In this document: piece by piece, positions 1 to 44,029 of the stretch | Position numbering within the stretch: position 1 is the first letter of the stretch | Layout of the letters: every line of letters begins with the position of its first letter | NCBI GenBank assembly: GCA_964416765.1 | Contig: CAYQEU010000002.1 | Span: 144,877 to 188,905, forward strand | DNA from: an uncultured Candidatus Saccharibacteria bacterium | Lineage (GTDB): Bacteria; Patescibacteriota; Doudnabacteria; UBA920 | Direction of reading: 5' to 3' | Length of the DNA: 44,029 nucleotides | The notes under the pieces: generated by a model | Database searches by the model: none | Seen by the model: the letters and a program-made list of their open reading frames with translations, nothing else | What the model was told of the DNA's origin: nothing | Program-made: the position numbers and the translations under genes

Positions 1-59
1 GAAGCCATCTTTTTTGCCAGACTCTCCGCGTCAGCGACTTTCGTTCGGATCTTCCTCAT
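1..59 (-). CDS. 5' end of a gene running off the left edge (MRKIRTKVADAESLAKKMA...), function unknown
   Basis: ATG at 59-57, open to the window edge; TAAAAT lies 8 nt upstream (73-68); divergent from the DHH gene. Only 19 codons are visible. Confidence 0.35.
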   Translation of the reverse strand, partial: MRKIRTKVADAESLAKKMA

Positions 60-79
60 ATACCTATATTTTAGCCCGA

Positions 80-108
80 TTGACCTTATTAGTAAAATGC
101 CGTATAAT
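80..108 (+). promoter_or_regulatory. sigma70-type promoter for the DHH-like gene
   Basis: TTGACC (80-85), 17 bp, TATAAT (103-108). It places the TSS downstream of ATG 97, favouring ATG 130 as the start. Confidence 0.7.
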
Positions 109-129
109 TTTAAATCACGCTTATTTCCC

Positions 130-1275
130 ATGGAATTATCAATCGAACAACAAATTTTAGAATATTGGAATAAGGCCAAAAAGGTCTTGATTGTACTGCC
201 GGAAAACCCGGGCATTGACCGGACCTGTTCGGCCGTGGCTTTGCAGTTAATGTTCCAGAAAATGCAGAAGCAGGCTGACATTGTTTGCCCAACCGGAATG
301 GAAACCGCTAACCTGGATTTCATTCCGGCTACTCCGGCTGTTATGGAGAAACCAGGGGACCAGAACATCCTGACCATAAGCCTTGATACTTCCCGGTCCA
401 AGCTGGATGAGCTAAGCTACCAGGCCGAAGAAACCGCGGTAAAAATCTTCCTAAAGCCAAAAAACGGCCAGTTTAGTCCCAATGACATCGGTGTTAGCGT
501 GGGCGGTTCCGCTTACGACCTTATTATCTGCGTTGGCGCGCAAAACCTGGAAGCCTTTGGCAAAGCTTACCAGGAAAGTCCTCAGCTCTTTTTCAACACT
601 CCCAAAATTAATATTGATACCAACCCGGCTAACGAGTATTACGGCACAATTAATTTAGTTGATGTGACCGCGAGCTCCATTTCAGAAGTTGTTACGCGCT
701 TGATTGACGCCAATGAACCGGGAGTGATTGACGAAAACATTGCCACCGTTCTGATGGGAGGCATTATTGCCCATACCCATTCATTCCAGGAAGGTTCAAC
801 CACTCCGCAGACTTTATCCATGGCTTCTAAATTGATTACGCAAGGGGCCCGGCAGCAGGACATTATTAAAACTTTGTACAAGACGAAAGACTTCGCGTTG
901 TTAAAGTTGTGGGGTCGCGCGCTGGCCCGCATTAAAACCGCCAAGGAAGGGTCGTTCTTATATTCTTTCCTTCTGGAATCTGATTTTGACAAGACTGGTT
1001 TATCGATTGACTCCCTGCCTCAAGTCATGTCGGAACTAATAGACAATGTGGCGGGATTCCAGGCAGTCGCCCTCATGGGTGAACAGCAGGGGAAAGTGGC
1101 TATTATAGTTTCCGGGCTTCCGCACGCCGGCGTAGATAAGATTGCCCGCGCGCTAGACCAGCGGGCCAAGCCGATTTCGTTGCCAGCTGGATCACACCTG
1201 TACAAATCCATGCAGGTAGAACTTACTGGAGTACTCGAAGAAGCCGAGAACAAACTGCTTTCCGCTGTGTTATAA
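130..1275 (+). CDS. DHH/NrnA-family phosphoesterase-like protein with degenerate catalytic motifs
   Basis: PENPGIDRTCSAVAL resembles motif I (HxxPDxDxxGS); INIDTNPANEYYG sits at the IDHH position; ASSISE and IATVLMGGIIAHTHSF match downstream DHH motifs. Start chosen at 130 (ORF track starts at 97). Confidence 0.75.
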   Translation: MELSIEQQILEYWNKAKKVLIVLPENPGIDRTCSAVALQLMFQKMQKQADIVCPTGMETANLDFIPATPAVMEKPGDQNILTISLDTSRSKLDELSYQAEETAVKIFLKPKNGQFSPNDIGVSVGGSAYDLIICVGAQNLEAFGKAYQESPQLFFNTPKINIDTNPANEYYGTINLVDVTASSISEVVTRLIDANEPGVIDENIATVLMGGIIAHTHSFQEGSTTPQTLSMASKLITQGARQQDIIKTLYKTKDFALLKLWGRALARIKTAKEGSFLYSFLLESDFDKTGLSIDSLPQVMSELIDNVAGFQAVALMGEQQGKVAIIVSGLPHAGVDKIARALDQRAKPISLPAGSHLYKSMQVELTGVLEEAENKLLSAVL

Positions 1276-1276
1276 T
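1268..1276 (+). promoter_or_regulatory. extended -10 promoter candidate for pilB/gspE
   Basis: TG-T-TATAAT overlapping the stop codon of the DHH gene. Confidence 0.55.
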
Positions 1277-1277
1277 T

Positions 1278-1301
1278 AGGGGACTTGGATCCCCTTTTTT
1301 T
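1278..1301 (+). terminator. intrinsic terminator after the DHH gene
   Basis: AGGGGA-cttgga-TCCCCT followed by T6. Confidence 0.65.
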
Positions 1302-1312
1302 GAAACAAAAAT

Positions 1313-2977
1313 ATGGCTCACAATTTTTTGAACCCGAGCCAGCAAGACCTGGTTAGGGCGCTGCGCGAACAAAATTTAAACCTACAGGAACGGGAAGTGC
1401 AAGGCAAAGCTACCTCGCTGGGTTTGCCATATATGAATCTTCATGGCTTTCCCATGGATTTAAACGTGGTGGGGTTGTTTACCGAAGAAGAAGCCCGGAA
1501 CTCCTACAGCGTCCCTTTTTTCCGAGAGGGCCGCGACCTCCGCATTGGAACCACTGACCCAAAGAACGCGCTGCTGAAAACCAAAATCGAAGAACTAGGC
1601 AAGAAATTCAAGATTACCCTGTATTTTATTTCCCCGAGCAGCCTGAACGCTACCTTAAAGCTTTTCGCTAAGATCGCCCACCCGGCAGCCCGTGTTGCCG
1701 CCAAAGTTGAGGTTGACCCACAAATTGACTATGTTGCCCGCGTGCGCGATTTAATTCCCGCGCCAGAGAAAGTTTATCCGGCAGCCACCGACATTATCGC
1801 CGACCTCATGGGGGCGGCGCTCGCGCTCGATGCTTCTGATATCCACTTGGAACCGGAAGAGCATATGTTCAAAGTCCGTTACCGCATTGACGGAATTTTG
1901 CAGGATATGGTTCACATTGACCCCGCGCAGCAGAACGCCATTCTTTCCCGCATCAAGATCATCTCCAAACTTAAATTAAACGTCACCAATGTTCCGCAGG
2001 ACGGCCGGTTTACTTTCTATTCCGGCAAGGGCGCGGAGGTTAAGCCAGTGGACGTGCGTGTTTCTTTTCTGCCTTCCGCGTTTGGCGAAGCGGTGGTTAT
2101 GCGTCTGCTCGGTACGTCGGCCACCAATCTGAAGTTGGACCAGCTTGGCCTCCGGGGGAAAGCCTACAAAGTTATTGAGCACCAGTTGAGCAAACCGAAC
2201 GGGATGATAATTACAACCGGCCCGACCGGAAGCGGAAAAACCACCACCCTGTACGCGTTCCTGAACCAGTTAAATGAACCGGGCGTGAAGATCATCACTT
2301 TGGAAGACCCGGTTGAATATAAGCTGGAAGGAATCCAGCAAACTCCGATTGACCATAACGTTGATTTCAATTTTGCCAAAGGTCTGCGCGCAATATTGCG
2401 CCAGGATCCTGACATAGTGATGGTTGGTGAAATCCGTGATGGCGAAACCGCGGAGACAGCGCTCCAAGCCGCGCTCACGGGCCACATTGTTTTGTCCACT
2501 TTGCACACTAACGACGCTTCCGGCGCCATTCCCCGTTTGATTGTTATGGGAAGCAAGCCTTTTATTATCGCGCCCGCCATGAACGCTATTATCGCCCAGC
2601 GTCTCGTGCGCAAGATTTGTCAGCAGTGCAAACAGCCGGCGGAAGTTAGCGAAGAGAACATGGGTTACGTGAAGGATATACTGTCGGCTATCCCGGAATC
2701 GTCGGGGACCGAAGTTCCCAAGGAGCTGAAATTCTACCACTCACCCGGATGCAGTGCCTGTCATAATTTAGGCTACCAGGGGCGCATTGGTATTTACGAA
2801 GTCATGGAAGTTGATGACGAAGTCAAAGAGTTAATTAACAAAGAAGCTTCAGCTGTTGAATTGAAACAGCACGCCGTAAAGGCCGGAATGATTACCATGG
2901 TGCAGGATGGTTTACTCAAAGCGCTTGATGGCATTACTGACGTTGAAGAAGTATTCCGCGTGGCCGGGGACTGGTAG
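1313..2977 (+). CDS. PilB/GspE-family type IV pilus / T2SS assembly ATPase
   Basis: Walker A GPTGSGKTT, Asp box TLEDPVEY, LRQDPDIVMVGEIRD, His box LSTLHTND, Zn motif CQQC...CSAC..GYQGRIGIYE, N-terminal T2SSE_N-like domain. Confidence 0.95.
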   Translation: MAHNFLNPSQQDLVRALREQNLNLQEREVQGKATSLGLPYMNLHGFPMDLNVVGLFTEEEARNSYSVPFFREGRDLRIGTTDPKNALLKTKIEELGKKFKITLYFISPSSLNATLKLFAKIAHPAARVAAKVEVDPQIDYVARVRDLIPAPEKVYPAATDIIADLMGAALALDASDIHLEPEEHMFKVRYRIDGILQDMVHIDPAQQNAILSRIKIISKLKLNVTNVPQDGRFTFYSGKGAEVKPVDVRVSFLPSAFGEAVVMRLLGTSATNLKLDQLGLRGKAYKVIEHQLSKPNGMIITTGPTGSGKTTTLYAFLNQLNEPGVKIITLEDPVEYKLEGIQQTPIDHNVDFNFAKGLRAILRQDPDIVMVGEIRDGETAETALQAALTGHIVLSTLHTNDASGAIPRLIVMGSKPFIIAPAMNAIIAQRLVRKICQQCKQPAEVSEENMGYVKDILSAIPESSGTEVPKELKFYHSPGCSACHNLGYQGRIGIYEVMEVDDEVKELINKEASAVELKQHAVKAGMITMVQDGLLKALDGITDVEEVFRVAGDW

Positions 2978-3001
2978 TCTTCAATTGTGAAACTTTTGCC
3001 T

Positions 3002-3030
3002 AAAACTCCCGTAAATAAGGGAGTTTTATT
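3002..3030 (+). terminator. intrinsic terminator after pilB/gspE
   Basis: AAAACTCCC-gtaaataa-GGGAGTTTT followed by ATT. Confidence 0.7.
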
Positions 3031-3081
3031 GTTTGCCAAGGTTTCTGAATTAAGGCAATTTAAGGTAAAATTACTATAGCT

Positions 3082-5862
3082 ATGGCAAAGAAACCCCAAT
3101 ACAAATACATGTTAATAGATGGGAACGCACTGGTGCATCGTGGGTACCACGCGATTCCCGGACTGACTACAAAAACGGGCGAGCCTACCGGCGCGGTGTA
3201 CGGCTTTGTTTCTATTTTGCTGCGCGCGATTAAGGATTTAAAACCCACGCATATTGCCTGCGCGTTCGACCTGGCCGGGCCAACTTTCCGCCACGAGGAA
3301 TATAAAGAGTACAAGGGTACCCGCGTAAAAGCGGCGGATGATTTGTACGCGCAAATTCCCCGCGTCCACGAAGTTGTTGAAGCCCTGAATATTCCCATCT
3401 ACACCCGGGCGGGGTTCGAAGCGGATGACGTGCTCGGCACTTTAGCCACGCACATTTGCCAGGAGCAAAATGGCGACGCCGAAGTAATGATTGTTACCGG
3501 GGATTTGGACACGCTCCAGTTGGTAAACGATTGTATCAAGATTTACACTTTGCGCAAGGGGATAGCAGACACGGCCGTGTATGACAAAGCAGCCATTAAG
3601 GAACGGTATGGTTTGAAGCCAGCCCAGATGTTGGATTACAAGGCGCTGCGCGGTGACCCCTCCGACAACATCAAGGGAGTTAAAGGAATTGGTGAAAAGG
3701 GAGCCATGGAGTTGATTAAGGATTTTGGCAGTATTGAAAATTTGTATAAGGAGATTCACGCGGACTCGAAGAAGAGCAAAGATATTAAACCCCGCAGTTT
3801 ACAGCTCCTCAAGGATGGGGAAGAAGACGCCCGAAAGGCGCACTACCTGTCGACCATAGTCTGCGACTTGCCTTTGGATATTAAACTACCCGCGTATGAA
3901 TTCACCCGCAGCAACCTAACGGAAGTTACCGCGCTTTTCCAACAGCTGGAATTCAAAAGCCTCATGGACAAGCTTCCCAAGAATTACCTGCCCAACGGGG
4001 CCAAGCTGGCGCAAATTGAAATTGATACCGTTGATGATGTTGTCCGCCCGGTTGAGCAAGCTCAGCGCGGCGGCGAAAAATACATACTGGTAGATACTCC
4101 GGCTAAACTGGTGCCTCTACTGAAGAAGCTTCAAACGAAAAAGGAAATCGCCATTGACACCGAAACTAACAGCATTAACGCTATCGTGGCAGAACTGGTT
4201 GGCGTGTCTTTAAGCTTCGCCGAAAAGGAAGCTTACTATATTACGGCGGAAGTGGTGCGGGGGAGCAAGGAACTGCAGGAGCTGATTGCCAGCGACAAAC
4301 TCAAAAAAATAGGGCAAAACATTAAATATGATTATTTGGTGTTTGAAAACGCTGGAATAAAAATGGGTGGTTTAGACTTTGACACCATGGTGGCTTCCTA
4401 TTTGTTGAATTCCGGCACTCGCCAGTACAGCCTCGATACCCTGGCGTTTAACGAGTTAGGTTACCAAATGCAGCCTATTAGTGAGCTTATAGGCACCGGT
4501 AAAAACCAAATCACTATGGACCAGGTCGACCCGGAGAAAGTCAGCTGGTACGCGGGCGAAGACGCGGATATTACTCTCCGCCTGTCCAAGATTTTTCGTC
4601 CGGAGTTAAAGCAGGAGAAACTAGTTAAAATTTTTGATGAAATTGAAATGCCGCTTATTCCTGTTTTGGCGGCGATGGAGCGCAACGGCGTGATTTTGGA
4701 TATCGAACTCATGGCCAAATTGTCCAAGGAAGCGCAAAAACAAATCGCTTCATTGGAGAAGGAAATTTACCGGTTGGCTGGCGAAGAGTTTAATATCAAG
4801 TCGCCCCAGCAGTTAAAAGTGGTGTTGTTTGAGAAGTTAGGACTGGAAACCGTGGGGAACAAAAAAACGAAAACCGGAATCTCTACCGCGGCCGGTGAAC
4901 TGGAAAAGATGCTGGGCCAGCATCCAATTATTGAAAAGATAATGCAGTACCGTGAAGTGACAAAACTCGAGTCAACTTACCTGTCCGCCTTGCCGGGCTT
5001 GGTTAACCCCGCCACCGGTCGCATTCATACCAATTACAACCAAACTATCGCGGCGACCGGGCGGCTCTCCTCTACTGACCCGAACCTGCAAAATATTCCG
5101 GTGCGAGGCACGGGGTTGGGCGCGGAAATTCGCAAGGCTTTCGTGGCAGCGCCTGGGTACAAGCTGGTGTCGCTTGATTACTCGCAGATTGAGTTGCGTA
5201 TCGTAGCGCATATTTCCAAGGATAAAGCCATGCTCGAAACTTTCAAAAGCAATGGGGACATTCACTTAACAACGGCGCTGGCCGTGTTTGGCCTGCCCGA
5301 AAAGGAAATCACCCCCGACATGCGGCGCGATGCCAAGACTATTAATTTCGGTATTTTGTACGGTCTTTCCAGTTTTGGTTTGACCAGCCGTATCTCCGAG
5401 GTTTCCCATGCTGACGCCAAGACTTTTATTGAAAAGTACTTCGAAACTTATCCAGGAGTGCGCAAGTACATGGATGACATTAAGGACGAGGTGAATACTC
5501 TTGGACTGGTAAAAAATGAATTGGGCCGCACTCGCAAATTTCCGGAAATCCGTTCCAATCAATTCTTTATTCGCGCCGCAGCGGAGCGCGCCGCCATTAA
5601 TTTCCCGATTCAGAGCCTGCAGGCCGATATCATCAAAATGGCTATGATTAACATAGACAAGGAAATCGCCGGTAAATCTGAGGAAGTCAAAATGCTGCTT
5701 CAGGTGCATGACGAACTGGTATTTGAAATCCGGGAAGATAAGGTCGAAGCGTGGGTGAAGAAGCTGCGTCCGCTCATGGAGAATTCTTACAAACTGTCCC
5801 TGCCGATTATAGTAGACGCCAAAGCGGGTGACAGCTGGGGCGATATGGAAAAGATCAAATAA
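3082..5862 (+). CDS. polA: DNA polymerase I
   Basis: 5'-3' exonuclease (LIDGNALVHRGYHA, GFEADD, ALRGDPSDN); 3'-5' exonuclease motifs DTET, QNIKYD, YAGED; polymerase motifs DYSQIELR, AKTINFGILYG, LQVHDELVFE. Confidence 0.99.
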   Translation: MAKKPQYKYMLIDGNALVHRGYHAIPGLTTKTGEPTGAVYGFVSILLRAIKDLKPTHIACAFDLAGPTFRHEEYKEYKGTRVKAADDLYAQIPRVHEVVEALNIPIYTRAGFEADDVLGTLATHICQEQNGDAEVMIVTGDLDTLQLVNDCIKIYTLRKGIADTAVYDKAAIKERYGLKPAQMLDYKALRGDPSDNIKGVKGIGEKGAMELIKDFGSIENLYKEIHADSKKSKDIKPRSLQLLKDGEEDARKAHYLSTIVCDLPLDIKLPAYEFTRSNLTEVTALFQQLEFKSLMDKLPKNYLPNGAKLAQIEIDTVDDVVRPVEQAQRGGEKYILVDTPAKLVPLLKKLQTKKEIAIDTETNSINAIVAELVGVSLSFAEKEAYYITAEVVRGSKELQELIASDKLKKIGQNIKYDYLVFENAGIKMGGLDFDTMVASYLLNSGTRQYSLDTLAFNELGYQMQPISELIGTGKNQITMDQVDPEKVSWYAGEDADITLRLSKIFRPELKQEKLVKIFDEIEMPLIPVLAAMERNGVILDIELMAKLSKEAQKQIASLEKEIYRLAGEEFNIKSPQQLKVVLFEKLGLETVGNKKTKTGISTAAGELEKMLGQHPIIEKIMQYREVTKLESTYLSALPGLVNPATGRIHTNYNQTIAATGRLSSTDPNLQNIPVRGTGLGAEIRKAFVAAPGYKLVSLDYSQIELRIVAHISKDKAMLETFKSNGDIHLTTALAVFGLPEKEITPDMRRDAKTINFGILYGLSSFGLTSRISEVSHADAKTFIEKYFETYPGVRKYMDDIKDEVNTLGLVKNELGRTRKFPEIRSNQFFIRAAAERAAINFPIQSLQADIIKMAMINIDKEIAGKSEEVKMLLQVHDELVFEIREDKVEAWVKKLRPLMENSYKLSLPIIVDAKAGDSWGDMEKIK

Positions 5863-5886
5863 AAAAGCTCCCTTGCGGGAGCTTTT
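5863..5886. terminator. bidirectional terminator between convergent polA and rpsT
   Basis: AAAAGCTCCC-ttgc-GGGAGCTTTT, 10-bp perfect stem with A/T tails on both sides. Confidence 0.85.
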
Positions 5887-5889
5887 AAA

Positions 5890-6159
5890 TTATTTAGCGC
5901 TGAGCTTGTTGATGGACTTGGCCATGCGGGATTTCTTGCGAGAAGCGGTGTTCTTGTGGATCACACCTTTCTTTACGGCTTTGTCGAGGGCGGCCATCGC
6001 GTCCTTCAGGGCGGCGGCGGCGTCGTTGGCGCTGGAACCGGCAACAAACTTCTTCACTTTCTTAACCGCGGATTTAACTTTATCCTTGGTCTTGATGTTG
6101 TTGGCGCGGCGGCGGTTAGCCTGCCGCATTGCCTTAGCGGCAGATTTAGTATTTGGCAT
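5890..6159 (-). CDS. rpsT: 30S ribosomal protein S20
   Basis: MPNTKSAAKAMRQANRRRANN...KSAVKK...LDKAVKKGVIHKNTASRKKSR. Confidence 0.98.
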   Translation of the reverse strand: MPNTKSAAKAMRQANRRRANNIKTKDKVKSAVKKVKKFVAGSSANDAAAALKDAMAALDKAVKKGVIHKNTASRKKSRMAKSINKLSAK

Positions 6160-6231
6160 TCAATATTATTAGTTCTAACTTGCGCTTCCGCCCTTCTGCC
6201 TGACACGGTAGGAAAGCTCGAAAGCCATAAG

Positions 6232-6260
6232 ATTCTAGCAAAAACAGGGGGTTTTGTAAA
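6232..6260 (-). promoter_or_regulatory. sigma70 promoter of rpsT
   Basis: Minus strand TTTACA (6260-6255), 17 bp, TAGAAT (6237-6232), with an extended TG. Confidence 0.7.
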
Positions 6261-6264
6261 TAGC

Positions 6265-8313
6265 TTACTTCCTCAGCTTCATCACTTTCTTTATTTCAGC
6301 CAGCTTGTCCCGGATGCTGGCCGCCAATTCAAACTCCAGGTTTTGTGAGGCCATGTCCATTTGTTCTTCCAACTCGCGGATGTAGTACTTCAGTTCCTGC
6401 TTGTCCATTTTGCTCGGGTCGGCATCGGCATCAGTATCAATTCCCGGCAGGCTTTCTTTCATGCCGCCTAAACGGGACTCGTCGATTTTCTTTTGGACCG
6501 TGGTTGGGGTGATGCCGTGCTGTTTGTTGTATTCTTCCTGGATTTTGCGGCGGCGCGTGGTTTCGGAAATGGCGCGCTGCATGGAACCGGTCATGTTATC
6601 GGCGTACATTATGACGTGGCCATTAACGTGGCGCGCGGCGCGTCCCATGATTTGCATGAACGCCGTTTCACTGCGCAGGAATCCTTCCTTGTCCGCGTCC
6701 AGGATGGCGACCAATGAAACTTCAGGAAGGTCGAGCCCTTCGCGGAGCAGGTTAATCCCAATGACCACGTCGTACACCCCCAGACGCAAGTCGCGCAAGA
6801 TTTCCAGCCGTTCAAAAGTTTCGACTTCGGAATGGAGGTACTGCGATTTAATACCCGCTTCCTTGATGTATTCAGACAACTCTTCCGCCATGCGCTTTGA
6901 AAGCGTGGTTACCAATACTCTCTCGTGTCTGGCAATCCGCATGTGGATTTGTTCGAGCAGGTTATCAACCTGGTTCTTGATGGGCTGAATCTCGATGGTC
7001 GGGTCGAGCAACCCAGTCGGACGGTTAATTTGTTCGACAATTGTGGTTTTGCTTAGGTCACCGGTAATGGGGGATTTTTTCTTGTCAGTCACCAGGTAGT
7101 TTTCCTGCAGGCTTTTTCTTATCTCGTAAGGGGCGGGAGTGGCTGATACGTAAACCGCCTGGTGGACTTTAGCGTCAAATTCATCAAATTTTAACGGCCG
7201 GTTATCCAAGGCGGAGGGCAGGCGGAAGCCATAATCAATTAAAGTGGATTTGCGGGAACGATCACCTTCGTACATGGCCCCGATTTGTGGGATGGTTTGG
7301 TGTGATTCATCAATGAACAGCAGAAAGTCATCTGGGAAGTAGTCGATTAGCGTGGAAGGCGGTTCGCCGGGCGCGCGGCCGTCCATATGACGGGAGTAAT
7401 TTTCAATTCCGGAAACAAAACCGGTATTAGTAAGCATCTCCAGGTCAAAATTGGTGCGCTGTTCTATGCGCGCCGCTTCCAGGACTTTGCCTTCGGTTTT
7501 AAATTTGGCGACTTGTTCCAGGAGTTCCTTACGGATGTTTTCCGCTGCTTCTTGGATTTTGTCCTCCGGGGTTACGAAATGCTTGGCTGGGAAGATCTTA
7601 ACCGAATTCAGTTCTTCCAAAGTCTCGCCGGAAATGATATGCCGCCGTTCTATTTTTTCAATCTCATCGCCAAAAAGTTGCAGCCTTATAATAGTGTCTT
7701 CGGAAGCCAGCACTATTTCCACGGTATCTCCCTGCGCGCGGTAAGTGCCGCGATGCAGGTCCATGTCATTGCGCTGGAACTGCAAATCAGTCAGGCGGCG
7801 GAGCAGGCGGTCGCGTTTCAGGGTTTGGCCGCGTTTAATCTCCAGCGACAATTCCAGGTAATCAGCCGGATTTCCCAAACCGTAAATGCAGGAAACCGAC
7901 GCCACTATTAATACATCGGACCTGGTGAGCAAGCTTTGGGTGGCCGCGTTGCGCAAGCGGTCGATTTCCTCGTTAATCTGGGTTTCTTTTTCAATGTAGG
8001 TGTCACTGCGGGGGATGTAAGCCTCCGGCTGGTAGTAGTCATAGTAGGACACAAAATAATGCACCGCGTTGTCGGGGAAAAACTGCTGGAACTCCGAGGC
8101 AAGCTGGGCGGCCAAAGTTTTATTGTGGCAAATAACCAAAGTGGGCTTTTGGATTTGCGCCACTATGTTGGCCATGGTAAAAGTTTTCCCAGACCCGGTC
8201 ACGCCGAGCAGGGTCTGGTGGCGGTAGCCTTCTTTTAAGGACTTAACCAACCCTTCAATTGCTCTGGGTTGGTCGCCAGCGGGGGAGTATTTAGTTTCGA
8301 GTTGGAATTTCAT
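6265..8313 (-). CDS. uvrB: excinuclease ABC subunit B
   Basis: GDQPRAI, LLGVTGSGKTFT, HNKTLAAQL, VSYYDYYQPEAY, DESH, INLLREGLDLPEV, GRAARH and a C-terminal UVR domain. Confidence 0.99.
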   Translation of the reverse strand: MKFQLETKYSPAGDQPRAIEGLVKSLKEGYRHQTLLGVTGSGKTFTMANIVAQIQKPTLVICHNKTLAAQLASEFQQFFPDNAVHYFVSYYDYYQPEAYIPRSDTYIEKETQINEEIDRLRNAATQSLLTRSDVLIVASVSCIYGLGNPADYLELSLEIKRGQTLKRDRLLRRLTDLQFQRNDMDLHRGTYRAQGDTVEIVLASEDTIIRLQLFGDEIEKIERRHIISGETLEELNSVKIFPAKHFVTPEDKIQEAAENIRKELLEQVAKFKTEGKVLEAARIEQRTNFDLEMLTNTGFVSGIENYSRHMDGRAPGEPPSTLIDYFPDDFLLFIDESHQTIPQIGAMYEGDRSRKSTLIDYGFRLPSALDNRPLKFDEFDAKVHQAVYVSATPAPYEIRKSLQENYLVTDKKKSPITGDLSKTTIVEQINRPTGLLDPTIEIQPIKNQVDNLLEQIHMRIARHERVLVTTLSKRMAEELSEYIKEAGIKSQYLHSEVETFERLEILRDLRLGVYDVVIGINLLREGLDLPEVSLVAILDADKEGFLRSETAFMQIMGRAARHVNGHVIMYADNMTGSMQRAISETTRRRKIQEEYNKQHGITPTTVQKKIDESRLGGMKESLPGIDTDADADPSKMDKQELKYYIRELEEQMDMASQNLEFELAASIRDKLAEIKKVMKLRK

Positions 8314-8340
8314 ATCAACTTATAGCATAACAGAAATTGT

Positions 8341-8410
8341 TAGCACAATCCATCCATTGGCTCATTAAACGCTAATCGCGGAATCATTCTCCAATGGATG
8401 GATTGTGCTA
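8341..8410. repeat. 70-bp element with perfect 20-bp terminal inverted repeats (MITE-like candidate)
   Basis: TAGCACAATCCATCCATTGG (8341-8360) and CCAATGGATGGATTGTGCTA (8391-8410) are exact reverse complements around a 30-nt spacer; the outer TA dinucleotides could be a target-site duplication. The IR is certain; the MITE reading is inference. Confidence 0.8.
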
Positions 8411-8414
8411 TAAT
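8406..8414 (+). promoter_or_regulatory. extended -10 promoter, probable leaderless transcript of the ABC ATPase
   Basis: TG-C-TATAAT followed by 6 nt (CCCACC) and ATG 8421. Confidence 0.7.
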
Positions 8415-8420
8415 CCCACC

Positions 8421-9377
8421 ATGGAAAACGTGATTGAAGTAAAAGATTTAAGGAAAACTTACCAATTGCCGCGCGCCGACCGGACCGCCGACCGGACCGA
8501 ATTCGAAGCCGTTAAGGGCACCAGTTTTTCGGTGTCCAAAGGAGAAATCTTTGGGATTCTGGGACCAAACGGTGCTGGGAAGACAACCACCCTGGAAATT
8601 CTGGAAGGCCTCAAGACCCAAACCGCCGGTTCAGTATCGGTGCTGGGAATTGATAACCGGAAAGACCCGCTGGGGATCAAGCGCCGCATTGGAGTACAGC
8701 TCCAATCCAGCGAATATTTTAACCTGCTCAACCTTACCGAATTACTGGAATTGTTTGGCTCATTATATGGCCAAAAGCCTGATACCCAGGAACTGCTTGG
8801 GTTTGTGGGCCTGAAGGACAAAGCCCATGAGCTGGTAACTAATCTATCGGGCGGGCAAAAGCAGCGTTTCACTTTAGCCAGTAGTCTGGTAAATAATCCC
8901 GAGATCTTGTTCTTGGATGAACCTACCACCGGGTTAGACCCGCGCGCGCGCCGGGACGTGTGGCACTTGGTACGGGACATAAATAAAAAAGGGATTACCG
9001 TAGTCATAACTACCCACTACATGGAAGAAGCGGAGTACTTATGCGACCGTGTCGCGATAATGGCGGAAGGGAAGATTCTAACCATGAACGAACCACAGTC
9101 CCTTATTGAAGACTTGTCCCACACCACCCAAATTTCTTTTTTTGTCGAAGACGAGCTGCCAGCAGAATGGGCCAAAGATATTCCTGAAATTGAAAAGGTT
9201 TATAGCAACTACCCGAAAGTAATTTTGGAAATTAAATCGCTCGATTCCATATCCCATATTCTTAACACTTTAAAACAGCAGCAAATTCGTTTCAGTGGCT
9301 TCACCGTAAAGACAGCTACCCTGGAAGATGTTTACCTGGACTTAACCGGCCAGGAATTTGGGGAGGACACGCCATGA
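8421..9377 (+). CDS. ABC-2 type exporter, ATP-binding subunit
   Basis: Walker A GPNGAGKTT, signature LSGGQKQR, Walker B LFLDEPTTGLD, H-loop TTHYMEEA. Start taken at 8421 (MENVIEVK). Confidence 0.95.
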   Translation: MENVIEVKDLRKTYQLPRADRTADRTEFEAVKGTSFSVSKGEIFGILGPNGAGKTTTLEILEGLKTQTAGSVSVLGIDNRKDPLGIKRRIGVQLQSSEYFNLLNLTELLELFGSLYGQKPDTQELLGFVGLKDKAHELVTNLSGGQKQRFTLASSLVNNPEILFLDEPTTGLDPRARRDVWHLVRDINKKGITVVITTHYMEEAEYLCDRVAIMAEGKILTMNEPQSLIEDLSHTTQISFFVEDELPAEWAKDIPEIEKVYSNYPKVILEIKSLDSISHILNTLKQQQIRFSGFTVKTATLEDVYLDLTGQEFGEDTP

Positions 9378-10126
9378 GATTGATAAGTTTCAAGCAATTA
9401 TTCTTGGCCAACCTGCGTCTCATCTACCGCAATTACGGCGGGGTGTTTTGGACGCTGGTAATGCCGGCGGGGATTTACGTGGCGTTGTCTGTTCTGCCGA
9501 TTGGCAAGATCGCCGGTGGCACCTTAAGTTATTCCAATTACGTTTTGCCCGGGATAATCGCCATGGTAATCATGCAAGGCGGAATTTACGGGTTGGCTTA
9601 CTGGATGATTGACCTGAAGTCCAAAGGTGTTATCAAGCGGTTATTGGTAACTCCCATAAACCGTATGGAATTATTGTTGTCGCTTTTGGCCTCGCGCGTT
9701 TTAGTGATTTTGGTGCAGGTGCTCATGCTAACCTTGGTGGGAGTAATTTTCTTCCATGCCACTTTCGCGGGAAACTATTTGTCAGTAGTTATGTTTTCCT
9801 TGTTAGGTGGTTTTATTTTCCTGATGATGGGACTGTTCATAGCTTCATTTGCCAACAGCTATGAAGCGGCGGCGCCAATCACCACCGCTATCGGTTTGCC
9901 AATGACGTTCCTTGGAAACCTGTTTTACCCTGTAGACTCACTACCCAAAATTCTACAGAATGTTGCCAAGCTCTTGCCGGTAACTTATTTGGCTGACGGC
10001 ATGCGTAAGGTCTATTTGGCGCCATTTAGCTGGCATGACATAGGCAAGGACCTAATTGCCTTGTTAATTTGGATAGTTATAGCGCTTGTCATAGTGCTAT
10101 GGCGGTTCCGGCTGGAAGCCGAATAA
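9374..10126 (+). CDS. ABC-2 type exporter, permease subunit
   Basis: About 6 hydrophobic segments, GVIKRLLVTP motif, FYPVDSLPKILQ and LLPVTY; ATGA overlap with the ATPase gene. Confidence 0.92.
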   Translation: MRLISFKQLFLANLRLIYRNYGGVFWTLVMPAGIYVALSVLPIGKIAGGTLSYSNYVLPGIIAMVIMQGGIYGLAYWMIDLKSKGVIKRLLVTPINRMELLLSLLASRVLVILVQVLMLTLVGVIFFHATFAGNYLSVVMFSLLGGFIFLMMGLFIASFANSYEAAAPITTAIGLPMTFLGNLFYPVDSLPKILQNVAKLLPVTYLADGMRKVYLAPFSWHDIGKDLIALLIWIVIALVIVLWRFRLEAE

Positions 10127-10142
10127 ACTCAGGAATAGCCTA

Positions 10143-10180
10143 AAATAAAGGGGTCTGGCTCTTGCCAGATCCCTTTATTT
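10143..10180 (+). terminator. intrinsic terminator of the ABC operon
   Basis: AAATAAAGGGGTCTGGC-tctt-GCCAGATCCCTTTATTT, 17-bp stem with one G-T pair. Confidence 0.8.
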
Positions 10181-10190
10181 GTGGTATAAT
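10162..10190 (+). promoter_or_regulatory. sigma70 promoter embedded in the preceding terminator
   Basis: TTGCCA (10162-67), 17 bp, TATAAT (10185-90), preceded by TGTGG. Confidence 0.7.
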
Positions 10191-10236
10191 GCGCCAGTTC
10201 ACGGATCGCATTTCAGATATAAAGAGGGATTTAGAT

Positions 10237-10626
10237 ATGAACGGATTTGGAAAATCGCTGGGCAAACAGTGCCTGGGTTTGGTGACGCTTAATTGCCTCA
10301 CCGCTGGATGGGAGATGACGTATGCTCCCTTGGTAGCCGGCGTGGTAGCGGCGGCAATTCAGTTTCTCTATTTGGAGAACTGCTACTCCGAGGTCAAAAA
10401 CGGCTTCGGACACGAAACACAACTTCGCAACTCGCTGTGGCTTCTCGTCGCGGTCGGGTTCGCGTACTTCGTCGCTCGGCACACCGGTTCGAGCATGGCT
10501 ACCCCAGCCATTCTGCTCGGGCTGTGGGTTATCGGGGCAATTTTTCTTATCGCCCTCAAATTCCGGTTTACACGCTACCTTCACCACGGCGTGTCCGGCT
10601 TCCTCAGCCGCTATTCTGTCGGTTGA
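10237..10626 (+). CDS. hypothetical small multi-pass membrane protein (129 aa)
   Basis: About 4 hydrophobic segments; SD-like AAGAGGG upstream of ATG 10237; own promoter and terminator. Confidence 0.65.
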   Translation: MNGFGKSLGKQCLGLVTLNCLTAGWEMTYAPLVAGVVAAAIQFLYLENCYSEVKNGFGHETQLRNSLWLLVAVGFAYFVARHTGSSMATPAILLGLWVIGAIFLIALKFRFTRYLHHGVSGFLSRYSVG

Positions 10627-10660
10627 GCAAAGTCGCCGAATTTTCCTATCGCGGTTTAAC

Positions 10661-10700
10661 GAAAAGCGTTGGTCTCTCTGATCAACGCTTTTCTTTTTTT
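10661..10700. terminator. terminator between convergent hypothetical gene and tsaB
   Basis: GAAAAGCGTTGGTC-tctct-GATCAACGCTTTTC, 14-bp stem with one G-T pair, then a T-run; overlaps the tsaB stop codon. Confidence 0.7.
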
Positions 10701-11080
10701 GCTATTGTGATGTTTGGCTCGCCGCCGTAATGCACTTCCAGTTTTTTGCCCCCTTTCACGTGCCACAGTTTTGCCAAGTCATCCGGAATTTTTTCTTTGA
10801 TGATCGCGGTGACCGGTATTTCCAGAGCGAACCCCAAAGCTTGGGCCAACGCGATGCCAACGCGGATGCCGGTAAAAGAACCGGGCCCGGAGCAAACTAT
10901 AATTTTTTCTAATTTTTTGGGATTGGCTTTGCTGGACTTAATGAATTTCTGGAGGAGTTCAAGAGTTTTATAATTTTCGTTGAAAGCGAATTGCTTGCTG
11001 AATACCTTTGCCTTGCCCGAATGGGTGACTAACGCGAACCGCAAGCCGTTGTGGTCGCTGGTGTCTATGAAAAGGAGCAT
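10682..11080 (-). CDS. tsaB: tRNA t6A biosynthesis protein TsaB, short form (132 aa)
   Basis: MLLFIDTS, IIVCSGPGSFTGIRVGIALAQALGFAL; 1-nt TAATG overlap with murE. Confidence 0.9.
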   Translation of the reverse strand: MLLFIDTSDHNGLRFALVTHSGKAKVFSKQFAFNENYKTLELLQKFIKSSKANPKKLEKIIVCSGPGSFTGIRVGIALAQALGFALEIPVTAIIKEKIPDDLAKLWHVKGGKKLEVHYGGEPNITIAKKEKR

Positions 11081-12414
11081 TAGAAAGTTAGTTTGGTTAA
11101 TTCTTCGCGGGTTACCGTGCGATCATCCCAGTCCACCATTTGCCCGCCAGCCAAAACCATCTTTTGTTCTGAACCTTTTCCGGTGATGAGAACAAGGTCG
11201 TTTGGATTAGCTTTGGCCAACGCCGCGGCTATGGCCTGGCGACGGTCGAGAACAATAAAGAGGTTTTGTCCTAAAATTTTACCCGCGCTCTCCGCACCCT
11301 TTTGCATAATGGCAGCAAGGTAGGCAGGGTCATCGTCGTATGGATCGTCGGTCGTTACATATACAAAGTCAGCGTTTTTCCCGGCTAAAAGGCCTAGAGT
11401 CGTCTTGTTCGACATGTCCCGGCCTCCGCCAGTCGGGCCCAAAACCTGGATTACTTTGCCGTGCTCCCAGTTGCTAACAGTATCATAAAGTTGTTGCATT
11501 CCGGTGGGTTCGTGGGCGTAATCCACCACTACGGTAAAGGGCTGGGTGGCAATGACTTCCACGCGGCCCGGTACAACCGAAACACGGGCTAACGCTTCGC
11601 TGCAAGTTTCCAGGTCAATGCCGAGTGATAGCGCGGTGCATACCGCCGCCAAAGAGTTGTAGACATCAAACTTGCCCTTGAGCGCGAGCGTGAATCTTTG
11701 GTCATGGATTTTGAATTTTATACCGTCGAATGAGTACTCAATGTTAGTGGCGCGTACGTTAGCGGTTTCGTTGCTGACCCCATAACTAATATGCCGCTGG
11801 GCTTTGAAGTTCAAATAATATTGGCCATAGATGCTGTCCAAGTTGGCCACGATAGTCTTTTCCAGTTTCGGGTTAATGTGCAATTGTTGCTCGGTAATTT
11901 CGTGTTCGCTCAGCGAGCTGAACAACAAGCCTTTGGCGCGCTGATAATTATCAAAACTGCCATGAGCGTCCAGGTGTTCCGGCGTGAGGTTAGTAAACAC
12001 GGCAACATCAAAGAAAATATTTTTATGGCGGTTTTGGGCCAATCCTTCGCTGGTCATTTCGAGCACCGCGTATTTGCAGCCTTGCCTGACCATATGCGCC
12101 ATCCACTTTTGGAGGTTCCATCCTGACATGGTGCTCATCTTGAAAGTGTTAAGGTGGGTACCGTCGCCCAAGTCATAGGTCGCGGTGCTAGCGTAGCCTG
12201 TTTTCTTTCCGGCTTCTCGCAGGATTGAAGCAATCAAACTAGTGGTGGTGGTTTTGCCTTTGGTGCCGGTTACGCCAATCACCACCATCTTTTTGGATGG
12301 CTGGCCATATATATAGGAAGCGACCATGGCCAAACCGCCATGGTAGTAAGGGCGGATGGCTTTTAACCGCTCTTCGGAAAGGAATGATTTGATAAAGTTT
12401 TTTAACGCTTGCAT
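11080..12414 (-). CDS. murE: UDP-N-acetylmuramoyl-tripeptide synthetase (Mur ligase, MurE type)
   Basis: VIGVTGTKGKTTT, VLEMTSEGLAQNR, AVFTNLTPEHLDAHGSFDNYQRAK, VPGRVE, VVVDYAHEP, TDDPY, LITGKGSE. Confidence 0.9.
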   Translation of the reverse strand: MQALKNFIKSFLSEERLKAIRPYYHGGLAMVASYIYGQPSKKMVVIGVTGTKGKTTTTSLIASILREAGKKTGYASTATYDLGDGTHLNTFKMSTMSGWNLQKWMAHMVRQGCKYAVLEMTSEGLAQNRHKNIFFDVAVFTNLTPEHLDAHGSFDNYQRAKGLLFSSLSEHEITEQQLHINPKLEKTIVANLDSIYGQYYLNFKAQRHISYGVSNETANVRATNIEYSFDGIKFKIHDQRFTLALKGKFDVYNSLAAVCTALSLGIDLETCSEALARVSVVPGRVEVIATQPFTVVVDYAHEPTGMQQLYDTVSNWEHGKVIQVLGPTGGGRDMSNKTTLGLLAGKNADFVYVTTDDPYDDDPAYLAAIMQKGAESAGKILGQNLFIVLDRRQAIAAALAKANPNDLVLITGKGSEQKMVLAGGQMVDWDDRTVTREELTKLTF

Positions 12415-12507
12415 GTATCTATAGTATACAGAAAAGAAGAACGGTGCTGAAGACAGAAAGTTAGGAAAACAGGTGGAAGTATCGTATAATTAAGAAAAGA
12501 ATTCACT

Positions 12508-12843
12508 ATGGAAAGCAAAATACAACTCAACCCGCTAACTTTTCCTTTGTGGTGGTATACCGTTGGTCTCGGCGTAGTCTGGGACCGCTGTATCCAGCAA
12601 TTCCGCTATGGGCTAAAAAAGACAGCTTTTCGCTTGTTTTTGAGGAATTTGAGGCACCCGCTCTACGGAGACTATACACGCTCGGGCCGTATAATTAGTT
12701 TCTTTTTGCGCATCGTTCTTATTATTGGAAAATTAATTTTATTGGGTTTTCGCGGCCTGTTTTTGGCACTTTTCCTGGCTGGTTACTTGCTCATCCTGCC
12801 GTTTTCCATATTCATGGTAATTTATTTAATCCTGCCAATATAG
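12508..12843 (+). CDS. hypothetical membrane protein, probable operon partner of the Clp-like ATPase
   Basis: 111 aa with a hydrophobic C-terminal half; TATAAT at 12485-90 upstream; 3-nt gap to the next gene. Confidence 0.75.
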   Translation: MESKIQLNPLTFPLWWYTVGLGVVWDRCIQQFRYGLKKTAFRLFLRNLRHPLYGDYTRSGRIISFFLRIVLIIGKLILLGFRGLFLALFLAGYLLILPFSIFMVIYLILPI

Positions 12844-12846
12844 CCC

Positions 12847-15426
12847 ATGGAACTACAGGTACAACCGTCTAATAATCCCCAGTGGCCCACTAGCGCCATC
12901 GCTAATGGCGCGACATTAACATTCTCCGGCCACTTTGGCCAGGAACGAATCGACAAAGAGAACGCCAAACAGTCCCGCGACCGTTTGTTGTTGATAATAC
13001 TTGGGGCCGTTGCCGTTACCGGAATAATCGGCCTGGTGCTAAGCGCCATGACCAGTTTTAGCGTCGCTCACCCCTGGTTCTTTTTGCATCACGACCTCTT
13101 TAACATTTTCTTCTGGCTTTCGCTGATAGGCGATATGTATCTGTGGGCGTTCAACAAGAACAAGCGGATAGAATACGGGGCAGCTCTGGCCAAGCGCGGC
13201 CAGGCTCGCACCGGCGGCGGCCCAGTGGATGTTTATGAATTGTTCAGCAACAGCGCGCGTGAAGTTTGGAACAAGTCATGGCTGGTGGCGCAAAAGCGCG
13301 GCCATGCTCAAGTCACCATAGAAGACGAGTTAATGGCGTTATGTTCGGCGCAGGATACCCAATTGGCTTTATTCCGTCTCGGGATCAACGCGCGTGAATT
13401 TATGGATGTAATCAACCAGGCGACCGCTCCAACGCCAATCGATAACTTGCCGTTCGTCGCTTACCAGAAAATGGTGGAGTTGAGCAATAACTTGATTGAC
13501 CCTGTCATGCTCCTTTGTGCTTCACTAAGCATGCTGCCGGCTGATCACCCGGTCCAGAATTACTTTTTCCAATTGGGAATTTCAGAGGAAATTTTGGAAG
13601 TCGTAGCGGTCTGGATATTTAACCTTCGCTTGGTCAAAGAAGAGGACGATGTATTTCGCCAGATGGCAAAACTCAAGCCCTCGGGCGGGACCAACAAAAG
13701 CCTTACCGCGGTACCCACCCACTATTTGGACCAGTTCAGCCAGGATCTTACCATTCAGGCAAAGTTCCACCAGTTGCCAATTAGCCTTGGCCGTGAAGCG
13801 GATTTGGAAGACATCTTTAAATTAATAGCGGAAAATAATACCAACCTTTTGATTAAAGGCGAAGAAGGAACGGGCCGAACTACAGTAGTGAATATGCTCG
13901 CGCACCGCATGGTTATGGAAGACGTCCCGGCTTTGTTACAGGACAAGCGCTTAGTTAAGCTCGAAACTTCCGCCCTGGTGGGCGCTAAATTACCCGCGGA
14001 ACAGGTGTTAATGCAGGCTCTTGGCGAGGCGGAAAACTCAGGCAATATTGTTTTGGTTATTGAAGACATTGACTCATTGGCGCGCGCCAGCGGCGCCCAA
14101 GGTTTGAGTCTGCTGGAAATCCTCGTAAATTATTTGCAGCAGAGTTCCCTGACGGTAATCGGCACCACCACCCAGGACAATTATTTGAACTACGTTCACC
14201 AGCAGCCGAACTTTGACCAGGTGTTTGTTTCTTATGAACTGAAACCGCTCAGCCAGCAGGCAATTATGGCGGCATGCTGTATCAGGGCCAGCGTCATCGA
14301 AGGCCAGACCGGCACGGTATTTTTGTTTAACGCCATCCAGGCGGCCATCACCTTGTCTGATCGCTACTTTAAAGATACCGGCCAGCCGCAAAAGTCCATC
14401 GCGCTGTTGCAGGAGGCAGCCAGCAAGGTCCGCGGTACTCCCGATAAACTGGTTACTGAAGAAACCATTCAAAAAATAATCGGGGAGAAGACCCACATTC
14501 CGGAAGAAACCATCACCGCGTCGGAAGGGGAAAAATTGCTGCGTTTGGAAGACGAGATGGGGCAGTACATCATAGGGCAAAAGGAAGCAGTCTCCGCAGT
14601 CGCGGAAAGTTTGCGTCGCGCCCGCAGCGGCCTGACTTCCGGAACCCGTCCGTTGGCGTCGTTTATGTTTGTCGGGCCGACTGGTGTTGGGAAAACGGAG
14701 TTGGCTAAAACTTTGACCAAAATATATTTTGGCGATGAGCGTTATCTACTCCGGTTGGACATGTCTGAGTACCAGGGGGATATGGGATTGTCAAAATTAT
14801 TGGGCCTGCAGGGAGCAACAACTAACACCCCGTTTGTAAACCACCTGAAGAATTATCCGTTCTGTTTGTTCCTGCTGGATGAATTTGAAAAAGCGTCCCG
14901 CGACGTGTTGAACTTGTTTCTGCAAATCCTGGAAGACGGCCGCTTAACCACCAGCGCCGGACAGACCCTCGATTTAACCCAGACAATTATCATCGCTACT
15001 TCCAATGCCGGTACGCGTGAGATCCAAGAAGGGTTGCGCGGCGGGCAGACTCTGGACCAAATCAAGGGGCAGCTCATGGATAATATTTTGCTAAACTATT
15101 TTGCTCCGGAATTGATTAACCGTTTTGACGGCGTAATTTTGTTTACCCCGCTGTCTCCGGCGGAAGTTGAGCAGATCGCCGGCTTACAGATTAAGAGCCT
15201 GGTTAAGAGCCTTTTGGACAAAGGATTTAAAGTCACGTTTGGCCCAGCGCTAATAAAAGACATTGCCCAAAAAGCCTATGACCCTTTGCTTGGCGCCCGC
15301 CCCATTCGCCGCTATATCCAGGACCACGTTGAAGGCGTAATCGCTAAATTGATTTTGGCCCAGCAATTAAAGCGCGGTTCCAGCGCCACGGTGGACTTGG
15401 AAGATGGCGAAATCGTTGTTAGGTAG
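12847..15426 (+). CDS. membrane-anchored Clp/Hsp100-like AAA+ ATPase
   Basis: Two N-terminal TM segments, Clp-N-like region, degenerate D1 (GEEGTGRT, IVLVIEDID), intact D2 (GPTGVGKTE, RLDMSEY, LLDEFEKA, LQILEDGRLT, GARPIRR). Confidence 0.9.
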   Translation: MELQVQPSNNPQWPTSAIANGATLTFSGHFGQERIDKENAKQSRDRLLLIILGAVAVTGIIGLVLSAMTSFSVAHPWFFLHHDLFNIFFWLSLIGDMYLWAFNKNKRIEYGAALAKRGQARTGGGPVDVYELFSNSAREVWNKSWLVAQKRGHAQVTIEDELMALCSAQDTQLALFRLGINAREFMDVINQATAPTPIDNLPFVAYQKMVELSNNLIDPVMLLCASLSMLPADHPVQNYFFQLGISEEILEVVAVWIFNLRLVKEEDDVFRQMAKLKPSGGTNKSLTAVPTHYLDQFSQDLTIQAKFHQLPISLGREADLEDIFKLIAENNTNLLIKGEEGTGRTTVVNMLAHRMVMEDVPALLQDKRLVKLETSALVGAKLPAEQVLMQALGEAENSGNIVLVIEDIDSLARASGAQGLSLLEILVNYLQQSSLTVIGTTTQDNYLNYVHQQPNFDQVFVSYELKPLSQQAIMAACCIRASVIEGQTGTVFLFNAIQAAITLSDRYFKDTGQPQKSIALLQEAASKVRGTPDKLVTEETIQKIIGEKTHIPEETITASEGEKLLRLEDEMGQYIIGQKEAVSAVAESLRRARSGLTSGTRPLASFMFVGPTGVGKTELAKTLTKIYFGDERYLLRLDMSEYQGDMGLSKLLGLQGATTNTPFVNHLKNYPFCLFLLDEFEKASRDVLNLFLQILEDGRLTTSAGQTLDLTQTIIIATSNAGTREIQEGLRGGQTLDQIKGQLMDNILLNYFAPELINRFDGVILFTPLSPAEVEQIAGLQIKSLVKSLLDKGFKVTFGPALIKDIAQKAYDPLLGARPIRRYIQDHVEGVIAKLILAQQLKRGSSATVDLEDGEIVVR

Positions 15427-15757
15427 CCTGTCTGGTCCGGAGGGATCTACTTTCAAACAAAGGGTGTTAAAGATAATCGCGGCCATTCCGCGTGGGCGCG
15501 TCATGAGCTACGGCCAGGTTGCTGCGGTCGCCGGTTCTCCCCGTGCGGCTCGCCAGGTCGGGGGAATCCTGCGCCACTATGACGGGGACGATTCGCTTCC
15601 TTGGTGGCGCGTGGTAAACAACGCCGGGCATATAAGCATAAAAGGGAATTTTATAGCGACCCCGGTCCGGCAAAGACAATTGCTAATTGATGAAGGTGTT
15701 CCGGTTAGTAAAGACTACGCGCTAGACATAGAAAATTTCCGGTGGCATCCAAAATAA
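15404..15757 (+). CDS. alkyltransferase-like (Atl/YbaZ, MGMT family) protein
   Basis: IPRGRVMSYGQVA, PRAARQVG, LPWWRVVN (Trp in place of the PCHR active-site Cys), LLIDEGV. Confidence 0.88.
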   Translation: MAKSLLGSLSGPEGSTFKQRVLKIIAAIPRGRVMSYGQVAAVAGSPRAARQVGGILRHYDGDDSLPWWRVVNNAGHISIKGNFIATPVRQRQLLIDEGVPVSKDYALDIENFRWHPK

Positions 15758-15783
15758 AACCGCCCAATAGGGCGGTCTTTTTT
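15756..15783. terminator. terminator between convergent Atl and LOG-family genes
   Basis: ACCGCCC-aata-GGGCGGT flanked by A and T runs. Confidence 0.7.
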
Positions 15784-16384
15784 ATTCCAAACTTATTTTT
15801 ACTTGAGGCCGGGTAAATCGCTTTTCCTTTTTATCCAGTTCCTTCAATAGTTTCAACAGCCGTGTCACCAAACGTTTCGGGTCATCGTCAAAAATTATGT
15901 TCTTCTTGCCGCGTTTGCCCACTTCCAGGATGTGTTCAAGCTGGTCACTAATTCCGCCGGTACCGGTTAGCACGCCAATAGGCTTGTGGTCTTCAAAAGC
16001 AATAGTGAATTCATTCAAGGTTCCAATACGTCCGCAAACTTCAATTACAGCGTCGGCCGAACGGGTGAGAATAAGGTTCCGTCCCGAGTAATCGGCCCCG
16101 GTATAGATAATTAGATCCATGTACTTTGTGGGCAGTCGGTAGGTGTTCATATGCTCGCGCTTAGTGGCGGCAGGTGAAAACCCGATGGAAACACCGCCGG
16201 CTTTGGTTGCCCCCCGCGCCGCGCGTTCGGGAATTCCAATGGTCGCGCCCGTTAAGAGAACGGCTCCCTGATTGGCAATTTCTTCGCCTAACTTTTCCGT
16301 AATCTTAAACGCGCCCGGCAGGCAATTATCAATTGCGGAACCGGACACGCAAATTTTATACTGATCAGATAATTTTTTAGCCAT
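15782..16384 (-). CDS. LOG/SLOG-family nucleotide-binding protein (TIGR00725-like)
   Basis: ICVSGSA, LLTGATIGIPERAARGA..AGG..IGFSP, RNLILTRSADAVI, GRIGTLNEF, KPIGVL. Confidence 0.8.
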   Translation of the reverse strand: MAKKLSDQYKICVSGSAIDNCLPGAFKITEKLGEEIANQGAVLLTGATIGIPERAARGATKAGGVSIGFSPAATKREHMNTYRLPTKYMDLIIYTGADYSGRNLILTRSADAVIEVCGRIGTLNEFTIAFEDHKPIGVLTGTGGISDQLEHILEVGKRGKKNIIFDDDPKRLVTRLLKLLKELDKKEKRFTRPQVKISLE

Positions 16385-16392
16385 TTTTTATT

Positions 16393-17367
16393 TTAAGAAA
16401 GTTTTCTGTTAAGTGACCTGAGTAACTTATATGCATTATACCATAGCGGTTTGTAGACAATATCTTCGGCGGAAGGGTAATGGACTTGCTGGCCGCCCCA
16501 GCCAAGCTTAAACCGAACAAACCCCGGAGTCTGCCCGCTGGCCGTTTCAATGCCCCAAAAATCATATGTCTCAAACCCCTCTTGTTTGGCGTCTTTTATG
16601 GCCTGCCAGTGCATCAGGTAAGGGGCCATGACGTTCCGGTCGGTGTCATGCGTGCCGCCAAAAAGATAGGTGCGGGTTGGGCCGTAATCAACCATGAGAG
16701 AGGAAGCCAAAACTTTTCCATTGAAGCTGGCCGTGTAAGTTTGGGCGTTAACCGATTTATTAGCGGCAAAAAATTCGCAAAGCTTTGTGTAGTATTGGGC
16801 CGGATGGTCCTTGAAGCCCTGCCGTTTGGAAGTTACTTGGATGAGCGCAACTGCTTCTGAAACATTTCCGGTTGCAACCTCCACGCCATGGCGCTCGGCC
16901 ACCCGGATGTTGTAACGGGTTTTATGGTGCATGTCGGCCAGTAATTCCTCTTCGGATTTAGAAAGGTCCAAGACCAAAGTCTTGCCGGGCTGGATGTGGG
17001 AAGTGACTCTGTCCTCAGCCAGCAGGAATTGTTTAGGTTCAAGCCGCAGGAACCAGGCCGTGGCAAAACGTTTTTTGATGCTGTCTAAAAATAAATTAAG
17101 AGCGTCCGGATTTTCACCAACTGTCAGCGGGCCATAGGGAACATATATATAGTGGCCTCCAAGTTTCGGGATAGGGGTCTTAAAAATTTGCGCGGCAACC
17201 AGAATGTTTCCTTCCGCATCGGTAACTGCCGGCCGCATAGTTTGGCGCCCTTGGGTTTGCATCCACTCACCCCAAGCCGGGGACTGCAAAAAAGAACCAC
17301 TGGGATGGCTGGAAACAAAACGCTCCAATTCTTCCGCCGGCAGGTTATCAGTAAATCGCAATTCCAT
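16393..17367 (-). CDS. FemAB/FemX-family peptidoglycan peptidyl transferase
   Basis: SFLQSPAWG, YIYVPYGP, TLVLDLSKSEEELL..MHHKTRYNIR, YLFGGT, MAPYLMHW..IK, YDFWGI, GFVRFKLGWGG. Confidence 0.9.
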   Translation of the reverse strand: MELRFTDNLPAEELERFVSSHPSGSFLQSPAWGEWMQTQGRQTMRPAVTDAEGNILVAAQIFKTPIPKLGGHYIYVPYGPLTVGENPDALNLFLDSIKKRFATAWFLRLEPKQFLLAEDRVTSHIQPGKTLVLDLSKSEEELLADMHHKTRYNIRVAERHGVEVATGNVSEAVALIQVTSKRQGFKDHPAQYYTKLCEFFAANKSVNAQTYTASFNGKVLASSLMVDYGPTRTYLFGGTHDTDRNVMAPYLMHWQAIKDAKQEGFETYDFWGIETASGQTPGFVRFKLGWGGQQVHYPSAEDIVYKPLWYNAYKLLRSLNRKLS

Positions 17368-17927
17368 TAGTGGGTTCCAAGCATTTTTAATGCTTCACGG
17401 ATCTGGTCAGACATGTCGGCGCTTTGAAGTTTGGGGAGAATATCGCGAACTTCCTTGGCGTTGTAGCCGAGGTTGATGAGCGCGTCATAAACATCGCTTT
17501 GACTGTCGCTTGCTCCGGACAAACCAACATCTGTCATTTTGTTCTTCAGTTCCAGGATAATGCGCTCCGCGGTTTTCTTTCCCACTCCAGACATCCGAGT
17601 GAAGATAGCCACGTCACCGTTGCTGATGGCTTGTTGCAGTACGTCAATATTCGCGGCGGAAACTATAGCCAGCGCCATTTTCGGACCGACTCCGCTGATA
17701 GTAATGAGCAACTCGAAAAACTGAAGGGTAGGGAAATCGGGCATACCGAACAGGGTTTGGCCGTCATCACCTGATTTGTGGTATATATAGAGCTCGGCAT
17801 CGTCGCCCACGTTATGTTTTTCTAAAATTTCGGGGGTGACGAGGACTTTGTAGCCAATGCCGGCATTTTCCAACAAAACGAAAGAGCTTGTTTTTTGGAG
17901 AACTTTTCCCTTTAAATAAGCAATCAT
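17367..17927 (-). CDS. ruvA: Holliday junction branch migration protein RuvA
   Basis: MIAYLKG, LENAGIGY, FELLITISGVGPKMALAI, GVGKKTAERIILELK, ALINLGY; TAATG overlap with the femX-like gene. Confidence 0.97.
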   Translation of the reverse strand: MIAYLKGKVLQKTSSFVLLENAGIGYKVLVTPEILEKHNVGDDAELYIYHKSGDDGQTLFGMPDFPTLQFFELLITISGVGPKMALAIVSAANIDVLQQAISNGDVAIFTRMSGVGKKTAERIILELKNKMTDVGLSGASDSQSDVYDALINLGYNAKEVRDILPKLQSADMSDQIREALKMLGTH

Positions 17928-17933
17928 GGCATA

Positions 17934-17942
17934 ATTATATCA
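17934..17942 (-). promoter_or_regulatory. extended -10 promoter, probable leaderless ruvA transcript
   Basis: Minus strand TG-A-TATAAT, then 6 nt (TATGCC), then ATG. Confidence 0.7.
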
Positions 17943-18018
17943 GTTATATAGCACCGGAAGAAACTTTTATTTTACGGGTGCGATTTAATAACTGCTATTG
18001 AGTATTAAGCCATTTTTG

Positions 18019-19560
18019 ATGAAACAAAAACTTCTCTTAGTCTTGGGGGCGATATTTGCATTCGGCCCTTTTTTGTCGGGTTTGGTAAATCCTGCCCCGG
18101 CTCACGCTGAACTGAGTACCCTCAGGAACATAACCTTTCCTGTCATCGGCAAAGTAAATTATTCTGATGATTTCGCGGCTCCCCGCACCGGCCACACCCA
18201 CGAGGGGAATGACCTTCTGGGTAAAAAGTTAATGCCTTTGGTGGCTGCTGTGGACGGCACCGTGACTTTCGTGGTTTGGCCAGAAGCCAGTTACGGCTAT
18301 ATGGTAACCATTACCGACTCGGAAGGATACAAATACAATTACCTTCATATCAACAACGACACCCCAGGTACGGATGATGGCTTGGGCGGTGGTGTTAACG
18401 CGTACGCCCCCGGGATTGAAAGTGGCGCCAAAGTTGTGAAAGGCCAGCTGATTGGTTGGATGGGCGATAGCGGCAACGCGGAATCAACGGCACCGCACCT
18501 GCACTTTGAAATTCGTTTTCCCGACGACACCGCCTTTAGTCCCTACCAGAGCTTACAGCAAGCCACTCATATTACTACACCGGTAGTGCCTGCCCAGCGC
18601 GGGGACGAACTTTTGCCGTTCAGTGAATTTTCTGGCGGAGCGAGTCTCGCAACCGGAAATCTGGATTCCGATTCCAGCAAGGAAGTGGTTGTGGGAGCAG
18701 GACCGGGCGGCGGACCCTTAGTTCGCCGCTTCCAGGCAGTGCCGAGTGGAACCATAAACAGCACGGCTACGGACACTTCAATATCCGGTGACTTTTATGC
18801 GTATGACCCCAGTTTTCGTGGCGGCGTTGATGTCGCGACAGGCGATGTAAACGGCGACGGGGTTGATGAAATTATTACCGCCGCTGGCGTCGGTGGAGGT
18901 CCACATATCAAAGTGTTTAACCAAAGCGGCACCTTGATGAACCAATTTATGGCTTACGCGGCGAATTTTCATGGCGGTGTAAACGTGGCTGCGGCCGATC
19001 TTGATGGCGACGGAAAAGCGGAGATAGTCACTGCGCCCAAACAGGGCGGCGGTCCGCACGTCCGCGTGTTTAAGTCTGATGGCACAGTAGTTAAAGAGTT
19101 CATGGCCTATGCCGGGAACTTCTATGGTGGAGTTGATGTTGCCGCGGTACCGGCGGCCAACGGCAAACCCGCCATGGTAATCACCGGTGCCGGTTTCGGC
19201 GGCGGCCCCCACGTCCGCGCTTTTAACCTCCAGGCAGTGGAGCAGGCCGGCTTCTATGCGTATGACCCCAACTTTCACGGTGGAATCCGCATTAGCGCGG
19301 GCAAAGTAAATGGCGTCTACAAACTTGCTACCAGCCCTGCCTCCGGCGGCGGTGCTGACTTTAAACTGTTTGCCTTGGATGGGACATCCGCCACAGGTTA
19401 CACCGCGTTTGAAAAATGGTGGAGTGGCGGCTATGACGTGGCTGTGGGAGACACTTTGCCAATCGTGGTTAGCGGGCCGAACACCAGACGCGTTACTGTC
19501 CGTAACGTGAAAACGTCCAGCAATGACGGGGGCGGTTTCTGCAACCATTGCCAGTTCTAG
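18019..19560 (+). CDS. secreted M23 peptidase with C-terminal FG-GAP-like repeats
   Basis: Signal peptide ending AHA; M23 zinc ligands HEGND and HLH; about 6 repeats of the type FxAYxxxFxGGVxVAxGDxxGDGxxEIxTxxGxGGGPHVxVF. Start taken at 18019. Confidence 0.88.
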   Translation: MKQKLLLVLGAIFAFGPFLSGLVNPAPAHAELSTLRNITFPVIGKVNYSDDFAAPRTGHTHEGNDLLGKKLMPLVAAVDGTVTFVVWPEASYGYMVTITDSEGYKYNYLHINNDTPGTDDGLGGGVNAYAPGIESGAKVVKGQLIGWMGDSGNAESTAPHLHFEIRFPDDTAFSPYQSLQQATHITTPVVPAQRGDELLPFSEFSGGASLATGNLDSDSSKEVVVGAGPGGGPLVRRFQAVPSGTINSTATDTSISGDFYAYDPSFRGGVDVATGDVNGDGVDEIITAAGVGGGPHIKVFNQSGTLMNQFMAYAANFHGGVNVAAADLDGDGKAEIVTAPKQGGGPHVRVFKSDGTVVKEFMAYAGNFYGGVDVAAVPAANGKPAMVITGAGFGGGPHVRAFNLQAVEQAGFYAYDPNFHGGIRISAGKVNGVYKLATSPASGGGADFKLFALDGTSATGYTAFEKWWSGGYDVAVGDTLPIVVSGPNTRRVTVRNVKTSSNDGGGFCNHCQF

Positions 19561-19588
19561 GAATACCAAGCAAAACTTGAGAAATATT

Positions 19589-19618
19589 TAAACCCGACTT
19601 TATGTCGGGTTTATTTTT
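19589..19618 (+). terminator. intrinsic terminator after the M23 gene
   Basis: TAAACCCGAC-tttat-GTCGGGTTTA then T5. Confidence 0.8.
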
Positions 19619-19665
19619 GCATCAGGGCAATTCTCATATGATTCTTCTACTAATGAGGAGGAATC

Positions 19666-21651
19666 ATGCAATTGAAACTGTGGGTTTATATTATAACGGT
19701 TGGTATTGTGGTATTTCGCGGCGTTCCCGTTAAAGCAACCACGGATATTTCGAATTGCCCATCAGGCGAGATTGTGGGTCAGCCCCCAATCTCGCAGGTG
19801 CCGACTTATGATTATGACGCAGCCGGCATATTACAATTTCACTTCCACTTTACCAGTGAATCGTGGAATTATAATACACTAAAAGTGGGGTATTACGATC
19901 AGGGTTGCGCGTTTGTCAGTGAACAAAACACCGGACAGGTTGGGGGAGTTATATTACCGCCGGGCAAAAACTTATTGGTTAAAGTAGAGCCGTCCGTACC
20001 GGGGAAATACAATTTTAAAGTGTATAACGAAGACACGGGAGAATTCCAAGGTGCGGGCTTAGGTTTCGTTCCGCTCGACTTTAATTACTGGGGGATTCGT
20101 ATAACTCTTAGCAATGTTACGGGAAGTTATTACCAGCCGATAGTAGATGTTGTGACCACCCCAGTCGTGCCTGTACAGCGGCCGGCGCAGGCGCCAGCAA
20201 GAAACCCTGTCTTGATTTTACCAGGTGTTATGGGGACCGAGCTGTCTAAGGGCAACTCCCTACTGTGGCCAAATGTTAATCAAATGCTCACCGACATAGG
20301 TGACCGGTTTTTAGATGACCTAAGTTTCAACCAGGATTTGCAGCCCATCGCCGATATTTCGGTCGGGGGTGTAGTGAAGGAACCCTTTCCGGGTGAGCAT
20401 TATTACGACAATTTGCTTTCCGCATTAGAAAAGCTGGGGTATAAGGAAAACCAGGATTTATTTGTGTTTCCTTACGACTGGCGCTTTGGAGTAAGGGAGC
20501 AAACCACGGCCGCGCTTGCCGAGCGGATAAAGGGAATTGCCGGTAATTTTAAAATTGATGTAATCGCTCATAGTACCGGCGGGCTGTTATTGAAGAAAGC
20601 GCTGCAGCAAACCCAGGGAGTTTTCGTAGACAAAGCGATATTAATCGCGGTGCCTAACTATGGTTCATCGCAAGCAGTCAAAATTTTGCGAGAAGGAGAT
20701 GATTTGGGTATTCCGTGGCTTGACCCATCGGAAATAAAAAAGATCTCACAAAACTTTCCTGTCATTTATGATCTATTGCCCGGCGCTGAGCTGTCCGAGG
20801 AGCCTGGCATGAATGTAAACGCTAAGGCTTGGCAAAACGCTCGCAACCTTCACACGAATGAGTTTGATAACTTCGATTGGTCAGCACGAGGTGTAGACAG
20901 TTTTGTAATCGCGGGATGCGGTTCAGATACAGACGGGGAAAGCGGGGATGGGACGGTCGGGTTGGTAAGCGCGGTGGCTAACAGTACTCCCGACAAAACT
21001 TTTTATGTCCTAGGTTCGAACCACTCTAAATTGCCGGGCGCGGAAAGCAGCCTGGAGGTTATTAGTGGGATTCTTGCAGGTCGGTCAATCCTAAATTTTT
21101 CGAGTCCAAACATTACTCAAGACCAGTCAAAGTGTGGAACCGGACAGATATCATCGTTGTTCGCGGGCATAACGCGCCCGTTGGTAGAGGAGTCTACCCA
21201 GGGATTAGCGCAGGCTGCGACTGGTAGCGGTTGGGTATACGGCCTACCACCCGCCCAGCCTTTGGAGGTCAAACAGGAGTTAGCGAAAAAGGTTCTTCCT
21301 CACATAGACAAAACGTTGGTTCAGTATGGAAACACCATCTATTTAATAGAGAATTCCCAGCGCAGGGGATTTAAGGATCTGGGGGACTTTTTCTCTTATG
21401 GGTTGAGCCTTAAGAATGTCGTAACCGCTAATGTTGCGGACCTCGATCTCGCTGAAGGGTTGTTAATGTCCGCAAAACCGGGTATTTTAGCCCGAAATTA
21501 CCTTGATGGTAAAATTTACTACCTGAACCAAACTTTGGAGAAACAACTGATATCCACAAAGAGGGCGATCAAGAATTGGACGGCTTCTTTTCCACAGATA
21601 CCGAACCTGGATTTAAGCGGCTATTTCCTAGGAAAATCGATAACTAAATAA
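19666..21651 (+). CDS. secreted LCAT/PLA2G15-like alpha/beta hydrolase (lipase/acyltransferase)
   Basis: Signal peptide; PVLILPGVMGT, FPYDWR, nucleophile elbow AHSTGG, GDGTV and HSKL; GAGGAGG SD upstream. Confidence 0.8.
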   Translation: MQLKLWVYIITVGIVVFRGVPVKATTDISNCPSGEIVGQPPISQVPTYDYDAAGILQFHFHFTSESWNYNTLKVGYYDQGCAFVSEQNTGQVGGVILPPGKNLLVKVEPSVPGKYNFKVYNEDTGEFQGAGLGFVPLDFNYWGIRITLSNVTGSYYQPIVDVVTTPVVPVQRPAQAPARNPVLILPGVMGTELSKGNSLLWPNVNQMLTDIGDRFLDDLSFNQDLQPIADISVGGVVKEPFPGEHYYDNLLSALEKLGYKENQDLFVFPYDWRFGVREQTTAALAERIKGIAGNFKIDVIAHSTGGLLLKKALQQTQGVFVDKAILIAVPNYGSSQAVKILREGDDLGIPWLDPSEIKKISQNFPVIYDLLPGAELSEEPGMNVNAKAWQNARNLHTNEFDNFDWSARGVDSFVIAGCGSDTDGESGDGTVGLVSAVANSTPDKTFYVLGSNHSKLPGAESSLEVISGILAGRSILNFSSPNITQDQSKCGTGQISSLFAGITRPLVEESTQGLAQAATGSGWVYGLPPAQPLEVKQELAKKVLPHIDKTLVQYGNTIYLIENSQRRGFKDLGDFFSYGLSLKNVVTANVADLDLAEGLLMSAKPGILARNYLDGKIYYLNQTLEKQLISTKRAIKNWTASFPQIPNLDLSGYFLGKSITK

Positions 21652-21709
21652 TGGCTTATAAAAGCGATATTAAATAAAAAACCGCCTATATAAGCGGTAA
21701 ATACAAAAC

Positions 21710-21737
21710 TTGACAAAAAGAGCTTGACACCTATAAT
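21710..21737 (+). promoter_or_regulatory. consensus sigma70 promoter of rpoBC
   Basis: TTGACA (21710-15), 16 bp, TATAAT (21732-37). Confidence 0.75.
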
Positions 21738-21817
21738 GAATAGGTGTTCTACTCTTTAGCTAAATAACCTTTAAATTAACCGGCCTTTTTCGTGTACTCG
21801 AAAAAGGAAATCTTTTT

Positions 21818-24800
21818 ATGGCCAAACCTGCGAAATCCGCTGTGGTATCCCCATCCACGGCACAAGTTTCCCCACGTAAGTATTTTACCAAAAGACACGA
21901 GTCGGCGCAAATGCCAAACCTCATTGAGGTCCAGTTAAACTCTTACAAGTGGTTTTTTGAAAAAGGTTTAAAGGAGCTTTTGCTGGAAATTAATCCAATC
22001 AAGGATTTCACCGGCAAGAATTTGGAACTTTCGTTTGGCGACTACTATTTTGATAAACCGAAGTACGACGAGAACACTTCCCGCCAGCGCAACACTACTT
22101 ATGAAGCTCCCTTGTATGTAAGCGCCAAGCTTATCAACAAGGTTACGGGAAAAACAAAAACTCAAGACGTATACTTTGGGGATTTCCCATTAATGACTCC
22201 CCGCGGAACTTTCGTAATCAACGGCGTGGAGCGTGTTGTCGTGTCCCAGTTGATCAAATCTCCTGGTGTTTTCTTTACTTCTGAATTTTCCCGTGGCAAA
22301 AACTTGTATGGCGCCAAACTGGTACCGAACCGTGGTGCCTGGCTTGAACTCGACACCGACAATGCCGGTGTTATTGGCGTTAAAATTGACCGCAAGCGCC
22401 GCATCCCAATAACCGCTTTATTGCGCGTGTTCGGTTTGTCCTCCAATGACGAAATTTTGGAAGCTTTCAAGGATATCGACACCAACCCTGAACTGAAATA
22501 CATTGCCACTACTTTAGAAAAGGATGCTTCCACCAATGCCGATGAAGGTTTTAAGGAAGTGTACAAGCGTATCCGCCCCGGGGATTTGGCTACGGTTGAT
22601 AACGCGCGTTCGTTGATCACTGCCATGTTCTTTAACTTTGAACGTTATGACCTGTCTGAAGTTGGCCGCTACAAATTCAACCAGCGCATGGGCTTCCCTC
22701 AAGATAATGACAGTCGTATTTTGACTTTGCAGGACATTCTTTCCGCTGTTCGGGAAATTATCCGTTTGAACAACACCCAGGAACCGGCTGATGATATTGA
22801 CCACTTGGCTAACCGCCGCATCCGTGCCGTTGGCGAATTGATTCAGACCCGTTACCGTGTTGGGTTAGCCCGCATGGCCCGTATTGCCAAGGACCGCATG
22901 TCCCTGGCTGACCTCGACACCGTAACCCCAGCCCAGCTCATTCACGTCCGCCCGATTGTTGCCGCAATGCAGGAATTCTTCTCATCTTCCCAGTTGTCCC
23001 AGTTCATGGACCAAACCAACCCCTTGGCGGAGCTTGAACACAAGCGCCGCCTGTCCGCTATGGGTCCTGGCGGTCTTTCCCGTGAGCGCGCCGGTTTCGA
23101 AGTTCGTGACGTGCACCGCAGCCACTATGGCCGTTTGTGTCCGATTACCACTCCGGAAGGCCCGAACATTGGTTTGGTTGCCCACATGGCAACTTACTCC
23201 CGCTTAAATGATTTTGGGTTCCTGGAAACTCCATACCGCATGGCCAAGAAATCCGTTAAGAACAACGGCAAAGATGCCGTTGGTGAAATCTGCCTGTTTG
23301 ATGTTAAAGATGACAAGGGAAACATTGTGGTTGCCGCGGGCAAGGAAATGAGCGCGACCGATGCCAAGAATCTGGAAAAGATTAAAGATTTGGATGAAAT
23401 CCGCATCAAAGCCCGTCTGACCAACACTATTAAATATATGGATGCCTACGAGGAAGAAAAGCTGACCATCGCGCAGGCTAATGTCGAGACTGATGAAAAT
23501 GGTTATTTCGTGGAAGAGCGCACCGCCGCCCGTATCCATGGCGTGCCGACCATTGCCGCGTCTGATGAAATTGACTGTGTGGATATTTCCCCGAAGCAGA
23601 TTATTTCCGTTACTACCTCCTTGATTCCGTTCCTTGAACACGACGACGCGAACCGCGCGTTGATGGGTTCGAACATGCAACGTCAGGCTGTTTCCACCAT
23701 TGCCCCCCGCGCTCCGCTCGTTGGTACTGGCATGGAAGCTAAAGCCGCCCGCGATTCCGGCCAGGTTATCATCGCTGAAGAAGACGGTGAAGTATCCTCC
23801 GTAAGCGGTGACTTGATTGTCGTAACCAACACCGCCGGCAAAAAGAAAGAATATCCGCTCCTTAAATTCGTCCGCACCAACAGCGGTACTTGCAGCAACC
23901 AGATTGCGCGCGTGACCAAGGGACAGAAAGTAAAAGCTGGTGACGTGCTCGCTGACGGTACCTCCACTGAAGGCGGCGAACTCGCTTTGGGCCAGAACAT
24001 CCGCATCGCTTTCATGTCCTGGGAAGGCGGTAACTATGAAGACGCTATCCTGCTTTCCTCCAGCCTGGTACAGGAAGACCGGTTTACCTCCATCCATATT
24101 GAAGATTTTAAAATTGATATCCGCGACACCAAGCTCGGCCCTGAAGTCGTTACCCGTGACATCCCGAATGTTGGTGAAGAAAAGTTGAAGAACCTCGACG
24201 AAAACGGCGTGGTGCGCATTGGCGCCCAGGTTAAAGCCGGGGATATATTAGTGGGAAAGATTACCCCGAAAGGTGAAACTGACCTGACCGCGGAAGAAAA
24301 ATTGCTGCGCGTTATCTTCGGTGAAAAGTCCCGCGACGTTAAGGACACCTCTCTGACCTTGCCCCATGGTGAATACGGCAAAGTCGTTAATATCCGTGAA
24401 TTTAACCGCGACCAGGGTGACAAGCTTCCATCCGGTGTTGTCCGTTCCATCCAGGTTTCCGTCGCGGTGCTCCGCAAAATCCAGGTTGGCGACAAGATGG
24501 CCGGCCGTCACGGTAACAAGGGTGTTATTTCCAAGATTATCCCGGTAGAAGACATGCCTTACATGGCTGACGGCACCCCGGTAGAAATTATTTTGAACCC
24601 GCTTGGTGTGGTTTCCCGTATGAACCTCGGCCAAATTTTGGAAACCCACTTGGGCTTTGCGGCCCAGCGCATGGGTTACAAAATCGCCACTCCGGTACTC
24701 GACGGTATTACCGAAGAACAGATTAAAGCTGAGCTGGAAAAAGCCGGCATTCCGTCTGATGGAAAAGTCACCTTGTACGACGGTAAAACCGGTGAACCGT

Positions 24801-25315
24801 TTGATGAACGCGTTACCGTTGGTGTGGCTTACATGTTGAAACTTCACCATTTGGTAGATGACAAGATGCACGCGCGTTCGACCGGTCCATACTCCTTAAT
24901 CACCCAGCAGCCTCTTGGCGGTAAAGCCCAGTTTGGCGGCCAGCGTTTCGGGGAAATGGAAGTTTGGGCGCTTGAAGGTTACGGTACCGCCCATACCCTG
25001 CAGGAAATGTTAACCATCAAGTCCGACGACGTTGTTGGCCGCAGCAAGACATATGAAGCGATTGTTAAGGGTGAACCGATCCGCAAACCGAACATCCCGG
25101 AATCGTTCCGCGTGCTTGTTAAAGAACTGCAAAGTCTTGGCCTGGATGTTGAATTGATTGGCGCCCACGGCGTAATGTCCGCCGGCGAGGAAACTGATGT
25201 AACCGCTGAAGTTAATGAAGACGGCGAACCGCAGCCACAGCCGGTTACAATAGACGGTCCGTCCCTGTTTGACGAACCCGTCAAAAAAGAGAAAAAGAAG
25301 AAAGAGAAGAAATAA
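21818..25315 (+). CDS. rpoB: RNA polymerase beta subunit
   Basis: GTFVINGVERVVVSQL, SQLSQFMDQTNPL, HYGRLCPITTPEGPNIG, GDKMAGRHGNKG, GGQRFGEMEVWALE. Confidence 0.99.
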   Translation: MAKPAKSAVVSPSTAQVSPRKYFTKRHESAQMPNLIEVQLNSYKWFFEKGLKELLLEINPIKDFTGKNLELSFGDYYFDKPKYDENTSRQRNTTYEAPLYVSAKLINKVTGKTKTQDVYFGDFPLMTPRGTFVINGVERVVVSQLIKSPGVFFTSEFSRGKNLYGAKLVPNRGAWLELDTDNAGVIGVKIDRKRRIPITALLRVFGLSSNDEILEAFKDIDTNPELKYIATTLEKDASTNADEGFKEVYKRIRPGDLATVDNARSLITAMFFNFERYDLSEVGRYKFNQRMGFPQDNDSRILTLQDILSAVREIIRLNNTQEPADDIDHLANRRIRAVGELIQTRYRVGLARMARIAKDRMSLADLDTVTPAQLIHVRPIVAAMQEFFSSSQLSQFMDQTNPLAELEHKRRLSAMGPGGLSRERAGFEVRDVHRSHYGRLCPITTPEGPNIGLVAHMATYSRLNDFGFLETPYRMAKKSVKNNGKDAVGEICLFDVKDDKGNIVVAAGKEMSATDAKNLEKIKDLDEIRIKARLTNTIKYMDAYEEEKLTIAQANVETDENGYFVEERTAARIHGVPTIAASDEIDCVDISPKQIISVTTSLIPFLEHDDANRALMGSNMQRQAVSTIAPRAPLVGTGMEAKAARDSGQVIIAEEDGEVSSVSGDLIVVTNTAGKKKEYPLLKFVRTNSGTCSNQIARVTKGQKVKAGDVLADGTSTEGGELALGQNIRIAFMSWEGGNYEDAILLSSSLVQEDRFTSIHIEDFKIDIRDTKLGPEVVTRDIPNVGEEKLKNLDENGVVRIGAQVKAGDILVGKITPKGETDLTAEEKLLRVIFGEKSRDVKDTSLTLPHGEYGKVVNIREFNRDQGDKLPSGVVRSIQVSVAVLRKIQVGDKMAGRHGNKGVISKIIPVEDMPYMADGTPVEIILNPLGVVSRMNLGQILETHLGFAAQRMGYKIATPVLDGITEEQIKAELEKAGIPSDGKVTLYDGKTGEPFDERVTVGVAYMLKLHHLVDDKMHARSTGPYSLITQQPLGGKAQFGGQRFGEMEVWALEGYGTAHTLQEMLTIKSDDVVGRSKTYEAIVKGEPIRKPNIPESFRVLVKELQSLGLDVELIGAHGVMSAGEETDVTAEVNEDGEPQPQPVTIDGPSLFDEPVKKEKKKKEKK

Positions 25316-25361
25316 CCCTCCTCTATATATAATCCAACCACTAATCAACTACTAACCAACC

Positions 25362-28300
25362 ATGTTCACCCAAACCGAAGAATTTAAAGGGGTTAAGATC
25401 AAGCTGGCGAGTCCAGAGACTATTCTCGAATGGTCCCACGGCGAGGTCACCAAACCCGAAACCATCAACTACCGCACCCAGCGTCCGGAAAAGGATGGCT
25501 TGTTCGATGAAAAGATTTTCGGTCCTATCAAGGACTGGGAATGTTACTGCGGCAAGTACAAGCGTATTCGCTATAAGAACATTGTTTGCGACAAGTGTGG
25601 CGTAGAAGTCACCAAGTCCAGCGTCCGCCGCGAACGCATGGGCCACATTACCTTGGCCGTACCGGTAGCGCACATTTGGTTCTTGCGCTCCGTGCCGAGC
25701 CGTCTGGGTTTGATTCTGGATTTGGGCATGCAGGAAATTGAACGGTTGGTATATTTCGCTGCTTACATTATTACTTCGGTTGATGAAGAATCCCGGCTGG
25801 CTACCATGGAACAGATTGAAGGCGAATTTAAGGCCAAGAAGAAGGAAATCGAAGGCCGCTATGAAATGCTCATCGCCAAAACCCGTACTGAAATGCAGAA
25901 AGCCGGCGCCAAAAAGAATGAAGATGTGTTGGGAGCGGAAATTGACGCTGAAATCACCCGTCTTAAAGACATGTGGCAGAAGGAATTGGATGTTTTGGAA
26001 AATATCCGTGACCAGGCCCGCTCTGAATTGAAGAGCCTAAAGAAAATGCAGATCATTTCCGAATTGCAGTACCGTGATTTGTCTTTGAAGTATGGCCCGG
26101 TCTTTACCGCAGGTATTGGCGCTGAAGCTTTGAAAGGCCTCCTGGAGGAAATCAACCTTGAAGAGTTGGCCCAGGAACTTACCGTAACCCTGCAGAACAC
26201 CGAAGGCCAGGCTGCCAAGAAAATCTTGCGCCGCTTGAAACTGGTAAAATCTTTGATTAATTCCGGCCTACGCCCCGAATGGATGCTCATTAGCCACTTG
26301 CCGGTTATCCCTCCGGACTTGCGCCCGATGGTGCAGTTGGATGGCGGCCGTTTTGCCGCGTCCGACTTGAACGATTTGTACCGCCGCGTTATCAACCGCA
26401 ACAATCGCTTGAAGAAGCTTCTGGAAATTAAATCCCCGGAAGTAATTACCCGCAACGAAAAGCGCATGCTTCAGGAAGCTGTTGACGCTTTGATCGACAA
26501 CTCCGTGCGCCACGGCAAGGAAGTTACTGCTTCCACCGGCCAGAAGCGCAAACTTCGCTCACTCGCGGACATGCTTAAGGGTAAGCAGGGTCGCTTCCGC
26601 CAGAACCTGCTTGGAAAGCGCGTTGACTACTCCGGCCGTTCCGTTATTGTAGTAGGTCCTCACTTGAAATTGCACCAATGTGGTTTGCCGAAGCAAATGG
26701 CCCTGGAATTGTTCAAGCCTTTCGTTATTTCCAAATTGATTGCCCGCGAGTTCGCGCACAACGTTCGCAGCGCCAACCGTCTGATTGAACAGGGCCGCAC
26801 CGAGGTTTACGATATTTTGGAAGAAGTTACCAAGGACCACTATGTCCTGTTAAACCGCGCGCCAACCTTGCACAGACTTGGGTTCCAGGCGTTCCAGCCG
26901 ATCTTGATTGAAGGTAAGGCTATCCAGCTTCACCCCATGGTGTGTGCCGCTTTTAACGCTGACTTCGACGGTGACCAAATGGCTGTCCACGTTCCTCTGA
27001 CTGACGCCGCGCAGAAAGAAGCCCGCGAAATTATGGTATCCGCCCACAACTTGTTGAAGCCGGCGTCCGGCGACCCGGTTATGACTCCTGATAAAGACGT
27101 AGTCGTAGGTTGTTTCTATATCACCACCGTACGCGATGGCTTGAAGGGTGAAGGCAAAGTATTTTCCGACGCCAAAGAAGCCGTATTGGCGTACAACAAC
27201 GGCCATATTCACATTCAGGCTAAGATCAAAGTCCGCATGCCGGATGGCGAATTGCTGGAAACTTCCGTGGGTCGTTTGATTTTCAACAAGATTGTCCCGC
27301 CGGAACTCGGTTACCGCAACGAAGCCTTCGACAAAAAGCGTTTGCAGGCTTTGGTTTCCGAAGCTTACCGCTTGTTTGGCAATGACAAGACCGCTGAACT
27401 GATTGATGAAATCAAGCGCACCGGCTTTACTTATATGAAGAAGTCCGGTTTGTCCTGGGGTATGGATGACTTGCAGGTTCCAGACACCAAGCACAAGCTG
27501 GTGGAGCAAGCGGAAGAAGAAGTTCAAACTTCATACGACCAGTTCCGTGAAGGTTTGTTGACCGAGGAAGAGCGTTCGAGCCGTGTTATTGAAATTTGGA
27601 CCGGTGTTTCCGAAAAGATCGCTAAAGACGTGTCCGGTACCGTTACCGAGCACAGCTCCGTAAACTATATTTTCAACTCCGGCGCCCGTGGTTCCTTGTC
27701 CCAAATTACCCAGATGTCCGGGATGAAAGGCTTGGTGGTAAACCCGGCCGGTGACGTTATTGAGCTTCCGGTAAAGAGCTCCTTCAAAGAAGGTTTAGGA
27801 GTGTTGGAATATTTCATTTCCACTCACGGTTCCCGAAAAGGTATGTCTGACACCGCGCTTCGTACTGCTGACGCTGGTTACCTGACCCGCCGTTTGGTAG
27901 ACGTTGCCCAGGATGTTGTTGTTAACGCCGAAGACTGTGGAACCGAAGATTACGACATTATCACCTTGGCAGATTCCGAGCATATGAATAAGCCGTTTGA
28001 CCGCCGTTTGTTCGGCCGCGTTGCGGCGGAAGACGTTAAGGACGCCCAAGGCAAAACCATTGTTACTAAGAACCAGGGGATTGATGACGCCCAAGCTAAG
28101 GAAATTGCTGATGCCGGTATTACTGAAGTGAAGTGCCGAAGCGTAATGAAGTGCAAGTTGACCCGCGGTATTTGCCGCCTTTGCTACGGCTATGACCTTG
28201 GTTTCAACAAGATGGTTGAACTCGGGGCCGCTGTCGGTATTGTAGCCGCCCAAGCCATTGGCGAACCGGGAACCCAGCTGACTATGCGTACTTTCCATAC

Positions 28301-29237
28301 TGGGGGCGCCGCTTCTGCTAAAGACATTACCCAGGGGTTGCCTCGTGTGGAAGAATTGTTTGAAGTCCGCGAACCAAAAGGACAGGCTACCGTTACTGAA
28401 ATTGATGGCCAGGTAGACATTGTGGTTCAGAACAACAAAGAACAGATTGTTCGCATCGAAGGACAGGGTGTGGAGAAAGATACTTACGATATTCCAGAAG
28501 GAGCGTCTTCGGTAATTCGCGATGGCGCCCACGTCGACGCAGGCGAAACCATTTATGTTGATGCGGACGGCAAGAACGTAAAGACTACCGCGGCTGGAAG
28601 CATCAAGGTTGATGGAAACAAGATTTTTGTTATCCATGAAAGCGATGAAATGCAGGAATACGTAATTTCCCCGAGCTTCTCCCTTTCCGTTAAAGATGGC
28701 GATTTGGTAACCAAGGGCCAGCCTCTGACCGACGGCAACCTTAATCCGGTAAAGATTATGGAATTGCAGGGCGCGCAAGAAGCCCAGAAGTATATTGTTA
28801 AGGAAGTCCAGGACATTTACGTTTCCCAGGGGCAAAATATCCACGACAAGCACGTTGAAGTTATCGTTCGTCAGATGTTCTCCAAGATGCGCATCACTGA
28901 CGCGGGCGATACTGACTTTATTGTCGGCGACATGGTCGACAAAGCAAAGCTCCAGGACATCAACGAAAAGCTGCAAGAAGAAAACCGCCAGCCAGCCAAA
29001 GCCGAACAACTGCTCATGGGTATCACTAAAGTATCCTTGAACACTGAAAGCTTCCTGGCCGCCGCTTCCTTCCAGGAAACGACCCGCGTGCTGATCGAAG
29101 CTGCCGTTACTGGCAAGACTGACTACCTGCGCGGTTTGAAAGAAAACGTCATTATCGGTAAGTTGATCCCGGCTGGTACCGGATTCGACTCCGAAGTGGC
29201 CAAAGAAGTCCTCGAAGAACAGGCCCTTCCATTATAA
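25362..29237 (+). CDS. rpoC: RNA polymerase beta' subunit
   Basis: CYCGKYK..CDKC zinc site, GKRVDYSGRS, NRAPTLHRLG, catalytic NADFDGD, GEPGTQLTMRTFH, SFLAAASFQET, GLKENVIIG. Confidence 0.99.
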   Translation: MFTQTEEFKGVKIKLASPETILEWSHGEVTKPETINYRTQRPEKDGLFDEKIFGPIKDWECYCGKYKRIRYKNIVCDKCGVEVTKSSVRRERMGHITLAVPVAHIWFLRSVPSRLGLILDLGMQEIERLVYFAAYIITSVDEESRLATMEQIEGEFKAKKKEIEGRYEMLIAKTRTEMQKAGAKKNEDVLGAEIDAEITRLKDMWQKELDVLENIRDQARSELKSLKKMQIISELQYRDLSLKYGPVFTAGIGAEALKGLLEEINLEELAQELTVTLQNTEGQAAKKILRRLKLVKSLINSGLRPEWMLISHLPVIPPDLRPMVQLDGGRFAASDLNDLYRRVINRNNRLKKLLEIKSPEVITRNEKRMLQEAVDALIDNSVRHGKEVTASTGQKRKLRSLADMLKGKQGRFRQNLLGKRVDYSGRSVIVVGPHLKLHQCGLPKQMALELFKPFVISKLIAREFAHNVRSANRLIEQGRTEVYDILEEVTKDHYVLLNRAPTLHRLGFQAFQPILIEGKAIQLHPMVCAAFNADFDGDQMAVHVPLTDAAQKEAREIMVSAHNLLKPASGDPVMTPDKDVVVGCFYITTVRDGLKGEGKVFSDAKEAVLAYNNGHIHIQAKIKVRMPDGELLETSVGRLIFNKIVPPELGYRNEAFDKKRLQALVSEAYRLFGNDKTAELIDEIKRTGFTYMKKSGLSWGMDDLQVPDTKHKLVEQAEEEVQTSYDQFREGLLTEEERSSRVIEIWTGVSEKIAKDVSGTVTEHSSVNYIFNSGARGSLSQITQMSGMKGLVVNPAGDVIELPVKSSFKEGLGVLEYFISTHGSRKGMSDTALRTADAGYLTRRLVDVAQDVVVNAEDCGTEDYDIITLADSEHMNKPFDRRLFGRVAAEDVKDAQGKTIVTKNQGIDDAQAKEIADAGITEVKCRSVMKCKLTRGICRLCYGYDLGFNKMVELGAAVGIVAAQAIGEPGTQLTMRTFHTGGAASAKDITQGLPRVEELFEVREPKGQATVTEIDGQVDIVVQNNKEQIVRIEGQGVEKDTYDIPEGASSVIRDGAHVDAGETIYVDADGKNVKTTAAGSIKVDGNKIFVIHESDEMQEYVISPSFSLSVKDGDLVTKGQPLTDGNLNPVKIMELQGAQEAQKYIVKEVQDIYVSQGQNIHDKHVEVIVRQMFSKMRITDAGDTDFIVGDMVDKAKLQDINEKLQEENRQPAKAEQLLMGITKVSLNTESFLAAASFQETTRVLIEAAVTGKTDYLRGLKENVIIGKLIPAGTGFDSEVAKEVLEEQALPL

Positions 29238-29246
29238 TCTGAATAG

Positions 29247-29276
29247 TAAAAAGCCCCTCAAATGAGGGGCTTTTTA
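29247..29276 (+). terminator. rpoBC terminator
   Basis: TAAAAAGCCCCTC-aaat-GAGGGGCTTTTTA, 13-bp perfect stem. Confidence 0.9.
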
Positions 29277-29364
29277 TTGACACGGGGATTTTTCTGTGGT
29301 TAAATACCTAGCCAAGCACCTGATCTTGGTGGTCGCCACGCCTCAAGTGGTTCAAGGAGGGCAT

Positions 29365-29469
29365 GTGACAAAAAGTCAAAAGGGCAGGATCCTAATGTGG
29401 GTCACAGTCATTGTCATTGGTGCCTTTGCACTAATTTGTTCTTGCGAAAAAGGAATATTTTTTCGCTAG
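29365..29469 (+). CDS. candidate 34-aa single-pass membrane microprotein (MTKSQKGRILMWVTVIVIGAFALICSCEKGIFFR), not in the ORF track
   Basis: GTG start 4 nt after AAGGAGG; TTGACA-17-TTAAAT upstream (29277-29305); basic N-terminus plus about 17 hydrophobic residues; fills an otherwise empty 260-bp gap. Confidence 0.45.
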   Translation: MTKSQKGRILMWVTVIVIGAFALICSCEKGIFFR

Positions 29470-29495
29470 GACTCTCCCAATTGTCATACATCGGA

Positions 29496-31022
29496 CTAGG
29501 CTCGCGCCTGGTCTTTTGTTTTTTCTATTGTGAAGTAAGAAATAACCGCGGCGACATAACACATGACCGCCATTATTACCATGGCCCAGCGGAACCCGTG
29601 GAGAAACGATTCCTTAACCGCCATTTGCGCCGCTTGGTGCTCGGTTTGGTTTAGCTCGGCGGGAATAGTCAGTCCGGACATTTTGTCTTTTTGTAGAAGG
29701 AGCTGCTGTTTGCCAGCTTCACTAATCGACGACCCTTGCACTTTATGTTCAAACTGGGTTTGGAACAGTGACAAAACCACCATCCCCATAATGGCTATAG
29801 CCATCAATCCCGCCACACGGGAAACGGCATTGTTGGCGCCGGAAGCGGCGCCAGAATAAGCTGGTGGCACCTTTAATGCTGACTTGGTTAAAGGCGCGAT
29901 CAGTGTTGCCATGCCGAGCCCGAATAGAATTTCAATTGGCAAGAAAGTCACCCAATAGTTGGCATGAGCTGATGGCAACGCCAGCAAGGCGAATGACGTG
30001 CCAACAATTAGGGGCGCCAGGATCATCATAGGACGCGCGCCATATTCATCGGCAAATTTACCGCCTAGACCGGAGAAGAAAGTAATAATCAGGATGTCCG
30101 GCAGAAGTGCTAAACCGGTGATGCTCGGGGAGTAGCCCTGTACTTGCTGGAAATTTAATGTGAGCAAAAAAATCATTCCTGCCAGGCCAAAGTAAACCAA
30201 CAAAGTAACTAGATTCGAGCCAAGTACTGTAGGCACGGAAAATATGTTTAATGGCAGGAGAGGGGACTTGCTTTTCTTTTGTACCAATCCAAAAGCAATT
30301 AGACTCAGTAAACCAGCTCCGACGGGGAGCCAAACCATGGTGTTGCTCCAACCCAGTCCCGGCGCTTTGATTAACCCATAGGTAAGCCCGGCAAGGCCAA
30401 GAATAATTAGCAGGGTATGGCTGAAATGGACATTCTCGGAACGCTGTTCCGTGTTGGCGGGAACAAACTGCCAACTGCAAAATAAGGCGATAAGGCCAAC
30501 CGGTACGTTGATAAGGAAGATGGAGGGCCAGCCAAAGTGCTGTACCAGGAAGCCTCCAGCCAGAGGTCCCATCGCGGAAATAGCGCCGCCCAAACCAGCC
30601 CAGATCCCAATGGCTTTACCCCGGCCACTTTCCCCGAAAGAGGTATTGATGATCGCCAGACTTTGCGGGATCATTAAGGCCGCGGCCGCCCCCTGAAGAA
30701 TTTGGAACGTCGCCAGTTGCCCCACATTTTGGGCGAGGCTGGAAGCGAGCGAGGTGCAGACAAAAAATACAATGCCAATGTTAAAGATGCGCTTTCTCCC
30801 AAAACGGTCACCTAATGACCCGCTAATTAACAGGAGCGATGCGAGGGACAGGCTGTACCCTGTCAGTATCCATTGCAGGCCTCCGACGGTGGCGCCGAAT
30901 TTTGCCTGGATTGTGGGTAAAGCAATGTTGGTGGTAGACGTGTCTAAAAACGCCAGCCCGCTGGCAAGAATTGTTGTCAGCAGAATCAGTCGTCCGGCAC
31001 TGGTTTTGGTTGAGTATTCCAT
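29496..31022 (-). CDS. MFS transporter, DHA2 (EmrB/QacA) family
   Basis: FLDTSTTNIALPTI, motif A GSLGDRFGRKR, WPSIFLINVPVG, about 14 TM segments. Confidence 0.93.
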   Translation of the reverse strand: MEYSTKTSAGRLILLTTILASGLAFLDTSTTNIALPTIQAKFGATVGGLQWILTGYSLSLASLLLISGSLGDRFGRKRIFNIGIVFFVCTSLASSLAQNVGQLATFQILQGAAAALMIPQSLAIINTSFGESGRGKAIGIWAGLGGAISAMGPLAGGFLVQHFGWPSIFLINVPVGLIALFCSWQFVPANTEQRSENVHFSHTLLIILGLAGLTYGLIKAPGLGWSNTMVWLPVGAGLLSLIAFGLVQKKSKSPLLPLNIFSVPTVLGSNLVTLLVYFGLAGMIFLLTLNFQQVQGYSPSITGLALLPDILIITFFSGLGGKFADEYGARPMMILAPLIVGTSFALLALPSAHANYWVTFLPIEILFGLGMATLIAPLTKSALKVPPAYSGAASGANNAVSRVAGLMAIAIMGMVVLSLFQTQFEHKVQGSSISEAGKQQLLLQKDKMSGLTIPAELNQTEHQAAQMAVKESFLHGFRWAMVIMAVMCYVAAVISYFTIEKTKDQARA

Positions 31023-31023
31023 T

Positions 31024-33186
31024 TTAGCCTACAGGCCAATTCTCAATAATGAGGTATTGGTGGGTTACTAATTTGTTTTGGTATAACTTCTGCCAAATTT
31101 CCTCGGTAATAAATGGCATGAAAGGGTGAAGAAGTTTTAGGGTGATAATGAGCTGGTGGAGCAGGATCTTTTTTGTGTTGTCAGCAAGCTTTTCGTCCTG
31201 CATTTGCCCCTTGCTTTTTTCAATATAGACATCAGCCAGTTCGTGCCAGGTAAACTGGTAAGCTTCCTGCGCTGCTTCATGCAGCCGGAACCCGTTCAGG
31301 TGCTCAGTTACAGCCCGCACAGTTCCGTTGAGTTTATCCAGAATATATTTATCATCTTCGGTTATCGCCTCAAATTGGTAGTCGCTTTGCTCCACATTGG
31401 ACATAATGAACCGAGCGATGTTCCAAAGCTTGTTTGCGAAATGTTTCATCCCCTTTATTTTTTCTTCGGCCAGAGGGATATCGTTGCCGGCCGCGGTGGA
31501 GAATACCAGAGCAAACCGCAGGGCGTCGGTGCCATATGTATCTATTACCCCGAGCGGGTCAACAACGTTGCCTTTGCTTTTGCTCATCTTTTGCCGGTCT
31601 TTGTCGCGAACCAGACCGTGGAGGAAAACGTTTTCAAACGGTGCTTTGCCGGTGCGGTAGTAGGACAGCATAACCATGCGGGCTACCCAGAAGAACAGAA
31701 TATCCCACCCCGTTTCCATTACGGAAGTAGGGAAGTAGGTGTCCATGTCCGAGCTTCCTTTGGCCATCAATGTCGCGTAAGGCCACTGCCCAGAAGAGAA
31801 CCAGGTATCGAAGGTGTCAGGGTCTTTTTCCAAATTAGCCCCGGCGCATCTAGGGCAAGCTGCGATGGTGTCGTCGGTATCCACTATAATTTCAAAACAA
31901 CCTTGGCAGTATTTAACGGGGATGGGGATGCCCCACCAAATCTGGCGAGAGATAGGCCAGTCACGAATATTGTCCATCCAGTGCATGAAAGTTTTTTCAA
32001 ACCTGTCCGAAAGGATTTTTACCTCGCCATTGTTGACCGCGCTAACCGCCATATCGCGCAGGGACGGCCGTCCGTCCGGCAGAGGTTTGGTCATCGCGAT
32101 ATACCATTGCGGGATAACGATTGGTTCAATAATAGTGTTGCATTTGTAGCACAGCTGGACATTGTGCTTGTAATTGTCTTCAGTTTTTACCAGGAGTCCC
32201 TTACTTTGCAGTTTCTCCACGATAGCCGGTCGGGCTTTTTTGATATGCATGCCAGCAAATTCCCCCGCGACCGGCAAAAGCTTGTCGTTCTTGTCGATGA
32301 TCTGTTCCATGTCCAATCCGTGGCGCTGGGCGATTTCAAAGTCAGTCGCGTCATGCCAGGGAGTAATGGTCATGGCGCCAGTACCGAATTCCATGTCTAT
32401 GGCCGCGTCCTTAATAATAGTGGCGGTAACGGGTCCATTAATCCATTCCAGTTCAATTTTTTGCCCGTCCTGGTATTCAGCGTATCGCTTGTCATCCGGA
32501 TGAACCACTACATATTTATCGCCGAACTTGGTTTCCGGCCGCGCCGTTCCAATAACGAAGGGGCCGTACTGCAGGTAATAAAATGGGTCTTCCCGCTCTT
32601 CGTATTTGGTTTCCAAATCAGACAGCGCGGTTTGGTGACGGGGACACCAGTTGCAGATGCGGTCGCCGCGGTAAACCAACCCGTCTTCATACATTTTGCG
32701 GAAAGTCTCATAAACTACTTTGACCACTTCCGGATCAAGCGTAAAGGTGTTGCGTGACCAGTCTGCTGACGCGCCCATCCTTTTAATCCCGTTTTCCGAA
32801 ATGTGCTTGTTGTTCTGCACGAAGTCCCAAACTTCTTTGTAGAAATCTTCGCGTTCCATGGTCAGGCGTGTCCGGTCTTCCTTTTCCAGTTTCTTTTCGA
32901 ATACCACCTGGGTTTCAAATCCCGCGTGATCGGTACCAGGGATCCACAGCGCGCGCTTTCCGTTCATGCGCTGGTATCGAATCAAAATATCCTCAATGGT
33001 CAGGCCCAAAGCATGGCCCACGTGCAAAGGCGCGTTCGCGTTTGGCGGCGGCATGACAATTGTGTAACTTTCCTTGTCTGCCGCGTCAGGCAAATTATCC
33101 GGGTTAAAGTATCCGGATTCTTCCCACATTTTGTAAATGCGGCTTTCTACGTCACTGGCGTTGTAGGATTTTTCTAGTTCTATCAT
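31024..33186 (-). CDS. valS: valine--tRNA ligase, 720-aa form without the C-terminal coiled coil
   Basis: MPPPNANAPLHVGHA, PGTDHAG, WPISRQIWWG, DPDTFDTWFSSG, KMSKSKGN, DALRFAL. Start taken at 33186 (MIELEKSY). Confidence 0.97.
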   Translation of the reverse strand: MIELEKSYNASDVESRIYKMWEESGYFNPDNLPDAADKESYTIVMPPPNANAPLHVGHALGLTIEDILIRYQRMNGKRALWIPGTDHAGFETQVVFEKKLEKEDRTRLTMEREDFYKEVWDFVQNNKHISENGIKRMGASADWSRNTFTLDPEVVKVVYETFRKMYEDGLVYRGDRICNWCPRHQTALSDLETKYEEREDPFYYLQYGPFVIGTARPETKFGDKYVVVHPDDKRYAEYQDGQKIELEWINGPVTATIIKDAAIDMEFGTGAMTITPWHDATDFEIAQRHGLDMEQIIDKNDKLLPVAGEFAGMHIKKARPAIVEKLQSKGLLVKTEDNYKHNVQLCYKCNTIIEPIVIPQWYIAMTKPLPDGRPSLRDMAVSAVNNGEVKILSDRFEKTFMHWMDNIRDWPISRQIWWGIPIPVKYCQGCFEIIVDTDDTIAACPRCAGANLEKDPDTFDTWFSSGQWPYATLMAKGSSDMDTYFPTSVMETGWDILFFWVARMVMLSYYRTGKAPFENVFLHGLVRDKDRQKMSKSKGNVVDPLGVIDTYGTDALRFALVFSTAAGNDIPLAEEKIKGMKHFANKLWNIARFIMSNVEQSDYQFEAITEDDKYILDKLNGTVRAVTEHLNGFRLHEAAQEAYQFTWHELADVYIEKSKGQMQDEKLADNTKKILLHQLIITLKLLHPFMPFITEEIWQKLYQNKLVTHQYLIIENWPVG

Positions 33187-33196
33187 AGTGTTGGTT

Positions 33197-33392
33197 AAAA
33201 ATAAAAACACCCAGAAAGAGTGTTCAAGAGCCCGCACTATATATAGCGGCGGACGGTACCATCTTGATTGCCGCCCAAGTACTTATGACGGCCTTAATTG
33301 TGCTGCTAACGGGCAGCCCCGGCGGGTTCTACTCTCGCTAAATTCCGGTGCGATTTCTTCCCGCGCCCCTGTGGTGACAGCCACAGGATCGG
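33197..33392 (-). ncRNA. T-box riboswitch (ultrashort Stem I, class II-like fold) with Val specifier GUC
   Basis: In order on the minus strand: Stem I CCUGUGG-cuGUCa-CCACAGG; Stem II with GAAGAA/AGUAGAA internal loop; Stem IIA GCUGC-CCGUUA-GCAGC; Stem III GCCGUC..GGCGGC; antiterminator UCAAGA-[UGGUACC]-GUCCGC...GCGGGC-UCUUGA; then a hairpin and U-tract, directly upstream of valS. Confidence 0.9.
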
Positions 33393-33406
33393 CTAAACTT
33401 GAGCGT

Positions 33407-33435
33407 ATTATATGCCAAAATAGCCCAAAAGTAAA
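33407..33435 (-). promoter_or_regulatory. sigma70 promoter of the T-box/valS leader
   Basis: Minus strand TTTACT (33435-30), 17 bp, TATAAT (33412-07), right after the tsaD stop codon. Confidence 0.75.
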
Positions 33436-33436
33436 G

Positions 33437-34489
33437 CTATCTAAGCTCCCACGCCGGATCAGCCTTAACCTTGTCCAAACGCGCTGGTTTTGCCCCGCCG
33501 CGCAGGTTAAAGTAAGCGGCTATGGCAATCATGGCCGCGTTGTCGGTACACAGCGCGAATGGCGGTACCGTGAAAGTCATTTTGTTTGCATTGGCATCCT
33601 TTTCCAGACGAGCGCGCAGTACACGGTTGGCGGCAACCCCTCCCGCCAGGGCAATTGTCTTGCATGCATACAACTTTGCCGCGCGCAAAGCTTTTTGTGC
33701 GAGCACGTCCACGGCCGCTTGTTCAAAAGAATGGGCGATATCGGCCTTAAGTTTGGGGGTCAGTCTTTTTTGCGCCTTAACATAGTTAGCCACTGCGGTT
33801 TTCAATCCGGAAAACGAGAAATTGTAATTCTTTTGGCTTAGCATGGGGCGTGGGAAATTTATGGACTCCGACCCTTGCAGAGCCAGTTTGCTAATCTCCG
33901 GCCCACCAGGATAGGGGAGTCCCAAAACGCGGGCAACTTTATCGAACGCTTCCCCAACCGCGTCGTCCACGGTATTCCCAATAACCTTAAAGTGGTAGTA
34001 GTCTTTCATGAGCAATAGCATGGTGTGGCCGCCGCTCACTACTACGGCCAAAGCAGGGAATTGTATTTTAGCGTCACCGCCAAAAGCGGAGTACAGGTGC
34101 CCGGCCATATGGTTGGTGGGAAGAAGGGGAACGCCGCTGGCGTAAGAAAGGCCTTTGGCGAATTCCACGCCCACGACCAAAGATACAACCAATCCGGGAC
34201 CGGAAGTAACGGCGATGTAATCCAAACCGTCCAGGCCAACATTCGCCTGTTCCAAAGCCAAGCTCACAGCGGGCATAATGTTTTGCAGATGGGCCCGTGC
34301 CGCTACTTCGGGAACCACTCCGCCGGTCTTCCGGTGTAGCGGTATCTGCGACTTCACCACCGAAGATTTTATGGTAAAATCGGGCTTAATTGAGCCTAAT
34401 TCACCTACTAAAACACTAGCCGCGGTTTCGTCGCAGCTAGTTTCGATTCCGAGTATTGTAACGGTTTCTCTGGATTTAGGTGTTGCCAT
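33437..34489 (-). CDS. tsaD: tRNA t6A transferase TsaD
   Basis: ILGIETSCDETAA, GGVVPEVAARAH, VTSGPGL, HMAGH, VSGGHT, DDAVGEAFDK, FSFSGLKTA, LAGGVAAN, CTDNAAMIA. Start taken at 34489 (MATPKSRE). Confidence 0.97.
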   Translation of the reverse strand: MATPKSRETVTILGIETSCDETAASVLVGELGSIKPDFTIKSSVVKSQIPLHRKTGGVVPEVAARAHLQNIMPAVSLALEQANVGLDGLDYIAVTSGPGLVVSLVVGVEFAKGLSYASGVPLLPTNHMAGHLYSAFGGDAKIQFPALAVVVSGGHTMLLLMKDYYHFKVIGNTVDDAVGEAFDKVARVLGLPYPGGPEISKLALQGSESINFPRPMLSQKNYNFSFSGLKTAVANYVKAQKRLTPKLKADIAHSFEQAAVDVLAQKALRAAKLYACKTIALAGGVAANRVLRARLEKDANANKMTFTVPPFALCTDNAAMIAIAAYFNLRGGAKPARLDKVKADPAWELR

Positions 34490-35174
34490 TTTGTCTTTCA
34501 GAATTTGATTCGTTAGTGATTTCCGCCTCACGGCGATCGGAGGCATCAGAATGATTCGGTACTGGATGACTTTTCTTTTCATCTTCTCCTTCCGCTTCTT
34601 CACGGTCATTCTTTCTCCGTTTCTTCATCCACCGCGCCAGAACCATTAAGAGTAGTGAAGCGAGCAACGCGGCCGTGGTCCCCAGCGCCGTAATTTTGGT
34701 TAAGTCACTAATCCTGTTCTCCACTTCACGCAATGAGCGCGCGACTAATACAAACCCTTTTTGCTGGCCGTTGTCGAACCGAACCACTACCGCTGCCTGT
34801 CTTACCCCTTCTTTTGGCTGCCAGGTAAAGCGGTTTTGCCCGGTTTTACGGGCGGCCTCAAACACACCGGTGGGAGGATCAACCGGCTTGCCATCAACTT
34901 TGGCGGAAGTCTGGATGGGCTTGCCACTGTCATCGTAAACCCCAATATTTAAAGAAAGGGTTTTATCTATATCCACGCTCAAGCTCTGGGGAACGAGGTT
35001 GGCAACCGGGAGACCTTTATTTAGGGCTGTTGCCGCGTCTTCTGCAATCTGGATTTGCTGGTCATTGGCGGACATGCGGTAGTTTTGCTGGACCGCGACG
35101 TACGCAGTACCACTTAAAATGATGATAGTTGCCGCCAGTGGCAACCATTTCCATAAGATTTTTTTGATGTGCAT
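34476..35174 (-). CDS. two-TM membrane protein with a Cache/PDC-like extracytoplasmic domain and no signalling output domain
   Basis: TM, about 130-aa external domain (IGVYDDSGKPIQTS...GFVLVARSLREVE), TM, then a charged low-complexity tail; no HAMP, HisKA or HATPase. Confidence 0.7.
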   Translation of the reverse strand: MHIKKILWKWLPLAATIIILSGTAYVAVQQNYRMSANDQQIQIAEDAATALNKGLPVANLVPQSLSVDIDKTLSLNIGVYDDSGKPIQTSAKVDGKPVDPPTGVFEAARKTGQNRFTWQPKEGVRQAAVVVRFDNGQQKGFVLVARSLREVENRISDLTKITALGTTAALLASLLLMVLARWMKKRRKNDREEAEGEDEKKSHPVPNHSDASDRREAEITNESNSERQNGNT

Positions 35175-35241
35175 AACTTTAGTAGATTAACTTTAATAAT
35201 CAAGGTAAACTGTAAGAGTTGTAGAGTAAGTATACACTTTC

Positions 35242-35270
35242 TAGACAGATAGCTGAAATTATGCTATAAT
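35242..35270 (+). promoter_or_regulatory. strong sigma70 promoter of the surface-protein cluster
   Basis: TAGACA (35242-47), 17 bp, TATAAT (35265-70), with an extended TG. Confidence 0.75.
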
Positions 35271-35293
35271 ATATGTACATTTAATTTTAGTAA

Positions 35294-36397
35294 ATGAAAC
35301 CAAAACAAATTCACCATAAAATTGCTTGGGTAACGGCCACTATAATGATGGCGTCCGTTTTGCTCATGCCTTTCTCTGAGGCCCATGCCGCCCAGATCAC
35401 CAGCCTTTCCGATACTCTTTCCCGTTTAAAGGATTCGGTGAACGCCAACCATGAGTTATTTATGGTTTTGCCTGGCGGTATTGCCGCCGGTAAGGCCCTG
35501 ACCCTTACCTTTTCGGGTTTTGTGGGTTCCAGCGTAAACGCCATCGTGTTTGGCGACGTGGACTTCGCTACCGGCAGCTCGGGCACCTGTTCCAGCGCCA
35601 CCTACACTGAGCAAACCCTTGCCGGTTCTCCCTCGGGTGCCACTTGGGGTGTTTCTGCGGGTTCATCCGCGATTGTAATTACCTCCGGTACTGGTACTTC
35701 TACAGCCGGTAACTGTGTCCGCGTCAGGATTGGTACCAACGCCACCACTGGTGGAACCGGTACCCACCAAATTACCAATGGAACCGCTGCCACTGACCAT
35801 ACCGTTGTAGCTTCCACCAACATTACTTCACCGGATTCCGGCACCTTGGATATTGATATCATCACCGATGACCAAGTTACCATTTCCGCTACCGTAACCC
35901 CGACCATTACTTTCACTATCGACACGAACTCAATTAGCTTTGGTACTTTGAGCTCCTCGACCGGGCGATGGGCCACTTCCGGCGGCGGCGCTAACGCTAC
36001 CGCGGCCACCCTCCCAAGCGCTGGCAACACCTTAACAGTTGCCACCAACGCGGCGAGCGGGTATGTCCTTACTTATAACGGCGCGACCCTGACTTCAGGT
36101 GGTGGCGCTACCATTACCGCGACTTCCATTTCCAGCGATAGCGACGGTGCACCGGGTAGTTCACAGTTCGCCATGACGGCAAGTACTAGCGGTGCTGGTT
36201 CGGTAACTGCCGGTTATGCCCGCAGCACTAACAGTAGCTGGAACTTTGTCCCCTCGACCACTACCACTTTACTTACCAACGGTGCGCCAACCAACACTGA
36301 AACCATTACTATTTCCTACTTGGCAAACATTCCGGGTGCCCAGGCTGCCGGTGCGTACTCAACAACCCTTACTTACATAGCCACTGGAACATTCTAG
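35294..36397 (+). CDS. secreted Thr/Ser/Gly-rich beta protein with a WxL/pilin-like C-terminal domain
   Basis: Signal peptide ending AHA; Cys pair; C-terminal domain SISFGTL...TLTVATNAASGY...GAYSTTLTYIATGTF; no membrane anchor. The CDS is secure; the family label is inference. Confidence 0.75.
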   Translation: MKPKQIHHKIAWVTATIMMASVLLMPFSEAHAAQITSLSDTLSRLKDSVNANHELFMVLPGGIAAGKALTLTFSGFVGSSVNAIVFGDVDFATGSSGTCSSATYTEQTLAGSPSGATWGVSAGSSAIVITSGTGTSTAGNCVRVRIGTNATTGGTGTHQITNGTAATDHTVVASTNITSPDSGTLDIDIITDDQVTISATVTPTITFTIDTNSISFGTLSSSTGRWATSGGGANATAATLPSAGNTLTVATNAASGYVLTYNGATLTSGGGATITATSISSDSDGAPGSSQFAMTASTSGAGSVTAGYARSTNSSWNFVPSTTTTLLTNGAPTNTETITISYLANIPGAQAAGAYSTTLTYIATGTF

Positions 36398-36402
36398 CAA
36401 CG

Positions 36403-37449
36403 ATGCAATTTAATAGTGCCTTTCGTAAATCCTTACACCTAAACACATCAGTTTTTACTGGTGTGTTTGTTTTTTGCGCTTTATTTATTGGGCTTTTTGC
36501 CCAATCGGCCCAGGCTCTCACCGTGAACCCGCGCCTGGAATACGACGCTGACCCGGGTTCGACTATCCATTCCACCATCCAGATCCTCAATGATGAGCGA
36601 CAGACCCGTACGTTCTACCTACGCAGTGAAAACTTCAATTCTGAAGACGAAGCAGGTACCCCAAGCTTTACCACTCGTCAGGAAGATCTGGCTACCTGGA
36701 TTAAGACCTCGGACGTTATCACGCTGGGACCGGGTCAGGCCATGAACTTGCCTCTTGAAATCGCGGTGCCGAAAAACGCGGAACCCGGCGGGCATTATGC
36801 CGCGGTATTTTTCCTGAGTCAGCCGCCTACGTCCGACAAGTCACAAAGCGATGTGGGAATTGAATCCCGCCTCGGCAGCCTGATTTTGCTCCGTGTCAGC
36901 GGGGATTTTGTTCAGGACGCTAGCATTTTGGAATTTAACACTACCGGTGGCAAAAAGTTTTTTACCGGTTTGCCCATCCAGTTTTACTACCGGTTCCAAA
37001 ACACTGGTGACGACCATCAAAAGCCGCTCGGTGATATTGTAATCAAAGATATTTTTGGCCGAACCGTAAAAATAATTCCGGCCAATACCAATGACGGAAG
37101 TGTTTTGCCAAAAAGCATCCGCCGGTTTGTCTCGGTCTGGACGGAGCGCAAAGGCCCGCTAAACCAGGGGGCTGTCATGGACATGCCAGAAACTCCAAAG
37201 CTTAAATTTTGGGACGCCGCGAAATACGAATGGCATAATTTCGCTTTCGGCCGTTATACCGCCACGCTCAAAGTGGTTTATGGAACTAAACAGCTAAAGA
37301 GCGACCGCGCTGAGATGGTGTTTTACATCATTCCCTGGCAACTTCTATGCATTCTCATACCGGCAGGTTTGATCCTGCTGGTACTCCTTCGTTACGGAAT
37401 CAAGTACTACAACCGTTATATCGTCAGTCGTTCCCAGCGCGGAAAATAG
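36403..37449 (+). CDS. DUF916/DUF3324 (WxLIP)-like membrane-anchored protein 1
   Basis: Signal peptide; VPKNAEPGGHYAAVF, FQNTG....PLGDI, VLPKSIRRF, FGRYTA; C-terminal TM and basic tail. Confidence 0.75.
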   Translation: MQFNSAFRKSLHLNTSVFTGVFVFCALFIGLFAQSAQALTVNPRLEYDADPGSTIHSTIQILNDERQTRTFYLRSENFNSEDEAGTPSFTTRQEDLATWIKTSDVITLGPGQAMNLPLEIAVPKNAEPGGHYAAVFFLSQPPTSDKSQSDVGIESRLGSLILLRVSGDFVQDASILEFNTTGGKKFFTGLPIQFYYRFQNTGDDHQKPLGDIVIKDIFGRTVKIIPANTNDGSVLPKSIRRFVSVWTERKGPLNQGAVMDMPETPKLKFWDAAKYEWHNFAFGRYTATLKVVYGTKQLKSDRAEMVFYIIPWQLLCILIPAGLILLVLLRYGIKYYNRYIVSRSQRGK

Positions 37450-37460
37450 CCGCCGCGGCG

Positions 37461-37469
37461 TGATATAAT
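37461..37469 (+). promoter_or_regulatory. internal extended -10 promoter, probable leaderless transcript
   Basis: TG-A-TATAAT, then 6 nt (GACATT), then ATG 37476. Confidence 0.65.
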
Positions 37470-37475
37470 GACATT

Positions 37476-38594
37476 ATGAAAACAAAGGTTTTTGCTCGTG
37501 TTTTAATAATGATTATGGCGCTGTCCATCCCGGGCATCGCGCTTGCGCAAACCCTCTCGAGCCCTAATTATAAAATTGAAGATCCGACCATAGACACCGG
37601 GGGCGGGGAACTTTCCAACTCCGCCAACTTCCAGTCGCGTGGTTCCCTCGGGGATGTCGCTGACGACGGCAGCAACTCCAGCTTGTTCAAAGTATTCGCC
37701 GGATTTTTCTTGCCCGCCTACCCGGGAATACCCGGTACCCCGACTCTGACCAATACCGGTGGCACGCTATATAACTCCCTCGATTTCGTGGTCAACAAAG
37801 GCAACGGCCAGCAGGATGACACGACTTACGCTATCGCGATTTCATCCGATAACTTTGCCACTACCTACTTCATCCAGAACGACGATACTCTGGGCACCAG
37901 CGAAGCATGGCAGACCTACACCAACTGGGGCGGTGTTAGCGGCGAGCGAGTGACTGGCCTTTCTCCCAGCACTACATACAAGATCAAAGTGAAAGCCAGC
38001 TTCGGCAGCGGCAGTAACGCGGCCGATTCTGAAACTGGTTATTCCGACGTTGCCACCGCCACAACCGCGGCTCCCAACCTGGTCATTGTTTTCTCGGGAG
38101 TCTCCAGCGGGACCACCATTGGCGGGGTGACCACCACGACTACTTCCAGCACCAACTCGATTAGCTACGGCGCGCTATCAATTAACTCACCCTTAACTTC
38201 AGCCCACCAAGTTACGGTTACCACTAATGCCGTGGCCGGCTACACCACGACCCTACAGGATGACGGCGAACTCCGTACTACTGGAGGTTCCCAGATTAAC
38301 CCGATTACATCCTCTAACGCGTCACCAGGTACATGGAATGCGGCCGGTACCGTTACCTCGGGACGGTTCGGTTACCACACCACAGACGCGACTCTTTGCA
38401 CGGGTACAGGCGGTCGTTTTTCTTCCAATGACACTTACGCCGCCATGACCACGTCCCCGCTGGAAGTTGCTTGCAACACTGGCCCGGTCACCAGCGAAAC
38501 CACGACCGTGATTTTTAAGCTTGAAATTGGCAGCCTTCAGGCTAACGGCAGCTATGCCAACATTGCTACTTACATAACAACCGCGCAGTTTTAA
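37476..38594 (+). CDS. secreted protein with an FN3-like segment and a WxL/pilin-like C-terminal domain
   Basis: Signal peptide ending ALA; GLSPSTTYKIKVKA (FN3-like); C-terminal SISYGAL...VTVTTNAVAGY...GSYANIATYITTAQF, paralogous to 35294..36397. Confidence 0.75.
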   Translation: MKTKVFARVLIMIMALSIPGIALAQTLSSPNYKIEDPTIDTGGGELSNSANFQSRGSLGDVADDGSNSSLFKVFAGFFLPAYPGIPGTPTLTNTGGTLYNSLDFVVNKGNGQQDDTTYAIAISSDNFATTYFIQNDDTLGTSEAWQTYTNWGGVSGERVTGLSPSTTYKIKVKASFGSGSNAADSETGYSDVATATTAAPNLVIVFSGVSSGTTIGGVTTTTTSSTNSISYGALSINSPLTSAHQVTVTTNAVAGYTTTLQDDGELRTTGGSQINPITSSNASPGTWNAAGTVTSGRFGYHTTDATLCTGTGGRFSSNDTYAAMTTSPLEVACNTGPVTSETTTVIFKLEIGSLQANGSYANIATYITTAQF

Positions 38595-39583
38595 TGAAAA
38601 AATATATACTCAGCTTAATTGGTTTGCTTGCGGTATGCGTCGCGCCTTTTTCTTACGCCGCCCCAGCCCGGAGCCAGTCCGCTGACCAAACTTCGACACC
38701 GCAGGTTCTACAAGTTCATGGTTTGGGGATCGACCCGTTTCTCATTGAAGCGGATGTTGTTGCGGGACAGGCCAGCGAGTACACAATTACCCTCACCAAC
38801 ACCACGGACCAACCGCTTAGTTTTGAAACCAGCATCAATGACTTCACTACCAATGGCACCAGCGGCCAGCCGCTGTTTCTTCCCAGCGACAAACAAAGTG
38901 ATCCCAAGTATTCGCTAAGCGCTTGGGTTAAGGTTACTGAGCAGCCTCAGTTCACCATTGCACCCCGAGCGCAAACCAAGATCAAATTCACTATTACCCC
39001 GCCGAGCGACGCCGAAGTGGGAACCCACTATGGGGGATTGCTGTTTGGCCAGCCGGAACGGCGCGCTCAGGCCGGACAGGAAACAGTAGTGCAAAACAAA
39101 GTTGGAACCATCATTTTGGCGCGGCTCGGGAAAGCCAACGAGCAGGGGACCATCAGCGGCATTACCACGGACAAGCGCGTCTACCAGCAGTCGCCCATAA
39201 ATTTCACGGTAACATTCAACAACTACGGGAACGTTCATAGCAAGCCCAAAGGCGACATTTACCTAAAAAATATTTTTGGCCAGGAAGTAGCGGACCTTCA
39301 GGTTAACCGGGACGCCCAGATTATCTTACCGGCCACCCAACGCTCTTTTGACGTTTCTTGGCGGCCGCAACTTGCCTTTGGAAGGTACACCGCCGAAGCA
39401 GTGATGTATTTCGGAAACCCGAAACTGGAGACCCGCGCCACCGTGTCTTTTTGGGTTATTCCGGTGCGTTCACTCCTAATTTTGGCCGGTTCTGCGCTCA
39501 TAGCGCTTTTGTTCCTTTATGTTATAATTAAGCGGTATAATAGGTTCATTATTAACCGGTCCCGCTCCCGTAAAAGCGAGTAA
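38594..39583 (+). CDS. DUF916/DUF3324 (WxLIP)-like membrane-anchored protein 2
   Basis: PPSDAEVGTHYGGLLF, FNNYGNVHSKPKGDI, ILPATQRSF, FGRYTA; C-terminal TM and basic tail; TAATG overlap with the upstream gene. Confidence 0.75.
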   Translation: MKKYILSLIGLLAVCVAPFSYAAPARSQSADQTSTPQVLQVHGLGIDPFLIEADVVAGQASEYTITLTNTTDQPLSFETSINDFTTNGTSGQPLFLPSDKQSDPKYSLSAWVKVTEQPQFTIAPRAQTKIKFTITPPSDAEVGTHYGGLLFGQPERRAQAGQETVVQNKVGTIILARLGKANEQGTISGITTDKRVYQQSPINFTVTFNNYGNVHSKPKGDIYLKNIFGQEVADLQVNRDAQIILPATQRSFDVSWRPQLAFGRYTAEAVMYFGNPKLETRATVSFWVIPVRSLLILAGSALIALLFLYVIIKRYNRFIINRSRSRKSE

Positions 39584-39589
39584 ATAAAT

Positions 39590-40609
39590 ATGAAAAGACT
39601 TTTTCTCCGGTATAGGGCCCTGGTAGGTTTGATTTTTACCGCTTCAGCCCTTCTCTTTCCTTCACATTTAGCCCACGCTACCACCATGTCTCCAACCCGT
39701 TTGGAGCTTGATGGCGACCCGGGCAAGACCGCGCAAACCACCATCACTGTATATAATGATGAGAAGGTTACGCGGACTTTTTATATCAGCGCGGTTCGGT
39801 TTGAAACAAAGAATGAAACTGGCGAACCGGACTTTGTTTTGGATGACAAGACAGGCTTGGTCAGTTGGATGCATTTGCCGAACACTATTCAGGTTGCCCC
39901 TCTGACGTATTACGATATCAACATCCCGATTGAAGTACCCAAGAACGCCGCGCCGGGCGGTTATTTCGCCGCCGTGTTTGCCAGCATCATCCCGCCGGGA
40001 GCCCAAGGCAATACCCCGGTATCGCTTAAGACGGATGTGGGCACTCTCGTACTGTTCCGCGTCAATGGAGATTTCGCGAAAGAAGATTCACTGCTCGAAT
40101 TTGATACCCTTAACCACAAGTATTGGTACGCCAACTTGCCGGTGGAATTCTATTTCAGGTTCCAAAACTCCGGAGCCGACCGGGCACAGCCGCTTGGTGA
40201 TATCACAATCCATAATTTGCTGGGTGGAATCGCCAAAATTATTACTGCCAATAAAGGTGCGGGCAATGTATTGCCTCAGAGTATTCGCCGGTTTGAGAGC
40301 GCGTGGGTAAACAGCGGGGGAGACCGGGTGGAACAGCATGTTGGAAAAGTGGAATACCCGCAGTTTAACGGCTATTGGTCCCACGTAAAATATGAATGGC
40401 AGAATTTCGCGTTCGGTCGTTACAGTGCCGACCTGCGAGTGACCATTAACAATGATTCCAGCCGCACTCACGCCAAAAGCATTGTCTTTTGGGTGGTGCC
40501 GTGGCATTTGCTCCTGTTAATTCTTGCCGGACTGGCCGTGCTATTCGTGGCGGCTGTTTTGGTAGCCCTTATCGTGCTTCGCCTGTTTGGTGGGGGACGC
40601 CGCCGGTAG
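39590..40609 (+). CDS. DUF916/DUF3324 (WxLIP)-like membrane-anchored protein 3
   Basis: VPKNAAPGGYFAAVF, FQNSG...QPLGDI, VLPQSIRRF, FGRYSA, FWVVPW; C-terminal TM and RRR tail. Confidence 0.75.
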   Translation: MKRLFLRYRALVGLIFTASALLFPSHLAHATTMSPTRLELDGDPGKTAQTTITVYNDEKVTRTFYISAVRFETKNETGEPDFVLDDKTGLVSWMHLPNTIQVAPLTYYDINIPIEVPKNAAPGGYFAAVFASIIPPGAQGNTPVSLKTDVGTLVLFRVNGDFAKEDSLLEFDTLNHKYWYANLPVEFYFRFQNSGADRAQPLGDITIHNLLGGIAKIITANKGAGNVLPQSIRRFESAWVNSGGDRVEQHVGKVEYPQFNGYWSHVKYEWQNFAFGRYSADLRVTINNDSSRTHAKSIVFWVVPWHLLLLILAGLAVLFVAAVLVALIVLRLFGGGRRR

Positions 40610-40645
40610 AGTAGATAGAGCAAAAGCCTAATATTTAAGTAAGCG

Positions 40646-40673
40646 ATAGGGCCCTGTGTCGGGCCCTATTTTT
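40646..40673 (+). terminator. terminator of the WxL-like cluster
   Basis: ATAGGGCCC-tgtgtc-GGGCCCTAT then TTTT. Confidence 0.8.
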
Positions 40674-40674
40674 G

Positions 40675-40703
40675 TTGACATTTTGGTCAATTTCTGCTAT
40701 ACT
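40675..40703 (+). promoter_or_regulatory. sigma70 promoter of the HTH / giant-protein unit
   Basis: TTGACA (40675-80), 17 bp, TATACT (40698-703), with an extended TG. Confidence 0.8.
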
Positions 40704-40716
40704 ATAAATAAGGTAA

Positions 40717-40752
40717 GTTTTGTTAAGTTAAATTACATTAACTTAACAAAAC
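40717..40752. repeat. perfect 15-bp inverted repeat just downstream of the promoter (operator or leader hairpin)
   Basis: GTTTTGTTAAGTTAA-attaca-TTAACTTAACAAAAC. Confidence 0.8.
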
Positions 40753-40923
40753 CCAACAAAAAAGTCGAAACAAAAACACAATTTAAGCCCTATTTGCCGA
40801 AAGTACCAAAATTAGTACTTTAAGCAACAAAACAAAGGCTTAACATAAGCTTTTTCTGTTTTTAGGCCCAAAATCAGCCTAGGAATGCAAAGGCAAAACA
40901 AAAATAAAATTAAAACCAAAGAT

Positions 40924-41142
40924 ATGCAATACGAACCCGATTTTTCGGAATTGCTAACGATCAAAGAGGCTGCCAAGCTGATCAACGTCCACCCGAACAC
41001 CCTGCGCAACTGGGAGCGGGAAGGGAAGATTCAGGCTGTCCGCATTGGCACGCGTCGTGATCGCCGCTACCCGAAAAGCCTCATTTGGCAGTTAGTCAGC
41101 ATGCCGGTAATGGTGCCGGTACAACCGAACCTCGCAGTCTAA
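40924..41142 (+). CDS. small stand-alone MerR/excisionase-type HTH DNA-binding protein (72 aa)
   Basis: LLTIKEAAKLINVHPNTLRNWEREGKIQAVRIGTRRDRRY. Start taken at 40924. Confidence 0.85.
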   Translation: MQYEPDFSELLTIKEAAKLINVHPNTLRNWEREGKIQAVRIGTRRDRRYPKSLIWQLVSMPVMVPVQPNLAV

Positions 41143-41163
41143 AGACTGGTAGGTTTTTTGTTT
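41128..41163 (+). terminator. terminator/attenuator-like hairpin with the HTH stop codon in its loop
   Basis: AACCT-cg-CAGTC-taaa-GACTG-gt-AGGTT followed by TTTTGTTT. Confidence 0.5.
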
Positions 41164-41205
41164 GCGCTCAAAACCGGCGCGTAAGAAATAAAAATAAAAT
41201 TTGAG

Positions 41206-44029
41206 ATGATAGGCAAGTTAATTAACCGAATATTTGCGTACAAAAAGTACGGAAGAACCGGAGTCCTAAACAGTGGACTGCTGGTTGTTTCGCTCTTTGT
41301 GTACGCAATGGTTTTTGCCGCGGTTTCGGTGTACGGCTTAGGCGCCAACACCGAATCAGCCCAGGCGTCGGTTACTAAGTTTATCCAGTTCCAGGGCAAG
41401 TTGACCAACAACAACGCTTCCGCCACCAACGTGGCAAATGGGACTTACGCTTTCGAATTCAAAATGTACACCGCGTCCAGCGGGGGAGTCGCGGTATGGA
41501 CCGAAACGTTTGACCAACCGAGTGGCGCTTGTGCCAAGTTGACCGTAACCAATGGCGTGTTTAACGCCAAGCTTGGAACATGTAACACTTCGCTGCCAGA
41601 CTTCACAGGTGGCAGTATGTACATTTCAGTTAACTTCAATCCTGGTGCCGGATACGACGGTGAAATGTCACCGCGCAAACAAATCGGCGCCTCAGTTTAC
41701 TCATTGGTTGCCAACGGTGTTTCCGGCGACGGCGCCGTAAACACAACCAACTCTTCCTCCACTGCCTTGACTGTGGCCAAGAGCGGCGTTAACTACGCTT
41801 TGCAGGTTGATACTTCGGCCGCTTCCGCCGCGACTGGCTTGAAGGTGACTTCCGCGGCTGCCGCATCTGGATTAGCATTATCCGTGATTTCTTCAGGGAC
41901 AAATGAAAACCTCACGATTGATGCTAAAGGGAGCGGGACTATTTCCATCGGTGGAACTTCCACAGGGAATACTTTATTCGGCGGTGGGTATGGTTCAACG
42001 GGTGTGTCTATTTCCAGTTCAGGAAACATACAAGCAAATGGAAATCTGACGGTAGATAACTCGGTAATTGTTCCAAACATGACCGGATTACTTTCAATTG
42101 GTAACTATGGCACCATCTCTGAAACTGGCGGTGGGTGGGCATACATCCAGGGTAATAATATAAAAGCGGATCCTAGTGTTAATAATAAACTATACAAGTC
42201 TGGTGCAGCTGGTGACCCGGCTCAGTACATAGCGATGCGTTACGATCGTGGATTGTACTTTGCCACTGGTATTGGAGGCGGCGACCCGGTTGGTACTCAG
42301 TATAATGACGATGTGAACGTGCGTTTGGCCTTGGGCTTATCAGGCAACGTTGGCATTGGCGGCACTATTACAAACTTTACTACTTTTGCCGGCGCAAGCT
42401 TAGTCATAAGCAGCGGTAACATCGGTATAGGTGACATTACCCCGGCCGCTCTCTTGACCGTAGGTAGTGGCGATCTTTTCCAAGTTAATTCCTCAGGTGC
42501 CATTGCCGCGGCTACCGGGATTACTTCTTCCGGAACCATTACCTTCTCCGGCCTGGGAGGTGGCGGAACCCAATGTGTAAATGTCAACAATACCGGTACA
42601 TTGGGAACAACTGGTTGCGGAGGGAGCGTGCGGTTAGATCAAATTACTGCCGCAACTGCGACAAATTCAATCAATAGTGCTGATTTTGCCCAGACTTGGG
42701 CATGGAATAGCCTTTCATCCAACAGTGCTTTGACTTTGTCTTCAAACTCCACGGCGGCCGCTTCAAACAGTCAAACTTTACTGAATGTATCTTTGTCAGG
42801 TGCTAATGGGACCAGTACTCAAACTACGTATGGGGCTCAATTTAGCAATACTCATACGGGAAGTTCGTCCACCAACATTGCTGCCTACTTTAATGCTTCA
42901 GGGGGAACCAACAACTACGCCGCAATATTTAACAGCGGCTATGTTGGTATTGGTACTGTCACCCCTACCAATGTAGTAGACCTGGTTGGCGGCAGCCTAC
43001 TATCGGGCCAGAATGCCCTTAATGTGACGGGTACTCTGAATTCCACCAATGCGGCGCAGACAGGGGTGAATGTAAATATTACTAGCGCTGGAAGCGGAGC
43101 CTCGGCCAACCAAACCGGGATTAACCTCAGTCTTGCCGCTGGATACACAGGTTCAGCTTTGACCGCCGGTGGCGCGTTCACCAACCTGATAGCAGGTACG
43201 GGGAATGATTTTACTGGCGCTTCGTATAATGCCGGACTGTTTGGCCAAGCCCGGGGAACGACAACTGGTGACAACGTTGGCTTACAAGGTATCGCCCGTG
43301 GTGGCGACTTAAACATTGGTGAAAACGGTAGAGCCACAATTGCAAAAAACGGGGCTACTAATATCGGTGTATTGGGACATGCCTTGAATACCGGAACAAC
43401 ACCGATTCAAATTGGTGGTTACTTTGGTTTGCAAAGCGGCAAGCCAACATTTGAATCCGGAGCTTTGATAGCTGATAATGGGTCAACCACAGATCCAATT
43501 TTCTTGCTGCGCGATAATGGCACTAAAGTTTTCAGTGTCATAGATGGCGGTAACGTCGGCATCGGTGATACCACTCCCGCAGCCCTTCTTACTGTAGGTA
43601 ACGGCGACCTATTCCAGGTAAACTCGTCTGGAGCCATTGCCGCTGCTACTGGTATTACCTCTTCAGGAACCATTAATTTCTCAACACTTTCTGCCTCAAG
43701 CGCTGTATACACAGATGGTTCCAAGAATCTGACTTCTACCGCCCCAACCTCCGGTACTATCGGCTATTGGTCCAGGACCGGTACTACCTTGAGCCCGGCT
43801 ACGGCAGGGGACAACGTCACTACCACGGGTAACATCTCCACCACTTCTTCAGGAACCATTACTTCGGCAGCTCTTCTTACCGCTTCCAATGGTTTAACTT
43901 TGACTACTGGTGCCCTTAACTTAACCGGAACATCAGGATCCATTGCCCTGACAGGATATGGAACCACATCTATTACTTCCACCACCACCACCAGCGACGC
44001 CAATATTTTGGCTGACTCTTCCTTTGCTC
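41206..44029 (+). CDS. giant Gly/Ser/Thr/Ala/Asn-rich surface protein (adhesin/tail-fibre-like), 3' truncated by the window, >941 aa; not in the ORF track
   Basis: Frame translated by hand and open from ATG 41206 to the edge; N-terminal hydrophobic segment; FIQFQGKLTN...GTYAFEFKMY...VWTET...NGVFN..LG...EMSPR domain; GNVGIG/GYVGIG repeats. Confidence 0.9.
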   Translation, partial: MIGKLINRIFAYKKYGRTGVLNSGLLVVSLFVYAMVFAAVSVYGLGANTESAQASVTKFIQFQGKLTNNNASATNVANGTYAFEFKMYTASSGGVAVWTETFDQPSGACAKLTVTNGVFNAKLGTCNTSLPDFTGGSMYISVNFNPGAGYDGEMSPRKQIGASVYSLVANGVSGDGAVNTTNSSSTALTVAKSGVNYALQVDTSAASAATGLKVTSAAAASGLALSVISSGTNENLTIDAKGSGTISIGGTSTGNTLFGGGYGSTGVSISSSGNIQANGNLTVDNSVIVPNMTGLLSIGNYGTISETGGGWAYIQGNNIKADPSVNNKLYKSGAAGDPAQYIAMRYDRGLYFATGIGGGDPVGTQYNDDVNVRLALGLSGNVGIGGTITNFTTFAGASLVISSGNIGIGDITPAALLTVGSGDLFQVNSSGAIAAATGITSSGTITFSGLGGGGTQCVNVNNTGTLGTTGCGGSVRLDQITAATATNSINSADFAQTWAWNSLSSNSALTLSSNSTAAASNSQTLLNVSLSGANGTSTQTTYGAQFSNTHTGSSSTNIAAYFNASGGTNNYAAIFNSGYVGIGTVTPTNVVDLVGGSLLSGQNALNVTGTLNSTNAAQTGVNVNITSAGSGASANQTGINLSLAAGYTGSALTAGGAFTNLIAGTGNDFTGASYNAGLFGQARGTTTGDNVGLQGIARGGDLNIGENGRATIAKNGATNIGVLGHALNTGTTPIQIGGYFGLQSGKPTFESGALIADNGSTTDPIFLLRDNGTKVFSVIDGGNVGIGDTTPAALLTVGNGDLFQVNSSGAIAAATGITSSGTINFSTLSASSAVYTDGSKNLTSTAPTSGTIGYWSRTGTTLSPATAGDNVTTTGNISTTSSGTITSAALLTASNGLTLTTGALNLTGTSGSIALTGYGTTSITSTTTTSDANILADSSFA
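42415..42546 (+). repeat. internal 44-codon repeat, copy 1, in the giant protein
   Basis: GNIGIGDITPAALLTVGSGDLFQVNSSGAIAAATGITSSGTITF; 40/44 aa identical to copy 2. Confidence 0.9.
43549..43680 (+). repeat. internal 44-codon repeat, copy 2, in the giant protein
   Basis: GNVGIGDTTPAALLTVGNGDLFQVNSSGAIAAATGITSSGTINF. Confidence 0.9.

Follow-up and report, generated by a model that had tools for sequence, protein, structure and literature searches.

The valS leader and its locus

The window, the whole stretch of 44,029 nucleotides that was analysed, holds a T-box leader on its minus strand, within the 250 nt that separate tsaD (33437..34609) from the ATG of valS (Table 1). The downstream gene was identified as valS by the NCBIfam model NF004349, at 844 bits against a cutoff of 704. 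Its product matches positions 1-696 of the 860-position profile, the usual C-terminal coiled-coil domain being absent, and an MFS transporter gene (29496..31022) begins 2 nt past the valS stop. The closest ValRS relatives all came from Patescibacteria MAGs (Doudnabacteria and others) at 56-79% identity, supporting the guess of an earlier sequence-only reading of this DNA that the genome belongs to the CPR. Neither an ileS gene nor a tRNA gene was found in the window.

The sequence-only reading had listed a promoter and a series of T-box elements, and inspection of the sequence found every one of them at the minus-strand positions it had given. Two parts of that list needed revision. The helix named Stem IIA with loop CCGUUA (33317..33302) is the pseudoknot helix IIB, the true IIA being CGG/CCG and CCGUUA the F-box, and the hairpin with its U-run at 33225..33197 had been omitted.

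Table 1. Features of the valS leader region, in window positions.
Feature	Position	Strand	Details
Promoter-like site (putative)	33407..33435	minus	-35 TTTACT 33435..33430, 17-nt spacer, -10 TATAAT 33412..33407; 10/12 matches
Complete T-box leader	33393..33197	minus	between promoter-like site and valS
Ultrashort Stem I	33365..33393	minus	7-bp helix CCUGUGG/CCACAGG 33387..33381 / 33374..33368; apical loop CUGUCA 33380..33375
Stem II	33322..33364	minus	lower helix GCGGG/CCCGC; upper helix CGC/GCG; S-turn-type internal loop AAGAAAU opposite AGAGUAGAA
Stem IIA/B pseudoknot	33302..33321	minus	IIA CGG/CCG 33321..33319 / 33312..33310; IIB GCUGC/GCAGC 33317..33313 / 33306..33302
F-box CCGUUA	33312..33307	minus	within IIA/B pseudoknot
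Linker ACAAUUAAG	33293..33301	minus	ends in AAG (33295..33293), in the place of the RAG motif 5' of Stem III
Stem III	33270..33292	minus	GCCGUC/GGCGGC, 11-nt loop; variable, many relatives without it
Antiterminator	33224..33267	minus	A1 UCAAGA/UCUUGA 33267..33262 / 33229..33224; A2 hairpin 33254..33230
T-box bulge UGGUACC	33261..33255	minus	enclosed between A1 and A2
Terminator-like hairpin and U-run	33197..33225	minus	GAACACUC-UUUCU-GGGUGUUU (33225..33205), then UUAUUUUU (33204..33197); G33225 and A33224 shared with A1
valS	31024..33186	minus	720 aa; ATG 33186..33184; no Shine-Dalgarno upstream

The specifier GUC (33378..33376) lies in the apical loop of Stem I and is followed by a conserved purine, A33375. 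Beneath the 7-bp helix, three basal pairs (GCC/GGC, 33393..33391 / 33367..33365) above which a GAU bulge (33390..33388) can be drawn were kept as tentative, as shuffling gave them no support: across relatives the basal helix measured 4.2 bp against 3.65 bp in shuffles. Certain relatives have a convincing basal helix (GCUUU/AAAGC, AGUGUU/GACACU), and two loci described below, L041 and L016, retain a GCGAUGA...GAGC base resembling the K-turn region of a canonical Stem I. In most relatives Stem I and Stem II are separated by an extra hairpin (for example L001 at 1315..1337, L002, L024 and L011), which is missing from the window and from L054, L050, L009, L071 and L034. Stem III is missing in L006, L009, L011-L014, L024, L030 and L068. 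The AAG of the linker did not vary in alignment A3 and hardly varied in A5 and A8, which are larger; in the Mycobacterium tuberculosis ileS structure the RAG motif touches the tRNA 3' end (PMC11297988).

The promoter-like site proposed in the sequence-only reading is present where it was placed, but a match of the class TTTACT-17-TATAAT is not significant on its own (2 found in comparison with 0.9 expected). Relatives carry a comparable TTTACA-17-TAnnnT at the same distance; for a TANNNT box this spacing to Stem I was seen in 26 of 34 relatives, where 14.6 would be expected. The transcript probably starts at about 33400. Five relatives (L034, L039, L046, L061 and L071) share a 5' extension, AAAGCAGGUUUUCCAACCAACAAAAG, which is conserved and sits 40 nt before Stem I, downstream of the -10 box.

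Conservation and covariation among relatives

Relatives were collected in two ways. The first set comprised 25 loci from species-representative genomes, fetched via ValRS alone and without reference to the RNA. Of these loci, 24 had upstream DNA, and in 14 of them the discriminator covariance model R1, which scores the window at 69.6 bits, detected a leader ahead of valS. The second set came from a metagenome scan with a pattern confined to the discriminator (AATCAAGNTGGNANC...CTTGARCAC), which returned 46 loci. On inspection, 33 of them were T-box leaders with Stem I, Stem II and IIA/B upstream, and the remaining 13 were unrelated coding sequence. valS followed all 28 of the metagenome leaders with enough downstream DNA. 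As the first set is blind to the RNA and the second to its decoding half, the two form independent tests. The leader is a real T-box, and its family is widespread in CPR metagenomes. With model R1 the window gave no other T-box, and none of the 58 loci (383 kb) gave a second.

In several relatives (L003, L004, L015, L010, L046, L060 and L029) an ORF or 300-1200 nt lies between the T-box terminator and valS. The intervening ORF of L003 (386..949) encodes 187 aa with the motif WRLITFDIPE...LQASVYISPY, and where such an ORF intervenes the leader may control a small operon. A further T-box candidate of ~95 nt was seen in a Collierbacteria MAG (L016, 1361..1480), with a K-turn-like base, a GUC loop, AGUAGAAC, UGGUACC and a classical terminator. 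It is without Stem II and IIA/B, scored only 13 bits with Rfam (E 0.64) and gave no match to model R1.

Across the 35 full leaders Stem I took 33 different helix sequences, 4-9 bp long, whilst the apical loop held GUC plus a purine in every valS leader. The commonest loop was CUGUCA, with CGUCA, UGUCA, CCGUCA, AUGUCA and UUGUCG also found, and four further valS leaders outside the 35 likewise had GUC. The sole exception was L041, whose loop CUGACA presents the Asp codon GAC followed by A, and whose bulge is UGGC rather than UGGU. Its downstream gene is aspS (NF001750, 575 bits against a cutoff of 443). Loop triplet and bulge thus follow the gene and the discriminator base, respectively, which is the signature of a working T-box. 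These results agree with the core of the sequence-only reading, namely that valS of a CPR genome is preceded by a T-box whose ultrashort Stem I shows the Val codon GUC in the terminal loop. It had also suggested aligning valS leaders as a check, and in that alignment GUC was kept throughout and the helices covary.

On the tRNA side, the U of UGGU had been said to fit the A73 discriminator of tRNA-Val. A73 was indeed seen, along with an encoded CCA, in a tRNA-Val(CAC) gene adjoining valS in a related contig (L013, 3779..3851). The gene lies ~120 nt downstream of valS in L013, past a strong terminator-like hairpin, and the arrangement was also seen in L014, L026 and L022. Three valS leaders (L009, L061 and L068) have the bulge UGGC, which would require a tRNA-Val with G73. 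No tRNA-Val(GAC) gene was seen in the window or its relatives, the latter giving only tRNA-Val(CAC). The leader very probably senses tRNA-Val.

Covariation was measured on modular alignments, and two shorter covariance models were used, because MAFFT on the whole leader (~208 consensus positions) misaligned Stem I and Stem II where inserts occur. Stem I was 88% paired over 30 sequences, with 7/7 pairs changed on both sides and a covariation of 0.93 compared with 0.26 when shuffled. The module of Stem II lower helix, IIA and IIB was 90.6% paired over 34 sequences (10/12 pairs changed on both sides; 0.64 versus 0.23 shuffled). Within it, the lower helix was 99.4% paired with both sides changed at 5/5 pairs, IIA was 100% paired, and IIB had both sides changed at 4/4 pairs. 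IIB-type complementarity of 3-6 bp, in many sequences, was present in 34/34 leaders, with its best run off the usual register in L030, L041 and L055. A1 and A2 were 96.4% paired over 31 sequences (8/11 pairs changed on both sides; 0.44 versus 0.14 shuffled), where the outer five A1 pairs were fixed by the search pattern in the metagenome set and carry no covariation evidence, leaving as free evidence the innermost A1 pair (A-U in 18, U-A in 12) and A2. In each module 0 of 500 shuffles reached the observed covariation, and slid controls gave at most 0.22. RNAalifold, run without a supplied structure, recovered both Stem II helices, IIA, A1 and A2, in total 22 pairs of which 17 had compensatory changes. 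The covarying helices bear out two proposals of the sequence-only reading, the Stem II with a GAAGAA / AGUAGAA S-turn-type loop at 33364..33322 and the antiterminator-type helix with the 7-nt bulge UGGUACC.

A leave-out covariance model of the module from Stem II to the linker was built from 28 relatives, with the window and its nearest relative L054 excluded. It gave a single match in the window, at 33368..33286, with 54.8 bits and an E-value of 2.5e-13 (44 kb); the next best hit scored 9.7 bits. Rfam, by contrast, returned no match in the entire window at gathering thresholds. Under permissive settings, in a search of 401 nt (33100..33500), the T-box model RF00230 that the sequence-only reading had named as a check aligned from first to last position over 33398..33223, with only 17.7 bits (E 0.076) against a gathering threshold of 93. 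In this alignment 76 Stem I model positions are replaced by 6 nt, whilst AGUA, CCGUUA and UGGUACC align; the low score is explained by the deletion of Stem I. None of 20 relatives reached the Rfam threshold, the best being L055 and L041 at 48-49 bits (E about 1e-7).

The output element

The hairpin and U-run occupy the same place in all relatives, with 5-11 U in the run. In the window no Shine-Dalgarno sequence was found within 30 nt of the valS ATG, and the hairpin ends 18 nt upstream, leaving the ATG uncovered. A Shine-Dalgarno-like motif precedes only 4 of 24 window genes. Since valS has no Shine-Dalgarno sequence and the genome rarely uses one, Shine-Dalgarno sequestration is not available here, and we infer from these sequence features that the output is transcription attenuation instead. 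The sequence-only reading had labelled the leader actinobacterial ileS-type; the label suits the tRNA-decoding half but not the expression platform, which has a hairpin and U-run in place of a Shine-Dalgarno sequestrator. Elsewhere in the window, TATAAT-like boxes lie 5-25 nt before the ATGs of 6265..8313(-), 11080..12414(-), 17367..17927(-), 35294..36397(+) and 37476..38594(+), which suggests leaderless or very short-leader mRNAs.

The terminator is weak, at -8.7 kcal/mol, or -6.7 kcal/mol without the two nucleotides it shares with A1. It is weaker than the gene-end terminators of the window, which have 9-10 bp and 5-6 G-C pairs, and a simple terminator scan was not significant on its own. 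In this common form the terminator abuts the 3' strand of A1 with zero spacer and an overlap of only 2 nt, and the minimum-energy fold holds A1, A2 and a 6-bp terminator together. Across 32 abutting-form leaders the mean was -11.5 kcal/mol for the antiterminator and -8.3 for the terminator, whereas the TBDB supplement gives -7.4 and -19.5 kcal/mol for catalogued T-boxes. The stability relation is thus reversed. The junction itself is conserved: CUUGA(A/G)CAC was kept in 13 of 16 leaders found via ValRS alone (window included), and its purine covaries with its partner (A-U in 20, G-C in 9 and G.U in 1 of 31 aligned leaders, with another G.U in L015).

Not all members have this form. In L016 and L041 the terminator is of the classical kind, overlapping the antiterminator (-28 and -24 kcal/mol against about -10). 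An outer helix in L010 (AAGCGCA/UGCGCUU, 1090..1169) encloses the entire antiterminator and ends at the U-run. Neither inspection by eye nor folding found a longer terminator overlapping A1/A2, or an upstream partner for GAACAC. A leader-peptide attenuator was considered and rejected: the sole AUG of the leader sits inside the T-box AAGAUGG and opens a frame of 8 codons. As terminator and antiterminator have only 2 nt in common, classical strand competition does not explain how tRNA prevents termination.

Proposed mechanism and relation to known T-boxes

We consider it likely that, as a T-box riboswitch, the leader links valS expression to how far tRNA-Val is charged, through a terminator-type output. 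tRNA binding, the direction of regulation and the means of preventing termination we infer as follows. The anticodon of tRNA-Val(GAC) would read GUC from the apical loop of the Stem I hairpin, and the Stem II S-turn together with the IIA/B pseudoknot would form a binding pocket in place of the missing elbow-binding platform. The discriminator would consist of the AAG motif, Stem III, and A1 and A2 around UGGUACC, with the UGGU of the bulge pairing with the ACCA that uncharged tRNA leaves free at its 3' end. The weak hairpin and U-run would then terminate transcription unless uncharged tRNA locks the discriminator fold. Two forms of coupling can be envisaged. A tRNA-stabilised A1 may withhold the two basal pairs of the marginal hairpin, or Stem III and the tRNA may compete with the hairpin, sterically or by coaxial stacking, for the outer end of A1; Stem III has been reported to stack on the antiterminator (2023 preprint). 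The coupling would probably act through basal-pair loss, through steric or coaxial-stacking competition, or through both.

Other explanations were weighed against this one. A chance arrangement of intergenic hairpins would be in keeping with the Rfam result for the window (17.7 bits, E 0.076) and with a fold z-score for the leader of only -1.58, but it is refuted by the comparative data and has next to no probability left: the leave-out model gave one match in the window at E 2.5e-13, five helices covary, the specifier tracks the downstream gene, and L055 and L041 reach 48-49 bits on the Rfam T-box model. More serious is a translational T-box like that of actinobacterial ileS, in which the ribosome-binding region would be freed by uncharged tRNA-Val, with the hairpin serving as sequestrator or having no role in the decision. 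Every ultrashort Stem I T-box published is translational (PMC7583486; 2023 preprint), and the antiterminator-like fold is stabler than the hairpin that follows it, which parallels a report on the M. tuberculosis antisequestrator (PMC11297988). We nevertheless regard a translational output as unlikely, given the lack of a Shine-Dalgarno sequence within 30 nt of an ATG that lies 18 nt beyond the hairpin, the scarcity of such motifs among the window genes, the 5-11 U after the hairpin in every relative, and the long classical terminators that overlap the antiterminator in L016 and L041.

Equally, the tRNA-binding domain could be real and the hairpin a constitutive leaky terminator or pause site, the leader acting via RNA stability or processing or via tRNA sequestration, or being a decaying relic. 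That terminator and antiterminator can coexist with 2 nt in common, and that several relatives have an extra ORF or several hundred nt before valS, would fit such a scheme. It is made quite improbable by the zero-spacer junction, which was kept in 13 of 16 leaders though stems elsewhere vary freely, and by the retention of AAG, UGGN, A1 and A2. Conservation of these motifs over ValRS identities of 56-79% argues against a relic. We therefore retain the terminator-type T-box as the preferred reading.

In its described architecture the leader most resembles the ultrashort class found in actinobacterial ileS, with a terminal-loop specifier, no elbow platform and a reliance on Stem II and IIA/B (PMC7583486; PMC11297988). 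With the Mycobacterium smegmatis and M. tuberculosis ileS leaders (TBDB class II) it shares the short Stem I, the specifier in its terminal loop and the lack of a double T-loop platform, as well as the Stem II S-turn, the IIA/B pseudoknot, the F-box (CGUUA here, CGUCA in M. tuberculosis) and the linker. An RAG-type motif, Stem III, a UGGN bulge between A1 and A2 and a class I aminoacyl-tRNA synthetase gene downstream are also common to both. The specifier, by contrast, is GUC (Val) here, with GAC (Asp) in one relative, and AUC there; the gene is valS rather than ileS, the host belongs to the CPR/Patescibacteria rather than the Actinobacteria, and a hairpin and U-run replace the Shine-Dalgarno sequestrator. 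Many CPR relatives also differ from the ileS leaders in having no Stem III or an extra hairpin between Stems I and II.

Canonical transcriptional T-boxes (RF00230; Bacillus subtilis tyrS and valS; TBDB class I) have the same order of elements and the same AGUA, CCGUUA and UGGUACC motifs, and likewise combine an intrinsic-terminator-type output with a specifier codon ending in C. Stem I here lacks their K-turn, internal specifier loop, AG bulge and distal loop. The terminator here abuts the antiterminator, where the canonical one overlaps it, and is the weaker of the two, the reverse of the TBDB averages. The glyQS T-boxes of Bacillus and Geobacillus are also reduced and also control transcription termination, but they drop Stem II and IIA/B and retain a long Stem I, the opposite of the CPR valS leader (PMC7583486; PMC11297988).

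According to the 2023 preprint, all members of the ultrashort class regulate ileS. The TBDB class II model was built from ileS leaders, and its search was confined to Actinobacteria and to class I hits whose Stem I is truncated. In the literature we covered, which is incomplete, no description was found of ultrashort T-boxes regulating genes other than ileS, nor of any T-box in CPR, Patescibacteria or Saccharibacteria, and earlier cataloguing is possible. As the family is invisible to annotation at Rfam thresholds, it is probably missing from catalogues. Tentatively, and with rather less confidence than a firm proposal would need, we suggest that these leaders may form an undescribed CPR/Patescibacteria clade of T-boxes that combines an ultrashort Stem I with transcription termination and has Val and, at least once, Asp specificity. 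The commonest form of this possible clade would do without classical strand competition, its zero-spacer terminator being switched by basal-pair loss and/or by coaxial-stacking competition with Stem III and tRNA.

T-boxes are a model for how one RNA reads another structured RNA. Reviews hold that transcriptional T-boxes generally need a long Stem I platform, and they place ultrashort Stem I leaders solely in Actinobacteria, before ileS, with translational control (PMC7583486; 2023 preprint). A conserved, covarying CPR family that specifies Val and Asp and has a terminator-type output goes against every one of these links, and would widen the range over which the ultrashort design is known. The combination of an ultrashort Stem I with termination would, if true, contradict the view that transcriptional T-boxes need an elbow-binding Stem I for fast tRNA capture, and it would provide a naturally occurring case for examining whether a decision made during transcription really depends on rapid capture of the tRNA elbow. 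How the abutting terminator works is a well-defined mechanistic question that lends itself to testing. The family would also show a riboswitch class at work in tiny-genome organisms that rarely use Shine-Dalgarno sequences.

Follow-up and report, generated by a model that had tools for sequence, protein, structure and literature searches.

The locus at 35294-40609 of the window, meaning the whole 44,029-nucleotide stretch of DNA analysed here, is probably the operon of a Pam-type pilus, that is, an usher-less, chaperone-assisted donor-strand-exchange pilus of the ultra-small, monoderm CPR/Patescibacteria. It most likely encodes a thin filament of two secreted subunits (A and B), built with three membrane-anchored chaperone-like proteins (P1, P2, and P3). 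The Pam pilus has been described in Candidatus Mycosynbacter amalyticus, with PamA and PamB as pilins, PamC and PamD as chaperones, PamT as the tip, PamE, and PamR as the anchor (bioRxiv 10.64898/2026.03.03.709456). The preprint was first posted in March 2026 (version dated 2026-06-11), and the Pam families NF058579 and NF058581 are part of NCBIfam release 20. Because a system of the same kind is thus on record, the locus is not the undescribed multi-gene system that the original prediction took it for. The new elements are a compact form of the operon, from a lineage resembling Doudnabacteria, and a homology link between the Pam chaperones and the Firmicutes WxLIP proteins, which is absent from the Pam preprint.

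As predicted, five co-directional ORFs are arranged in the order A-P1-B-P2-P3, separated by 5, 26, -1, and 6 nt, and each product has a signal-like N-terminus. The features of the locus are as follows.

35242..35270, plus strand: promoter-like site TAGACA-17-TATAAT with a TG extension, 24 nt upstream of gene A
35294-36397, plus strand: subunit A, 367 aa
35855..35920, plus strand: codons for residues 188-209 of A (IITDDQVTISATVTPTITFTID), the linker, in which hydrophobic residues alternate; candidate donor strand
36403-37449, plus strand: P1, 348 aa
37476-38594, plus strand: subunit B, 372 aa
38594-39583, plus strand: P2, 329 aa
39590-40609, plus strand: P3, 339 aa
40645..40670, plus strand: terminator-like hairpin, 36 nt past the P3 stop, with a 10-bp stem (6 GC pairs) and a T-rich tail
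40885-41142: MerR/excisionase-type HTH gene, 85 aa, preceding the giant surface protein gene
41206..44028, plus strand: giant surface protein, a conserved neighbour, >941 aa and continuing past the end of the window; hydrophobic anchor or signal at the N-terminus

The promoter-like site and the terminator-like hairpin flank all five genes. The former, a consensus match only, agrees with the consensus at 11 of 12 positions and has the best score (tied) across the scanned region 34400-41400, and the latter is the top-listed terminator-like site of the same scan. A domain search of the window, covering ORFs of at least 150 aa, recovered neither a sortase nor an usher (no PF00577), and LPxTG is absent from the five proteins and from the window ORFs above 150 aa, so the predicted lack of an LPxTG protein, sortase, or usher holds for ORFs of this size. 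Beyond A and B, the window contains no pilin-type gene.

Subunit A, probably the major pilin, consists of a signal peptide (residues ~1-32), an N-terminal beta-sandwich (~33-187), a linker (~188-209), and a Pam-type C-terminal domain (~210-367). It matches NF058581 CPR_Pam_pilin_C ("Pam pilus system pilin subunit") with 58.3 bits (E 9e-16), narrowly clearing the curated NCBIfam cutoff of 55 bits, and all 52 sampled members of the A family match the same model. The AF2 model of A (pLDDT 91.9) contains two beta domains, and by predicted structure A has the two-domain pilin layout of a beta-sandwich, a conserved linker, and a C-terminal domain. The full-length model gave no convincing PDB match among its top 50 fold matches. 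The top-conserved 12-mer of the A family comprises residues 198-209 (SATVTPTITFTI) within the linker, and the C-terminal strand comes next in conservation. No strand is assigned to residues 188-204 in the AF2 monomer model, whose pLDDT minimum (~71) lies at residues 191-200, also inside the linker. In PamA and PamB, the donated strand is the inter-domain linker, the region of highest conservation (bioRxiv 10.64898/2026.03.03.709456), and by analogy the linker of A is proposed as the donor strand.

Subunit B is composed of a signal, a PamT-like N-terminal segment (~25-82), an FN3 domain (~85-190) resembling PDB 9w18 (E 3e-5), a Thr-rich and poorly conserved linker, and a Pam-type C-terminal domain (~246-372) in which the pair Cys308-Cys333 is conserved. 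The NF058579 PamT model aligns with residues 4-82 of B only (42 bits, E 6e-11; the equivalog cutoff is 240 bits). Among 33 B orthologues, 28 match PamT and 11 match Pam_pilin_C (E<0.01). Both subunits have a signal-like N-terminus and lack a second hydrophobic segment and LPxTG. Their C-terminal ~130 aa are 30% identical (E 6e-5), and the A and B families align in hhalign with a probability of 97.9% (E 4e-13), which bears out the prediction of two secreted, anchorless subunits with a C-terminal beta domain in common. The hhalign alignment places a 10-residue gap in B opposite DQVTISATVT of A. Lacking an A-type linker, B fits an acceptor-only tip and is probably a tip or minor subunit.

P1, P2, and P3 are true paralogues, with identities of 39% between P1 and P3 (E 2e-80), 30% between P1 and P2 (E 3e-36), and 26% between P2 and P3 (E 1e-21). 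Each starts with a hydrophobic, signal-like segment and ends with a hydrophobic helix and a basic tail, confirming the three anchored, paralogous partners of the original prediction. Four of its five shared partner motifs match by regular expression, while "F.N.G....P.GDI" is off by one and should read F.N.G.....P.GDI; in the first motif, P2 has VG in place of PG. The AF2 model of P1 (pLDDT 88.2) comprises two Ig-like beta-sandwich domains and a TM helix (312-347), followed by the cytoplasmic tail RYNRYI. The top PDB fold match of P1 in Foldseek is EfmWxLIP1 bound to a long WxL protein (9i25_C, E 8e-11), aligned over about 297 columns that span both domains. RbmA is second-best (E 1e-10), and the chaperones Caf1M, CfaA, and CsuC follow with E-values from 1e-8 to 2e-7 (Caf1M at E 1e-8, with a TM-score of 0.40-0.45 when normalised to target length). 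PamC and PamD are described as FimC/PapD-like with a C-terminal TM, and PamR as RbmA-like with a TM (bioRxiv 10.64898/2026.03.03.709456). Since the fold matches of P1 fall into these classes, they count for a Pam identity, and the tie to the M. amalyticus pilus is founded on the NCBIfam models together with the fold classes.

By sequence, P2 matches PF06030 WxLIP_PGBD (43.6 bits, E 3.7e-11; gathering cutoff 27.3) and fn3_5 (E 6.6e-7); for PF06030, the E-value of P1 is no better than 0.18, and P3 gives no match. Among 53 partner-family members, 17 match PF06030 (E<0.01), and EfmWxLIP1 (E 0.04) is the sole PDB sequence that the family profile retrieves. PF11797 (DUF3324) matches none of P1-P3 (E<=1) or of the 53 family members (E<=0.01). 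The PapD-family models PF00345 and PF02753 are likewise without a match in P1-P3 or the family members, making the PapD likeness one of fold only. The predicted WxLIP/PapD-like character of the partners thus stands on the fold matches of P1 and the PF06030 match of P2, and fails for the DUF3324 sequence. The mature N-terminus of P2 has ~20 extra, poorly conserved residues, and no partner has a conserved N-terminal extension. P3, whose closest paralogue is P1, represents a divergent subclass of partners: its hydrophobic C-terminus is longer, and it lacks the RYN tail motif. This motif occurs in 51 of 75 first-position and 19 of 31 second-position paralogues and is missing from all 17 in the third position.

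The arrangement recurs in 76 related CPR genome loci. A pilin-family gene adjoins a chaperone-family gene in all 76, in agreement with the co-occurrence expected of the two families, and in 75 of them a P1-type gene comes after A (median gap 24 nt). With such consistent pairing and order, the A/P1 arrangement is not due to chance. Every chaperone-family gene that comes after B is of the P2 type (no gene is present there in 3 of 35 B loci), and the P3-type gene is optional, occurring in about a quarter of related loci. Homologues of the giant surface protein, which has no Pfam domain, are encoded immediately downstream, on the same strand, in 24 of 26 B-containing loci versus 0 of 37 loci without B. 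The giant protein is possibly a functional partner of the operon, and its association with B may be lineage synteny only.

Firmicutes WxL/Csc clusters combine WxL proteins with WxLIP proteins of DUF916-DUF3324-TM architecture (PDB 9i1y, 9i25; PMC10599100). A strand from WxLIP is predicted to fill in the beta-sandwich of the WxL protein, and WxL proteins are described as peptidoglycan-bound platforms rather than polymers (PMC10599100). The five proteins might accordingly form a non-filament complex in which each anchored partner holds one subunit by strand insertion and displays its binding domains. The EfmWxLIP1 and PF06030 matches of the partners, together with the strand predicted for WxLIP, speak for such a complex, as does the fact that polymerisation in the present lineage is a prediction by analogy with PamA and PamB. 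However, A and B are ruled out as WxL proteins: neither matches PF13731 (E<=1) or has a W-x-L motif, and no WxL chain appears among the top 50 fold matches of A, so this part of the original prediction fails. The C-terminal domain of A instead places it in a family whose filament pilins are cryo-EM-verified, strand donation and not one-to-one display accounts for the conserved linker of A and its alternating hydrophobic residues, and the locus lacks an LPxTG partner and a DUF3324 sequence match. A complex of this kind is therefore unlikely. Still more improbable are sortase-independent MSCRAMM-like adhesins or an S-layer-like lattice, with A and B as Ig-fold monomers or two-dimensional arrays and P1-P3 as RbmA-like matrix or scaffold proteins instead of chaperones: the RbmA match of P1, the Thr/Ser/Gly/Ala content of A and B (56% and 48%), and the weak matches of A to SdrG, ClfA, ClfB, and the GBS pilus backbone protein (E 1e-4 to 1e-3) agree with it, but TM-scores below 0.3 are typical of generic Ig-fold likeness, and a system of chaperones and their subunits better accounts for the strict one-to-one subunit-partner gene pairing and the Pam pilin domain.

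For the Pam-type pilus, PamA and PamB are cryo-EM-verified donor-strand-exchange pilins (structure entries given as 25PZ and 25QA), assembled with membrane-anchored PapD-like chaperones and no usher (bioRxiv 10.64898/2026.03.03.709456). Donor-strand-exchange filaments are thus shown for these homologues, and the present proteins are represented by predicted folds of monomers. The predicted building of a host-attachment filament by usher-less, membrane-tethered chaperones has been demonstrated or suggested for the homologous Pam pilus, and with A above the NF058581 cutoff, the match makes this mechanism well supported by analogy. In the assembly route that we infer, Sec would export all five products, and the C-terminal helix would tether P1 to P3 to the cytoplasmic membrane. 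The C-terminal Ig-like domain of each secreted subunit would lack one strand, and a tethered chaperone may cap it by strand insertion, probably with the conserved G-x-L-x-L-x-R-V that follows a flexible loop (~140-156) of domain 1. B, with its PamT-like N-terminus, FN3 domain, and no conserved linker strand, would probably form the distal tip and be handled by P2, and A would be handled by P1. As each new A arrives, its linker (SATVTPTITFTI) may take the place of the chaperone strand in the C-terminal domain of the subunit before it, and through this displacement the fibre would grow from its base at the membrane. P3 may be either a second, extra chaperone or an element that terminates and anchors the fibre. 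The filament may serve in reaching and attaching to a host cell.

Compared with the Gram-negative chaperone-usher pili (Pap/Fim, Caf1, CFA/I, and archaic Csu), the locus has in common the two-Ig-domain chaperone fold, subunit and chaperone genes in one operon, a conserved aromatic subunit C-terminus, and, by analogy, the logic of donor-strand complementation and exchange. It differs in having no usher and no outer membrane, in partners that are membrane-anchored instead of soluble, and in a candidate donor strand that is an internal inter-domain linker and not an N-terminal extension; the fibre of the Pam system is also linear, not coiled (bioRxiv 10.64898/2026.03.03.709456). With the Firmicutes WxL/Csc systems it shares a monoderm envelope, several paralogous partners with an identical layout (signal, two Ig-like domains, C-terminal TM), and a partner strand thought to complete the incomplete beta-sandwich of a secreted protein. 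In contrast, those systems belong to Lactobacillales and Bacillales and the present one to a CPR host, whose subunits are without the WxL domain.

The differences from the Pam system itself are mostly of composition. The order here is pilin-chaperone-pilin-chaperone-chaperone, a smaller set of five genes versus at least seven pam genes, without a pilin of the 55-kDa PamA size. Neither PamE nor a clear PamR-type anchor, which has an extra N-terminal donor strand (bioRxiv 10.64898/2026.03.03.709456), was recognised at the locus. B joins its PamT-like N-terminus to FN3 and falls far under the PamT equivalog cutoff, and the partners match no NCBIfam model. Within the window no ATP synthase genes adjoin the operon, and the lineage appears Doudnabacteria-like, whereas the preprint stresses Saccharimonadia and Microgenomatia. 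Common to both are the CPR host, Sec-secreted components encoded in one operon with no usher or sortase, a nearby MFS transporter gene, a PamT-like N-terminal module, chaperones of two Ig-like domains with a C-terminal TM helix, and two-domain pilins whose inter-domain linker is highly conserved and whose C-terminal domain is Pam-type.

The five genes of the operon lie in the order A, P1, B, P2, P3, in which A and B are secreted subunits and P1, P2, and P3 are membrane-anchored, chaperone-like paralogues, referred to as the partners. The predicted coordinates of all five match the open reading frames exactly, including the strand, and the successive intergenic spacings are 5, 26, -1, and 6 nt.

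35242-35270: promoter-like site, 24 nt upstream of A, 11/12 consensus positions, extended -10 TG
35294-36397, plus strand: A, 367 aa
36403-37449, plus strand: P1, 348 aa
37476-38594, plus strand: B, 372 aa
38594-39583, plus strand: P2, 329 aa
39590-40609, plus strand: P3, 339 aa
40645-40670: terminator-like hairpin, 36 nt downstream of P3, listed first among the terminator-like sites of the region

With a promoter-like site before A and a terminator-like hairpin after P3, the five genes therefore look like a single transcription unit. No RNA families were found in the window by comparison with Rfam.

Residues 235-367 of A match the NCBIfam model NF058581 ("CPR_Pam_pilin_C, Pam pilus system pilin subunit") with a score of 58.3 bits, where the curated cutoff is 55, and the model was matched by all 52 sampled A homologues (best E 8e-24). 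Cryo-EM structures have been reported for two pilins of the Pam pilus, PamA and PamB of Ca. Mycosynbacter amalyticus, in which the linker of one subunit occupies the groove of the neighbor's C-terminal domain and conservation is highest in linker and groove (bioRxiv 10.64898/2026.03.03.709456, hereafter the Pam preprint). In the AF2 model of A (pLDDT 91.9, pTM 0.57), two beta-rich domains flank an inter-domain segment (188-204) with no strand assignment, and the pLDDT minimum (~71) falls at residues 191-200. Just downstream of this stretch, the linker SATVTPTITFTI (198-209) is the 12-residue window of highest conservation in the A family, followed by the C-terminal strand GAYSTTLTYIAT, the same conservation pattern as reported for PamA and PamB. 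The alternating hydrophobic residues of the linker and its low-confidence stretch are those expected of a strand that becomes ordered only in a neighbor's groove. Foldseek comparison of the full-length A model with a PDB copy that does not include PamA or PamB returned only low-TM generic Ig matches (integrins, MSCRAMMs, and Fabs). Likewise, no pilin or chaperone was found when the A, B, and P1 sequences were compared with PDB chains, the matches being a spurious adhesin fragment and designed FN3 domains, with zero for P1. In both A and B, the only hydrophobic segment is N-terminal.

The last ~130 residues are common to A and B (30% identity, E 6e-5), and the two family profiles align by hhalign with a probability of 97.9% (E 4e-13, 238 aligned columns), bearing out the shared C-terminal domain claimed in the original prediction. 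B matches NF058579, the model of PamT, only over the first 82 positions (42 bits; equivalog cutoff 240), and 28 of 33 B orthologues match it likewise; the Pam pilin C domain was matched in 11 of the 33. PamT is described as a tip subunit without a linker, encoded in the same operon as PamE (bioRxiv 10.64898/2026.03.03.709456). B carries a central FN3 domain (PDB 9w18, E 3e-5), which is its most conserved part, its linker region is among the least conserved, and the profile alignment leaves a ten-residue gap in B precisely opposite DQVTISATVT of A. From the missing counterpart, the poorly conserved linker, and the conserved FN3 domain, we infer that B would be a strand acceptor only, taking a strand without donating one and occupying the tip with its FN3 domain exposed, and that A would be the polymerizing subunit.

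That the three partners are paralogues, as proposed, is clear from their sequences, with identities of 39% for P1-P3 (E 2e-80), 30% for P1-P2 (E 3e-36), and 26% for P2-P3 (E 1e-21). Each has a signal-like hydrophobic N-terminal segment, a hydrophobic C-terminal helix, and a basic tail. Four of the five motifs quoted as common to the partners match as written, and in the remaining one, F.N.G....P.GDI, the spacing is one residue short; in the first motif, P2 departs with VG for PG. The family is very large, with 13,522 representative clusters matched at E<=1e-3; the count is 7,051 when the limit is tightened to E<=1e-10 and still 1,841 when it is E<=1e-30.

P2 exceeds the Pfam gathering threshold for PF06030 (WxLIP_PGBD, DUF916; 43.6 bits vs 27.3), a domain of WxLIP, the DUF916-DUF3324-TM partner protein of Firmicutes WxL/Csc clusters, and 17 of 53 partner-family members match PF06030 at E<0.01. 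Among 177,635 PDB sequences, the partner-family profile found EfmWxLIP1 as its sole, weak match (E 0.04), and no partner matched PF11797 (DUF3324) or the PapD families by sequence. P1 as modelled by AF2 (pLDDT 88.2) has a signal helix followed by two beta-sandwich domains; its C-terminal helix (312-347) is long, and domain 1 contains a low-confidence loop (~140-156). The best Foldseek matches of the model are the E. faecium WxLIP bound to a long WxL (9i25_C, 8e-11, TM 0.49 by target length), V. cholerae RbmA (1e-10), Caf1M (1e-8), CfaA (1e-7), and CsuC (2e-7), so the WxLIP/PapD-like character claimed for the partners is recovered in the predicted fold of P1. [quoted passage not shown] A conserved N-terminal donor-strand extension, a PamR-like mark, was sought in the partners; P2 alone has an N-terminal extension, and it is poorly conserved.

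The conserved block LGSLILLRVSGD (157-168) of the partner family comes after the flexible loop of domain 1. PapD, with its G1 strand and Lys112, offers one analogy, and the hairpin of WxLIP, predicted to insert into WxL, a second; on these grounds we propose that LGSLILLRVSGD may be the complementing strand, which would dock with the aromatic C-terminus, invariant in A and B (…TYIxTxx[FY]). At their C-terminal ends, the partners carry cytoplasmic juxtamembrane tails.

37375-37449, plus strand: tail of P1
39520-39583, plus strand: tail of P2
40540-40609, plus strand: tail of P3

P1 and P2 have the conserved tail motif (K/R)RYN(R/K)(Y/F)I; P3 does not. Its "YN" recurs in 51/75 first-position and 19/31 second-position chaperones and in 0/17 third-position paralogues, P3 included, which suggests that the motif serves an interaction in the cytoplasm or at the membrane and that third paralogues no longer take part in it.

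Species-representative genomes scanned with the partner profile returned 76 related loci. A pilin-family gene adjoins the partner gene in 76/76, so the expected co-occurrence of the two families holds throughout, and in 75 of them a P1-type gene comes directly after an A gene (median gap 24 nt). The architectures include A-A-P1 (n=24), A-P1-B-P2 (n=15; five loci carry a Doudnabacteria label), A-P1 (n=12), and A-P1-B-P2 with a third paralogue (n~12), and a chaperone-family gene after B, where there is one, is always P2-type. The core module is therefore a pilin plus a chaperone, and the window has an extended form of it. The majority of the loci come from MAGs labelled as CPR/Patescibacteria lineages, including Doudnabacteria, Nomurabacteria, Paceibacterota, Falkowbacteria, Peregrinibacteria, Gracilibacteria, and Minisyncoccales, and many are labelled "uncultured Ca. 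Saccharibacteria". The labels 'uncultured Gammaproteobacteria', 'Pseudomonadales', or 'Rikenella microfusus' (L022, L031, L032, L035, L038, L039, L042, L043, L045, L052, L057, and L059) are suspected to reflect mislabelled bins or bin contamination, which seems likelier than true occurrence outside the CPR.

Many loci encode, as the extra upstream "A", a 500-1550-aa protein with a Pam-type C-terminal domain at its end. Encoded just 5' of the A-type pilin gene, these proteins measure 1335-1551 aa in L022, L040, L054, L057, and L061, ~965 aa in L053 and L067, and ~500 aa in L024, L025, L027, L028, L034, and L036. Some have domains of carbohydrate-binding or NIDO type: the L024 protein has CHB_HEX_C, Fn3_assoc, and dockerin-like domains and the L053 protein a NIDO-like segment; for most of these large proteins, nothing was found in Pfam. 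It is plausible that they are tip adhesins with variable binding modules.

Downstream of the operon terminator, two further genes were found.

40675-40703: promoter-like site upstream of the HTH gene
40885-41142, plus strand: MerR/excisionase-type HTH gene, 85 aa (HTH_17 1.7e-10, MerR 1.9e-10)
41206-44028, plus strand: giant secreted protein, >941 aa, N-terminal hydrophobic anchor, running past the window end

Homologues of the HTH gene, which lies between terminator and giant gene, occur in 2/76 loci. Those of the giant protein, in which no Pfam domain was found, reach ~2300 aa (e.g., L006:9622-13857 and L027:9907-16908) and follow the operon directly, in the same orientation, in 24 of 26 loci with B and in none of 37 without it. 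The giant protein may serve as an adhesin alongside the pilus, or the association could be no more than conserved lineage synteny.

Upstream, the window contains the following genes.

1313-2977, plus strand: PilB/GspE-type ATPase (T2SSE E 1e-122, MshEN domain)
17998-19560, plus strand: 520-aa protein with M23 peptidase domain and FG-GAP repeats
19666-21651, plus strand: 661-aa LCAT-like lipase/acyltransferase
21818-29237: rpoB, rpoC
29496-35174: MFS transporter, valS, tsaD, and a 232-aa membrane protein

The ATPase probably belongs to an additional type IV pilus or competence system unrelated to the operon, and the M23/FG-GAP protein and the lipase/acyltransferase are candidate host-envelope-attacking enzymes of an episymbiont. 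RpoB of the window shares 79-90% identity with proteins encoded on MAG contigs, one of them labelled Ca. Doudnabacteria, and going by such labels of relatives the window probably comes from a Doudnabacteria-like patescibacterium. The pilus operon lies <8 kb downstream of rpoC in 17 related loci, and the genes between them recur in L001. The 232-aa membrane protein is near threshold for DUF7055 (26.6 bits vs cutoff 27.6), and an MFS transporter near the pam operon is also reported in the Pam preprint (bioRxiv 10.64898/2026.03.03.709456).

The operon had been put forward as an undescribed multi-gene system, a claim that does not stand: the system is already defined by the Pam preprint (first posted March 2026, version dated 2026-06-11; bioRxiv 10.64898/2026.03.03.709456) and by NCBIfam, whose release 20 (June 2026) includes this kind of system. 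The preprint emphasizes Saccharimonadia and Microgenomatia and mentions no other classes. What is new here is a gene set that is compact and arranged in a different order, in a further CPR lineage. CPR bacteria, most of them uncultured, make up a large part of bacterial diversity and live attached to other cells, and filaments of first host contact are central to this lifestyle. The compact pilin-chaperone module, found in Doudnabacteria-like organisms and many other CPR lineages, is present in all 76 sampled loci, and its chaperone family has representatives in the thousands, which suggests that the Pam pilus extends beyond those two classes.

Homology between Pam-type chaperones and Firmicutes WxLIP is absent from the searchable literature; no listed paper with "donor strand" or "chaperone-usher" also mentions "WxLIP", and the Pam preprint mentions neither WxL nor DUF916 (bioRxiv 10.64898/2026.03.03.709456). 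Sequence and fold link the Pam chaperones to the WxLIP of enterococci, listeriae, and lactobacilli, and we consider it possible, with somewhat more doubt than confidence, that both belong to a single ancient superfamily of strand-donating chaperones that monoderm bacteria anchor in their membrane. On that reading, a common usher-less chaperone system would have diverged into the WxL/Csc clusters and the CPR Pam pili, with the compact A-P1(-B-P2-P3) operon, which occurs in many CPR classes, as its core form; the third paralogue without the tail motif and the downstream giant could then be unrecognized components, e.g., anchor and adhesin. WxL surface complexes are implicated in virulence and adhesion, and the link could inform how they are assembled.

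Among known systems, WxL/Csc clusters share with the locus part of the partner side (DUF916, TM helix, and fold), whereas the locus has no LPxTG protein, no sequence match to DUF3324, and no copy of the WxL domain that defines those clusters; the WxL-like label thus fits the partners and not the subunits. Classical chaperone-usher pili have only the chaperone fold and exchange logic in common with it and are ruled out by the absent usher and the monoderm host. Type IV pili are rejected as well: a PilB-like ATPase is encoded 32 kb from the operon, but neither subunit shows the features of a type IV pilin. Sortase pili are ruled out, with LPxTG absent from A and B and, as predicted, no sortase or usher domain in window ORFs of at least 150 aa. 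Of the features of the Pam system, the locus shares the pilin domain, a pilin predicted to have two domains, anchored chaperones with two Ig-like domains, and the joint operon. The Pam authors concluded that trans-envelope machinery is absent and that membrane-anchored chaperones are enough for assembly (bioRxiv 10.64898/2026.03.03.709456), which is in substance the usher-less, membrane-tethered mechanism of the original prediction. With the chaperone fold and exchange logic shared as well, the locus therefore resembles a chaperone-usher pilus that lacks the usher. On the basis of NCBIfam models and predicted folds, a putative Pam-type system is its best classification.
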